Below are positions 1 through 64,000 of a stretch of 64,000 bases of DNA, piece by piece. The notes under the pieces were generated by a model. The model saw nothing but the letters and a program-made list of their open reading frames with translations. It was not told where the DNA came from and made no database searches. This DNA is from Mytilus trossulus (Eukaryota), in assembly GCF_036588685.1 (NCBI RefSeq), contig NC_086386.1, forward strand, positions 75,144,001 through 75,208,000. The letters are read 5' to 3'. How positions within the stretch are numbered: position 1 is the stretch's first letter; every line of letters starts with the position of its first letter. Both the position numbers and the translations under genes were made by a program.

Positions 1-1350
1 GGGCATAACCCCTGTTTTAGGTTTTTGAAAAGACAAAATCAGCTTTTACTATATAACCAAAGGTCCTAGACCCTTGGGGTCTTCAGTAATGGCATTGGGG
101 ACCAATGACCTTGACAAAGGTCAAAAGGTCAAAGGTCAAGGTCATGTCCCAGATAGCGAATTTAGTGTTTTTAACCTTATTTAACCAGGTTTTCGAGCTT
201 TTTAAGGTTTTTCTTCGTTCAACTTTTGTTCCTTCTCAATTTTTTTGTTTCGCAAGATGTTGCTTAGACATATGGTATATGATATCGAACAGTTATTACG
301 CTTTTGTAACTGACACCGAGTAACCAAAATCTTTCCCATATAAGAGTTATCTCCCCGAACACTGTTTTTCTTGTGATTGCTTAATATTCGCAACCGTATA
401 AGAAACCGACAAATTTATTTTACCAAATTGCTTGTTACATCCTCAGGATGATTTGATTTATTTCGACCGAAGCTATCCGGAGACTCCATATGAAAGTTAT
501 TTCCCCTTTTATATTTGATATAAGTGATATGCATTTTTAACTGGAAAACCATAAGTGGTAGAGGCCTAGGGTCTTTTGATTTGAGGTCCTTGGTATAAAA
601 AAAAAGAAAATGAGGTCAAGGTCAAAGGTCAAGGTCATGATTAACATTTTGATTTTGGCTTGTTATCTCTTATTTTCAGAAATCATACAAGATATCGACA
701 AAATATTTCACACAATTGTTAGTTACGACATGTCGTAACACATAAATTTTAGTCGAAAGGGTATGTAGACATTTGACGCGAGTTTTCCCCCTTTTTATAT
801 CTGATATCATACGTATGGTAATATAACTCATTAACAATATAAAGTAAAGACCTAGAGTCTTTTGATTTGAGGTCCTTGGTTCATGACCTTGAAATTGAGC
901 TCAAGGTCATATGTCAATTTAACGTTCTAGATTTTGACCTTTGCTTTTACCTCATATGTATTCATGTTAAAGCTATTAGACTTTTTGCATTAGTTGCAAG
1001 CAGTATGACGTTGAAAAAGCTAACCGGAAGTGACCTTTTGTAAACCGGAAGTAGCTAATTTTTGTAATAAATTATTGTAAAAGTATGTAAAACCATATAT
1101 TTTTGGAATCAGCGTCAAGTATACTATAAGACAGTACCGGAAGTAACATATTTTGAACCGGAAGTAAAATATTATCTCCCTTATTTATATCTTATTGTAT
1201 AGAAACCTTATATTTTTGGAATCAGCGTACAATAAGTTGTCATTTGACGTTGAAATTGACATTTAAAAACCAAATTTTAATATTTTCATATAAAAAAAAA
1301 TCATTACTGGTGGAAAGACCATCAATGGTTCTCTGAACAATTGTTTTTTA
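1..1350. repeat. Long dispersed repeat family (aaggtcaaaggtcaaggtca / accggaagt motifs)
   Basis: Homologous decayed copies at ~17750-19060 and ~20400-21520, for example gatttgaggtccttgg...gacgttctagattttgacctttg. Confidence 0.65.
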
Positions 1351-2744
1351 ATTTTTTTGTATTTCTTTTAAGTGCACTCAAATATATCACATATTATAAC
1401 ATATTAATAAATTAATTAAACTTAAAAATTTCGATAGGTTTGTATCAACGGAATTTGATTCATTATCACACTATTTTGAAATTTTTAAAATTTTGAAGTA
1501 GTGTATGGAGAGAACCAATCACAATCTAAAGCTTAAGCTTACTCACCAGTTATTCAAAATCATAAAACGACTTTGAATCTTTTTTGAATCAAATTTAAGA
1601 GATAAAATAGTTAGTTAGAATTTTAGGCTATAGTAAATCATTTAAAAAGAGAAAAGCATTTGCAAATCATATAGTTTACCTTTTCAAGTAGAATAAAATG
1701 TGGAATTAAATTCAAAAAGTGATTTGATTACTTACTTTTAATCAGAAGTTTGGAATGTTATCGCTCCGACCTTTTCGAGTATTTTGATACGTTTACTCTC
1801 ATTTCTGTGCATTTTGATATACAATGTAAATACATAAAGTACATGCTACGTATTCCGAGCTGATTTTGGTGAAAACTCTAAAGTTGTTGTAAACATTGTT
1901 TCTTTTTTTTTCTGATTCTGATTCTATGTAGAAAGCAATCTTTTAACGGCACATCCCGTTGTGTATACTATATGATATACGAAGTGCAAATCTGTGTCTT
2001 TATGAAATTTGAAATTGTGAGATAATTCTCCTATGTATGACTAATTTAACGTGTAATTAGATTTAAGCAATGTTCTGATATAAAAAGATTCTTTTTAACA
2101 TGAAAAACAAATTTGATCGTTTGTCATTAATCTAGAACAGCTTAAATTAATACTTATTATTTAATTCATCGGCACTACATTATATAGTTTTATTTCAAAT
2201 TATCACCTAGATACAAACAATCGCGTAAATGCATTTTGGTAAAAAAACAGTTTGTTCTATTGTTGGTTATTAACTCATAATATATATAGATACCAGTAAT
2301 AAAATTGTGTACGGTGGGAGTGCGTTCTTCTCCAAAAGACCCATCAGTGACGCTCGAATGGAAAAAGTGTAAAAATGCATAACACAGTTCCAAGATGGAG
2401 AGTATTTTCGGTAAGGTTTTATCTTATACAGCAAATGTAATCTTTTTCAGGGGTAGAACATTTTTATATTTCGATAATTATTTCCCTTATTTTTTGTGCA
2501 TTTTGACCTGTCATTATTCTGACTTGATTCAGGCATTTTTCAAAAGGGTTGGATACACCTGGTGATTAAAGGATACCAATTTTTGAAAATTATCTGATTG
2601 ATTCCAAAATGTTTGAATTTCAAAGTCAGGAATTTCTTTTGTTTTTCTCATGTCATGTCTCTCCGGTTTTGAGTCTTGGTGTCCTCTGTTAAAATTAATT
2701 ATTAACATATTTCGTAGGCTAATGTACTTGGATATATCTAAGAA

Positions 2745-2965
2745 AAACGTGATCATGATAAATGAATGATTCAAAAGAGCACGTGATCATAGTAAATGCA
2801 TATATCAAAAGACACGTGATAATGTTAATATAATATATCTAATGAGCACGTGATAATGGTTACTGAAAATATCAAAAGAACACATGATCTTAGTTACTGA
2901 GTATATCAAAAGAGAACGTGATCATTGTAATTGAATATTTCAAAAGAACACGTGATAATGGAAAT
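2745..2965. repeat. Minisatellite, ~33-bp unit, ~7 degenerate copies
   Basis: Recurrent aaaaga(g/a)cacgtgat(c/a)at...atatc units. Confidence 0.75.
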
Positions 2966-4314
2966 CGAATGAAATAAAAAAAACTTGTTTTATTCATTAG
3001 TATAATTAATTGTGACTCAATGTCGATTTTGTCAGTAAATATTTAAAAAAAAAAGATCGAACTGATGAGCGTTATCTTATTGATTCATACTGTTTGAAAT
3101 TCCTTGTTTCTGTTGCTTTTACTGTGGTTGATATATCCTAAAATTACGAACATCTCAGTATGAGCAATTCTTGTCGTGGTTGACGTTACTGCTGATATTT
3201 TATGTTTGATATTAACAGGAATCATCATATTTTTTTTGGATATTATTCAAATACTTATCTAGCTTACAAACCAGTATGTATTTTTACCAGTTGCGGACCA
3301 AATCAGATCTGTTGATCAATGTATTTTAGTACGGACATATAACTGTGATAACGAAATGATGCTTTGCATCAAAAACTAATCTTCAAAGTTAGCATGAATT
3401 ATCTAGGTGTACTAAGTCTAGGTCTTCCTCATGTTCCTATATCTATAAGAGTGACCTACACAGTAATTTTCTCAAACATAGCTATAATTTGGGAAAATAT
3501 AAGAAGTTTCTGTTGTTTTTCCTGTTGTGTGTTCATGTGCGACAATTATATTCTACGAACCATTTTCTGTTTTATGTTTGTGAAGAGAATAATATCAAGA
3601 GTTGCATCCCTTACTGCATGCATTTGACTTTTTCAGGATTAAGTATTAGAATCAGATTGGAAGTAAATTTCAGAAGCTTCCCAATAACAGTTGTGCTGTG
3701 GTCCAATTTTTTATATAAGGTATTGTTACATTAGAAAGCAAACGAAAATAAAGTAAATTCAATTTATATTACAAAATTCCTAAACTGGTTATGTCAATAC
3801 ATTGACTGATATAAGAACGAAACAAAAAGTAGGCGATAAGGCTATATGAATATTATAAAAATATTGATTTTCGAAGTATTTACCTTGTTTTATAGTGTTA
3901 TCGTTATTGGAATCTTTCCAAAACTAAATATGTACACTTTAAATTGTTATTTAAGATTTATTTGCTATTAAGTGTTTAGACATTTTAGCTTTCAATATAA
4001 CTTAAGAAGCTAATGTATCTTTAACAAGGATTGTCTTAAACAACCGAATTTAAGTGTTGACATTTCTCTCTGATTTCTTAAAGATAATTTTTCACAATTC
4101 TTAATGGCATTATTAGTTTCATTCTAAACATGAAAATCCCTGCACAGTACCTTTCAGCTCTCTCTCCGAATCAGTATTAAAAAAATTCGATTATACCAAT
4201 TATCTCTATTTGTGGAAATTAAGTATAAAAATAAGTTTACAGTATTTACGAAAGTAAGCTCAGTTACCTTTTCCAAACACCGCAATAATTCCATTATTGT
4301 TCTATACCTACAAA

Positions 4315-4412
4315 TTGCGCCGGTGGTATATCGTGGTTGCGCTTTCGCGTCAAGTTTGAGGGTCGTGGGTGCGATCCGCGGCCGCGTCAAACAAACCAAA
4401 TGAAAATTGTTT
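4315..4412 (+). mobile_element. Decayed tRNA-derived SINE head
   Basis: A-box-like ggtggtatatcgtgg and B-box-like gtgggtgcgatccg, followed by gtcaaac...aaaattg. A GC-rich island in AT-rich DNA. Confidence 0.45.
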
Positions 4413-4883
4413 TTTTTTTCTGAATTTTTATAAAATAATGTATAAAATTTTGATAACGCCTCCTTCTTTTAAAAATATCCTGTACATTCTACATATAACA
4501 TGAACATTTCAAAAAAGCGAAATTTGGAATGTTGGAACAAATATTCTATAACCTTTTTTTGGCGTAACGTACAAAAATTGTTGTATTTGTTTGTAAATGA
4601 TACTACAGAATATTTTTTCCACTTGGAGCGTATATGTGACCCGCCATGACATGTGTAGGCTTATGGAGGTAGAACGTCATTGTTAGAAAAATTATGAACA
4701 TGATAAATATCGAGATTCAATGAAATACGTATTTGTGAAGATGAGATAAACACTTCCCTTGGCTTCTTTTTTGCTGACGCCTAACTATACATCATATATA
4801 AGTTTTGAAGAAGTTTTACTTTATCGTTTGAAATGAAAAATATTTGAATCTACATTTTAAATTGATACAAAAAAAAGTCAAAT

Positions 4884-5376
4884 TTCTGCTCTATAGATTT
4901 CCTTTCATAAATCTGAAATATATCCCTAACAAATGCATCGTAGAAAATGCATATAAGAGAACACCTACTTATAAACTGTTACGCGTCGCATACTAAGTAT
5001 AGAGACATGCATAATAAATATAAATTAAAAAAAGGAATTCTTAAAGCTTACTTTGACAAATTTTAAATTAACTTCAATTCAACAAGTTTAAATTACATGT
5101 TCTAAAATAGAGCTACAAAAAAAATGCTCTGCTTTATAAATTTTCTTTCATAAATGGAGTCTGAAATATATCCATAATAAATGCACCGTATCAAATGCAT
5201 ATATGAAAACACCTACTTATAAACTGTTACTCGTCGCATACAATGTTTCGAGACATGCATGATAAATCTAAATTAAAAGGCGAATTTAAACAAAGGAATT
5301 CTTAAAGCTTACTTTGACAAATTTTAAACTAATTTCATTTCAACAAGTTTAAATTACATGTTCTAAAATAGAGCTA
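4884..5376. repeat. Direct tandem duplication, ~240-bp unit x2
   Basis: acacctacttataaactgttac...aaaggaattcttaaagcttactttgacaaattttaaa...ttctaaaatagagcta occurs twice. Confidence 0.85.
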
Positions 5377-5629
5377 AGAATTGTTTGTATTTTAGTGAAT
5401 TTAAGTGAACAAAAAATCAAGTCAGGTATCTATGATGTTTGTCTCTCCAAATTAAAAAAATATCCTTATTTCAAAAAGGCATTCTGACAATCCGGCCGTA
5501 AGTCTTTACGACTCACTTTTTAACATCACCCTCTGTATGTATTATTAATTTGTGATAGTTCTTGAAAATGCATGAATTGTTTGACTTTTAATTTGTTCAG
5601 GACATTATTTTTGGATGCAATTCCTCTTA

Positions 5630-5875
5630 AATGTAAACCAGTATCAGTTTGAATTTTGGAAATACTTAGACTTTTTACCTCAGGAATAGATATCCTTAGC
5701 TGTATTTGGCAAAACTTTTATGAATTTTGGTCATCAATGCTCTTCAACTTCGTTCTATATTTGACCTTTTTTACTTTTTGGGATTCGAGCGTCACTGATG
5801 AGTCTTTTGTAGACAGACGAAACGCGCGTCTGGCGTATATACAAAATTCAATCTTGTTTTCTATGATGAGTTTAT
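5630..5875 (+). mobile_element. Dispersed hammerhead-containing repeat (Penelope-associated or retrozyme-like)
   Basis: The same sequence recurs in reverse orientation at ~13645-13730 and ~15545-15710, with more decayed pieces at ~2320-2360 and ~30295-30585. Confidence 0.65.
5789..5836 (+). ncRNA. Minimal type I hammerhead ribozyme motif inside a dispersed repeat
   Basis: gcgtca-CTGATGA-gtct[tttgtagac]agac-GAAA-cgcgc-GTC-tggcgt: conserved core, stem II gtct/agac, palindromic stem III, and stem I gcgtca/tggcgt. Confidence 0.75.
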
Positions 5876-6699
5876 ATACAATTATATTGTAGAATATACT
5901 TTTAATATTTTGTTGTAGAAAATGCAACATATTTGAATGTTTTGATTTATGACTAGCCAAAGTTTCAATCTTTTTATCGTTAGTTTTTGCACTACGACTA
6001 TTAATATCGACCTGGGTCTAGCCATATTATATTTTTATGGTATTGAACAAAAGAAAGAATGATATTACGAGATATACTCTTGATGGAAAAATAAACATTA
6101 GTAAGATGTATTGATTGTTTTTTAAGAGGATAAGTTAAAGGACAAATAAGATAACAAAGAACATTCATTGGTATCTATATACCTATTTGAAATGTAAATT
6201 GTTAGACAGTAATGTTCGTGTTATACTATTGGTTTTTCATATCATGAAACAGTGATAGCTTGATAACATAGGAATTCAATATAAATAGATCAGTTTATAT
6301 CTTTATTGGCATTTACACCAAACGAAATTATGTTCTGCCAAATACATACCGATCACACACTTAGATCATCAAAACGCAGATAGAAAAATAATCTCCTGAT
6401 GGGAGACCAACGGGACACACTCATAAGTAAACAAAAACCTGATAACACCATAGGTAAAAATGAAATATACTTTCAGGCAACGAAAAGTACACAAAACAAC
6501 ATATAAACCGAAAAAATAAGCAACACGAATCCCGCAAAAACTAGGTTTGATCACAGGTGCTGCGGAAGTGTAAGCAGATCCTGCTTCACAAGCGGCACTT
6601 ACTCAACATCTACATTCCCAGTGATAAATCTAATTCGGTAGGTCACATCAGGGAGAAGGGGATGAGATTGTAGTAACGACAATTTGCACATATCCGTCG

Positions 6700-7270
6700 T
6701 CATTTGTGAAACAGATATTCCATTACGGTCAACTATCTTATCATGGTGTCACAAATTTACGAATGGAGGATTTCAACTTCGGCACTTGGAATTCTTGGTT
6801 CAATAGCTTCCTTTCAACCCAATTTCAAGATAATCATGATAGGGAAAGCGAGCCCTGGAATATCGTACCTACTCGGACATATATACTCCTTATTCAGGCG
6901 CTGCTGGAATGTGGCTACATAAAAATGGTGAGTCCACAATTTGGAAGCTGAAATCTTCTCTTTTGTCGTAAAAATTTGTTATCAGCCGCCCCTTGTTGTC
7001 AATTTCGAGATAAAAGACAAGTTATGAAGCAGACATTACTGTATCTGTTGTTTTATTTATCTCAAATTCTTTGGGATAAATGCGTTCAACATATTAGCAA
7101 AATTTTGGTTTAATTAGTGAGGGAACATCATTTAAATAACAGAAATTATAGTTAAAGGATACTACTTATTTCTTTTATTTCTTCCTAAGAAGTCAGCATC
7201 ATATGAATAACGGAACAAGTCGCCAAGAATACGAGCACAATTGGCTCCTATGAAAATGCCGACGAAAAAC
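6700..7270 (-). mobile_element. Decayed Penelope-like retroelement reverse-transcriptase fragment
   Basis: The minus strand reads as frameshifted versions of GIPMGTNCAPLLADLFLYSYEADF and LEIDN.GRL.T..YDKREDFSFPIV..PFLCS.IP...YGVY.SQLIRYSR. Confidence 0.65.
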
Positions 7271-7321
7271 ACGTCCTTGAAACGTTAGGTATATGTTTGC
7301 AATAAAGAAACAAGCATCGTG

Positions 7322-8290
7322 ATTTTTGTCTCGCTTGACGGAGTCAAAAAGCGATACATAGGTTTGCTGTTTCCGGCGACGGCGGCGGCGGCATCAGCAC
7401 TCTATAAGTTTTTGATTAGGTTTAGTTTATGGAGAACCACAAGTGGTAGGTCAAAGATATTTGGTATACAGTTGTATTAGTATTTGTACCGCTCGTTACC
7501 ATGGAGATTATTTGGCCCCGCTCTCTCAGTTATGGTCTATTGACTTTGAAATGTTGCTTATTTTTCATGTATTAGTTTGTGATTAGGTCAGTTTATGAGG
7601 AACCACTAGTGGTAAGCTAATGCTAATTGGTATGTAGTTGTATTAGCATTAGGATATCTCATTTCCATGGAAATTATTTGGTTCCGCCCCCTAAGTCATG
7701 GTCTATTGACATTGAAACTTTTGCTTAGTTTTTATGTATAAGATGTGATTATGTCAGTTTATGAGGAACTACTAGTGGTAAGTTAATGATAATTGGTATG
7801 CAGTTGCATAAGCATTGGTATATCTCATTTCCATGGAGATTATTTGACCCTGCCCCCTCAGTCATGGTCTATTGACTTTGAAACTTTTGCTTAGTTTTCA
7901 TGTATTAGTTCGTGATAAGATCTGTTTATGGGGAACCACTAGTCGTAGGTCAATGATATTTGGTATGCAGTTGTATTAGCATTGGCACATCTCATTTCCA
8001 TGGAGATTATTTGACACTGCTTCAATTATGGTTTATTGAATTTTTTTTGTTTAGTTTACCTGTATTAGTTTGTGTTTAGGTTTGTTTAAAGGAAACAACT
8101 TATGATAAGTCAATGGCATTTAGTATGCATTAGCACATCTCATTTCCATTGAGATTTTTTAGCCATGTACCTTCAGTTATGGTCCATTGACCTTGAATAT
8201 TTGCAAAACTTACATTGCTATTTTAATTTCAACATTTGCATTATCCAAATTACAAAAAAGCGAGACATATTTCTGTGATAACAGTTTATT
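7322..8290 (+). mobile_element. HINE-like (Helentron-associated) element with internal ~166-bp tandem array
   Basis: 5' tgtctcgc hairpin (7327), (GGC)n microsatellite, ~5 units (ccatggagattatt at ~7499, 7666, 7831, 7998, 8146), 3' gcgagaca inverted repeat (8260) and terminal mini-hairpin, in T-rich flanks. Confidence 0.75.
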
Positions 8291-11200
8291 ACAGTTTCTG
8301 ATAAGTTTTTGTTTATATCAGAGTGATTTTTTTTTACAACGTACACTTTATCCTTCATAATTAGAATAAAAAATGTCAAATTTGAATGGAAATGGAGAAT
8401 ATGTCAAAGAGACAACAACCCAACCAAGTAACAGACACCAGCCGAAGTCCACCAACGAGTCTTTAACACAGCGAGACAATCCCGCATCCGGAGATGGTCC
8501 GCAGCTAGCCCCTAAATATCATTGTGTTCTAGTTCAGTGAAAATGGACATCACACTAAACTTCAAAAAAAAACAGCAATGTAGCGTTGTTAGGAGGGTAC
8601 GTATGAAGTTTATGTATCCATTATAGTGAATGACAATCCAGTTCTTCATCTTTAGTTGCCTTCTAAAGGAAAATAGACTGGAACACTTTTTTTCTATGAT
8701 TTTCTCTTTTATAAGTGTCGTCAGGTTTATGTAGAGTTTCTAAGTGATTTCAGAACAACAACATATAAGTCACGAAGGTAGTACCGTTGTTAAGTAACAA
8801 TTGAAACGACAAAACAAACAGAACGGCCTTATTTTTTAGCAAACAAATAAGCGTAAACCAACTATAAATACAGCAACTATCTAAATAGATATAGACTCCT
8901 GACGTGTGCACGAATTGGCAGGATTAAACATGATTGATATCTCCAAATCTTTCCCCTGAATTGTGACTGTGATATAACAATATATAAAAAAAAGAACAAA
9001 CTATCAAATCTGTGTAAAAGTGCTTTACTCATCAGGTCGAACACTTACATTAGAACTGAACAAAATGAACTTTTGTCTTATGGAATAAAATTGACTAATC
9101 CACTTTATATCATTGATCATCTAGAAATATGAATTCACCTTCGATCCCAACCTGTTCTCGTCATAGTCCCTAAAATTTGCATTTTGAAGATCTATTAACA
9201 TGATTAAGTTAGAATACCAAGACAAATTGAAATTCATTTTGACCAAATCATATGACACTGTTTTGTCTGAAAATTTTACTGTCGTTTTTGTGTTTCTCGG
9301 TGTTACAACTTTCTACTATTTACATGTTCATTGGCAGTTTGTTGATTTTAAAGAAGTTCAATACTTAACCTGAATATTGTGATAACCTTGTAATCTGCGA
9401 TATATATTTTGTAGCGAAATATTTCACTTTCATATTGATATGAAATTGATTAAAAGAAATTTCAATCTTCTCGAATACCTTTGATTTTTTTCTTTCTAAT
9501 AATGTATATAGAACAAAAAACAATGTAAACGCTTGAATTTTTTTTTATTGTGGATCATATTCAAATAGTGGTTTGTAAAAGGCAAGACAAAGAATTAGTC
9601 AGGTAAGTATTTTTGTCTTATCAAAATAATATCAAGTTGTGTACAAAGTGAAGCCATCATAATCAAAGTATTGTTTTTTTTTTGCTTTTTTGAAACAATC
9701 ATCTGCAAGGTAATTGTGATTCAAAAGATCGGGTTTTTGACAAAAAATGTTTTGTGAGGTGCCTCTGGCATTTGTAAGTCTTGTATGTTTTTTTTTATTT
9801 AAGTTCATTTATATGTTTTGGAGCCGACTTTAAGGAGATTTCTCTGAGTATGATGTCAATTTTCACTCAACTAGTACACCAATTTCCTTTCTCAATTTTA
9901 CTAGGTAATCTAAACCTGAAGTATAGCCCGTCACTTTCTGAACTGTTCCAATGGACGGAATCGCGATTTTAATGTCATGTTGCAAAGTAAAGTAATTTAA
10001 CTTTGATGACACATAATTGACAGCCTCTTTTAAATGAACGCACGATTTCTGAAAAGATAAGTAAAAAGAAGGAACAAATCGTATCATTAAAAGAAGAAAA
10101 AATTCGAAGCATAGAATGTTACTAAATATCATTGTTAACCCATTGTTTTCACAATAAACATTGATATGACTCTTTATGGAATTCCTACTCGAACGACAAG
10201 CAAATTGAAAGATCTGAGTTTGATACATTATATGCGCAGCAAAATTTTACTTTTTATATTCGTATAGTAACAAAAGAAAGAGTTTGGTTTACTTTTGATA
10301 TTATTAATGTGTCAAAATGTTATATATCGTGTTCTGTTGAAACTTCAGCGCTACATTGTTTATCAATTGTCTAAAACACGGAAATGTGAAGTGTTGGTCA
10401 TTGAGACAGCAACATATCAGCACAAATCAAAAACTAAGAGAAATCTTCTTGAAGTCGGCTTTCTATCTTCAACAAAAGATGTAGTAGGATTCGGGTTATA
10501 TATAGGTATATACAAAAAATACAGAAGTAAAGTATGATACTCTAGATAATAATACATTTTAAAAATAGAAAGAAGAAACATCGATTAGCTATAAAGCTAA
10601 CGTTAAAACTTAGCAAATAGCATATGTCATCCTAAATTCTGCGTAGACATGGTATAGTGTCAAATCACAATAAAAAAGCAAAACAAGAAGTTATTAAGTG
10701 TGTGTATCTGATGTGCTTTTCAGGATTAACCATCAGCAGGAAAGAATTTTTTTAAAGCCTTGGATGTATACTAACCAAAACAGTTGCAGAGATTTATAAG
10801 ATAAAGGACCCCTGAAAATAGCCAAATCCATCTTAGTTAAACTTTGCCCGAGTGATTTTCTAACAATTCAAAATTTATTAACGGACAACTTTAGAAAGGT
10901 TTGTTATACATAATGTCAGTGCTGAAGTACTGACTACTAACTTAAGATGATGATACCGTCGGGGACTGTTAGTCCACCAACAGAGGTATCGACCCCAAAT
11001 TTTTGATTTGCCTGAAACGTTAAAATGTCGATAAGAAACCTGACTTCTATATTGGCTGAACATATATATTTTTAATTTTCAAACGTTTTTTTGTATTAAC
11101 GATTGCTAAATTATATGAATGGTTCAATCCATTAATGATTTTATAAGTATTAGGTAATATAATTTGTTTGGTTTAAATACATTGTCCAGCTATATCATGG

Positions 11201-11750
11201 ACCTTATATCAGATATATATAGTTAACTGCTCCTCAAACATTCTTTGGTATGCTCAGTGAAATCGGTTATATATTGATGTGAAATATATCAATGCGTTTA
11301 AATTTACTGAGGTAAATACATTTAATGGGTCGAACATTTTAATCTGTGATTACAAAAAACGGTACACCACTTATCATATCTAATTAGTTTTTTTAAAACA
11401 AAACTGTATTGTCATAATAATCCATTTTGCTTCTAATAAAATATGTCACATGACTTGTAATGTAAAACTCAGAAATATCAATATATATAATACACATAGG
11501 AAACACATCGACTGTACAAAGGAACAACAGGAACATTAGTGAAACATACACAAGTGTCACCATGAATAGAAACAAACTATTTACAACTGCCACATACCTG
11601 ACTTGTTACAGGACATTTTGTGAAAGCAATGGTGATTTGAACCTGGTTTAATGGTTAGCAAAACACTCGGTATAACAGTCACATTCGTGAATATGACAAT
11701 GATTGTACTGAAAGATAATTTAACAATTATTTGAACTACGAACAATATAT

Positions 11751-12158
11751 AAATAACACATAGCTGAGAGGGTGATAGAGCAGATTGGTACCCCGAGAAA
11801 ACATTATCAACCGCGGCGAAGCCAAGGTTGACAATGCCTTTTCAAGGGGTTCCAATCTGCTCTATCACCCTCTCAGCTATGTGTTATTTAATTTATTATA
11901 CTGAATGTCCTATAATTTTTGGCTTTTACAGATTAATTTTATTTTAAAAGTATTTTCTATGACGTCACGTTCATAACAACGTTACGGGTATTAGAAAAAA
12001 ACAACTTCATTGTTCTTTGAATAATCGATTTCTGATTTGTCTAGACGAGAGGGTAACATTAAAAAAAATTGTCACCCGCTCAGCCATGTGATAGAGTAAA
12101 TTGTCACCCTCGTCTTAGCCAATCAAAATATGGCATTTTAACGTGAAGTATAATAATA
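11751..12158. mobile_element. Non-autonomous element with a ~140-bp terminal hairpin (Crypton-like, inferred)
   Basis: 38-bp perfect arms aaataacacatagctgagagggtgatagagcagattgg and its reverse complement ending at 11889, around a ggcgaagcc loop. attatac and gtataat inverted motifs lie downstream. Confidence 0.6.
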
Positions 12159-13064
12159 AGACATAACACATTATTCAAATGAAACTAACAGAAACATAAA
12201 AAATGTATGAATGTAGAATGTACAAAACCCCGAGACACGATGTGCAGCAATTTTTTGAACGTATATACTTACAGTGTCTTATTTTTAAATCAGTTCCTTT
12301 GCCGGGGAACTGCACCTTATTGTATCAATACATTTTTGTTGATAAACATTTACATAAAATTAAATATGCGATTATCTAGACTCTAAAAATGTATGGCAAT
12401 ACTTGTATGTTCAATGTAGTTTCGTTTGGTAATTGTTACCGATCTATCAAAACTTATTTGAAAGTTGATCGGTAAATATGATGAAATATAGGTATTTTTT
12501 TATCAGAGTGGCATAGTATACGTTATTTCCGTTCGATAGTATAAGAGGATGTTAGTGGCGAGTTTTACGAAATCGTTTAGGTTTGCAACTTGCAGACAGA
12601 CAGGGGAGGTTTTGGTGTATTCAAGTATGTTTTTCGATATGTGCCTGTCCTCAGTCCTGTTAATCAGTGATTGTTGTGTGTAGCTAAATATATATATTAT
12701 ATTTGTTTTTCGTTCGTATTGTACAGAAGTCGTTTGTATTGTTTTACATTTCTCATTTAATGCCTTTTATAGCTAACTTTGTGGTATAAATTTTGTTCAT
12801 TGTTCCAGGCTGTGAGGAAACCTAAATGTTCTTATTTCTTAGTTGATGTTTGGTAGATACATAGTTGTCTCATCGGCAACCAAACAGAATTTTATTTTCT
12901 TTCTATATAGACACACACACCTCTATAAACAACACATAGCTTGACTAGTAATGGACAAATTCAAATGAACTCAAAAACGTTCATACAAACCTCCCCTCAA
13001 GGCAGTTTGGTAAGCTATGGATAATATTTTAAGAAGAAATATCATTCCTTTCAGATTCATCGAC

Positions 13065-13632
13065 ATGGCTGCTGCACTATTGAATGGAGATATCAAAGGA
13101 CATGCTTCTGCTGTAATGGTAGTATTGGATATTTATCCACAGATTATGAGAGAAATGATACCTAACATTTTTCCTCCGAAAGGTATTTTTATGCAAATAC
13201 AAAATGAACCAAATCAAACATTCTTGAATCAATTGAAAATTACAGAGAAAAAAATGATTTCAAAATTGGACAGTACTGGATACAACGAACTTGATACATC
13301 GTGCCTTTATAAAGTAATAAGATATTTTAATCTGCTACCACCTCCAAAAGCAGGATGGGGACAAAAGCCAAGACATGAAGACATAGGCCAAGGAGATGAT
13401 GTGGAAAGGATGAAAAAAGATCGCAATGATATTCTTCATCGCCCTCGAGGGTTTTTATCCGAATCTGAAAAACATATTTTTTTCCAGCAAAGTATTGAAA
13501 TCGCCAAACGAATCGATATCAGAAGAAAATCACTTCAGAGCAGCTTCGAAAGTAAGATAAAAAATATACAGTTGAGTGTATGCAGCATGGAAAAACATAT
13601 TGAGGTCTTAGAAAAATGTGCAGAATATCGGG
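13065..13632 (+). CDS. Coding exon 1 of the HEPN-STAND-ANK locus: DZIP3-like HEPN domain (HEPN-1)
   Basis: Acceptor ttcctttcag|13055, ATG at 13065, donor G|gtaaat after 13632 (phase 1). Translation has LDTSCLYKVIR...PPPKAGWG...GDDVERMKKDRNDILH, the DZIP3-like HEPN pattern with an intact R-x4-H motif (13422-13439). Confidence 0.85.
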
Positions 13633-14179
13633 GTAAATAAACTCATCATAGATACCAGGATCGAAATTTTGTATTTGCGCCAGATGAGCGTTTCGTCTAC
13701 AAAAGACTCATCAATGACGCTTAAATCAAAGACAATTCAAAATTCAAAATGTTATTTTATGTTTTAGATATTAAGGTTACAATCTATTTCTGCAGTATGA
13801 AAGTTATCAAAATTACTTAATAATAATAAACAAACCTTGCGAAATTTATCAGTACTTCAAGTATTTGAATTCAATTAATAGAGTTGAAATCAAACAATAA
13901 TAAAATGTAAAATGTGTCAAAGAGACATATTTCTACGAGTTTTTAAATCTATTTCTTTAAAGGTTAACATTTTCATTGTGTTCAATTAAAAATCTGTTAA
14001 TAGTTGAAATAGTGTTTTGCTCTTGCAAACCAGTAAGACGTCATATGTCCTATTCAGGAATCAAATTTTCAATAACATATATATAAGAAAATACGAAAAA
14101 AATAGAAAATTAAGAGAAAAAGTGCGAGTGTTTTGTACATTTTTAATAGCTGCAATACAATGATTTCATCATTTTATAG

Positions 14180-14278
14180 CACTGCTACAGGAAAAATCAG
14201 CGGCGCCATGTTTCAATCTTTATTATGGACAAGACATACAGATAAAATTAGATGCTAAAGACGAGAACGGAACAAATG
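14180..14278 (+). CDS. Coding exon 2 (99 nt, phase 1-1), linker
   Basis: attttatag|c ... aatg|gtatgt. Reads open as (A)LLQEKSAAPCFNLYYGQDIQIKLDAKDENGTN(G), in phase with the flanking exons. Confidence 0.75.
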
Positions 14279-14612
14279 GTATGTAAACAAAGAAAGCTTT
14301 GACGATTTTACGTTCCTTTTTCTTGTGCATACAAACAGAAATAGTGCAAAGTGAGTTATGAAATTTATTTTTCAAGCTAAATTTGTTTAGCATCCTCGAT
14401 CTCATGCGTGCGCGTTTTGAATAAATATATGACAGCGACGATTTCGAAGGTAGTTCCGGCAGCATCGTTTAGCGAAATGTAAATCAAGTGAAAAATGATA
14501 TTGGACCAGACTGATTCAAATATATGTAGATATGCAATTTATATAAGAATTATTTATTTTATTTAGAGTGTGTACGTTAACATGTTTAAGTGATTATTTT
14601 TTTTTATTTAAG

Positions 14613-14903
14613 GTTCGAGTTCATGTATCATCTATTTGAAAGACCCACATTTTGATGGAACCAGTGTCATTGAAAAGCTTGATGAAATAAAGGAAAAAAT
14701 TCTTACGAAAGACATTACATTGAAATATGCTGAAATAGGAAGTTTGAATATTCATGTTTCAGTTCTCGATCAATGTTTCTTGACAAAAGAAATACTACAT
14801 AAATCAATACAATACTTCTTATACGAGTTTTTCCGCGCTGCATCAATTCAATACATAAAGGGACATATTTATACAGTAGTATTGGCAGATTCATGTGATC
14901 TAG
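14613..14903 (+). CDS. Coding exon 3: alpha/beta module with a GS-hydrophobic-strand motif (possibly TRADD-N-like)
   Basis: Poly-T acceptor tttaag|14613, continuing into ORF 14636-14917 (DITLKYAEIGSLNIHVSVLDQCF). Donor after 14903 (gtatag) or 14909 (gtttgt), both phase 1. The domain label is inference. Confidence 0.72.
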
Positions 14904-16230
14904 GTATAGGTTTGTGACTTTTGATTACCTGTATACTTGCCATTTTGTAAACTATGTCATATAAATAGAATTCAAACCTTTTTCATACTCTAGGGAATAA
15001 TATTAATCCTTGACTATAAAAGTGAAAATTCTTTCTGAATTTGATTTGCAACAAAAACTTAATTATCGTTTGTCTCTCACAAATTCAAATGAGGACTCCA
15101 TGGATAAATAAACATGCAGTCTTCTCCAAAATGTTATGCGTTTGCAAGTGAAGCTGCAGATATGTTTTTGATGTTATGAATGCCTATAAAAAAAGAAGAT
15201 CATTGACAATGACACAACTCTCCACAAGGGACAAAATGACACGTAAATTAACAACTATAGGTCACCGTATGGCTTCAACAATAAAAAAAAACCTTCACCA
15301 CATAGTCATCTATAAAAGGCCGCGAAATGACAATGTAAACCAATTCAAACGAGAAAACACGGCCTCATTTATGTACAAAGAACTAGTCGTATAATGGTCG
15401 ATAATATACTTTTTTCGAGAGGTATATGTAATCAGTAAAACTAAGTAAAATTGTTTTTAAGGAGGATATAGAAACGAAAAATAAGTGGAAGAACACCTGA
15501 TAGAAAGAAAACGTAATTATGACAGAAAAAACAGTGATCTTATAACAGTTATCAAAAGTACCAGGATTATAATTTTATACGCCAGACGCGCGTTTCTTCT
15601 ACATAAGACTCATCAGTGACGCTCAGATCAAAAAAGTTAAAAAACCAAACACATACAAAGTTGAAGAGCATTGAGGACCAAAAATTCCAAAAAGTTATAA
15701 ACACTACCTTAAAAAAAATGGATTGCGGAATACAAGGATAACTTAATACCGGGGTGATAAAAGTGGAAAAGCAGATTTGGTCTACCAATTGCATAATTAT
15801 GTTGCTCGAAAATACCCATTATCAGCAAAACATATTTGTTCCGAAAAGCTTTTTTGCTTTATTAAAATTGGTGATCTGGTAACAAATTAAACTACAGTGT
15901 GAAAACTAGATTCCTTTACACTATGCATAGAAAATCCATTTTTAGTGTTATTAAAATAAAAAATTTTGAGATGAAATATGAAAAGATAGCTCTAATTACA
16001 TGCTTTAAGATAAGAAAAAGAAAAATGGGGTCAACGGACTTGTTTTCTTGCAAGATATAAGTTTTTATTATATGAAAATTACTTTATTTGAGTTATCTCC
16101 TCTCATTTGTCAAAGTTGAAAAAAAATGAATGAAATACAAATATGGCAAAACTATTTAGATATATCAGCCGTAAATATGATAAAACACATAACGTTCTAT
16201 ATTTACACCAAGAATTCTTTTGTTTTATAG

Positions 16231-16501
16231 ATAACTGTTTAACAGAACGGGTTGACCTTGTCTATCTCAAAGAAAAGCCGTCTCCAGTTTTAAAGTTCCA
16301 TGTTGAAGTAAAAGATTCTGCATTTCAAAATGAATTTGAGCTGTATAAAGAAGTAAACAGATTTATTTCTGGCATGTATTTGTCAGTAGACAGACAAAAT
16401 GTTCCAGTAAATGGATCAGCCAGGGAAGTTTTGATGTTAACTAATGAGCGAGTGGAAAATTCCACATCTCGTCATGAAGCTATTGAGGATCATCAGCTAA
16501 G
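16231..16501 (+). CDS. Coding exon 4: second copy of the exon-3 module
   Basis: Acceptor tgttttatag|16231 (phase 1), within ORF 16143-16505. Ends either at the AG|gtaaca donor (phase 2) or at stop TAA 16503-16505. Confidence 0.7.
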
Positions 16502-16941
16502 GTAACACACTAATTATTAACGGAAATGTAACTGCAAAAATATTGGATGTTTACGTGTTTGTCGTGTTTGGGTCAATAGTCGATAGACGTTTAGAAAATA
16601 TCACAAAGCAGATGCTTTGGTTTACTGTGGAACAAACGCAGTTAGGGCTTAATGTATACGATTTTTCTGTTTATTACTTTACAAATGCATAAAACAAAGC
16701 CCTTAGTAATAAAACTCCTATTAATTCAATTCAAAATCTGCCTAATAATCAGGCAGTGGTGAAACATGACAAACAAAACCAATTCAAGTATACATTATCT
16801 TATGTTCAAAATATAAAATGGTGCATGAATATAACATTCGTTTCCTTTTCCTGTTTGTTTTGCAAGATGTCGCTTAGATCTTTTTATATGATACGAACAG
16901 TTATTGGGCTTTTGAGACCGACTCTGTTGAGTAGAAGAATT

Positions 16942-17745
16942 GTTATGCCCCACCTACGATAGTAGAGGGGCATTATGTTTTCTGGTCTGTGCTTCCGTTC
17001 GTGCGTTCGTCCGTCCGTTCGTTCGTCTGTGCGCCCGTTAAGGTTAAAGTTTTTGGTCAAGGTAGTTTTTGATGAAGCTGAAGTCTAATCAACTTGAAAC
17101 TTAGTACACTTGTTGCTTATGATATGATCTTTCTAATTTTAAAGCCAAATTAGACTTTTGACCCCCAATTGCATGGTCCACTGAACATAGAAAATGAAAG
17201 CGGGAGTTTCATGTTAAAGTTTTTGGTCAAGGTAGTTTTTGATGAAGCTGAAGTCCAATCAACTTGAAACTTAGTACACTTGTTATTTATGATATGATTT
17301 TTCTAATTCTATAGCCAAATTAGGCTTTTGACCCCAATTTCACGGTTCACTAAACATAGAAAATGAAAGTGGGAGTTTCAGGTTAAAGTTTTTGGTGAAG
17401 GTAGTTTTTGATGAAGCTAAGGTCCAATCAATTAAAAACTTAGTACACTTGTTGCTTATAATATGATATTTCTAATTTTAAAGCAAAATTAGACTTTGAC
17501 CCCAATTTCACGGTTCACTAAACATAGAAAATGAAAGTGGGAGTTTCAGGTTTCAGTTTTTGGTCAAGGTAGTTTTTGATGAAATTGAAGTCCAATCAAC
17601 TTGAAACTTAGTACATATGTTCCCTATAGTATAATCTTTCTAATTTTAATGCCAAATTAGATTATTACCCAATTTCACAGTCCATGGAACATGGAAAAGG
17701 ATAGTGCGAGTGGGGCATCCGTGTACTTTGGACACATTCTTGTTA
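16942..17745 (+). mobile_element. HINE-like element with ~170-bp x4 tandem array (intronic)
   Basis: atgccccac (16945) / gtggggcat (17710) inverted repeats, (CGTT/CGTC)n microsatellite, and units starting at ~17043, 17213, 17383, 17550. Confidence 0.8.
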
Positions 17746-19399
17746 TTGTAAGATTTATCTCCCTAAACACTGTTTTTGTTGTCCAGTATCTCCTCTGTTA
17801 CCGTTATAGAAATTTATTTTACCAAATTGCTCGTTATATCGTTAGGATGTTTTGTCCAATTTGACCGAAAAGCAAGAAGACTCCAAATGAGTCTAATTTC
17901 CCTTTATGCATTTGACATATAAAGTGAAATTCATATGTAACTGGTAAACCATAATTGATAGAGACCCCGGGTCTTTGAATATGATACCCTTAGTACTATG
18001 AAAAGAAAATTAGGTCCAAGTCAAGGATCAAGGTCATACTCTTATTTTAATTTGGCTTATTCTCAATTCTGTTCCGTACTGAATATCACGAGAGTATATT
18101 CTACTTAAATTGATATTGCAATATGTAACTCATAAATTTTGTTAAAAGGGTAGGCACACATAAAAAGTGAGTTTTCGGCCGTTTTAAATTAAGAATTATG
18201 TGTATAGATATACAAAAAAATGCATAACTCATAAACCATACATATAACAGACCTAGGGTCTTTAGATTTGAGGTCATTGGTTTATGACCTGAAAATTGAT
18301 TTGAAGGTCAAAGGTAGATTTGACGTTCTAGATTTTGACCTTTGCTTTAAATTCATAAAAAATGTGTGCAGTCATCATAAAGCTATAGAACTTTAAGCAT
18401 TATATTACTAGCAATAAAACAAAATCAAACCGGAACTAGCCTTGTGTGTACCGGAGGTGTCTACTTTTTGTACTTACCTTTAGGAAACCGAAAATAGTCA
18501 TAATGCATCTATTTATTTATAAGTTTTAATAACACGTATTTTTGTTAAAAGGGTATGCATAAAACTCTCATTTGAGACCAAAAATGACATTCAATAACCG
18601 GAAGTAGAAAACTATTTCCCTTATTATAGGTGTAAACAAATTATATATGTTTGGAATCAGTGTATCATATGAGATTGGAAGTGATATTTTCTAGACAAGG
18701 TATCTCCCTTTTTCAGACAAAATGTAAAGAAAACATATATTTTCAATCAGTAAACAGTAACCTATCAATAAACGTCAATTATAACCTTTAGCAAACCGGA
18801 AATAGCTTCTTATCAATAGCTTATATATTGGTTTTTATTTTTTTTTCTTTCATTCGCAACTGTTTTTTCTTGCGAGTTAGTTTTCTTTAGCAAGATGTCG
18901 ATTACATGTTTGTTATATGATATTGCACTGTTAATTTGCCTTTGAAATTGACCAAGCTTAACCGATTACTTCTCTTTAATTTCAGGTCCTTTGTTCATTA
19001 AAACGAAATTGAGGTCATGGTCAGAGGTTAAGGTCAAATTCTGATTTAGGACTTTTCTTGTTTTAGAATCACCTCTCTCACTTTTAAGTATTAACATGAA
19101 AGAACTAGTGCAAAATGTTTGTCTTATTGTGATGAAGATATGACAATAACTTTAGTTTAAGTAAATATTTTTCATAAAATTTTATCAAAAGGTTTAAGAG
19201 GCAATGTCAGAGAGCACCAGGCAGGACTGTTCAACTAAAAAAAATTGATTTGGTCGAGCATATAGTCTACTCTTTCAGTATAACATACTGACTGGGAATA
19301 TATTTTATTTTTTTACAATTTTTGGTGAATTTGACATTTTTTTTTAATGAAATTCAATATAAGCAGTCATACTGCGAATTTTCATTGAATTAAATGGGG

Positions 19400-19735
19400 A
19401 AAAAGCCAGTTTCTAACCGTTTTCAATTATCCATCATCGGAGAAAAATAACGCTTATGACTAAACTACCTATATGGAAGTCTAGTAATATGTTGGTGTAA
19501 AAAAATAATGAAAATAAAATTTCTGGTATCTTTTTAATTTTTTTTTTTAAAAATAAGGTAAAAAAATGCTAAAATAGGAAAAATTGAGAAAATTGAGAAA
19601 AGCCAGTTATTTACCGTTTTCAATTATCAACCACCAGAGAAAAACAACAGTTATGACTAAACTACTTATATGGAAGTATAGTACTATGTTGGTGTAAAAA
19701 AAATAATGAAAATAAAATTTTTGGTATCTTTTTTT
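19400..19735. repeat. Direct duplication of a ~135-bp segment
   Basis: aaaagccagtt...accgttttcaattatc...ttatgactaaactac...ggtatctttt at ~19402 and ~19599. Confidence 0.75.
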
Positions 19736-21894
19736 CTTTTTCAAATACCACAATTGGAAGGTTGGGATTGATTTTGGAGGTGATGGTCCCAACTGTTTAG
19801 GAATTAGGGGCCCGAAAGGACAGCATTTTCTGGTTTCAGGATAATAATTTGTGTATAAGTATTTCTATTGCACTGAAACTGTACCACAATGTATACAACC
19901 ACAGGTAGAAGTTTGGAATTCATTCAAGGGGTAATGGGATAGGAATTCAGGGCCAAAAAGGGTCCAAAAACAAGCATTTTTCTAGTTTCCATACAATAAC
20001 GAGTGTTTAAGTGTATAGATCTCTATGAAATTGTACAAGGTTCAAAGAAAACGCTGGGATTGAGTTTTCGGGTTATTCCTCCAAGGGGGGTTTCAATGAG
20101 TGGGGGGAATTTTTGTTTACAATTTTTTAAAGAGATGCATATTTTTTTTTTCTAAATTTTTCAAATTCAATTTTTGAAAAGTTTTTAAAAAAAATCTTCA
20201 ATAGCACAGTATTGCGCAATAGATTTGTACGATTTTAGACCAGATTTATTTTGTGTCAAAAACCTATAATATGTCAAAAATTTGATCACAATCCAAATTT
20301 AGAGCTGTATCAAGCTTGAATGTTGTGTCCATACTTGCCCCAACTGTTCAGGGTTGACCTTTGTGGTCGTATAAAGCTGCGCCCTGCGGAGCACCTGGTT
20401 TTCATATGATATATAACAGTTATTCCGCTTTAACACTGACCCAATTGAGTCGAAGACGTTTTATTAAAACAGTTATCTCACTGGTTTTGTTGTTTATCTC
20501 TCCTTTACCGTAATAGAAATTTACAAATGTATTTTACCAAATTTCTCGTTATAACCCTAGGATATTTTGTCCAATTTGGAATGTAGCGACGCGAAGATTC
20601 CATATGATAGTTATTGAGCCTTTGAAACTGACCCTGTTTAAGTGTCTCCAAACACTTTGTGTTGCAACAGTTATCTTCCCTTATGCTGTTTTTCTTATAT
20701 GTACCACAGTTTAAGATAACGACACATTATTTTGACAATTTGCGCGGTAAATCCGTAGGATCTTAAGAATAATTTCGACTGAATTTTTCGGAGACTCCGT
20801 ATGAGAGTTATTTCTACGTCTGTATCTTAAATAAGTGAAATTTAATTGTAACTGGTAAACCATAAGTGATATCAAGCCAGAGTCCTTTGAATTGAGGTCC
20901 TTGGTCTACGAAAAATTAAATGAGGTCAAGGTCAAAGGTCAAGATCAGATTCCAAATTTTCATTTTGACTTATATATATTGCTTTTGTGTGTTAGATATC
21001 GACAAAAATGTTAACTTACCTGATATTTTCGACTTGTCGAAACATACATTTTATTGTTTAAAGGGTGTGTTTACATTTGATGGGAGTGTCCTCCTCTCTT
21101 ATACTCAAAATAAGCTGTATTTGGATAAAACTTATCCCACTTACATTAGGAGACTTAGCGTAATTTGATTTGAGGTCCGTGCATTAAGACCTTGACATTT
21201 GGTTCAAGGTCAAAGGAAAATCAACGTTCTAGATTTTGACCTTTGTGATAGATAGTATACATGCCCCTTCTGATCCTTTGCATTAGGTTTGCAGAAATAT
21301 GACATTGGAAAAGTCACCTAGAAGTGACTTTGATTGAACTGGAAGTGGCTTATTATCTCCCTTTTAAATGGGAAAAAGTGCCTCTATCATTGTATTTTAA
21401 ACATTATTGTGTGATAAGCTATACTTCAGGCCCAGACAAACTGTTTTTATCGTACTTGTTTTTTTAATCCTAAGTGAGTTTGAGTGGAAAGACCTCCAAC
21501 TGTTTTCTCCTCTATCCGTTGTTGTACTATAACTTTCATTTTACTAATTTCACTCTTAAAAGAGGGTCAAACAACACCAGAGGGACAGTTAAAATCCAAG
21601 ATCGAAAACAAACTGACAACACCATGGCTTAAAAAAAACAAACAAAAAACAGACAGACAACAATTCATTTACATAAGACACAACATAGAAAACTATAGAC
21701 TAATTATCACGAACCCCACCAAAAACTGGGGATTATCGCATGTGCTCCAGAAGGGTTAGAAGTTCTGCTACACATGTGGCACTCATCGTGTTGCTGATGT
21801 TATTACAAACCCTGTAAATAGTTTTAACTTGGCTCAATGTTAGTCAAGCATTTGGGCGTTTTCTAATTTGTACTTAATCGGGAACAATTATATG

Positions 21895-22247
21895 AGAGCC
21901 GTGGTGTAGTGGTTAGTGCATCGAACTTCTAACACAAAGGTTTCTGGTTCGATTCCCGTTTGGGATGAAAATTTCCGGAACTCAATTTTCGACTCTCCCT
22001 TGACACCATCTGCGAGTATGGTCTTGAGGAAACGATGATAGTCCGTCGGAAGGGGACGATAAATGGCTGATCCGTGTTACGAGAGAGCCATATATCTTGC
22101 ACGTTAAAGACACCCTTGTAGATTTCGAAAAAGATAAGGCTAATGCCGCTACAAGGCAGCACTCGCACCCGCAAAGTGGAAAGGGATTAATATAAGTTGC
22201 AAAACTTGTTTCCCAATCCACTATAGATAAATAGGTTTGAACTTAAT
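21895..22247 (+). mobile_element. tRNA-derived SINE (Meta/Deu-domain type, inferred), near full length
   Basis: A box gtggtgtagtgg, B box ggttcgattcc, central ccgtcggaaggggacg...gcacgttaaagacaccc domain, and a possible TSD ttatatg (21888-21894 / 22248-22254). Confidence 0.75.
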
Positions 22248-23961
22248 TTATATGCAATTTTCTTTCGCTATAATGATGTATATGCTATGGACTACAAACA
22301 CTCCTAGTTTAAATTTTTTGGTCAGTTGCGATGTATGTATACATAGCGGTTTGCCTCAGATGTATTTGTACAAATAAAATTGAGAAAGGAAATTTGGAAA
22401 TGTGTCAAAGCGACAACAACCCGACAATTGAGCAGACAACAGCCGAAGGTCACCAATGGGTCTTCAGTGTAGCGAAAAACTCCCGCACCCGGAGGCGTTC
22501 ATAAGCTTGCTTCTTAAAAATATGTATAAACGTGCAGTGATTATGGACGTCATAATAAACTCCGAATTATACACTAGAAACTAAAATAAAAATCATACAA
22601 GACTAACAAAGGCCAGAGACTCCTGACTTGGGACAGGCGCAAAATTGCGGCGGGGTTAAACATGTTTATGAGATCTCAACCGTCCCCTATACCTCTTGCC
22701 AATGTAGAAAAGTAAACGCATAACAATACGCACATTAAAATTCAGTTCAAGAGAAGTCCGAGTCCGATGTCAGAAGATGTAACAAAAGTATGTATGATTG
22801 AATTTTTAAGTCAATTGTATATGTAAATTTCATAAGATAAAAACCGTTTGCGTGCCAGTACGGAACAAACCAATTTTTATTTAATAATAATCATGACACC
22901 TACCTGCACGTCTTGATTAAAATCCAGACAAAAATCCCTTGTTAAAAACGCTTTGTCAGGAAATGCAGAGAAAAACACGGAAGTGCGTTACCCATGCCCA
23001 ATGTGCGTACAAACAGTTTCAAGACCATACGATTATCATTTTGTTTAAACTGCCTTTTTGTCGTCCGTTTTGTTTGTCCGTGTGTCATCACAAACTTGTT
23101 TTTAAATATCTTGAAGCATTTGAATGAATCTCATATAAACATGATTGTTTGTAATAAAACAGGTATTGTTGGAAAATTGATTTGAATATAACAAAATGAG
23201 CTTCCATATTTAGATGAAATAAGGACGTGCTGTTTGTGTTTTTTTAATGTTTTAATTTGTATCGATCTGATGAGTTAAGCCTTTTTAACAGATTGTGACA
23301 GTTTGTTCATATGTTGTGTTGTTACAACTCTGTAACAGCTAGAGGAGGGTTAAAAGTTCTTAAACACTTTTAATCCCACCGCATTCTTTTCTTTTCCCAA
23401 GCCAACAGGTGTAGTTGTCGTTAGTTTATGTTTGTTATATTTTGTTTTTCATGAACTTTGTGTGATAAATTAGGACGCGCATTTCTTCTGTTGAATTGCT
23501 TCATATTGTTCATTTCGGGACCATTTATCGCCCACGTTACGGTGTGGTTTTTTTTTCTAATTGTTCACGACATTTTCAGGATCATAAGGCTGTCTATAAT
23601 TGCATACATTCATTCTAACTCTGTAGGATGATTATCTGATCGACCATCCTACGACATCTCTTTATTTTTATGTAGACTTATATAGGTATTTGATGAAGAT
23701 TAAACCAGACAAACGCTTTAATAATAGTCAATTAAAAAGTGTAGTTTTCAGTTATCAAATCATACTATATATGAAGATTGAAAGTTCACAAGAATGATGA
23801 TTAAAAGATAAAATGTTTTGAAAAAACTTCTTTGATTGGTTCAGAAATTTAATTTATGTTTGTCTTTTAATTCATCTTGTGTATTCATGAATTATTGTGT
23901 TTAACACATGGTTTCTCATTGAATTGTTTGGATTAGTTATTCTTTAGTTAATTTCATTTAG

Positions 23962-24185
23962 AATGGCACAGGAACCTGTAGTCAGTAAAGAGGACTCAAA
24001 TTACTTCAAAATTGCAACATTGTTACTGAGAATTGCACCACGAGCAGTAAGAATAAAATTTGATGATGTATTTCCTGCAATGACTTTAAAAGAAACACTG
24101 AATTTGCATAAAAGTAAAATAGATGATTTAAAAACAGCTCGGTGTATAAACCAGGTACATTGGAAAACACTGTTTCCTAGAAAAG
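23962..24185 (+). CDS. Coding exon 5 (or first exon of a second gene): N-terminal half of DZIP3-like HEPN-2
   Basis: atttcatttag|a ATG(23963). SKEDSNYFKIATLLLRIAPRAVRIKFD...CINQVHWKTLFP is the typical N-terminal part of a DZIP3-like HEPN. Donor G|gtatgt after 24185. Confidence 0.85.
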
Positions 24186-25539
24186 GTATGTCTTACATTT
24201 TTAGTTTATAAATTAAATTCAAGAATGACGTGTCAAATTTTCTCCCAATTTCTTATTGTGACGTCGTGTGCAAAGGCGACCTTGCTCGATGACGTTACAT
24301 AAAATGAACACATAATTTGCAGATCATTTGTAAGGACAAACTGAATTCTATTGCATATCGTTTAAAAATCATTATACAGAGACTGATTCTACCATCAACT
24401 CGTGTGTGATACGATATTTGTATTGACTGTTTTTAATTTGAAAATTTAACTGTCTCGAGTGCAGTTGCAAAATCAATATTTATAATGATCATTATAATTT
24501 CAGTTCATAGTGTGTTTTTTTTTATATATATATCTTATATGAAATCCATATGAAAACGTAACAAGCTTACACACGGGTCAGATGCTTTTTTTGTTCTAGG
24601 GTGCAGGAAGCTGTACTATTATCTAATATACTCAAAGAAGTGAAATCAATGATATAGTGATAAATATTGGGTTTAAAAGGTTAAAAAATCAGGAAGCGAA
24701 GCAAGAAAGATAACTGAGTTATGAATTTTATGTATTCGTGATTTGTTAATTACCTTTTCGGCATTATGTTTGGTATATGTGGTACCTGCTACATCGATAC
24801 CTTGTGTAGTAATTGATTGCTGTCCGTTTGACAGGATTCCTCTGGATAATACCATATTTTGTTAATGCTTTATTTGTTATTACATAGTTTCCAACTTGTA
24901 TGCAAATGATAATAAGATATGCAGCAAGACAGAAGCTTTACTTTTACCTAAAATTGGGGATTTGTTTTAGCAATATTATTAAAGTACCACTTACATCAAA
25001 TTGAAATATTTTAATACTTTGCACAATTTAAAGAAACCTACATCGCCAAACTCAGTCAAATTTAACAACACTTACCGTTATCTTGATAAAATTTGTGTTC
25101 AGATATTCAGGAATTTTCTAAATATGCTGCCAAAATAGATTAAAAGCAAATTATTTACGTTATACCAAATGATTATAGCAATAACTGCCCTATCGTAGAT
25201 TAAGATAATTAAGTTTCACACGGGAATTTCTTCAAAAACATATGCCAAAAAATGTAGGATTTTTCTTTCACTTTTCTTATGGTTGGTTAAAACCCGAGAT
25301 TTATGTGAAAGGCCAAGCTCTGTTGCAAATACTTAGAAAAGCCGTCGTGTTATTTCTTTGATCAGTCCGGTAATGATGGAAGGTTATTGTGACTGAAGAA
25401 AAATTTTACTATATAAAACAATATCATGAAAAAGGGGTTAGCGGGCATTTTATTTATATGACACTTCATATAAGTAGAGGATTCCGAATATTTGGCAATA
25501 AGGAAATATTCTTTATAACGCACAAAAATGTCAGTATTC

Positions 25540-26320
25540 ACCTCAAAAGCTAACAAAACCTTTAAATAGACTAAGGAAGAAGGGATATAGTTACGATACT
25601 GTTGTCTGGTCATTTAAGATTGCATATTTTGGCGTTAATATTGATTCACTTATAGGGTCTTTGCATCGGAACTAAACAAATTTATTTAAAAACCAGTTGT
25701 TGGCATGACACGGGTTATGTTCTTCTCATATATGTTATGATGGTATGATATTTAACCCCTCACGGGAAGGATTGTGCCTGATATTCATATGATGAAGACA
25801 TAATCTTTCAATCAGTTTAGTTGAAGTCTGGAGCTGGCATGTCAGTTAACTGCTAGTAGACTGATGTTTTTTATGTATTATTGTCATTTTGTTTATTTTC
25901 CTTGGTTACATCTTTTGAAATCAGACTCGGACTTCTCTTGAGCTGAATTTTAATGTGCGTATTGTTATGCGTTTACTTTTCTGCATTGGCTAGAGGTATA
26001 GGGGGAGGGTTGAAATCTCATTTACATGTGTAACCCCGCCGCTTTTTTGCGCCTGTCCCAAGTCAGGAGCCTCTGGCCTTTGTTTGTCTTGCATTACTTA
26101 AATTTTTAGTTTCTTGTGTACAATTTGGAGTTTAGTATGGCGTTCATTATCACTAAACTAGTATATATATTTGTTAGGGGGCCAGCTGAAGGACGCCTCC
26201 GGGTGCGGGAATTTCTCGCTGCATTGAAGACCTGTTGGTGACCTTCTGCTGTTGTCTGCTCTATTGTTGGGTTGTTGTCTCTTTGCCACATTCCCCATTT
26301 CCATTCTCAATTTTATTTTA
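25540..26320 (+). mobile_element. 3' part of an abundant Penelope-like retroelement or derived repeat
   Basis: ORF-like end KPLNRL.KKGYSYDTVV...GSLHRN* followed by a repeat also found at 22372-22790 (opposite strand), 52175-52695 and 8370-8570. Confidence 0.6.
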
Positions 26321-26485
26321 ATTTTCGATATATCTCTGAAACTAAGCAAAATTTTAACGGTTGCATTATTGCATGCATCAATTGCAAATAAAAATATCAG
26401 GTGAGCAACACAGGCTCCTAGAGCCTCTAGTTGAGATTCCCATTGTTTCTGATCTAGTTTTTTATCTAAGGTGTTATTGTTTCAG

Positions 26486-26703
26486 GTGATCCTATATCCC
26501 AGTCATTTGATACAACACTGATGATATGCCTCCTACAGAACCTGAAAGGCATCCACATAACCAATCAAATCCCCTATCATACAGATTACAGTGTCGGTGC
26601 TGACCTCTCACGAATAAACATCTATAGAAAGGATATAGCCAACTCTAATAAAGGAACATTTAAAAATCAATTATTCACAACCTATTGGAAAGATATAGAA
26701 GCA
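26486..26703 (+). CDS. Coding exon 6: core of DZIP3-like HEPN-2 with degenerate catalytic motif (RKDIAN)
   Basis: ttgtttcag|26486 (phase 1). Reads GDPISQSFDTTLMICLLQNL...GADLSRINIYRKDIAN...YWKDIEA. Donor GCA|gtaaga (phase 0). Confidence 0.85.
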
Positions 26704-26998
26704 GTAAGAATGACTATTTTCAGTTGTGACGAGCTTTTCGTTATTTAAAATCAACCGGATCTTATTTTAATTTTTGTTTTTGCAATTATTTATATACGAA
26801 CTAGGATATGTGACATGTTTGATAATAGTCCAACAAAGATCAAAGGAACTATATTTACTGCAAAGCCCATACAATATAATGACAAGAATTTTCGGTTCAA
26901 TTGTTTACTATGATGATACATGATTATGAGTTTAATGAAGTCTTGTAAAAATTATTTTAAGGTTTAAAATAACCCTGTATTTTGTTCTGTTATTAAAG

Positions 26999-27167
26999 GC
27001 TGTCCTGCGACTAAGTGGTGGCATATTAAAAGGAGAATGCAGCAATTTAAAAACCAAGTCATATGTTGTTGCAGACAGGAAAAATGCTCTTAACAATATA
27101 CAGGCTGGTAAGAGATTAGTACAGATTGAAGTTGAAGACAGATTGGGCAAATTTGAAAACAAACAAG
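26999..27167 (+). CDS. Coding exon 7: end of HEPN-2 plus helical linker
   Basis: ttattaaag|GCT (phase 0). Reads AVLRLSGGILKGECSNLKTK... Donor after 27167 (gtttgt) or 27107 (gtaaga), both phase 1. Confidence 0.75.
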
Positions 27168-29044
27168 GTTTGTATGACAAAAATACTCATAGGCGAAATG
27201 ACATCTACGTGTCCAGATATATCAAGCGATTTAATATTCAGTATATTTCAGTTGTGAAAAAACCTTTGTATCCTTATTTTAATTATAGATGGACTTAGTT
27301 TTTCAGCCAGTTAACATTACATTCACATATATTTATTGCAGTTAAAGTTTAAACAAATTTAATAAAACTCTTAAACTATCCTGGATTTGTACAAAACTTG
27401 GACAGGAACTTGTTTATTATATAAAGCTATAATATAAAAGGAAAGTTTGTAAAATTTGTTATCTGTTTTTCTGTATATAGCATGTACATGGCCTTACTTT
27501 GTCTTTCAGTTAATAGTATATATAGTCTACAGTTAAAGTTTTAAAAACATTTATTAGATTCATAACCCATCCTGGAATTTTACCAAAGAGACAGTAACTT
27601 CTTACATTCTAAAGATAATATTTAAAGGAAAGTTGTCAATATTTGTTGAGATTGCGACTTGCAAAAAAAGTAGACGAGATACTAGGTTCCGCCAAATCCT
27701 TACGATTTACTTTTAGGATAATTACAAGCAAATTTTAAGCTTGAAACTGTTAATGAAAGCGTTTCTTTTAAGGAAAGATCGAATTCAAAGTTGAAATGTT
27801 TTTCTTTGTTATACAATAGCTTGAATAAAGGTGAAAATCAACAATTGTAATGTGTTTTTGATCAGGAAACAACAATACTAAAATTAAATTAAACACATTT
27901 GTTCAGAAAGGTTACTACCAATAGTAAAGATGTCTCATTGAATAAATATATATCATAGAATTTTCATTGCTCAATTTTAGATGAAAATAAGTCCTTCAGC
28001 AGCTTTTATTGCGACTTCGTTTTGAATAATTTGGTCATTTACCTGACTTACTTATGCAAACGTTTCCGCATCACTTTTGTTTTTAAAACACTTTTTGCAT
28101 CTATTAGTAAAAAAAGTTATCATTTGAATTATTAGTTTGATATGTTTTCATTTTGATATTATAATACTTAGAAGTCATATTAACAAACATGATACTTCTA
28201 TCAGCTATGATTTGAAACAAGAATTGAGAAAGTCAGAAACATAAACACAACCAAAAATAAATGAATTTAGCTATGGTCAAATTGCCAAATACACTCATGC
28301 ATTAGAGAGCGTGGTTTCATATTATCGAAGATTGTGCCTCTAAAGAAGCAATCTGAAGCTTGAATAACAAGGTGTGATAGTTTTGCCACTATGTGTGATA
28401 CAATTAATATTTGAGAGAAAAAATCACATGTTTATCCAATTTGAGCTTCGTGAAACTGTTTTAGATAGATACCGTATCATGCTGGATATTTCTCATGTTT
28501 CGGCTTAAACTGAAAAATACGAAAATATCAAAAATTGCTGATCATGACAGAGGCAAGTTTTAAAAATAATTTGCCATTCAATTATTCATAGTCGTAACAA
28601 AAGAAATTAATATAGAAAAATCTCCGAAGGAATGTGGTATACGATTATTCATATGTGGATTAACGTACAATAAAATATATTAATAGATTGCTGCTTGCAG
28701 TGCCAATGAAATAGGAATATCCTTGGGTTTAAACATTTCACCTAGTCTAAACTGCATCCGTCCTCCATGAGTTCAACTTTAATACAGTTATACGAAATAA
28801 TTTTCCTAAAATCTTTGACTTTACATATTTTGGTTTAAACATCGTTTTCATCGTCCTCTTCTCCAAAAATTGCGATGTGAAAAGTTGATTCCTACAACTA
28901 TCAAATACTGGTACTAGCCAAACTATACGTGTAGCAACTGTTGTGTCAAGCTTTTTACCTTTGCATGTAAAAAATAAGTTATCGAAAAACTACTGAAGAA
29001 ATAATACCCCAAAAGAAAATCAGCAAAACACATTTCATTTATAC

Positions 29045-30247
29045 AAAAAAGTATTGCAACACCAAACTCAAATTCAAATTAAAAAAAAACCTCTTTTTTT
29101 GTGATATAATTAAATAGAACTAGTTTATCATTATTTGAATCTCACCTGAGTTTAATCAATAACTATTGACTCGATAAGTTCTTATCTGCACATGCAGCAA
29201 CTGTACCCGTAAACAATAATACAGATGTGAAGTTATGTGATTGACATCTTGTAATTGGTCATCCTCGACTCTTAACTGAAGCAAGATGGCAGATTATCAG
29301 CATGAGAGAAGCAGGTATGTCGCTGTGACAATTGCACGTATTGTTGGTCATCACCATTCCACTACATGTCATTATGAGAATAAAATACAGAAAACAAACG
29401 ATGTTAAAGACCTTTCGAGATCAAGAAGACCCCCCATAACATCTTCTAGGGAAAATTAAGCATAATGAAGTCTGTTAAGAAGGAAACCCATTGCAAACAA
29501 TAACAATCATAAAAAGAGTGTTGGCCATACAGTAACCTTTAAACAATTACTGTTCGAGATCGACTCATCGCTACTGGTTAACGTGCGATAAGACCCTTTC
29601 GGGGATATTTGCATACGTATAGACACATAGTTACCCGTATCCAATATAGTGCAGAGCTCGCCAAAGTTGGAAATAAGCCTCGTTGAGGAAGATCAATTGT
29701 TCCAATGAAATTCTGTTTATCTTTTGGCTCGATTGCAGCCCGGATTGGGACCATAGCGTGCATATATTAGACACAATTGGGCGTAAAGTGTGCGAAATGA
29801 CACCCCAGTTCAACCACGTCATCAAATAAACAATGCCCTTCATCAGGAATGGTTGTTGCTACCTTAGCAATAAATTAGTCAACTTTTAGCAGGAATCAGA
29901 AGACGTTAAGAGGCGGTTATCCGTTGGAATGGAGGCTGCGCAAAAAGTATTAATTCTTTGGCGTATATCGATCAACCAGGATGTGAACAATCATCTTAAG
30001 ATTAATTTTGAAATGTCTGCAATTGTAAAGTTCATCTACAGTAAAAGTTGTAAAATGCATTTATTTTTGTACAAAAAACACTCCACTTTGTAATCCATAT
30101 TGTGGTTAGGTTAATCATTTTTTTTTTCATACAATTTTTGTTCGTTTTGATGCCAATGTTATCATTAACTATGTTTTGACATGATTTAACATTTTTTTTT
30201 ATATTCCATCCAAACAATCAAGGTGTTGCAATACTTTTTTCCATGTG
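29045..30247 (+). mobile_element. Decayed Tc1/mariner DNA transposon in the intron before the STAND exon
   Basis: 19-bp perfect inverted repeat aaaaaagtattgcaacacc (29045) / ggtgttgcaatactttttt (30222), TA at the right flank, and transposase remnants RWQII.MREAGMS, VKDL.RSRRP.IT and W..CSPD...(WPARSPDLNPIE-like). Confidence 0.78.
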
Positions 30248-31049
30248 TATATATCAAACATTATTTTTGGCAAGAAGTGTATGTTAGCATGCCTCTGCTG
30301 GTGGACTATTAGTCCCCGAGGGTATCACCAGCCCAGTAGCCAGTACTTCGGTACTGCCATGCAAATACGGATTTTTTTGTGTTATTAAAATTTGCTGTTA
30401 CAAAATGATAGAAATTATTATAAATTAAGGAATGTATCTTCCTCATGCAAAGCTCTGATTCCTTTCACGGATTTGGCTTTTTTTTTGGAACTTTTGGATT
30501 ATAGCTCTTCATCTTTTATATAAGCTTTGGATTTAAAATATTTTGGCCACGAGCATCACCGAAGAGACATATGTAATGCGCATATAACTCGGGTGTGTTT
30601 TTATACATCCCGTTTGAAAAGAATAAAAATTTACTCATTTTTTAATTTGCTGATGCCAACATCGATATATGTGCCAATGCAAACTATATTAAAGCTCTAA
30701 TTACAACAAAGATAAGACTACATTTACTGATAACCTTGTTTATCGATCGTTAAATAAAGGCGACAGTAGTATTATAGTATACCGCTGTTCAATGACATCA
30801 CTTCACACACAGGGATGTATGTTGCTATATAATTTTCTCAGGGTTAATGAATGTAGAACCACGATAAAACTAGTTAACTTTGACCGTACGGCTAATGTTA
30901 ATGTTTGTATAAGTCCAGATGTGAACAATTACGAATGAAACTTTTTGTATGCATCAGGTTCATACTGAATACTGAATATATGGTTACTTAGGCCATGAGT
31001 GATTCAGATAAATGAAAATAAAATCACGAATAAGTTTTTGTCTTTATAG

Positions 31050-34000
31050 GTAGCTTCATGGCGAAGAAAGAAGAAGAATGGGAAGAAGAGAGTTCATGGT
31101 TTGTACAAACAAAGGCATTTACCTATATCGTTAATAATTTAGATGAAAGACATTTGACTGTTGTAGGAAATCCAGGTATGGGCAAATCTATGCTTCTGCA
31201 CCAGACAGCTATATATCTAAGGAATGTAAAAGGTTATTCTATATACTCTTGTCGTGGACCATCAGATTTAGTTAGTCAATTTAGGACAGATACAAAACAA
31301 GTGTTCATTTTAGATGATGCGTTAGGACAGTACAGATTAGTACAGTCGAATGTTGACCAATGGAAACAATATGAAGTCAGAATTGCAAGACTCTTACAGA
31401 GTAAATCAGTAGTGGTACTATCTTCGTGTAGATCGGACGTGTTTATAGAAAAACAATGCCAAAGCCTTTTGATCTTTTCTGGGTGCCGATGTGATCTTAA
31501 TGATGGTGATAACGCAATTGATAGACAGGAAAAACTTACAATTGCGAAAAGATACCTCAGTCAACAAACAATTTCTGAAGTTATATCAGACGTGGACAGA
31601 TTTGATACGTTCCCATTGTTATGTCGTTTGTATACAGAGAGAGTAACCTTGAGCTCTATTAAATTTTTCCATGAACCGTTCAATTTTTACAAGGAAGAGT
31701 TGGATGGGTTTTACAAAGAGGATGGTGGGATAAAATGTTGTTCTCTATTTCTCTGTGTTATACACAATGGATACCTCAATCAGACAATACTGATGGATGA
31801 GTCTACATCTCCTTTTTGGCAAGAATTCAAAGCAGTCTTTGAAGAGTTTCGATTAGATCCAATTATGTTTCAAGAAAGCGTTCTTTATTACTTAGATACA
31901 CTTGTAAACCTTTATCTCATAAAGAAAGATGACGATTTCCATGTGTTACATGATAGATTATTCGATTTCCTTTGCTTCTATTTTGGTCAGCGCCACCAAC
32001 AACTAATGATAAATTTTGCTGACAGTAGAATTATCAGGGACCGAACTTTATTAGATACTTCACAAACCAGTTCAGAAGAATTTACAATTGTCATAGATAC
32101 ACAGAATGAGAATGATTATATTCAAAGATTGGTAAAAGATATGTTAAGTGGTAATATCGAGGATGTACTGTATAATCATCAGATGCGTTATATGGATTTT
32201 AGGTGTAAACTTCTAGCTCATCTTCAGAAATTAGATGACGATGATTTCACAGTCACAAATGTATTAAGCGAGTTTTTAGTTAATGAAAATGTAAAACCAT
32301 GCATATTAATACCTATTAATTTTGCATGCAAATATGGTTATAAAGAGTTATTTCATTTTTTTCTAACTAAAACTAAGGATATCAATGCATATGAAGGAAA
32401 TAATATTCCTCTCATAACAGCTTGCCGAAAAGGAGATACATACATGACAGGCTTGCTTTTAGATAGAGGTGCGGATGTTAATCAAACAGATGTTTTAGGG
32501 TGTTCACCATTACTTTGGTCATGTGTATATGGAAATTTATCGATAATAAAAATGCTTCTTAACCAGACAGCAGACATAGAAAATATTGAGGTATATAACA
32601 AGTCTAGTCCTTTGATATGGGCTTGTGTGGGTGAATTCTTATTATTTTGCAAGTCATTACATATTATAAAAGAGTTTCCTAGTTCTTCTATTGTAGATGA
32701 AGTTATTTCCATTCAAGTCGAAAATGCAAACGAACAATATTTCACTCAAGAACAAATAATCGATGTGTTTTTAACAGTGCTAAAAAATGGCTATTCAAGA
32801 GGTTGCTTCGAAGCAGAGGAAAAATATGTGAAGGGCACACCATCAGGATTTTTGAGTGATGTGCGAAACATACTAAGAATGATAAGTAGAGACGATAAAG
32901 AAGTTGATCATGATGTTAGTATCCAGTCTCATGAAATTGATCAGACTTCACCATTTATTGAAATTATGAATTTATTCTTTGATAGAGGTGTTGACATTGA
33001 CAAGTCTTCAATTGGTGGTATAACAGCACTTTCATTTGCTTGTATGGTTGACATGCATAAAAGTCAGTCCGTTAGCTACCTTCTTTCAAAAGGAGCATTT
33101 GTCAACAAATGTGACATAAAAGAAACATATCCCCTAGAAATTGCAATGAAACGTGGAAAGGAAAACTTAGTTAAGTTACTTGTTGACAATGGTGCTATAG
33201 TTAATTGTTCGGCTGATGGAATATCTCCAATAGATTGGGCAATTAGTAAACAAAATATTCTTATTGTTGATAGTCTCATTAATGCTGGAGCAAACATAGA
33301 TAAAAGCTATGAAAATGGGACTACACTCATTCATTGTGCAATAAAGTCTTGCAATGAAGAAATCATTAAATTATTGATTAAAGGAGGAATATCGGTTAAC
33401 TGTGTCAATTCTGCAGGGGAGACCCCCCTTATGGTTGCATTAAATCTTGGCTTATCAAAATCTGCAGCATTTTTTATCAAAAAAGGAGCCAACGTTGATA
33501 CGTATGATTCTAAAGGACAATCATCGCTAATGATTGCATCATCAAAGGGACATGTTGATATGGTTGAAATGATGCTAAGAGAAAAACGAAAATTTACGAA
33601 AAGGCAAACTGTAGATTGCCTTTTTTCTGCATGCCGAAATAATCACATGCAAGTTGTTAGTTTCTTGTTAAAGAAAGGCTGTGACATCAATATAGCTGAA
33701 CCAAAGTATGGAAATACATGCTTAATAGAGGCTGTTCGTGATGGGTATGCATGTATGGTAGCTCTTTTACTCGATAAAGGGGCAAATACTAATGCTTCAA
33801 ATAGCGCTGGGGAAACTCCTCTTACAATGGCATCTAAGAATGGCCATACTGAAATTGCTCGACTTCTCGTTTCAAAAGAAGCTACAATGTATGAGTCGAA
33901 CAACAATATTGAATGTTCTCTTATCCTTGCATGTATAAACAACCATTTAGACATTGTCAAATTATTAATAGATAATGGATGTAATATTGACTGTATTGAA

Positions 34001-35086
34001 AAGACAAATAAACAAACGTGCTTATCTTTGGCTAGTTATTACGGCTATGACAAAATTGCGGCATATTTGATCGAGCATGGAGCCAATGTGAATTCCCAAA
34101 ATTATAAAGGGAATACCCCTCTTAGGCTAGCAACTTTAAGGTGCCATTTCAACATTGTTAAGATGTTGGTTGAAAATTTAGCTGATATAGATATACGAAA
34201 TAAAGAGGGTTCAACTGCCGTATCGGCAGCTAGTTATCACAGAAATTACAAAATTCTGGCATATTTGATCGAGAATGGAGCCGATGTAAATACCCTTAAC
34301 AATAAAGGCAACACCCCTCTAATGCTAGGAGCCTCAAATGGTCATTTAAAAATTGTTCAAATGTTGATTGAAAACAAAGCTGATATAAATATTCAAAATG
34401 AAGAGGGGTTTACATGCATAGCCGTAGCTTGTTATCATGGCAATGACGAAATTGTGGCTTACTTGAATGAGCATGGAGCCAGTGTGAATACCCAAAACAG
34501 TAAAGGCAACACCCCTCTTATGCTAGCATCATCAAAGGGCCACTTAAACGTTGCGAAAATCTTAATTGTTTACAAAGCTGAAATTAATATACGAAATGAT
34601 ATAGGAAATACCGCTCTTATCCTAGCAGTCTCTAAGGGTCATTTAAACATTGCTGAAATGTTGGTTAAACATGGAGCTGATGTGGATATTCGAAACGAAG
34701 AGGGGTCTACATGCTTATCTGTGGCAAGTGGTAAGGGATTAGACAGTATCGTGCGGTACCTACTGGGTGAAATTGCTAGTATAAATACGGCAAATAATAA
34801 CGGAGATTCACCTCTGATGTTAGCCTCAAAGAATGGCCATGCATCAACTTTTAATATCTTACTTGATTACGGAGCAAAGGTGAACAACAAAAACAAACAG
34901 GGCTTATCATCTTTGGATTTCGCACGACAAAACGGACACTCTGACATAGCAGATGTTATTTATGAAATTTCACAAAGAGAATTTAAAGATAAAGTTAAAA
35001 ATTTAATTTTACTTATTTTATTTATACTTACTTTTTGGTTATATATAGTATTACATGAAGATATGTATGATGCCGACGAGGAGTAA
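31050..35086 (+). CDS. Terminal 4-kb exon: novel STAND NTPase 3 (nSTAND3) domain, ~24 ankyrin repeats and C-terminal transmembrane helix
   Basis: Acceptor tctttatag|31050, in phase with ORF 31058-35086. FVQTKA pre-motif, Walker A GNPGMGKS (31166-31189), Walker B VFILDDALG (from 31301), SSCR sensor, FPLLC and HDRLFD motifs. Repeated TPLxxAxxxGHxxIVxxLxxxGAxxN ankyrin units and a hydrophobic LILLILFILTFWLYIVL tail. Confidence 0.93.
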
Positions 35087-35699
35087 CAATATTGCTATTG
35101 CATTTTTTTCTCCAGCCTTTTTATGTTTTAGGTTGATATGTGTCATACATTATCTTAACTGTTTTTCGTATGCTTGTTGAAAGATCATAAACATTAGTTA
35201 AACTTATAAATGCACGGGAATCGTAAGTGGCCTATGGTATAAAAAAAAATATTTTATCTTTTCTTTGGCAGAAATTTTACTTGAGCATGTGTGCTATGTT
35301 AAACAATTCTTGAGTTTTGTCTATTTCATCATGAACCCGCCAAATGGTTTCAGTACAACCAAAGTATTATCTAATTGTAAGAAAACTGTAATGATATCAT
35401 ACCAATTTTTAATATTTTAAATTAAAAGGACCATCAAAGTCCTCAAGTTTCCTTCTTCTGTGTATATATTTTCTTCTAATAATGTTGTCTGTTTTAACTT
35501 ATTCCATATTTAAGATATTTGTTATCTTTGACCTTTAGGACTTGTGGGGAGCTATTACTACTATCGTGTTTCTGACATCATTTGATTTTGAAATCTCAAT
35601 TAAAGAACATGGCAAATTGGAATCAAACATGGCCCCAAAGAGAGACCCTTAGTCCCATGTTTATAAGCGAAAAGTACAATTTATATATTTGAAAAGGAC

Positions 35700-36110
35700 C
35701 GATCCTATAACCTTTTTGAAGACTTTATCATCTCTAGATTATAATCACATTTTGTATCCAGAATCCATGACAAAGGAGACGATTTCAATTTTGAAATTAT
35801 CATTTCTGCCCACCTTAATTGCAATATACAAAATTCACCTGCAAATGGGATAAACATTGCCCCAACTCATTCGGTATTCAAGAACGTGCAGTTGTTGATC
35901 AGACTTTGTAAAACGTTATCAGTATCTGCATGAGCAGAAAGTTAATGAACCAGGGTTATGTCCAAGAACCTAGCGTCCTTTTACGAAAAAAGGTTCCTCG
36001 GAAGAAACCAAGACCTTGTTGAAAAATATTCCGTATCAACTTCACAAATAATACATGATGGTTTAGGTGTATAGATTATAGGTATTGACATTGTTTATCA
36101 TCTCTATTAC
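35700..36110 (+). mobile_element. Decayed Penelope-like RT C-terminal fragment
   Basis: Reads as K.DDFNFEII..AHL.CNI..SPA.GI.I..LIRYSR.C with frameshifts. Confidence 0.6.
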
Positions 36111-38257
36111 ATGTTCGTGGTCGTGATCCAGGATTTTTAGTTTAGGGGGTGGGGTGCAAACTACAATTTGTTTTAGGTAAACTTATCGAAATATTCTTTA
36201 TTAAGATGCGGACAACCCACGCTTTGCAAATTTAATGGGGATGCACGCCCGCCGAGTCCCCGTCTGAATCTGCCCCCCGTGGTGTTATAGTGTACTTTTA
36301 TTTGTCTTTATAAATTATTAACGTTTAGCGTTAGGTCCATATTTTGGGTAATATTCTTTATGCGTGGCCCGGTTCTTGTAAATCCCGTCACTGTGTTGTT
36401 GTGCTGTGGTCATTTTTTGTATTTATGTGTTTCATGTATACGAATACGAATGCGCTTTGTCTTAATGCCATTTTGTTAGCTTTGTTGATATATGTGTTTG
36501 TTTAAAGTGATTGAGATTATAACATAAGTTTGACTGCTGTTCCATATTTTTGACATTTTTACCTATAATGTCTGTTAGTTTTGTTCACACATCGTTGTCA
36601 ATTTAACGTTATGTAAAAGTAGCACTTACAATTAAAGTGAAAAGAAAACATTTTGTTTCACGATTCTTGCATTTAAACAGTTTATTGAATAATAGCTAAG
36701 TTTTTGTCGGCAGTTCTTGTTTAAAGAAAAGATTTCAATGCCATTTAAAACAACATTTATTTTACATAATATCCAAAAAGAAAAAAAAGTTGCTCCAACA
36801 AATGACTGATGCGCTTAGATAGTTCAGTTATAAAGTGGTAATAAAATTCTGCTACTTTTCAATGTCATTTGCCAGGATGCGAGGACTTAAGTGTAGGTCG
36901 AACTATGCTACATTTGAAAACTTTCGTGTAAAACTATCTTATGAGGCAATCTTTACAAATACTAGGTCCGTTATAACTTCCGTCATTTCATGAGGTAAAT
37001 ATTGTAAATTGTCTTAGGTAAATATTTGAAGAAATTAGAATTGTCAAGGATCCAGGAAGGATTTGTTTGGTGCGTTTTGCATTTTCATCAACATGACAGT
37101 TATTCTCAATTTGTTTGATATGTTTGGTCTTATAAATTTTCCATCTGTAAAAGATGTCTGTTTGACATTTTCCTTGATATTCAATATATGTGTCACATGT
37201 ATTTTACTTTTTTACTCTTGACTCAAAATAGCAAACTTCTTTTTGTTTAAGCATATAAGAACTTAATATAAACAAGAGATTTATTTGTCATACCCTCGTC
37301 TTGATACAAAAATACTTGTATTTAGAATAAGTGATCGTTCCCTCGCTATTGAAACTTGAAGATATAAAAAATATTCGTCGCTTTCAAACTCTTTATAAGT
37401 GCAAATTTCTGGATGAACAATCTCATTTATTTTTATTATGTAAAATAAATGATGATTTAAGACACGTCTTTTTTAATGATTTAAAATCTAAATACAAAGA
37501 TTTTTCTGATAATGAAATGAAATATATACTAAATCCACCACTAGTCAGCAAGTGAAATCTTTGAGCTCCTTTATTTAACAGCATATGGAACTGAGGACAG
37601 TCAGGAGGCACTTGAGGTCATTTGTTGTATTTGATATTTTGTTTTGTTTTATTTTTATGTAAATTTAAATGTCATCACATATGTTATTACATGTTATTTG
37701 TATGCGTTTGACCTATTATGACTGTAATTTATGCTTTATAAATAATAAAATATATAAATGATTCACGTTACAAAGTTTTGTTCTATGGTTTTTCTATTGT
37801 CCCAGATCTCATTCTCATGGTTCAGGGACTGCTTGAAAAATTGCATAGTTTTTAATTGTGAAGTGAAATACTTTATTCTATTATTGGTAATGAATAGGAT
37901 AGTTATATTTGGTATATGAGATACTAACAAAGCCTATCTGCCTGTTCGACAGGATTAACGTCGACGTCGATCCCATAATATTGAGTTAACGTGGTCAAGT
38001 TTCGAATACCTTATGCAATATGTTACTCATATTTGATGTGTGGTAAGATTTCAATGTCTGCATGTCCGTCTGTATATGATTTTTGTTCATGGTTCATCGG
38101 TCAATTTTAAGCTTTTTAATGGTTTGTTAGTTTATTATAACTATACGTAATTGGTCAACTGTGTTTTTGTATGGGATGGTTGTAAGGCAAACATATCTGT
38201 CTGACCCATTTAATTTTACATTGACCTCATTTACATGGATCATTGATAATGTTAATA

Positions 38258-40560
38258 AAAAATAAGATATAGTATGATTATCAATGAGACAACTTTCCAC
38301 AAGAGACCGAATGACACACAATCTACATCTATAGGTCTACGTACGGTTTAAAGCTTCAACAATGAGTTAAACATATACCGAACATTCACTCAAAAAGGCC
38401 TCGATATGACAAATAAATGTAAAACAATTCAAACGAGAAAACTAATGCCCCAATTTATGTACAAAATAATGTACGAAAACCAAATATGGCGGGGTTAAAC
38501 TAGTTTGAAGGTGCGCCTATCCTCCCCTTACCTGGTACAGTTGTCTAGCAGTACAACATAAGAACAAACTATAAAAATCAGCTAAACAGGGCCTAACTCG
38601 TCAGATTGATAAAACACAGAAATTCATCTAACAAAAACATTGAGTTGACGTGGCAAAGAACTTATACATCCCAAATCTAAAACATAACTATGTACAGATC
38701 TGAGAGTACTTGCAGTTATTGACAGCTATTTCAAATCAATAACAATTCAGGCAGATAAAACTATAGGACGTAAGTTTATGCGGTAAAGCGATATGATATA
38801 ATTGCCCATGATTTTAAAAGAATAGTGAAAAAAAAACGGAACTCAAAAGCTCAAACACATCAAACGAATGGAAAACAAATGGCATATTCCTAAAGAAAAA
38901 AATGGGTTAAACCTGGTTTAACAGCTAGCACACTTTTAACACAAATCCAATCATGATAAGTAAAGCAGTCGAAGCGTGTCGGTGTGTTTTCTCTTGTATT
39001 TCCATCAAAATAAAAAAAAATAAGATATAGTATGATTATCAATGAGACAACTTTCCACAAGAGACCGAATGACACACAATCTACATCTATAGGTCTACGT
39101 ACGGTTTAAAGCTTCAACAATGAGTTAAACATATACCGAACATTCACTCAAAAAGGCCTCGATATGACAAATAAATGTAAAACAATTCAAACGAGAAAAC
39201 TAATGCCCCAATTTATGTACAAAATAATGTACGAAAACCAAATATGGCGGGGTTAAACTAGTTTAAAGGCGCGCCTACCCTCCCCTAACCTGGTACAGTT
39301 GTGTAGCAGTACAACATAAGAACAAACTATAAAAAAACCAGCTAAACAGGGCCTAACTCGTCAGATTGATAAAACACAGAAATTCATCTAACAAAAACAT
39401 AGTGTTGACGTGGCAAAGTACTTATACATCCCAAATCCAAAACATTAATATGTACAAATCTGAAGGTACTTGTAGTTATTGACAGCTATTTCAAATCAAT
39501 TACAATTCAGGCAGATAAAAACTATAGGACGTAAGTTTGTGCGGTAAAGCGATATGATATAATTGCCCATGATTTTAAAAGAATAGTGGAAAAAAAAACG
39601 GAACTCAAAAGCTCAAACACATCAAACGAATGGAAAACAAATGGCATATTCCTAAAGAAAAAAATGGGTTAAACCTGGTTTAACAGCTAGCACACTTTTA
39701 ACACAAATCCAATCATGATAAGTAAAGCAGTCGAGGCGTGTCAGTGTGTTTTCTCTTGTATTTCAATCAATATATAAAAAAAAGATGTGGTATGATTGTC
39801 AATGAGACAACTTTCCGCAAGAGACCGAATGACACACAATCTACATCTATAGGTCTACGTACGGTTTAAAGCTTCAACAATGAGTTAAACATATACCGAA
39901 TATTCATTAAAAAGGCCTCGATATGACAAATAAATGTAAAACAATTCAAATGAGAAATCTAATGCCCCAATTTATGTACAAAATAATGTACGAAAACCAA
40001 ATATGGCGGGGTTAAACTAGTTTAAAGGCGCGCCTACCCTCCCCTAACCTGGTACAGTTGTGTAGCAGTACAACATAAGAACAAACTATAAAAAAAACCA
40101 GCTAAACAGGGCCTAACTCGTCAGATTGATAAAACACAGAAATTCATCTAACAAAAACATAGAGTTGACGTGGCAAAGTACTTATACATCCCAAATCCAA
40201 AACATTACTATGTACAGATCTGAGATTACTTGTAGTTATTGACAGCTATTTCAAATCAATAACAATTCAGGCAGATAAAACTATAGGACGTAAGTTTATG
40301 CGGTAAAGCGATGTGATATAATTGCCCATGATTTTAAAAGAATAGTGAGAAAAAAAAACGGAACTCAAAAGCTCAAACACATCAAACGAATGGAAAATAA
40401 ATGTCATATTTCTGCAGAAAAAATGAGTTAAACCTGGTTTAACAGCTAGCACACTTTTAACACAAATCCAATCATGATAAGTAAAGCAGTCGAGGCGTGT
40501 CAGTGTGTTATCTCTTGTATTTCAATCAATATAAAAAAAAAGATGTGGTATGATTGTCAA
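38258..40560. repeat. Near-identical tandem array, ~760-bp unit x3
   Basis: gtatgatt(a/g)tcaatgagacaactttcc...gaccgaatgacacacaatctacatc begins at ~38270, ~39030 and ~39790, and a fourth start at ~40550 runs into a dispersed-repeat copy. Confidence 0.92.
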
Positions 40561-41065
40561 TGAGACAACTATCCACAAAAGACCAAACTGACACAGACAT
40601 TAACAACTATAAGTCACCGTACGGCCTTCAACAATGAGCAAAGTCCATACCGCATAGTCAGCTATAAAAGGCCCCGATAAGACAATGGAAAACAATTTAA
40701 ACGAGAAAACTAACGGCCTTATTTATGTAAAAAAAAAATGAACGAAAAACAAATATGTAACACATTAACAAACCACTGAATTAAAGGCTCCTGACTTGGG
40801 ACAGACACATACATAAATAATGCGGCGGGGTTAAACATGTAAACTAGCGGGATCCCAACCCTCCACCTAACCTGGGACAGAAGTATAACAGAACAACATA
40901 AGAACAAACTATTAAAATCAGTTGAAAAAAGGCTTAACTCATAAGATAGACAAAAATACTAGTGGACGTGGCCGGATACTTATACACAAAAAGACAAAAT
41001 GAACAGATCTGAGAGTACTCGCAGTTATCTGACAGCTAGTTCAAAACCACTAACAACTAATAAAA

Positions 41066-42420
41066 TCAAAGAGCTGAATAGCTCTGAGGGGAAAGACGGC
41101 CCTTGTTTCTATTTAATTTTTTTTTTTGGTAAAAGGGGGGGGGTATCTTTTGATAGTCTTCATATAAAGAATGAAAAAGAGAACAGCTAGAACATGTAGA
41201 AAGGTTGACAATATTGAAATCAATTGTTGCTTATGTAATTTCATTTCCTTAGTTTAGGATTCAATTTGGACCAATGGCAGAGATCTGCATCTTCTAAATC
41301 TAAACATTTGATTAAAGTTGATAGTTAATTATCTAAAATTCAACTGAATTCTGTCATTTAACAACAACTACAATATTTTTTGAAATCTTAATTGTGTACC
41401 ACTGAACTACAGGCTAGGGACATTTTCCATTTTTTGTGACAGTACTCTTGGATTTTTAAGTTTTTTCTTAAGAAAGTGTGGACTGAAAAATCTATTTAGT
41501 TTTAAATGTCCATTGATAAAGTTCCCAGTTACAACTCTCATCACAGGGAAACAGGTACTAATAAAAAAACAATATAATTGATGTAAACTGTGTGAAGCTT
41601 GTTTCCAAATCCTAAATTTGAAATATTTGTAAATTTCATGAATAAAAAGGTTTACACTACAAAATCCAACATTTTTTTTTTTTTTTTTTTTTTTTTACCA
41701 TTACAATGATTATGTTGGTACACAAAAATGTAGTTTTAATGGAAGACTACTAATCCAATGAAATGTCACATTTTAAGTGTTAAAATACATTAACTTTTAT
41801 TTTAGTGGATAATTACTCATCAATTGAGGTGCTCCTGAATTGGAGGATGATTCTCAAAACAGAATTTTTACAGAAAAAAAATAATAATATCGTTTCTCTC
41901 CCCTATCTCATTTAACCCCATGCACGATCTTTGTTGATTTTGAAAGTTGTTGACCTACAAATTAAAGTATTGCATGTTGATGTTTGAATCATCTACAGCA
42001 AACATTATTATGTTTAAATTTAACATATACCAATGTGTAATTAGTGCACGATCTCTGAGAATGATTTAAATAACCAGTGAAGGATATCCCTGCTTCTGTG
42101 TAGTGTGGCATTCCAATAATGACGTCACTATAAAATACAATGTAGGTTGGATATATTTAGAATATCTCGTCATACTGATTTTTCCGGATTGTAAAAGAAA
42201 CGTAAATAGTGTAAAGGAGAGCTCAAGATACGATAATTTCGTGAGAAACAGAAGGGAAATGTGTCAAAAAGTGTTTAAAGTCAAACTATTAATTTCTGGG
42301 TCTCCTTCTCTTCAATCTGAGTAAGATTTGTTGGGGGGTTTTCCACACTATAAAAACAAAATGAATGATGTGAGGGAATGTCACTCTGGTCAATTGACGG
42401 CTTGAAGCCGTCTTTCCCCA
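41066..42420 (-). mobile_element. HINE-like insertion splitting a dispersed repeat
   Basis: ggggaaagacggc (41088-41100) / gccgtctttcccc (42407-42419) inverted repeats with terminal hairpins. The host repeat ...taacaactaataaaa resumes as aaaatcatgcatctaag at 42421. Confidence 0.7.
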
Positions 42421-43901
42421 AAAATCATGCATCTAAGACTAAACTATGAATCCGTACACATCCAACATCCAATGGATTTAGTGTAAAGACGTCATAAACA
42501 GCCAGAGAAAAAGTATGACCTTGTGCAATGCCAAGTTACAGGTATCGACAGATTGTAGATCCATGAATATGTATATGTATATAACATACTAGTAATATTT
42601 AGTTACCTTTTAATCTACTGATAACAAAATCAATATTTATACCAATAAAAACAATATTCAATGTTTACAGTGTAACTGTGTTGAATAGGTAACCTTTTAT
42701 AATAAGTTTATTTAAAGGAGCGACAAGTTTACATGGATAAAAAAAATGAATAACTTAGTCATAAATATAAAAAAAATAAGGAGATGTAAAAGTATTGCCA
42801 GTAGCAGATGTAAACAACAATAGGCATTCGTATTGACTTTATCAGTGAACCGGCACATCCCCAATCTCCACATCCACCCGTTCGTACAGTCGAGTATAAA
42901 AGGGTCGCTACATGGCAAATATGAAACAATGTATTATTTTTCGGCCAAATTTATGTACAAAAAATGAACGAAAAACAAACATGATTCAAATCAACAACAA
43001 ACGACAACCACTGAATTACAGGCTCCTGACTTACGACAGTCACATACAAACAGCATATGGCGGGGTTAAACATGTGATTCCAACCCTCCCACTTTACTAG
43101 GACATTGATGTAACAGTGAAACATAAGAACGAACTCTAAAAATCAGTTGAAAAATGTTAAACCAATCAGATTGATACAAATAACATACATTAAACATGTT
43201 TGAAGAACCAAACACTGCCCCAACCAGGATCAGCAATGTAACAGTACAACTGAGGCTTATTTGTCAAAAGATATAAGAAGATGTTATTGCCAATGGGACA
43301 ACTTTCTAACAGAATCCAAATGAAATGGGTGTGAGCAACTATAAACCTCTATTTAGTATGTCTAGTTACCGAAATGTAGGACATAATTTAGCCTGTTTAT
43401 GACTTTTTACGGGACTGTGTACACTTTTGATATGCTTGTGGCGGCGAACAGTTAGTGTCGTCTGCCATACATGTGCTTGTTGAATGGCCGTAGAATAAAA
43501 TTTAATTTATGATTTCGAAAAGCGTGACTTCAATCTTATAGTCCCCCAAGACAACAAAAAAACCTCGACACTATATATGCCACTGTAAGGCCTTCGTCGA
43601 AGACCAAAACTCACTTGGGCATATAGATATATAAAAGGCCGTGGGACGACAAAATATAAAACGATTCAAAGGAGGAAACTTAAGGTCTGTTTATGTAAAA
43701 AGAACAACAAACAAAATATGACAGACAGCTAGCAACAACGATCGCTGAACTTCAGTCTGATGACTTTGGACAAGCAATAAACCTTCTTCCTAACCGGGAA
43801 CAATGGTTAACAGCACAACATATGATGATCATGTGGAATTGGCTTTACTTATCAAATAAGTACTAAGCCTGAAAAATGACAAAAAGGAAAAAGACCCCAC
43901 G

Positions 43902-45079
43902 TACGGGGCGCCGAATGGGACTCTTGTGGTTTTGTACTCAAAATTCAATTTTGTACGGACAACAAAAATGAGTTCAGTTTAACAAAATTTGTATCATACT
44001 ACAAATTTGAAATTTTGTCATACAAAATTATCTATCAGCGGACAAAAGTCACTTTTGTCATGACAAAATTCATTTTTTTTACACAGACTTGACTTTTGTT
44101 ACCTAATTTGAAAATTGAGCGACAAAAGTCAATTTTGTATTTAAATTAGTTTAGTTTGGTTTCTGTGAACTAATTTGCATACAAAATCGACTTTTGTTAC
44201 ACAAAATTGACTTTTGTTACACAAAATTGACTTTTGTTTCACAAAATTGACTTTTGTCTCAACAAGATTGACAAAATTGACTTTTGTCTCAACGAAATTG
44301 ACAAAATTGAATTTTGTCTCAACAAAATTGACAAAATTGAATTTTGTCTCAACAAAATTGACAAAATTGAATTTTGTCTGAACAAAATTGACAAAATTGA
44401 ATTTTGTCTGAACAAAATTACAAAATTGAATTTTGTCTCAACAAAATTGACAAAATTGAATTTTGTCTCAACAAAATTAACAAAATTGAATTTTGTCTCA
44501 ACAAAATTAACAAAATTGAATTTTGTCTCAACAAAATTGATTTTTGTCTCACGAAAGTCAATTTTGTCTCACGAAAGTCAATTTTGTCATCACAAAAATG
44601 AATTTTGTCGTCACAAAATTGACTTTTGTCTCAACAATCCATAATCACATGGCAAAATCAAAAAACAAAACGCATCAAAAACGAATGGACAAGAACGTCA
44701 ATTTTGTCTCACAAAATTGAATCTTACCGTACACAATTGACTTTTGTGATTTAATTTCCATATCAGGTAACAAAAGTCAATTTTGTATGCAAATATGTTT
44801 ATGATATGCAAATATGTTTATATTTGCATACCTTTAAGACAAAATTGACTTTTGTCATGACAAATATGAATTTTGTCTACAAAAATGAATTTTGTCATGA
44901 CAAAAATGAATTTTGTCTACAAAAATGAATTTTGTCTACACAAATGAATTTTGTCATCACAAAATTGAAGTTCTCACAAAACAAGTCTGTAGCACATAGT
45001 TTTGTAAGACAAAAATGATTTTGTTATGACAGAATTGAATTTTGTACAAAACCACAAGAGTCCCATTCGGCGCCCCGTA
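43902..45079. mobile_element. Non-autonomous TIR element (foldback-like MITE) with internal 30-bp minisatellite
   Basis: 36-bp perfect TIR tacggggcgccgaatgggactcttgtggttttgtac, 5-bp TSD ccacg on both sides, and internal (aacaaaattgacaaaattgaattttgtctc)n. Confidence 0.9.
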
Positions 45080-45266
45080 CCACGTACCGATATAATACTA
45101 CTCGCAATTATTTAAAGGAACTGGCTACTATAACGTTAACTAAGGCTTCCTATCGTGGTTGTCACCAAAAACAAAAACATTCTCCAAAATGTAAATACAT
45201 TATGTGTAGACGCTTCCATTGTTACGTCCGTGATTAATCGGTTCTAACCCAACCTAGCATTTCCGC

Positions 45267-45663
45267 AATAGACCACTTTCGAGTTCATCCGTCACCGGCA
45301 AAAACTCGTCAATTATGCACGCCTTTATGACGTCATTTACCAGATAGAGGGGGTCGCCTGTATCTCTGCACCATTTACGTTCATCAAGCCTCTTAGTGAT
45401 CGTCTTTGTGCAGGATAAACTAGAAATGATGGTTGCTCTGTATGTACTTACTGACAATTTCCTAATGACAGCAGTGTTGATTGTCAATTTTGAGAATTCA
45501 ATTTGCCGAATAATTCGTATAATATAGAATTATAGCTTTCCAACCACTCGCTCAACATTGGAAGGGAAGTGACGACGCCCCTTAACGCACAAATGACGGT
45601 GATAAAAGCGCGTATAATTGACGAGTTTTTTCCGGTGACGGATGAACTCGAAAGTGGTCTATT
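45267..45663. mobile_element. MITE with ~50-bp TIRs
   Basis: aatagaccactttcgagttcatccgtcaccgg...aactcgtcaattat and its reverse complement ending ...aaagtggtctatt. Confidence 0.85.
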
Positions 45664-47509
45664 AGTTTCCTATGCAATAATAAACACTTTCATAATTATC
45701 ATTGTTACATTTTAACGTAATCGAAGCCAGTATTTTACTAAAAATCAGTTTAAAAGTCCATCACAATAACTTGAAAGAATCACATCAGCATGAACACTTG
45801 TGCTAACTGGCTGTTGCCACAAATTCACTAGTTGTTATAATTTACGGGTGTCATTCGGCTTAACGAGAGAAATGATCGTGAAAGAGTATCTAATGGTGGT
45901 CTAATACAGGCTACTGCCATTAAATGTGCGTACAAGTTTTTACCAAAATTTTAGGCGATAGACACTAATTGCTAACAAGGACCAATAAGCCATATAAGAG
46001 AACAATTAATCCTGCAACAAAATAACGTCAAATTGGGGATCAGAATATTTTTTTTAAGGAAAAAGCCATAACACCATCCCCTTTTTGAAGTTAAATGGTC
46101 GTTTCCTTTTTTGGTGGTTTCAGTTCATTTGATTTTTATACATTCACCATTTCCTTTCTAAATTTTACATATCATAAACTTAGACTTCTGTGCACGATTT
46201 TATAATTTGTTCGCATAAATTTCGTGTAATCGTCAATTTTTTTTAATCGGTCAGTGGTGCTGTGAAAAAATGGCAGGTAATTAAAGTTCGTGCTTTGAAG
46301 CCGAAGTTTAACGATTGACACCCGTTTGAAAACAATCAACAAATAAGCATGAATATTGATCACGTGTTTAACTTGTACAATCAGATAATTATAGTTTATT
46401 TCAGTGACATATTCAAGCGTATTGCGCTCACCGGATGTTTACGAGGAAGGTCACGCTAAGGTCACTATGCATACGGAAAACATGTCGGCGAATTTTTTCC
46501 TGGAAGCAAGCAATTACAAAAAATAAACAAATTAAAGAATTTTCTTCAAAAAAAAGTGTATGTTTAATAATAAAAACCATCCTTTTTGTTTTAAAAATTA
46601 TATGCTTCATTTTATTTTTTAATTTGAGTTTTCATATAACTTAATCTACTCTATTGAAAGATCCAAAGAATCTGATCATTCAGTTATCCAAGGGCATATC
46701 ATGGCGTTGAAATTTAAGACGGCGTTGATCAGATGCGGACTAGGGGATGGAGGATAGGGACCCAAGCCCTTCGATTTGTGGGCAAAATTTGGTTGATTAC
46801 CGGTATCTAGGGAAGCACTAAAACATGACTGGAATGCTCTTATCGGACTTATCGGTCACTGCAGTGGGTACCCCGTTATGAAAATGAGAACGAAACGGTC
46901 CCATGGATAATGCTTACAGTGTTTTAAAAATAATAATGATATTTTCATAAATATGGAATAAAAAGAAAATAATATTTGGGTCATTTTCAAATTTTTTTTA
47001 GAACACCCATGCTATTTTTATTTATTTTTTATTTCTAATGGAAATTTCAGTTGTAATGGTTTAAATGAAAGCTTGTCGGATTTGTGATTCAGAACATTAA
47101 TAATAAACACATCTTGCATGTACGTCTATTTTAATAAGATTAAACGGGGGTACGGGAGTCTAAAATAAAAATGATAGAAATTAGTGATATATATTGAAAA
47201 ATATAATAAATATGAAAGGTGACCGCGCATTTTCTCCAGCCACAGGATGTGAGAAAATGACACATTTTATATGGATTATAAAAAAAACCCACCATTTTGT
47301 GATTCGAAACTAAACAAAATGATAGAATTGTTATATACTTAAGAAAAAGATAACTTTCATACAATGCTTTGAGAATATCAAAAGAAAAGATAGGGTCACC
47401 GTACGTTTTTTCCGGCTAAAATACAAAATAGGAATATTCCATGTAGAATCCTTCAGAAAATGCACTATTTTAGAGTAACCTCCCCTTAAAATGCTAATTT
47501 AAATACAAA

Positions 47510-48220
47510 AAAATTGTAAAGGGTTCCGCAGAACCCAGTGTCTCGCCTACTTTTGCTGTAAATCACAGGCTCAACAAAAGACTTTTAAGGGAGGAAAAAA
47601 ATCAATAAAAATATTCCTTGATACTATCTTTTGATTGTAAGAAGCTTCTGTCCAAGTTTGGTAAAAAATCTAGGATCATAGTTAATGAATCTAATAAATG
47701 TTTTGAAAACTTTAACTGCAGACTGTATGTAATGTTAACTGGAAGAAAATCTAAGTCCATTTAAAAGTATAACACAGGAAAAATGAAGTTATCGTTTTAC
47801 AAAATTTACTGCTGGATACTATCTTATGATCATAAACAAGCTTGTATATATATATATAGCTGTCCAAGTTTGTTACAAACCAAGGATAGTTAAAGAAAGT
47901 TATTAAAATTTTAAAAACTTTAATCACAGAGTGAATGTAATGTTTCCCCGCAGAAAAAAAACTAAGTCCATTTATAAGTAAAATACGGAAAAAAATGGAA
48001 TTTTATTTTTACAAAATTTACTTCTGGATACTATCTTATGATCATAAACAAGCTTCTGTCAAAGTTTGGTAGAAATCCAGTATAATAGTTTAAGAAAGTT
48101 ATTAAAATTTCAAAATCTTTAACCACAGAGTGAATATTTGTTGACGACGCCGACGACGACGACGGAAAGTAGGATCGCTTAGTCTCGCTTTTTCGACTAA
48201 AGTCGAAGGCTCGACATTAA
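47510..48220 (-). mobile_element. HINE-like element (reverse orientation) with internal tandem units
   Basis: gggttccgcagaaccc hairpin, tgtctcgc motifs, (GAC)n microsatellite and terminal ttcgactaaagtcgaa hairpin. A related decayed copy lies at ~27240-27710. Confidence 0.7.
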
Positions 48221-49147
48221 AAAACGAACAAAAACAATCAACATTTGCAAAAAAAAATTATTTATAAATCATATTCTTTTAAAAGAGAATTCATATTAAA
48301 TATCTGCATTCCTGCTTCAAATTTTGCTAACTTGATAAAAAATCTGGACCTTTGGTTCTCTGTTTTTTTACAATTCAAGATGGAGGTAGACACCCATACC
48401 ACGATGTAAGGTTTATTTGTGTGCGTACAGTGTCACAAAAACACATTTTAAATGATTTTTTTTCGATTTTCTGATCGCATTGATATCTACAAAAGGGACT
48501 TTTTAAGAACGTTAATTATTACTCAAACGAACAATCGTAGCTTCTTTATCATTGTATAACATATTATCTATCTACAAACTAAATTCAATCAGCGAACGAG
48601 AGGTTCATGTCCATCCTTTTACCGCTACTTAAATCAGCCGTTAATTGTTTCTCCCTTTGAATAGTGAATTAGTTAGTGTTGATTTCAAAAGTACAAAGTA
48701 ATCTTTACATTTAAAACGCCTCTTTTCTTGAACGACAGTGTAGAGAAAAGAAATTTCAAGACATTTAGTGAAAAAAATAGATTGTACTTTTTTTCATGTC
48801 TATGCTGTTACCAACAATTTTGATTAACTACACCAACAGTATGCTTGTAAAAACTGCAATAACGTGTTGGAAATTCACAATAGAAAACCATAATCATTTC
48901 ACCAAAGGGAGTAGTTATTTCACAACAGCAATCAAAAACGAAGAAATGTGTCTATCCTGTTACTATAGTTGTTATGGTTACAGTAACAGGATAGACAATT
49001 GTAGTCAAAAACGTCGTTAATTTTTTTATCTTACTAGTAACATACAGGTGCAAAACGAATGATATGTTTCATTGTTTGAACTCATCTTAAAGTTATAACG
49101 TCTTAATCTTCCCAATTAAGCATTTGCAGGTGCAATACTGACATCGG

Positions 49148-49398
49148 TAAGGGACGACATCTTAAGATCGATGTAGGATAATAAAAAAAAACTTAAATCA
49201 AATAGTTTGGGGGTGGGAGGGGGTTAAAATCATCTGCAAGCTTTGTATATATAAAATTGATTTTAACATATATCCCTATTGGTAAATCAATTTTCCCCAA
49301 ATCAAGTTAAGAGGGGGTGTGGGTGTGGGGTTCAGTAAAAAAAACTATGTGAATTAAGTTTTTTTTATCCTACATTGAACTTTTGATGTCGTCCCTTA
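49148..49398. mobile_element. Short MITE (taagggacgacatc...gatgtcgtccctta)
   Basis: 14-bp perfect TIR, extended by atgtaggata/tatcctacat. Confidence 0.8.
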
Positions 49399-52300
49399 CA
49401 GGATAGACAAAAAGGTAACAGGATAGACTTTTACATAGTCAGTGATATATCAGAAACGTACGTTCCTGTTACCATTGAAATAAAGAGAAAAGTAAACTAA
49501 CTTATGATGGATTTACTTGATGTTGGGTTCATTTGAAAGGGTGAAAAAATGCCGAACAATATAAATTGCTCTTAAACTTGCATTACTGTCATTACTGGTG
49601 GTAATTTTTACAACTTTTGAAAACCAATTTTTAGAGGCGTTTTTCAGTACAACCTGGAAAATTGGAAAACAATCTATTATTTTTACAGAATCACGGAATA
49701 TATATAGAAGTTTATTCTCTTGAAAACCATCTAATTGGCTACGTAAAACAAGCTTAACATTTTATCTAAACCTCTTCTTAATACCCTAAAATTTCTTTTG
49801 ACAATGGTAACAGGATAGACAAAATATTGTACCTCCGATCAAAGAATGTTTCAAGATATTCTTGTATGAAATCATCAATAAGATGGCATCTTTTAATATG
49901 TTGTCTGTTTGTTTTGATTTGCTTTTGTAGAGGGTTGTTTGAATAAGTAACTTTTAATATTTTTTTTCAATTTCAAAATTCATCATTTTTTTTAAATTGA
50001 CCCAATAAGGTAAATGAACAAAAAATAAATATATAGTGGAAACTAATTATGACCCTCAATAACACCATGACTATGAGATTCAACTCTACTTTCTCTTTGT
50101 GACTGTCAGAAATTTGAAGCACGATTATAAAAAAAAATATTTGGCAGTTGAAAGTGTTGTCACGGTTTTTCGTATGATGACTATACTTATAATTGTAAAC
50201 ATAAGGGGAGACAATCTGTTTTCTGCAGACCTCGTCCATGTTTGCTGTGCGTAGCCGCCTTTATGTAGGTACTGTTGAGAAATTGTTTAATGTCTCCTCA
50301 TCATGTATTGTTCATTTTTTTCAACCCAGAGAAATCATTTCATTTGATGTCTAAAGAAAGCTGCATAAAAGGCAACAAACGAATTTGATGTATCCCTTTC
50401 AGCAAGACTAATAACTCACCGAATATACATGAAATATTTGCCATTGGACATTAAGCAACCACAAATCAAATGGAAAAGTTTACATAACTTATGTTGGGAT
50501 GAAAACTAAATAAAACGTAAGTGTCTGTCAATATAGTCCAGTCAATCTGAGACTGTGTTAATATAGACTAGTAGTCTCAGAGTCAATCTAAGATTTAACC
50601 TCAAACTAATTGCAACAGAAAATGTTTTAGTTCTTATATATAGCATTATGCCCTTTTATATATACACAGAACAAATTCCCATAAACTTGAACTTACTTGA
50701 GGAAAAACTCAAAATTAGCATTTTTAATTTCTTATGGAAATTATCATTATAAGGGGAGATAACTCTTGCAAAATTGAGTCTTTTTTGGTCAGTTTTTTGT
50801 TGATTTTTTTGAAATTTATGTAAAAGTATGATAGTACTTTGATGGGGTTATAAATTTGTGTTTGACTAAGCTATATAATCTTCTGCTCATGAAATGTATA
50901 TAACCGAAGTGTAGTTTTATTTTTTTGTGTGCCTTTTTCATATAAGAAATTGCAAATTTAAAGCTTTATGGCCTTTTAGAAAAAATAATGTGAAAATTTG
51001 ATACTGTTTATAATTGTTTATTAATTTTTTTCAGCAACTTACTTATCTAAAAAAACTTTAAACCACAAAAAGAAGAATACATGCTAAATTATTTTGATGA
51101 AATTTGAGATTCTTTACTTTGACATGTTAAAAAATTCAATAAATGGTCAACTAATGAATTACGAAATCTAGTTTATAGCTTGATAAAAGATATGAAAATA
51201 CCTTAAGAGTTGTTTGTTATACTCTAAAGACCGCTAAAAAATCAAGAATCAGTACATTCTGATGAATTATGAGAAGCGGAAAAGTAACAATTTTGTATCA
51301 ATTTTCATTGATGTTTCTGCCTTTTTTGCAAGAGTTATCTCCCTTTTCAATGCAAATCTCCATAGGAATTTTAAATGGTGAATTTTTTAGTCTTCCTCAG
51401 GTTAGATTTAATGGGACTTTTTTCTGTGTATATTTGGGGTATGATGCTCAAGATAAAAACTTAAAAATCTTCTGTTGCAATTACTTTCGAGTTAGGGTCA
51501 AATTTTGCTAGATTGACAGCTAGGACTAATATGCAAATTCTTTTTTTTTTAAAATGACATTTATCAAACTTGTAATATAATGGATTACATTCACCCTTTT
51601 TCACGCTAAGGGTGCTTGTGTAACGTCGGTGGTTACCGGGGCGTTTGTTTTTCACTGAAACACTCTCTGTATTGAAATTATTAAATGAAATGGTCAGCCA
51701 AATAAGTCTTGTGTTTAAATCATCAGAAAAATTTAATGCTTTAAAACAATGATTTTCACCAAATGAGCAAACATACTATTAAAATTCTGAATTTAATGGT
51801 ACCAAGTTTATTAAAAACTGTTCAGTAATGATACCACCATATACTTTTAAAAAATTGTGATGCCATTTGAATTATATTTTTAGAACGGAAAATTGCAAGA
51901 TACAGTGAGTGACTGTCTCAGTTTCATGGTCAGAAGCATTTTTTATTGACGGCTGTTTTACCCTCCCCCTATACCTCTAGCCGATGTAGAAAAGTAAACG
52001 CATAACAATACGCGCATTAAAATTCAGTTCAAGAAAAGTCTGAGTCCGATGTCAGAAGATGTAACAAAAGAAAATAAACAAAATGACAATAATACATAAA
52101 TAACAACAGACTACTAGCAGTTAACTGACATGTTAACTGTGCATGCATGTATTTCATGGTGGAAATTTCATTATATGATGGTATGATACTAAACCCCTAA
52201 CGGGAAGGATTGTGCCTGATGTTCATATGATGAAATCATAATCTTTAAGTCAGTTTAATTGAAGTCTGGAGCTGGCATGTCAGTTAACTGCTAGTAGTCT

Positions 52301-52696
52301 GTTGTTATTTATGTATTATTGTCATTTTGTTTATTTTCTTTGGTTACATCTTCTGACATCAGACTTGGACTTCTTTTGAACGGAATTTTAATGTGCGTAT
52401 TGTTATGCGTTTACTTTTCTACATTGGCCAGATGTACATGTATAGGGGAGGGTTGATATCTCACAAACATGTTTAACCCCGCCACATTTTTGCGCCTGTC
52501 ACAAGTCAGGAGCCTCTGGCCTTTGTTGGTCTTGTATAATTTTAATTTTAGTTTCTTGTGTACAATTTGGAAATTAGTAGAGCGTTCATTATCACTGAAC
52601 TAGTATATAATTGTTTAGGGGCCAGCTGAAGGACGCCTCCGGGTGCGGGAATTTCTTGCTACATTGAAGACCTGTTGGTGACCTTCTGCTGTTGTT

Positions 52697-53447
52697 TTTA
52701 TACGCCCGTCAAAATTTTGACAGGACATATTATGGTATACAAATGTCCGGTGTCCGTCTGTCTGTCCGGCGTAAACATGTCACACCGTAACTTGAGAACG
52801 ACTTATCCAAATTTCATGAAACTTAAGATAGTTGTTTCTTATGATGGTCAAATGATCTGTATACTTTTTGGTGAAAATAAGATTAAAACTTTTTGAGTTA
52901 CGGCACTTTGTAACTAAAACAGGGGTTATGATGGTGATGATTAAAAATTTCATTTTTGAGTTATTGAGTAATTTGTAAAAAAGGGGGAGTTTTTTTTTTA
53001 CATGTGTTGTATCTCAAAAACAATTTATGATTATTGCTTAAAACTTTACACACTTCTAGGTATATTAATCTAAAGATACTTTTTGGTGATGATTCAAAAC
53101 TTTATTTTGGAGTTATTGAGTATTTTGTTAAACAGGGGAGGGTTTTTTTACATGTCGCGTCGTATCTCAAAATTAATTTATGATTATTGCTTAAAACTTT
53201 ACACACTGCTTTGTTATATTAATCTAAAGATCTGTATACTTTTTGGTTTTGATTCAAAATTTTATTTTAGTGATATTTAGTTTGAAAAAAAAAAAAAACA
53301 GGGTTGGGGGTTTCACATGTCCCGCCGTGTCTCAAAAACAATATATGGTTATTGCTTAAAACTTTCTCAGAAACTATTTATGATTATTGCATAAAACTTC
53401 CACACAAGACGTTGGGCGTATCATGCACTCATGGCACAGCTGTTTAT
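52697..53447 (+). mobile_element. HINE-like element nested in a dispersed repeat
   Basis: atacgccc (52700) / gggcgtat (53414) inverted repeats, (CTGT)n stretch and internal tandem units. The host repeat resumes at ~53452 (ggtcaggttgttgtctctttgacacattcccc). Confidence 0.75.
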
Positions 53448-54526
53448 TTTATTTGGTCAGGTTGTTGTCTCTTTGACACATTCCCCATCATGCCCATTTC
53501 CATTCTCAATTTTATTTCATGATTTTTTTGTATGCATTGTTTTATTTTGAGGAAAGGGAGGGGAGTCAGAGGGAAAGTCATCTTCTGTTCAAGAAAACAA
53601 GTTGATTTCTTTTCTTCATTAATTTACTAAAAAATTTACCAATTAACACAATATCAAAATTCTTTAACCATTGTCATCTAAGAGTGTTTAGCTCATCTGG
53701 CCTGAGGGGCAATGTCAGTTTTTGCCATCACTTTGCATCTATCGGCTGTTTCTCAATAGCAACTGTTGTCAGATGTCTTTTGATATTTTTGTTCAAATCT
53801 TCACAACTAAAATTGATTTATGGATTGAAACAAAAGTTTATCTACTTAATTTATATTTAACTATGCAATGTATCTTTTTTGTCCAGGTTGATCAACCAAC
53901 GTGGTGGTTGTGTCTTAAGATAGAACATAAAGGATATCAAAGTTCAGTTTTTGCTAAAATCTCTAAAACTTAAGCAAAGCCAAGAAGAGAAAAACTCCCA
54001 TGGATAAAGTGATCAGCACAATCATAAGATTTAGATTTAGTAGTCAATTCTATCTACCCTGGGTTTTATAAAAATATGTTCATCTGTTAAGGAGTTATTG
54101 CCCCTGAAATATTAAGTTTTACCTTTTAGTCATTTTCTTGCCATGGTTCCAAAATCTATAGGAGCTAGTGTAAATTGCAAAAATGATTTGCATGGCCAAA
54201 TTTATCGATGACCTTCCTCATAATAGGCTCATTATTCTGCAATGATTTTTTTTATAACGAAAGCTGTACATTTCTGCAAATTTTCCCTCCTCTGTATAAA
54301 CATGATAAAGCCAGGAAAACGCTATATATTTAAACCAAATAACATAAAAATGTATACATTTCTTTTCTTAATAATGGCAGTTCAGTTATTAAGTAACGAG
54401 CACTATTTAAATGATTAAATATTACATGAAAATGGAATATAAAAATCTAAGAAGCAATTTAGGAATTATATTTAATGTAACTTTTCCAAATTCTAATTTA
54501 TGTTCATTGTTGGTCTTTTTCAGATC

Positions 54527-56221
54527 ATGGCTACTTCCTCTAATAGTTGTGGTATTTGTAATTTACGGCATATTTCCAAGCCGACCTTGGTTTGGTGTTC
54601 AGACTGCAATGAAGGACTGTGTGACGACTGTAAAGAGCATCACAGTCTCCTAAAGGCTACACGAGACCACAACATTGTTCCTTTTGACGAATATCAAAAG
54701 TTGCCTTCCTTCATTACAAACATTTCCATGCACTGCAATACACATGATGAAAAATACCTTTTGTTTTGCAAGAAGCATGACAAACTTTTATGCCGAAAAT
54801 GTGTAATTTCCGAAACCCACAGGGAATGTAAAGAAATTTCTACTTTTGAAGATGTGGTTCCAAATGCTAAAAAGTCTGTAGCCTTTACAGAAATTGAATC
54901 TTCTCTGCGGGAACTAAAAGAGAATATGTCCCTTATTCTGGAAGACAGACAAAAGAATTTATCTACAATATCGGTTTCGAAAGAGAAACTTCAATCCGAG
55001 ATATCCACATTTAGACAGCAAATTAATCATCACCTTGATGAAATACAAGACCACTTCATTGTTGAACTAAGCCAAGCTGTGGAAAATTCAACTCAACAAA
55101 TAAACAACTTCATTACTGAACTGGAAGGGAAAAAAAGAGAAATTGATGCATGCATAGAAGATGTAGAAATCATTAAAGATCATGCAACTGATTTGCAAAC
55201 ATTTCTAGGAACTAAGGAATTAGGCAACAAATTGAATGAAAAAGAAAAAGACTTGCAGTCTTGGATTGATTGTGGAAGTCTGGGTCACACTTCAATTTCT
55301 TACCAGTTAAACAATCTATTACAAAACTTCAGCGAAGAAATCGCTTCCTTTGGTAAATCCATTGTAGAAGTACAACCATGTAAACTATCATTACTAAAAA
55401 GAAAAGAGGGCCAGGCACAATTAATGAAAGTAGATCAAGAACCTAAAAGATTAGTTGAACAGATAACACTTGAGTTGAAAGCAAAGTTTGACACAGAAGC
55501 TACTGATGTGTCCGGTTGCTGTATTTTACCAAGCGGAAAACTTGTGGTATCAAACCATAGTCCTTCTTATTTGGAATTGTTTTCATGTGATGGGAAATTT
55601 CAAAAAAGAATTTTCAACCTCATGCCTAATATTCATGATGTTACATGTGTCGACAATGACACTGTTGCTGTAGTGTCTTCTACCGAGCGGAATATTCAAC
55701 TAGTAAGTTTAAAATCAGGAAAAGTATTCAGAAGCATTGATACTAATTTCTGTTCAGTTGGCATAACTTTCACTGATGACAGTTTTGTTGTTTGTCCTGA
55801 TAAAGATCAAATGCGGCAAATCAAGTTAGAGGATAGTATGTCAAGTGCTGTTGGCAGCACCGATGTCGCATTATATGTGGCTTCTTTCGGTAATATGTTG
55901 TTCTCTGTCAAACGAGATACAAGTTCCATTGTCTGCACTGATAGAAATGGGGATGAACTCTGGACTTTTACGAATAATAAAGTTTTTTCGGGGCCTAGAT
56001 GTATAACAGTAGATGAACATGGAAATACATTTGTTGTAGGATACAATTCAAACAATGTCATTGCAATAGACTCTAGTGGCAAACAATATAAAATACTCTT
56101 GTCAGAAACAGACTTACGTGGTAAACCATGGGCGATTTGCTACAATAGCGAATTGAAATCTTTGCTTGTTGCAAATGAAAAAGATGGTCAAGCATTTTTG
56201 TACAATGTTAACTACACATGA
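54527..56221 (+). CDS. RING-less TRIM-like protein (B-box1, B-box2, coiled coil, NHL-like beta-propeller), 564 aa, single coding exon
   Basis: Acceptor tttttcag at 54522-54523, ATG at 54527. CGIC...WCSDCNEGLCDDCKEHH...H and CNTH...FCKKHDKLLCRKC...H B-boxes, a long heptad region, then GPRCITVDEHGNTFVVG and KPWAICYN NHL-like blades. Confidence 0.92.
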   Translation: MATSSNSCGICNLRHISKPTLVWCSDCNEGLCDDCKEHHSLLKATRDHNIVPFDEYQKLPSFITNISMHCNTHDEKYLLFCKKHDKLLCRKCVISETHRECKEISTFEDVVPNAKKSVAFTEIESSLRELKENMSLILEDRQKNLSTISVSKEKLQSEISTFRQQINHHLDEIQDHFIVELSQAVENSTQQINNFITELEGKKREIDACIEDVEIIKDHATDLQTFLGTKELGNKLNEKEKDLQSWIDCGSLGHTSISYQLNNLLQNFSEEIASFGKSIVEVQPCKLSLLKRKEGQAQLMKVDQEPKRLVEQITLELKAKFDTEATDVSGCCILPSGKLVVSNHSPSYLELFSCDGKFQKRIFNLMPNIHDVTCVDNDTVAVVSSTERNIQLVSLKSGKVFRSIDTNFCSVGITFTDDSFVVCPDKDQMRQIKLEDSMSSAVGSTDVALYVASFGNMLFSVKRDTSSIVCTDRNGDELWTFTNNKVFSGPRCITVDEHGNTFVVGYNSNNVIAIDSSGKQYKILLSETDLRGKPWAICYNSELKSLLVANEKDGQAFLYNVNYT

Positions 56222-59200
56222 TTATATAAGCTACATGTATTATTCACCAGAGACATATCTCTCTGTATTTGACTAACTTTGTAACAATTGAATTGTTTAA
56301 AAATATATTTGACATAGATAAGTTAACTTCTTCATTGAATCCATTTTATGTGAAACTATTCAATTTCGATTCAAAGCCTGAACATCAAACGTGTTATTCA
56401 CCTGTTTACAACGCAAATATTCTAGGCAATAGTCATATGCTTACAGTGCCCTAAAATAAAACACATGAATACACACGCTGAAATGTCTCATCTGCTTCAC
56501 TGAACATTGATTTTATGTTGAAAGTAATGAAAATAAAGGTTAAACTAAAAGCACCACCGAAACTTAGGTCAAATAAATGCTGTCAGACAGATATACACCA
56601 ATTTTTTTTTACACACAAAAAATATATTTGACCTATTGCTTATGATAATAGCAAAACCGACTAAAACAAACTAAAACACTTTACATTGATCTATGAACAA
56701 TAAAAATGAATTTAAGGTCAGATGACACTTTACAATCATTTAATACACCAAGTATATTTGACTTATTGTTTATAGTTCTTGAAAAACTGACCAAAACACA
56801 TTACTTGTCATTGACCTATGAACCATGCATGTAAATGAGCCCAAGGTCAGATAATACCTGCTAAACAGACATGTACATCTTACAATCTGATGATATTTGA
56901 GAACGGACCAATGAATGTCTGACGGATATGTAGGCGTTGCAAGGAACTCATATACCAAATATGGTTATCCTATTACTCATTTCAAGTGAAAAATTCACAT
57001 GACAAAAAATCTCATTTGTTTTACAGTCGTTGAACCAAGAACGAGATCAAGGACATTGGACATATGACAGACGGAAACTTCGTAGCATAAAGTATCTGCA
57101 TACAAGATATATGATGCATCCAGGTTTTCTACCTTTTTAAATATAAAGCTTTGTACATATAGTTTCCGCCGCCGCCGGTGAGTAGTACCCATGTCTCGAA
57201 TACTGCAACGTCAACGGTTAAATGCAAAAATAAAGAAGATTTTTAAATAAATGTACATGAAAATATTAACAGCAACTAAAAAAAACCATCCCAAAAGTAG
57301 GGGGAAAAAGAAAACGATATTTACCTATAAGAATAGTAACCAACATAACTGAATGATTGAACCATGTGAAATATGTCAGTATATTAAATGACTATTAGCA
57401 TGCTCATCGTAATGGAATTTTATATGATATTTGCTGATTAAAGAAAAAAGAGTTTATTTTCGGTGGGTTAATTATCGAATATTTCTCAGTACATCTGCAA
57501 TTTAAACTGATACCATAAAAATATTTTTTTTTAAATCATCGACTGGTTTGTTGATGTGTATATTGAGTATAGAAATACTATTATGCTAAATATAGATCTG
57601 ATCCGAAGTATAGGAAGGGTGTGTTTAAATTATTCAGCAGGTTAGTTTATTTGAATGTTATTTAGATCTATACTTATACAGATAAATTATCATCAGCGGT
57701 CCTTTTTTCTGGAGAATGTATCATAACTGTAAGATAATTTAAAATATGTCATAAATTCAAACATATATATGAATCCGTGATTCAAATGAAACAAATACAC
57801 GGATTTATATATGATCTTATATGGTCAACCTTGCTAAATAAGAAGGTCTCTAGCGTCTAATTATCACAACAGACGTCTTCTGGAATGTTTTATTAAAGTT
57901 ATATTAAGTCAGGGGGAACATAGTAGACAAAGCAAATAGATTTTAATAACCCGGTAGACTACATAAATAACAGGTAAACATTGTATGCTAAGTAAATATA
58001 AAAACGCAACAACAAATTCTAAACAACTCTCTTTTAATAATATTTGTGACAGTGATGATTAAATTATATATTCTGTGTTTCAAAATTAAACATTATAAGT
58101 CATTATAAGGTATGTGGAAATCTGCATTCAAAATACATGTATTTTTTTGTTATTTGCTTGGACAAAATGTTTTTTTTTCTTCATCAAATTGAGATCATAT
58201 TTTTGTTGTTGAAAAAAGCATAACCCCGTCCTTTTTAGGTAAATTGCTTATTCCCTTAATACGAAATACAATGGAATTCAATGTTGTTTGGTGTTGCTAG
58301 CCTGAGAATTCCGTTGTAAGGAAACTCGTTGTGCATTTTATCATTTTTTTTAAATCCTTGACGTTGCTGCATATGTAGCTATGGATGAAACTAAAGGTGA
58401 TATGGAAAGCCAAATTTGTTAAAATTCCGTTAATTGTGCCAAATCTGCAAATTCACAAGTACAGTATCTGTTTCTCGGCACGCATCAGAAATGTGTTTCA
58501 ATGTTTTTAAGAGTTTTCAAATATTTTGGCCCTGGTCATCACTAGAATATAAACTCATTACTTGTCGAAATGGGTGGCAGTAAAAATATACGATGGTACC
58601 GAAAATACTATTAACATCTGGATTCCTGCGAGTTTAAAAAAGTCAACCGAATTTTTAAAACTGATACTTTATGGCAATTTTATTGACAATACATTAGGAT
58701 ATCACTAAGGACGTTCCTGAGAGTCACATGGACGATTATACATAAAGCCTTGTAACATTTAAATGAATATCCAAGCTAGCCTACTCTTTCAGTCTCAAAG
58801 GTGGATAGGCGGATTCAAAAGCGACTCGTATACATTTTATATGTCAGTGTCCCCTTTATAACTCTTTAAGGAAAGAATTTTATGATAATATTTCAGAATG
58901 TTGTAAAAATTTTGAAAAGTTAAGCACAAGTGCCAAATTTAATTGGCTTTTTATTCAAGAAAACATAGAGGTATTGAAAAATATTGCTATTTAAATTAAT
59001 AAATGTTTGGAACTGAAAAAACTATCAATATAGTATAGATATTGTTTTATTAAGGTGGTACCCAACACTTTCACTAAAATTAATTTGGCTCGTTTAATTT
59101 TCATAAAATTTTGTCAAAGTTTAACAAAACTATAAAAATTTCAAAAATATATTGTTATGCCTTTTTATGTATAATGTATATGGATCTGATCTGGTTGTAG

Positions 59201-59428
59201 ATTAACATCTAAGAAATAGTTAAATTCATGTTTATGATTTGTGTCATTATTGTTTCATTATTGTAACAATTATAAAAATCATTGTAATACATTGTTTTGC
59301 TCTTCATGGGCCCTTAAATTGGAATAAAAATATCTTATCTTATACAGACTTAAAACTCTTTTTGGATTTGTTGCACATACCAGACTCAGATACACATACT
59401 GTTTGTTTTATTTTCCAGATTTACAGCA

Positions 59429-60241
59429 ATGCAGCAGGAGCGATTTTCATCCATACATGACCATTGTGTCAAATGTTTTAGTTGGAAGTGTGACGTACGA
59501 CCAGATTACGTCACCTCCTGCGAGCTGATCGAATGCGTCCAAGGATGCGATAGAATTTTTCATGCTTGTAAACAGAAATCACATTCGTTTGTCTGTGAAG
59601 CTATTATTGTACCATGCATTAATAAAGAAAATGGTTGCCATTCGGAAGTTAAAAAATCAAATATGGCTGCCCACCTCTTAATATGTCCTGCTAATGTAAT
59701 TGATTGCATGACTGCGATACCTGAAACTTTCATTAAGTGTCATAAACCTGTTAAAAGAGGCGAATTCTCGTGGCATTCTCGCAACATGCATGCAGAGATT
59801 TCCACCGGGATATTAAAATTAAAGTGTCCGTTAGCCTATGCTGGATGTGATTTCTCTTGTCAGAAACTATCTCCATTGGTTCTGACAGGTCACGTGACTC
59901 AAAGTGATCTTTTGAATACAAGTGGGTTGACTATCGGATCTGACTCATGCTCATTGCCAGAACAACCGGGTGAACAAAGTCGAACACTTGATTATCCAAC
60001 GACTCCTTGTTATCAAAACGATGTCGATTCTATCGATGGTTTAGGTTTTCCTGAAGATCTCCCAGATAATGTGATTGAACAAATTTTGATGTTTCTTGAC
60101 AGTTTTTCTATAAACAATTTGGCTTTAACTTGTAAGTTCCTACGTTCGTTTTGTAAATCAGTCGTTTATAACAAGGGCATAGTGGAACCGGTTTGGCAGA
60201 AGATTTCTAATGGTGGAAAACATTGGGATTTTTTTAAGTGG
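59429..60241 (+). CDS. FBXO30/FBXO40-like gene, exon 1: TRAF-type zinc-finger region and F-box 1
   Basis: Acceptor ttttccag|59419, ATG at 59429. HDHCVKC...C...GC...FHACK...H...C...VPCINKENGC...HLLICPANV, CPLAYAGC, F-box LPDNVIEQILMFLDSFSINNLALTCKFLRSFC. Donor TGG|gtaagt. Confidence 0.88.
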
Positions 60242-60976
60242 GTAAGTGTTTATGTTCATGGCAACCCCAAAGAAATATTTTATTTGTATGTAATAATTGA
60301 ACGACTCGTACACGTGGATCACGTGGCGATAATGCATTTTGGCAAAACTTCTACGTTATTCGACAAGTCATGGATCTATCACATTGAACTTGAAATTGCG
60401 AACACAGATACGATATACAGTTAGCAGCTGTATATCGCAGCTTAATTTGCTTACATCAAGTCGTTGAAGGCACATTGAAACAAGGTTCATGGATAGCTAA
60501 AGTATGTGTTGCATCATTTAAGAAACGTCTGACAGTATGTGTAGTATACCGGTATATATTATATATATCAGTTTCGGTTGTTATTGAATCAACTACGACA
60601 AATGCTTTATAGAATGCAATTTTTAATTTTACTTCCCTCTTATAAATTAAAGCAATCTTTACCATTTATCTAGTGCTTTCAAGCACTTTGATTCCTTGTA
60701 AATATGAAAATAAGAAGATGTGTTATGATGCCAATGAGAGAACTCTCAATAGAGTCGCCGAAATTAATAATCGTTATATACGGCCTTCAACAATGAGTAA
60801 AACCCACACCGCATATAAAAGGTCTTGAACAAATGTAAAAGAACTCAATCGAGAAAACTTTCGATCTAATTCATATACACAATAATGAACGTCAAACAAA
60901 CATGTAGTATATTAATTCCCCGAATCTGACATTCTACTATATATTCTGATTACTAACTTTAGGTAATGTGTTTTAG

Positions 60977-61825
60977 AAATGGTCCTTCAGTTCTGCATGC
61001 ACTCCTATTCGTAAGTGGAAGTACCATCTCAGCACTCCAGTTTCAGAACATCTCAAAGTTTGTCCATTTTATTCAGAAAGAATTATCAAGGATGAATTAA
61101 TCCCGTGTGAAAATGAATGTGGATTTACCATGTATAAACATCAATTGGTGGAACATAAAAAGAGATGTCAGATGGAAATGGTCAACTGTTTAAATAAAGA
61201 TGGTGGATGCGTAGCTGTCGTCCTTCGATCCAAAATGGCGGCTCATTTACGCAGGTGTCCAGCAAACATTGTACAGTGCAACTCGCGTAATGTGAGGCCC
61301 GAAATGAATGGAATTTGCCAACAAGTTTTTCGTCGAGAGGAGCTAGCAGGACACCAACAGTTTTCACATTTAGACATATGTGAACCAACCAAACAATATT
61401 GTCCTTTAGCTTACCAGGGATGTAAATTCACCATTGACAAGAAAACACCACAAGTACCTAATGGTGAAGTTATTTTCTGTAAGGATACAAACAGCTTCAA
61501 CGTTTCTAGGAAAGAACGCGAACAAATCAGTGACGACAAGGATACGGAAAGAGGAGAAGCTTCATTGTACCACGGCACAACTTCCGGAAACATGGCGTCG
61601 ATGGTTGCTTCCAATCAATCGTCAGATGCACACCAAGAGTCACTATTATCACTTCCATTTACATTACTATACTTGATTCTTTCTGATCTAGATAGTCTGA
61701 GTATCTACAATTTATCAATAACTTGTAGCTATCTACGGGAGGTTTGTGAGGACATGCTTCCAGTGAAAGGAGTGGTTGAATCCGTCTGGCAGAAATCGGA
61801 TGACGGATGGGAGATTTCAGAAAAG
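60977..61825 (+). CDS. FBXO30/40-like gene, exon 2: C-terminal motif of module 1, second zinc-finger region and F-box 2
   Basis: gtgttttag|AAA TGG (phase 0). KWSFSSACTPIRKW...EHLKVCPF runs without a stop into ORF 61130-61834 (VNCLNKDGGC...HLRRCPANIV, CPLAYQGC, LPFTLLYLILSDLDSLSIYNLSITCSYLREVC). Donor AAG|gtttgt. Confidence 0.88.
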
Positions 61826-62985
61826 GTTTGTTAAAAAAAAACACATTACAATGTAGTTTCATAATGTAAACGCTTTCTTTCACGGAAACCTTTTACTTGC
61901 AAAGCCTTTTCTATATAGTAGACTTTGAAGCGATTTTTGTTTTGATTTTGTAGTAATGCAACCTAATTTAAATGCAAACGCCTGTTTCCATGCACTCCTG
62001 CAAACGACCTGGCAACAGTCTGTAGGCCTGTAAACATAAGTAAAGTTGGGAATTAGGGTCTGTTTTAATCAGATTACTCACATTGTTGCAACGTGCTGTA
62101 TTCTTATAAGATGAGATGAAAGTGCGAAAATAAATCTTACCTGAAAATATTGTTCGTTTCGACGTATGCACAAATTGAAGATACTAAAGTTCCACAAAGA
62201 ACCTTGCCTAAAAAAACCGATATGGGACGAAAAGACGGAATATGTCATGACCACGAAAATATATACTTTGATATGATTTTAATAGATCTGTATAGAAAAT
62301 ATTTATATGAGGAAATATTTAGACAAAAAAGGTCGTCTTTGAATAACAGACAACACCATGACATAAAACAGACGAAGAAACGAACATCATTAAACAAAAC
62401 GAAAAAATTAAACATGTACAGATGGTTTCATGGAAAAAAATAACCCAAGAGGGACGTGGAATAAAAATCGGCAACACCAATCCGCCATTGGTACATTAAA
62501 ATTAACTTCGTATTGATATAACATTGTCATTTTGAATTCTATTTTGATCAGAAAGAGGCAAAAGATATCAGAGGGATATTCAAACAGGTTAACATGTTTA
62601 ACTCACCAGTCGAAAATAAACCGACAATGCCATGGTTAAAAAAAGAAGAAGACAAACAAACAAACATTTGACAAAATACACAACATCGAAAACAAAAGAC
62701 TGAGACTGAGCAACACAAACCCCACAAAAAATGGTGGTGATCTCAGGTGCTCCGGAAGGGTAAGCAGATTCTGCTCCACGTGTGCCACCCGTTAGTACAA
62801 ACCTGGTAACAAGTCTAAATCGTTAGGTCACATTCGGAAAAAGGGAACGGGATTGTAGTTACGACATTTGAAACTCGACGACAGTTTTTAGAAGCGTTAT
62901 TCATTTATGATTTATTGTCCTTTATTGTTGCCATATATAAACAAAATGATAAATTTATGAATATTTATGATTTTATGTTTTTTAG

Positions 62986-63138
62986 AAATGGCGCTACACT
63001 ACAGCATGTACCCCTGTAAATCAATGGAAGCAGCATCTTAGCAGTCCAATCACAGAACACTTGAAAGAATGTAGCTATTACGGGCATGAAAATGTTAACC
63101 CAGAGAAGGTCAAGGTTATGTTTGGTCTAAAGGAGTAG
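62986..63138 (+). CDS. FBXO30/40-like gene, terminal exon
   Basis: tttttag|AAA TGG. Reads KWRYTTACTPVNQWKQHLSSPITEHLKECSYY...KE-TAG, paralogous to the start of exon 2. Confidence 0.82.
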   Translation, partial: KWRYTTACTPVNQWKQHLSSPITEHLKECSYYGHENVNPEKVKVMFGLKE

Positions 63139-63356
63139 ACCATCAGAAGCTGCAATAGTTTAAAGGATTTGAGAGAAGGATGGATCATTGGTCTTCATTT
63201 GAATAATTTTTCAATTTTTCACTTTTTTTTTCTTCATCACAAAAGTGAAATATTAAATGAGATTCGCAAAAATCTAAAAGAAAAAAAAACCACCTCCTGA
63301 CACCAAGAATCGGAAATGATCGCCCCCTAAGATAAGAACAATTTAATTGTGTGCAA

Positions 63357-63484
63357 TATCTTAGCAGTCCAATCACAAAACACTTGAAAGAATAGCTATT
63401 ACGGGCATGGAAATGTTTAAACAGATCGAGAATATATATGTTTGATCTAGTAAAGGAGTAAAACATCGGAAGCTGCAATAGTTT
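63357..63484 (+). pseudogene. Decayed local duplicate of the FBXO terminal exon and proximal 3' UTR
   Basis: atcttagcagtccaatcac...cacttgaaagaa[gt missing]tagctattacgggcatg...gaagctgcaatagttt aligns to ~63036-63161 with frameshifting indels. Confidence 0.8.
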
Positions 63485-64000
63485 TGGGGTCTGGAAGGCA
63501 TAGGAAGTCTTAGTTTAAACAATATTTTATTCAAAAAGTGCATGAAATATAATTATACAATATAGATACAGGGATTCGGAAACAAGAAAGACTTATATAA
63601 ATCCGTCTCCCTTGTTTTGACAAGTCTAGGAAGTCTTCAGTTATATATGTTCTTTATATTCTTTTCTCTATTTTCTATTTTTTACAAAAAATATTTCGTA
63701 GATGTAAGAAAACAACACATCTTTGCACACAAAGAATAACCAATGTCGCACCTAATATAAGCACTAATCAATACTGTGTTTCGATTGATTCGATGATTAT
63801 ATAAACGTGAAAACATCATTTACTTACTTAACTCAAAGCAGAGATTTGTTTTTACGATACACTTCACAAATATAATGTGATACTCAAATATTCTCTTTGG
63901 CAATAGTAAGATTTAGCTGTAAGAACCCTAGCTTATTATAACTTGTTATTTTGCATTGTTAAAGGCAGAAATTAGATATAATATATTTTTTATTTGAAGT

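Follow-up and report, generated by a model that had tools for sequence, protein, structure and literature searches.

HEPN-STAND-repeat and HEPN/TRADD-N architectures in bivalves have already been described in silico. The available parts of three reports place DZIP3-like HEPN domains on STAND NTPases with repeats in these animals and propose them as immune RNases (PMC3710099, PMC9646362, PMC8195603). The last of them describes TRADD-N expansions in bivalves and other sessile marine invertebrates, in which TRADD-N is found with HEPN, STAND NTPases, AIG GTPases, ankyrins, and RLR-like receptors. Among bacterial anti-phage systems, Avs5 uses an nSTAND3 NTPase whose Walker A motif is needed for immunity (10.1101/2025.07.08.663546, in part). 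In animals, SAMD9 is a STAND-like protein that acts as a tRNase and is kept autoinhibited by the C-terminal half (PMC10246899), and the sensor of SAMD9/9L is reported to cluster with that of Avs5 in the accessible portion of PMC13581612. A literature search found no functional study of bivalve HEPN-STAND proteins, as had been supposed when the present locus was annotated, and did not find a mussel nSTAND3 expansion, an effector swap, or a recurrent pairing of intact and degenerate HEPNs. RNase L and IRE1 are HEPN RNases activated by dimerisation; RNase L has an ankyrin sensor, and IRE1 has a membrane tether. For these KEN/HEPN RNases, see also Table 1 of PMC3710099. In another text, PMC7773633, the term HEPN appears only within a reference.

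Here I analysed a stretch of 64,000 nucleotides from Mytilus trossulus (the window). It was found that the gene at 13065..35086 on the forward strand is real, expressed, and spliced. The initial annotation had joined eight exons, which by their lengths lie at 13065-13632, 14180-14278, 14613-14903, 16231-16501, 23962-24185, 26486-26703, 26999-27167, and 31050-35086. This join was reproduced: all introns are GT-AG, and the exons sum to 5877 nt, remain in frame, and encode 1958 aa with a single terminal stop. Two details changed. One contig splices at the donor 14910, which extends exon 3 to 14909 (297 nt) and lengthens the protein to 1960 aa. Contigs of two runs depart from the genome at an acceptor before 13055, indicating an additional upstream exon that was not placed in the genome; exon 1 thus spans 13055..13632, with the ATG at 13065. 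Homologues support the exon order, since P0005 tiles exons 2-8, P0013 tiles exons 1 and 3-7, and P0010 tiles exons 1-4, each in order. Because single homologous proteins cover the exons in this way, the eight-exon join is beyond chance.

Spliced contigs back junctions 2-3, 3-4, and 6-(7)-8. Splicing is shown because the contigs carry the GT-AG joints themselves, although all the counted junctions come from a single sequencing run that the tool only guessed to be RNA, none of the listed runs being recorded as such. Junctions 1-2 and 5-6, with fewer than 31 letters on the far side, were left out of the count. The transcripts expected to join the HEPN exons to the exon at 31050 were found in part: one contig splices from exon 6 of the second HEPN through to exon 8, but junction 4-5 was not seen in the contigs, where 37 spliced letters 5′ of exon 5 were not placed on exon 4 at 97% likeness. 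The contig depth over the exons is low (about 2-6), and these depths cannot rank expression.

The Pfam profile search recovered HEPN_DZIP3, nSTAND3, and ankyrins in the order HEPN, nSTAND3, ankyrins, that is, effector, STAND NTPase, and repeat sensor. With a hydrophobic C-terminal helix behind them, the proposed domain order was confirmed. Exon 1 encodes HEPN1, which is DZIP3-like; PF18738 matches it at E 4e-4, below the curated cut-off that close relatives pass, and the score of its atlas features against PF18738 clusters is 0.97. HEPN2 is divided among exon 5 (23962..24185, the N-terminal part, E 0.018), exon 6 (26486..26703, the core, E 4e-13, above the curated cut-off), and exon 7 (26999..27167, the end of the domain and a helical linker). 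The initial annotation regarded both HEPNs as RNase effectors. HEPN1 agrees with this, having an intact RNxxxH motif of the Rx4-6H type (RNDILH, residues 120-125, 13422-13439). HEPN2 does not, as its motif has degenerated to RKDIAN (RKxxxN, 26626-26643), in which the arginine is kept but the asparagine and the catalytic histidine are lost. In contrast, the motif is intact in 39 of 40 paralogous HEPN exons.

The R, N, and H of the HEPN1 motif are retained in 80, 81, and 80 of 86 aligned relatives, respectively. HEPN2 shares 58-60% identity with the two relatives closest to it, a value similar to those of the neighbouring domains, and R-K-D-x-x-N is common to all three. Such a pairing of an intact with a degenerate HEPN was found in 21 of 23 multi-HEPN proteins, with at least six changes on a tree. 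In the single-chain model of P0044, a relative with a degenerate-plus-intact tandem, built from a 16-row alignment, both domains fold well (pLDDT 87.5), and the pTM of 0.58 gives no confident arrangement. The fold model of a cassette 57% identical to exons 1-4 matches Csm6 (Z 7.7, rmsd 3.8, 115 aligned), AbiF, Swt1, Roquin, and Cas13 among helical bundles; the Z-scores are all below 8 and interspersed with unrelated bundles.

Between the two HEPNs, exon 2 (14180..14278) encodes a linker of one strand and one helix, and a contig abuts it to exon 3. The two following domains had been left unnamed. X1 in exon 3 (14613..14909) is a predicted TRADD-N-like domain of RRM/ferredoxin fold, and X2 in exon 4 (16231..16501) is a partial tandem copy of X1. 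An RRM-like fold in which strands 2 and 3 flank a uS motif is a TRADD-N feature according to the available text of PMC8195603. In the P0010 model, the strand-helix order of X1 is that of the RRM-like TRADD-N fold, the structural matches of X1 are ferredoxin/RRM-like at Z about 5, and its GS motif (uS between strands 2 and 3) is present in 22 of 33 relatives. Atlas neighbours of X1 at 0.88-0.90 carry PF20694 in 18-58% of their members. The Pfam TRADD-N models gave no hmmscan match to X1, and Foldseek with the three-domain cassette model gave none at E up to 0.001. A TRADD-N structure is absent among the VIA fold matches listed, which does not exclude likeness.

Exons 1-4, comprising HEPN1 and the TRADD-N-like domains, are likely a mobile cassette spread by exon shuffling. 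The same cassette heads the Mytilus gene models P0015 and P0012, which are RIG-I-like receptors (RLRs) with CARD and helicase domains, and the P0010 model stops at the exon 4 donor. The accessible text of PMC8195603 does not name Mytilus, nSTAND3, or such a cassette. Genome searches with exons 3 and 4 recovered this locus alone (11 and 2 candidates), as a lower bound. The 80 kb on either side of the window contain no second cassette, RLR match, or NDK match. P0013 has an NDK within the cassette and P0170 has the cassette with pieces of neighbouring genes; both may be annotation fusions, and they were not used as proof of real ones.

Exon 8 (31050..35086, with the stop at 35086) encodes the remainder of the protein. 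The nSTAND3 NTPase (31100..31558) matches PF20720 at E 4e-21 and 75.7 bits over model positions 1-153 of 155, and its Walker A (GNPGMGKS, 31166-31189) and Walker B (VFILDD) motifs are both intact. The ankyrin array (32297..34969; Pfam E 1e-172 to 1e-86) has about 24 repeats by reading of the sequence, or 17 by a self-built HMM, and an insertion of about 100 residues after the fourth. When the first 483 residues of exon 8 were searched against sequences of solved structures, all 60 matches listed were ankyrin matches. A predicted transmembrane helix (35000..35056, mean hydropathy 2.36) is followed by a short acidic tail and would serve as a tail anchor. Intron read-through as the source of this helix was rejected, since the alignment with P0001 runs across it and a helix of this kind also ends P0002 and P0004. 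The tail anchor is found in three close relatives versus one of 20 other paralogues; it is peculiar to the subfamily of this gene.

The supposed expansion of the family was borne out. The genome has at least 107 paralogues of the nSTAND3 exon and at least 150 HEPN exons of the exon 6 type, in open frames of widely differing length, so paralogue candidates number in the hundreds. PF20720 also matches in 14 of 14 control genomes, in 7 of them above the cut-off. Among 45 proteins scanned, related HEPNs occur on IRG-, GIMAP-, URGCP-, and Roc-COR-type NTPases and on six nSTAND3-ankyrin proteins.

I lean, with slightly better than even confidence, towards a tail-anchored, ligand-gated immune RNase that acts like SAMD9 or Avs5. 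The predicted tail anchor would hold the protein on the cytosolic face of a membrane, where the ankyrins would act as a brake on the nSTAND3 ATPase that is released when a pathogen ligand binds. A predicted oligomer would then bring the HEPN domains together to cut RNA, with HEPN1 as the putative catalytic unit. HEPN2 may be kept as a pseudo-HEPN partner, which either holds HEPN1 back until the oligomer forms or supplies its retained arginine to complete a lopsided site. The outcome would be cleavage of tRNA, mRNA, or viral RNA, translation arrest, or cell death. Exon shuffling may have brought the four-exon cassette to an ordinary HEPN-nSTAND3-ankyrin gene, whose resident HEPN2 may have lost its histidine.

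The one intact HEPN is connected to the ATPase through junction 4-5, so the absence of this junction from the contigs counts against an RNase in a single protein. Reading through the exon 4 donor, where the P0010 model ends, leads to an immediate stop, and exon 5 has an ATG of its own, a single base downstream of the acceptor. The locus might instead make two products, a short HEPN/TRADD-N-like protein from exons 1-4 and a pseudo-HEPN-nSTAND3-ankyrin protein from exons 5-8, whose sensor recruits the active HEPN in trans or acts as a decoy. I consider this improbable, since the splice phases match, the X2 and HEPN2 exons are joined in P0005 and P0013, gene models of two other Mytilus species, and a single mismatch could have blocked placement of the 37 letters. 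The fold order and GS motif of X1, together with the recruitment of TRAF2 by vertebrate TRADD-N (PMC8195603, in its available part), would also suit a signalling platform, in which the oligomer recruits TRAF-type adaptors via the TRADD-N-like domains and the HEPNs bind RNA or act as a scaffold. The strong conservation of the catalytic HEPN motif makes this unlikely, as does the intact HEPN exon kept by most HEPN-nSTAND3 paralogues checked (20 of 20 chosen beside nSTAND3 exons).

It is quite unlikely that the gene is a by-product of birth and death, that is, a shuffled and weakly expressed paralogue with little function today, in which redundancy allowed the second HEPN to decay. The hundreds of paralogue candidates point that way, as does the NTPase region, for which no protein exceeds 73% identity among 8 matches; all seven listed differences in exons 1, 3, and 5 alter a residue when taken singly, in a filtered and tiny sample. 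On the other hand, the frame of 1960 codons is intact over 22 kb and spliced, and the layout, the HEPN2 lesion, and the tail anchor recur at 55-75% identity in other Mytilus species. The same RNase output might also answer a non-microbial trigger such as organelle stress, self/non-self recognition, or transmissible cancer cells. A tail anchor peculiar to this subfamily would fit, and infectious tumour cells are raised as triggers for bivalve TRADD-N proteins in the accessible text of PMC8195603, but the cassette is also found on RLR-type sensors of virus RNA, and I regard such a trigger as highly improbable.

Beyond the ligand-gated RNase itself, I tentatively suggest, as a possibility short of even chances, a plug-and-play RNase immunity in mussels. 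A portable HEPN cassette would be placed by exon shuffling on STAND-ankyrin receptors, RIG-I-like helicases, and immune GTPases. In chains that come to hold two HEPNs, one would repeatedly become a pseudo-RNase serving to gate or redirect its partner. The present gene would be one of hundreds of nSTAND3 receptors, a membrane-anchored RNase switch of the Avs5/SAMD9 kind under the control of a built-in pseudo-HEPN. Bivalve HEPN-STAND proteins are so far predictions only, and SAMD9 itself was described as unexpected, animal STAND proteins with a built-in enzyme being rare in print. A family of hundreds of nSTAND3-ankyrin receptors, sharing a Pfam ATPase family with a bacterial anti-phage system, would amount to a major part of mussel immunity that has gone unexamined. 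This gene is a clean test case because it has an intact and a naturally disarmed HEPN in one gene and the same cassette stands on an RLR whose kind of ligand is known. Two questions become testable: do DZIP3-like HEPNs act as RNases, and by what means does an animal cell keep a toxic dimeric RNase off?

Compared with the described systems, the mussel gene resembles in layout the DZIP3/hRUL138-like HEPN-NACHT proteins of bivalves and cnidarians, which likewise have an N-terminal DZIP3-like HEPN, a STAND NTPase, and a C-terminal repeat sensor, a large lineage-specific expansion, and a proposed RNase and immune role (PMC3710099, PMC9646362, in their available parts). It differs from them in that its NTPase is nSTAND3 where theirs is NACHT, its repeats are ankyrins where theirs are LRR, TPR, or WD40, and it has two HEPNs, of which one is degenerate, a TRADD-N-like insert, and a tail anchor. 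It also has no DED beside the TRADD-N-like domain, unlike the TRADD-N expansions as far as described in PMC8195603. It is not a canonical NLR, since no NACHT, NB-ARC, or LRR matched at E up to 0.1. The initial analogy to RNase L did not hold: that switch, like that of IRE1, consists of a kinase or pseudokinase followed by a KEN domain at the C-terminus, for which there is no Pfam match, and the mussel HEPN belongs to another family and lies at the N-terminus. Cas13 likewise has two HEPNs per chain; Cas13 needs both motifs, and pairing of HEPN1 and HEPN2 in cis is only proposed here. The one-sided His-to-Asn change of HEPN2 resembles the Las1 HEPN|HEPN′ chimeras, of which WT|H6N keeps its activity but cuts at a shifted site (10.1101/760058, section 9, in part).

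The closest bacterial precedent is Avs5, in which an nSTAND3 (PF20720) core is likewise flanked by an enzymatic effector at the N-terminus and a sensor of helical repeats. The effector of Avs5 is a Sir2 NADase and its sensor TPR/Sel1/PPR, for which the mussel protein has no Pfam matches, and no Avs model of PADLOC matched; membership in Avs5 was thus rejected. With PF20720 also present in the control genomes, the kinship rests on one shared Pfam family. Human SAMD9/9L, the closest animal precedent, is likewise a STAND-like protein with a built-in RNase effector. SAMD9/9L has a different nuclease fold and a TPR/OB C-terminus, with neither ankyrins nor a membrane anchor, and comprises two genes versus hundreds in the mussel, where Pfam shows HEPN and ankyrins only in place of a SAMD9-type nuclease and TPR/OB. 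By analogy, SAMD9 would nevertheless be the best functional model for the mussel protein.

The gene at 13065..35086 on the forward strand is genuine and expressed, and it belongs to a very large mussel family. Each exon length of the initial annotation fits one unique GT-AG-bounded interval, and the eight sum to 5877 nt and 1958 codons with a single terminal stop. The in-frame joining stood, while the end of exon 3 and the start of the gene had to be revised. In a contig carrying the exon 3-exon 4 joint (GT..AG), the donor is 14910, six bases past the earlier choice, and the corrected protein has 1960 residues. Contigs of sequencing runs X1 and X3 (labels distinct from the protein domains X1 and X2) stop matching the genome at the splice acceptor that precedes 13055; thus, at least one further exon lies upstream. 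Part of exon 8 is contained in 17 runs, none recorded as RNA, and contigs from 7 of the 17 were examined. A 729-nt contig of run X1 holds exons 6 and 8 with a gap of exactly the exon 7 length, so that the joining of a HEPN2 exon to the exon at 31050, on which the initial annotation had staked its model, was found. Exons 2 and 3 abut in one other contig. Junctions 1-2 and 5-6 were left uncounted because the contigs extend by too few letters past the joint. None of the contigs examined showed junction 4-5 (the 37 spliced letters of the exon 5 contig were unmatched to exon 4 at 97% likeness, as judged by bin depth); it is present in the gene models P0005 and P0013 of two other species, which are predictions. 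Exon 5 has its own ATG, and stand-alone relatives start at the same place. Across the exon 7 region (26965-27341), contigs of run X2 are unspliced over both exon borders, as expected of intron retention, pre-mRNA or DNA. All named homologues are from Mytilus species.

A profile search against Pfam recovered the three proposed domain identities: DZIP3-like HEPN on exons 1, 5 and 6, nSTAND3 (E 4e-21, 75.7 bits, almost the entire model covered) and ankyrin repeats. The Walker A and B motifs are GNPGMGKS and VFILDD, and a hydrophobic helix lies within the last 30 residues. The suspected expansion of HEPN/nSTAND3/ankyrin proteins was borne out in this genome, with at least 107 nSTAND3 exons scored among 455 candidates (a family search raised 595 and scored 21) and 150 exon-6-like matches. 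The 20 long paralogous exons compared measure between 1138 and 2614 codons; only one of the 20 encodes a C-terminal hydrophobic helix, whereas three close relatives of the gene have it, which makes the anchor a characteristic of the subfamily.

Two HEPN RNase effectors had been proposed, and the claim held for the motif of the first. HEPN1 has an intact RNDILH; among 86 aligned relatives, 80 retain the R, 81 the N and 80 the H. The AlphaFold model of P0010 (57% identical, pLDDT 82), a structural stand-in for exons 1-4, matches Csm6, AbiF, Swt1, Roquin and Cas13 with Z-scores of 5.8-7.7, amid unrelated helical bundles. HEPN2 has a degenerate RKDIAN, in which Arg is kept and Asn stands in place of His. 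Forty exon-6-like paralogues were inspected (the 20 best and 20 chosen by eye adjoining nSTAND3 exons), and 39 have an intact motif. In the tree, HEPN2 clusters with P0005 and P0013, both of which have the same lesion and are 58-60% identical to it, similar to the neighbouring domains, and this cluster is nested within the intact HEPNs of ordinary HEPN-nSTAND3-ankyrin proteins. The closest exon 1 paralogue (60% identity; C12:55343124-55343684, L001:2125-2691) lacks the catalytic Arg and Asn, and there is an intact HEPN exon on the same strand about 41 kb downstream.

Between the HEPNs, domain X1 (exon 3) is ordered beta-alpha-beta-beta-alpha-beta and gives ferredoxin/RRM-like structural matches at a Z of about 5; 22 of 33 relatives carry a GS that lies between strands 2 and 3. 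The fold order, RRM-like fold and GS-position motif are those of TRADD-N in the available text of PMC8195603, and PF20694 occurs in 18-58% of the members of X1's atlas neighbours. Since hmmscan gave no match to TRADD-N models, X1 is named TRADD-N-like. X2 (exon 4) aligns with the latter half of X1 (probability 84.9%, E 6e-6).

At 48-58% identity, exons 1-4 resemble the N-terminal 400 residues of Mytilus proteins whose C-termini are unrelated. This cassette precedes CARDs and an RLR helicase in P0015 (complete helicase) and P0012, CARDs in P0014 and a low-complexity tail in P0009 and P0011, and stands alone in P0010. Fusion partners were scanned in 45 longer relatives from a list of 150: NTPases of the IRG, GIMAP, URGCP and Roc-COR types carry a related HEPN at the head, and so do six nSTAND3-ankyrin proteins. 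In P0027, P0040, P0037, P0038, P0046, P0082 and P0058, a related HEPN is fused to IRG-like, GIMAP/AIG1, URGCP-like or Roc-COR GTPases, with one fusion to a glycosyl hydrolase 63 N-terminal domain. I infer that the cassette was shuffled ahead of an ordinary HEPN-nSTAND3-ankyrin gene, whose resident HEPN may then have lost its histidine.

Three RLR helicase genes on contig C7, at 47.477-47.493 Mb (+), 47.594-47.629 Mb (+) and 48.482-48.505 Mb (-) (loci L063-L071), each have an upstream single-exon HEPN keeping RNxxxH and an Ig exon, and gave no CARD match. Their predicted HEPN-Ig-helicase-CTD product may be a single-chain, dsRNA-gated RNase. One in-frame TAG occurs in the copy at 47.477 Mb, and a fourth helicase gene (47.544-47.569 Mb) has no HEPN exon within the 14 kb examined upstream. 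The gene models P0015, P0012 and P0014 represent a second HEPN graft onto RLRs, from a HEPN subgroup other than the one that the C7 genes appear to use. A survey of RLR N-termini lists Ig, with HEPN or DZIP3 absent (PMC8998645), and a literature text search found no paper on the HEPN-Ig-RLR combination.

Downstream in the window, on the forward strand, lie a TRIM-like single-exon gene encoding B-boxes, a coiled coil and a beta-propeller (54497-56218) and tandem TRAF-type zinc finger and F-box units (59354-61831, with a further piece near 62971-63111), presumably an FBXO40-like gene. In the M. edulis model P0170, a paralogue of the cassette is joined to parts of both, which suggests the same neighbourhood in that species. 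Satellite-like arrays of about 165-168 bp and one 20-40 bp array occupy 7403-8013, 17041-17711, 52932-53365 and 44181-45046. Intronic repeats make up the bulk of the read-mapping tables.

Is the pairing of an intact and a degenerate HEPN recurrent? Exactly one copy is intact in 21 of 23 multi-HEPN proteins (exceptions P0059 and P0074), and the motif is intact in 114 of 127 single-HEPN proteins, in a set biased by an intact-HEPN query and many related rows, which includes this gene and possibly a broken frame (P0063). A tree was built from 74 domains of 53 chosen proteins, leaving aside most single-HEPN proteins and fragments shorter than 110 residues; on it, the degenerate state requires 7 changes, of which well-supported branches force at least 6. 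Plain redundancy after duplication could also yield this pattern, and in the model of one tandem-HEPN relative the packing of the two HEPNs is not confident. In the available text on Las1 (10.1101/760058), a one-sided His-to-Asn change keeps activity with a shifted cut site, and activity almost disappears when one side loses both Arg and His. With its Arg retained and Asn in place of His, HEPN2 could act as a gate or as a lopsided partner.

The architecture, the motifs, the splicing of most junctions, the family expansion and the shuffling are observed directly. By analogy with STAND proteins, the repeats would autoinhibit nSTAND3 until ligand binding, followed by oligomerisation; as in other HEPNs, a composite RNase site would then form from two motifs. 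I lean slightly towards a ligand-gated immune RNase as the gene product.

The literature search, covering few subscription papers, brought up no functional work on bivalve HEPN-STAND proteins and no mention of the cassette or the intact-plus-degenerate pairing, although the source data of PMC8195603 or the tables of PMC9646362 may list such architectures. The general design of the family had already been predicted as an immune RNase. In their available portions, earlier papers describe DZIP3-like HEPN fused to NACHT, ankyrin and CARD, expanded in oyster (PMC3710099), more than 50 HEPN-NACHT genes in pearl oyster (PMC9646362), and TRADD-N combined with HEPN, STAND, ankyrins and RLRs in marine invertebrates including bivalves (PMC8195603). 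New in this gene are the nSTAND3 core, the effector swap, the pseudo-HEPN, the TRADD-N-like insert and the tail anchor. Among the matches listed, the accessible literature names nSTAND3 in Avs5, fungal NLRs and an iflavirus. As far as the available texts go, Avs5 contains nSTAND3 (10.1101/2025.07.08.663546), and SAMD9 is a STAND-like tRNase (PMC10246899) whose sensor clusters with that of Avs5 (PMC13581612).

Follow-up and report, generated by a model that had tools for sequence, protein, structure and literature searches.

RNase L and Ire1 combine an ankyrin sensor, a nucleotide-binding module and a HEPN (KEN-type) RNase. The predicted mussel chain described here shares these elements, but it has a STAND NTPase in place of the (pseudo)kinase, an N-terminal HEPN and two HEPNs per chain. 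In plant paired sensor/helper NLRs and JAK kinase/pseudokinase tandems, an impaired module stands beside a working one. These pairs serve as an analogy only, and the mussel evidence points to a single chain rather than a gene pair.

Bivalve DZIP3/hRUL138-like receptors join a HEPN, a STAND NTPase (NACHT or nSTAND3) and repeats in the order found here, with the HEPN at the N-terminus, the NTPase in the center and the repeats at the C-terminus. Mytilus P0022 and P0023 belong to this kind, being HEPN-nSTAND3-ankyrin chains with RNKIAH. Hundreds of HEPN-bearing immune genes are described in bivalves, and in that literature the RNase activity of DZIP3-like HEPNs is called putative; in the pearl oyster, 194 of 202 such HEPN proteins are reported to retain the motif (PMC9646362 and PMC3710099, cited for such receptors). 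The present chain differs from these receptors in that its NTPase-proximal HEPN is degenerate, an intact HEPN and a TRADD-N-like module stand in front, and the C-terminus is hydrophobic. TRADD-N expansions in sessile marine invertebrates fuse a constant TRADD-N region to HEPN RNases, STAND NTPases, ankyrins and RLR-like receptors (Kaur et al. 2021, PMC8195603). The pattern of a constant region with variable partners is similar here, but no DED was seen in the window chain. The main text of PMC8195603 gives 0 occurrences for Mytilus and is not known to discuss pairing of active and pseudo-HEPNs, and PMC7773633 names HEPN solely in its reference list.

Residues N2 and H6 of the HEPN motif matter for catalysis in characterised HEPNs (10.1101/760058; PMC3710099). 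His-to-Asn at H6 is described as a standard inactivating change, and RNase L H672N is inactive (PMC5648034). RNases of the RNase L/Ire1 type are reported to be activated by dimerisation in trans. Cas13, which like the mussel chain has two HEPN domains per chain, requires both motifs intact (10.1101/760058). The mussel chain carries one intact and one degenerate motif and thus differs from a Cas13-type cis tandem. What is known is a heavily shuffled bivalve family of HEPN defence genes; what appears to be new is an intact HEPN together with a long-degenerate but conserved one in a single predicted chain.

A predicted receptor with two HEPN domains

The window, which is the whole stretch of DNA analysed, covers 64,000 nt of Mytilus trossulus (GCF_036588685.1, contig NC_086386.1, 75,144,001-75,208,000, forward strand). 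Under predicted splicing, a single frame of about 1,950 aa stays open across eight exons, with seven introns that are all GT..AG and phase-compatible. The chain runs from the intact HEPN-1 through a TRADD-N-like module, the degenerate HEPN-2, a coiled coil, an nSTAND3 NTPase and ankyrin repeats to a hydrophobic tail:

13065..13632, + strand: coding exon 1, HEPN-1, DZIP3-like of a divergent subfamily, intact RNDILH at 13422-13439
14180..14278, + strand: exon 2, cassette linker/strand of 33 codons, GT..AG, phase 1-1, with a counterpart in P0005, P0013, P0014 and P0015
14613..14903, + strand: exon 3, alpha/beta domain, TRADD-N-like as a lead, RNA-like contig edge at 14612
16231..16501, + strand: exon 4, partial repeat of the exon-3 domain, donor overlapping an in-frame stop at 16503-16505
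23962..24185, + strand: exon 5, N-terminal half of HEPN-2, one base and then ATG (23963-23965), RNA-like contig edge at 23960
26486..26703, + strand: exon 6, HEPN-2 core, degenerate RKDIAN at 26626-26643, PF18738 48.8 bits
26999..27167, + strand: exon 7, final HEPN-2 helix and coiled coil, with an alternative donor at 27107 that also preserves the frame
31050..35086, + strand: exon 8, nSTAND3 NTPase (about 31115-31574, Walker A from 31166), helical region, ankyrin repeats and stop
35000..35056, + strand: C-terminal hydrophobic helix, Kyte-Doolittle 17-mer 3.03

Translation places both motifs where the initial annotation had put them, on the + strand and inside DZIP3-like HEPN domains. HEPN-2 was not found beside the NTPase as that annotation had stated; it occupies three exons (23962-27167) lying 3.9 kb upstream of it. 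The HEPN-2 frame is open throughout exons 5-7, and exon 7 corresponds to a long helix in the structure model of a relative, P0027. The NTPase scores 75.7 bits against PF20720 (cut-off 27.2); its Walker A is intact (GNPGMGKS), and VFILDD resembles a Walker B. Ank_2 was found in 16 stretches of exon 8. Hydrophobic C-termini were also observed in P0001, P0002 and P0004 (17-mer values of 1.95-2.66), and values were at most 1.26 in the remaining 11 of the 15 proteins examined. The C-terminal helix is a possible tail anchor. The relatives of the predicted chain are Mytilus proteins, among which P0005, a M. galloprovincialis model, aligns across exons 2-8 (54% over residues 192-760). Metagenome contigs gave 170 pattern matches with no relative among them.

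HEPN-1 and its mobile cassette

RNDILH of HEPN-1 conforms to the active-HEPN motif R-[N/D/H]-x3-H, and its R, N, D, I and H are unchanged in 8/8 aligned relatives. The HEPN-1 exon scores 20.6 bits against PF18738 (E 4e-4), below the cut-off of 27, and the type was detected by a profile made from the DZIP3-like family; its relative P0019 reaches 32.4 bits. HEPN-1 sits in a four-exon cassette that is also fused to a CARD/RIG-I-like helicase (P0019, with P0016 and P0018 partial) and to unrelated tails (P0013, P0015), in all cases with no second HEPN. HEPN-1 is thus independent of HEPN-2 in these chains, which weakens the case for an obligate HEPN-1/HEPN-2 pairing.

Exon 4 resembles exon 3, with an equal or higher score in only 6 of 2000 shuffles. 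Their TRADD-N identity is a lead that comes from one source, Atlas feature matches of 0.93 and 0.90 to clusters in which 18% and 58% of the proteins carry PF20694. Pfam gave a match in 0/11 members of the module, and searching the PDB sequences with the cassette alignment gave 0 matches at E up to 1. The cassette model is poor (mean pLDDT 49.6, confident only at residues ~200-320). In fold searches with it, the matches were ferredoxin-like, TRADD-N 1f3v stood at rank 23 with E 0.15, the best Z was 5.4, and Foldseek returned no match at E 0.001.

A degenerate motif under constraint

RKDIAN aligns column by column with R-N-x3-H of intact family members. Exon 6 alone scores 48.8 bits against PF18738 and the whole domain of P0005 scores 82.4 bits, so that both exceed the cut-off of 27. 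HEPN-2 nevertheless departs from the active-HEPN motif, and position 6 is N in 10/10 clade rows. All ten domains of the HEPN-2 clade read R-[KR]-x3-N-S, and the clade has 100/100 support with the motif columns removed. The closest relatives outside the clade (P0022, P0023 and the second HEPN of P0041) read RNKIAH. The degenerate motif is thus best placed as a single origin in the clade ancestor, as judged from this tree. R1, N6 and S7 are invariant in the ten rows and position 2 is K or R in each. Among the 40 polar columns that depart from the family consensus, only 6 are invariant across the five clade lineages, and both K2 and N6 belong to these. A replacement catalytic His of the AbiV or AF0298 type was not found in the clade; the best His column is filled in 4/7 rows and is absent from the window domain.

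The HEPN-2 model of P0027 (pLDDT 83.4) matches Csm6 4rgp best (Z 6.7, rmsd 3.5, 111 aligned) and also AbiF 8vz6 (Z 6.0), both below the bar set for helical bundles. Purifying selection on HEPN-2 was detected at the protein level, which speaks against its neutral evolution. Identity among the five clade lineages is 0.75 in family-conserved versus 0.43 in variable columns (rho 0.42, p 4e-8). This constraint is slightly below that of five groups of intact domains used for comparison (top tercile 0.79-0.88, rho 0.45-0.71).

Motif loss is common in multi-HEPN proteins. With the clade left out, the motif is intact in 15/39 domains of multi-HEPN proteins versus 124/132 of single-HEPN proteins. Outside the clade there are 19 multi-HEPN proteins, of which 6 are intact plus degenerate tandems, including the Ig-domain proteins P0056, P0059 and P0104, and 9 hold degenerate domains only.

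The role of the second HEPN

On the reading that we favour, at close to an even chance, the locus encodes one receptor of about 1,950 aa, made by splicing a mobile cassette onto an older HEPN-nSTAND3-ankyrin receptor whose resident HEPN is now a non-catalytic structural domain. The four-exon HEPN plus TRADD-N-like cassette would have been joined to the first coding exon of such a receptor, and the resident HEPN would have lost N2 and H6 once, in the clade ancestor, and since been kept for its fold. HEPN-2 may then act as a dimerising spacer or an RNA-holding domain between cassette and NTPase, with no part in catalysis. Ligand binding by the ankyrins would lead the NTPase to oligomerise, HEPN-1 domains of different chains would meet, and their pairing in trans would form the usual two-motif RNase site. 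The order of events, the oligomerisation, the RNase output and the membrane anchoring are all inferred. On that view, the replacement of an effector through exon shuffling could be traced at this locus, with a cassette that moves between RIG-I-like and STAND sensors and a resident HEPN that becomes a conserved pseudo-enzyme. If HEPN-2 is merely a spacer, this would be an ordinary product of a fast-shuffling family. The invariance of R1, N6 and S7 exceeds what a mere spacer needs and counts against the favoured reading.

That invariance, together with K/R2, speaks for an unlikely alternative in which HEPN-1 has HEPN-2 as its partner, in cis or trans, with R1' and N6' contributed by HEPN-2. The site would keep three of its four R/H residues as a natural WT|H6N' enzyme with an altered cut site or rate. 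Cleavage persists in Las1 chimeras of the WT|H6N' type, mostly shifted by one base, and specificity is retained in WT|H6N' mixtures of RNase L (10.1101/760058); by analogy, such a pairing can still be active. P0041 provides a tandem of an intact HEPN-1-type HEPN and an intact HEPN near the HEPN-2 clade. However, mussel HEPN-2 lacks N2 as well as H6, unlike the engineered Las1 partner, and two changes in one Las1 motif nearly abolish cleavage (R1E+H6A|WT', another pair of positions). R1 may have a structural role, since 22/32 of the degenerate domains that fall outside the clade retain it too. The helicase fusions have HEPN-1 but no HEPN-2, and the two domains belong to distant subfamilies. A profile comparison of the HEPN-1 and HEPN-2 alignments mirrored their shared exon-3/4 region and is uninformative. 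A complex prediction of HEPN-1 (178 aa) with the P0005 HEPN-2 (171 aa) scored 0.00 in 2/2 runs and is uninformative either way, as the pair is non-cognate and was run without alignments or folded controls.

A more general proposal is improbable: that within one chain an active HEPN joins a conserved pseudo-HEPN of the R-K-x3-N type in a half-site pair which gates or retunes RNA cleavage under a membrane-anchored STAND sensor, as a natural asymmetric RNase of an animal immune receptor, and that such pairs evolved several times in bivalves, including the Ig-domain tandems. The need for two motifs and the role of a half-dead partner have so far been addressed with engineered chimeras, and the clade is a natural version with R kept and H changed to N. 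If the half-site reading is true, it would be a nuclease counterpart of the kinase/pseudokinase tandems.

It is somewhat less likely that HEPN-2 holds HEPN-1 in a dead cis heterodimer until the NTPase becomes active, or that it baits pathogen inhibitors of HEPN RNases. An unregulated RNase would presumably be harmful, the HEPN-2 fold is constrained, and intact plus degenerate tandems recur in unrelated chains (the 6 of 19 above). Against this, the same cassette occurs in chains without a pseudo-HEPN, and the 9 of 19 proteins with degenerate domains only mean that an active partner does not follow from the presence of a dead domain.

We give similarly little weight to a relic, in which the resident HEPN became redundant once the cassette arrived and erodes slowly with no role of its own, kept because internal unfolding would damage the chain. 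Motif loss does track redundancy, and the constraint on HEPN-2 is slightly under that of the intact groups. In P0017 the HEPN-2 motif contains a proline and helix 1 has a gap of one residue, and the models of P0028 and P0024 are without parts of the sequence; both observations would fit erosion. In contrast, the three HEPN-2 exons, with their matching outer phases, are unnecessary for this, yet HEPN-2 is as conserved as the NTPase (60% versus 56% identity between the window and P0005), and the new letters K2, N6 and S7 show no drift.

One chain or two products

The initial annotation had left two arrangements side by side, an active/pseudo pair in one chain or a sensor-helper gene pair. One chain is most likely. 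Splicing is phase-compatible, and 6/6 annotated relatives with upstream sequence (P0005, P0017, P0021, P0024, P0027 and P0177), all of them predicted gene models, have the exon-4 module ahead of HEPN-2. HEPN-1 itself is present in only 2/7 chains with the exon-4 module and HEPN-2, namely the window model and P0017, the latter with NDK domains between. The joint 16501|23962 is inferred. Four sequencing runs, whose RNA nature is a guess, were compared over 12700-32600. Repeats dominated the joints and differences that they gave, and X1, which covers the motif, may be the source of the window sequence itself. Four acceptor edges of RNA-like contigs fell at the predicted place (3 exact, 1 two bases off), among them the edge at 23960, as an exon-4/5 joint predicts. 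In two runs, contig edges at 31048 agree with a donor at 27167 and not with one at 27107.

The gene pair is the less likely arrangement. One product would be a HEPN plus TRADD-N-like protein of 410 aa that terminates at the stop codon 16503-16505, and the other a pseudo-HEPN-nSTAND3-ankyrin sensor translated from the ATG at 23963. Whether as separate genes or as alternative transcripts of one locus, two such products are jointly a doubtful prospect. What makes them conceivable is a stop that runs across the exon-4 donor, together with an ATG at the head of exon 5. Reading straight through the donor at 16501 meets that stop at once, and the chains of P0014 (419 aa) and P0178 terminate at the corresponding residue. 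The ATG follows a 7.5-kb intron and is probably an ancestral start, and the RNA-like contig at 23960 extends upstream by 37 unplaced letters. However, the internal Met is replaced by Leu or Ser in P0021, P0024, P0027, P0177, P0125 and P0128, with Leu in 4/6 of the joined models. The six annotated models also cross the joint, and its phase 2 matches.

The chance that RKDIAN is a sequencing error, a rare allele or a fresh pseudogenisation is negligible, and the ten-domain clade rules it out. A single base separates each altered codon from one for the canonical residue (AAG versus an Asn codon, AAC versus a His codon), as had been noted earlier. These distances are no sign of recent decay, because the degenerate state is fixed across a deep clade. 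The same state is found, at 50-68% pairwise identity, in nine other sequences, of which six are assigned by name to three Mytilus species.

The predicted gene and its two HEPN domains

In the window, which is AT-rich DNA with introns, eight exons separated by GT..AG introns of matching phase can be joined into a single frame of 1,958 aa with one stop, at the end (1,938 aa with a shorter exon 7).

Predicted exons (window positions, forward strand)
13065-13632, forward: exon 1, HEPN-1
14180-14278, forward: exon 2, part of the cassette (HEPN-1 exon plus exons 2-4)
14613-14903, forward: exon 3, TRADD-N-like module
16231-16501, forward: exon 4, partial repeat of the exon-3 module
23962-24185, forward: exon 5, opens with ATG
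26486-26703, forward: exon 6, PF18738 match and RKDIAN
26999-27167, forward: exon 7, shorter form also in frame
31050-35086, forward: exon 8, nSTAND3, ankyrin repeats and terminal stop

The chain has the order HEPN-1, TRADD-N-like module, HEPN-2, coiled coil, nSTAND3, ankyrin repeats and hydrophobic tail; the nSTAND3 match scores 75.7 bits and its Walker A is intact. Translation gives RNDILH at 13422-13439 in HEPN-1 and RKDIAN at 26626-26643 in HEPN-2, as the initial annotation had claimed; AAG differs by one base from an Asn codon and AAC by one from a His codon, so its single-substitution distance for N>K and H>N is also correct. Exon 6 matches PF18738 over the cut-off (48.8 bits), and the HEPN-1 exon scores under it (20.6 bits, E 4e-4). 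All named close relatives are Mytilus proteins, in keeping with mussel genomic DNA.

The same annotation had left open an active/pseudo-HEPN pair in one chain or a sensor-helper gene pair. One main chain with the predicted splice joint 16501|23962 is very probable, favoured by the exon phases, by the M. galloprovincialis model P0005, which spans exons 2-8 as one chain, and by the relatives: the exon-4 module lies upstream of HEPN-2 in all six annotated relatives having upstream sequence, directly before it in five and separated by a repeat stretch in P0017. In sequencing run X2, which is guessed to be RNA, the match of four contigs to the genome breaks off at 14612, 16226, 23960 and 31048; a contig of run X6 does so at 31048. 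The edges predicted by the gene model are 14612, 16228, 23960 and 31048. The 23960 edge fits the joint 16501|23962, but equally any upstream exon ending in AG. The same DNA could also yield two products, one protein consisting of the cassette alone and one short sensor, because the donor at 16501 runs into a stop, P0014 and P0178 terminate at the same residue as this exon-4 stop, and exon 5 opens with an ATG. Of the seven chains that have the exon-4 module and HEPN-2, only the window model and P0017 contain HEPN-1 as well. However, the exon-5 Met is replaced by Leu in four of the six relatives and by Ser in two near-identical fragments, so those copies cannot initiate there, and we consider two products improbable.

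A hydrophobic helix lies at the extreme C-terminus (35000-35056) and likewise in P0001, P0002 and P0004 (4 of 15 proteins examined); it was not found in P0022, P0023 and P0041. Its presence suggests a tail-anchored STAND receptor within the nSTAND3-ankyrin subfamily.

Age of the degenerate motif and constraint on HEPN-2

HEPN-2 of P0005, used as a phmmer query, matched 945 representatives at E 0.001. From the top 150 of these, together with other hits, came 195 aligned HEPN domains of at least 70 aa, of which 183 were kept after dropping 12 without the motif column. R-x4/5-H was present in 141 of the 183, one R-x6-H domain being scored degenerate under this rule. Ten domains formed one clade: the window, P0005, P0027 and P0177 (M. 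galloprovincialis), P0021 and P0028 (M. edulis), P0017 (M. coruscus) and three fragments. Its support was 100/100 with motif columns removed, in a 54-row subset whose bootstrap was not fully settled. Outside it, the nearest rows were P0022, P0023 and the second HEPN of P0041, all three reading RNKIAH, along with the P0020/P0179 tandem, which is degenerate; this wider grouping had weak support (89/77).

R1, N6 and S7 are present in all ten domains and position 2 is K in nine and R in one; four rows are near-copies, which leaves about six independent lineages. No conserved His was found elsewhere in the clade's HEPN domain. Judged from these sequences, the clade lost the intact motif long ago and the altered state has become fixed. 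Its presence in ten domains excludes a sequencing error, a rare allele or recent decay.

The conservation claimed for the rest of HEPN-2 is borne out at the protein level. With motif columns omitted and columns ranked by conservation in the 141 intact domains, identity among five clade lineages (50-68% identical) fell from 0.75 in the top third to 0.54 in the middle third and 0.43 in the bottom third (rho 0.42, p 4e-8). For five intact groups the top-third identity was 0.79-0.88 and rho was 0.45-0.71; by this comparison the constraint on HEPN-2 is real and slightly weaker than in intact groups. Window and P0005 are 60% identical in HEPN-2, 56% in nSTAND3 and 50% in the ankyrins. A relative was modelled with good confidence as a helical bundle (pLDDT 83.4), with the HEPN protein Csm6 as best structural match (Z 6.7), which is not decisive for a helical fold.

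Motif loss is, from the alignment, common in multi-HEPN chains. Outside the clade the motif is intact in 124 of 132 single-HEPN proteins versus 15 of 39 domains of multi-HEPN proteins (Fisher p 1e-12, overstated as rows are related, some models are faulty and the query itself is degenerate). Nine of these 19 multi-HEPN proteins are all-degenerate, six mixed and four all-intact. For pearl-oyster proteins, PMC9646362 gives the motif as kept in 194 of 202. In P0056, P0059, P0104 and P0136 a strongly degenerate HEPN comes after an intact one; three of these have Ig domains, and P0056 also has a transmembrane-like segment. Such receptor-like proteins apparently represent a separate origin of the active/pseudo tandem. 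P0041 (M. coruscus, one model only) carries two intact HEPNs, one per type, before nSTAND3-ankyrin; it lacks a TRADD-N-like module, and its NTPase shares only 27% identity with that of the window.

The mobile cassette and the proposed role of HEPN-2

HEPN-1 is, on domain order across relatives, part of a mobile cassette. R-N-D-I-x-H is kept in all seven longer proteins found with the HEPN-1 exon. The HEPN and exon 2-4 block heads CARDs and a RIG-I-like helicase in P0019 and partially in P0016 and P0018; it stands before unrelated low-complexity tails in P0013 and P0015, before nothing in P0014 and before HEPN-2 in P0017. HEPN-1 and HEPN-2 are placed far apart in the family tree, which rules out tandem duplication as their origin.

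P0019, P0016 and P0018, homologous to window 13065-16501, represent a Mytilus CARD-bearing RIG-I/MDA5-like helicase headed by the cassette; such a fusion would link RNA sensing directly with a predicted RNase. The TRADD-N-like label of exons 3-4 is a lead from Atlas features; a Pfam search of the module gave no support for TRADD-N and fold searches no clear TRADD-N match. In P0017 (M. coruscus), P0021 (M. edulis) and P0024, the exon-3 module comes after NME8-like nucleoside diphosphate kinase domains; these may be a genuine domain capture in one subclade or a recurrent gene-model merge.

Place corresponding to the NME8-like domains of the relatives (window positions)
14278-14613: between the equivalents of exons 2 and 3, in three gene models

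STAND NTPases oligomerise upon ligand binding. If this holds for the present receptor, ligand binding would oligomerise the NTPase and bring HEPN-1 into homodimers, HEPN-2 being retained as a structural domain. This simplest reading, tentative at close to an even chance, is preferred because HEPN-1 serves in chains without HEPN-2. HEPN RNases work with two motifs, in which R1, a polar second residue and H6 are reported as important (PMC3710099; 10.1101/760058); RNase L is inactivated by H-to-N at position 6 (PMC5648034), so a HEPN-2 homodimer should be dead.

That an active HEPN and a conserved R-K-x3-N pseudo-HEPN form a natural asymmetric RNase pair in an animal immune receptor is doubtful. 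HEPN-2 could pair with HEPN-1 as a WT|H6N'-like site, since such Las1 pairs still cut, at a shifted site (10.1101/760058), and K2 and N6 are invariant across five lineages, where only 6 of 40 comparable columns are. However, HEPN-2 keeps R1 but carries two motif changes, and two in one Las1 motif nearly abolish cutting (10.1101/760058); R1 also survives in 22 of 32 degenerate domains that do not belong to the clade, so its retention here carries less weight. Such pairing is possible, not favoured, and we regard it as unlikely. An autoinhibitor or decoy role of HEPN-2 is improbable, and so is its being a relic.

The component domains and their shuffling are already known: PMC8195603 (Kaur et al.) describes how, in bivalves and other sessile invertebrates, constant TRADD-N regions are joined to modules of the HEPN, STAND, ankyrin and RLR types. 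Apparently new is the conserved R-K-x3-N clade, downstream of an active HEPN that is mobile. Searches of largely open-access literature listed no paper on bivalves with such a pseudo-HEPN clade or with an active HEPN and a pseudo-HEPN in tandem; the architecture lists in the Figure 4 source data of PMC8195603 and the supplements of PMC9646362 may hold similar cases.

Other features of the window

Further genes and repeats (window positions)
54497-56221, forward: TRIM-like frame of 574 aa encoding B-box zinc fingers, a coiled coil and a beta-propeller-like C-terminus
59354-61834, forward: two frames, each with TRAF-like zinc finger and F-box, resembling an internal duplication
7403-8013, 17041-17711, 52932-53365 and 44181-45046: tandem arrays, in three places with a period of about 166 bp, and a minisatellite of 20-30 bp

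The TRIM-like gene presumably belongs to a kind expanded in mussels, and the two F-box frames we take to be FBXO30/40-like. The intronic repeats have very high summed depth in the aligned sequencing runs.
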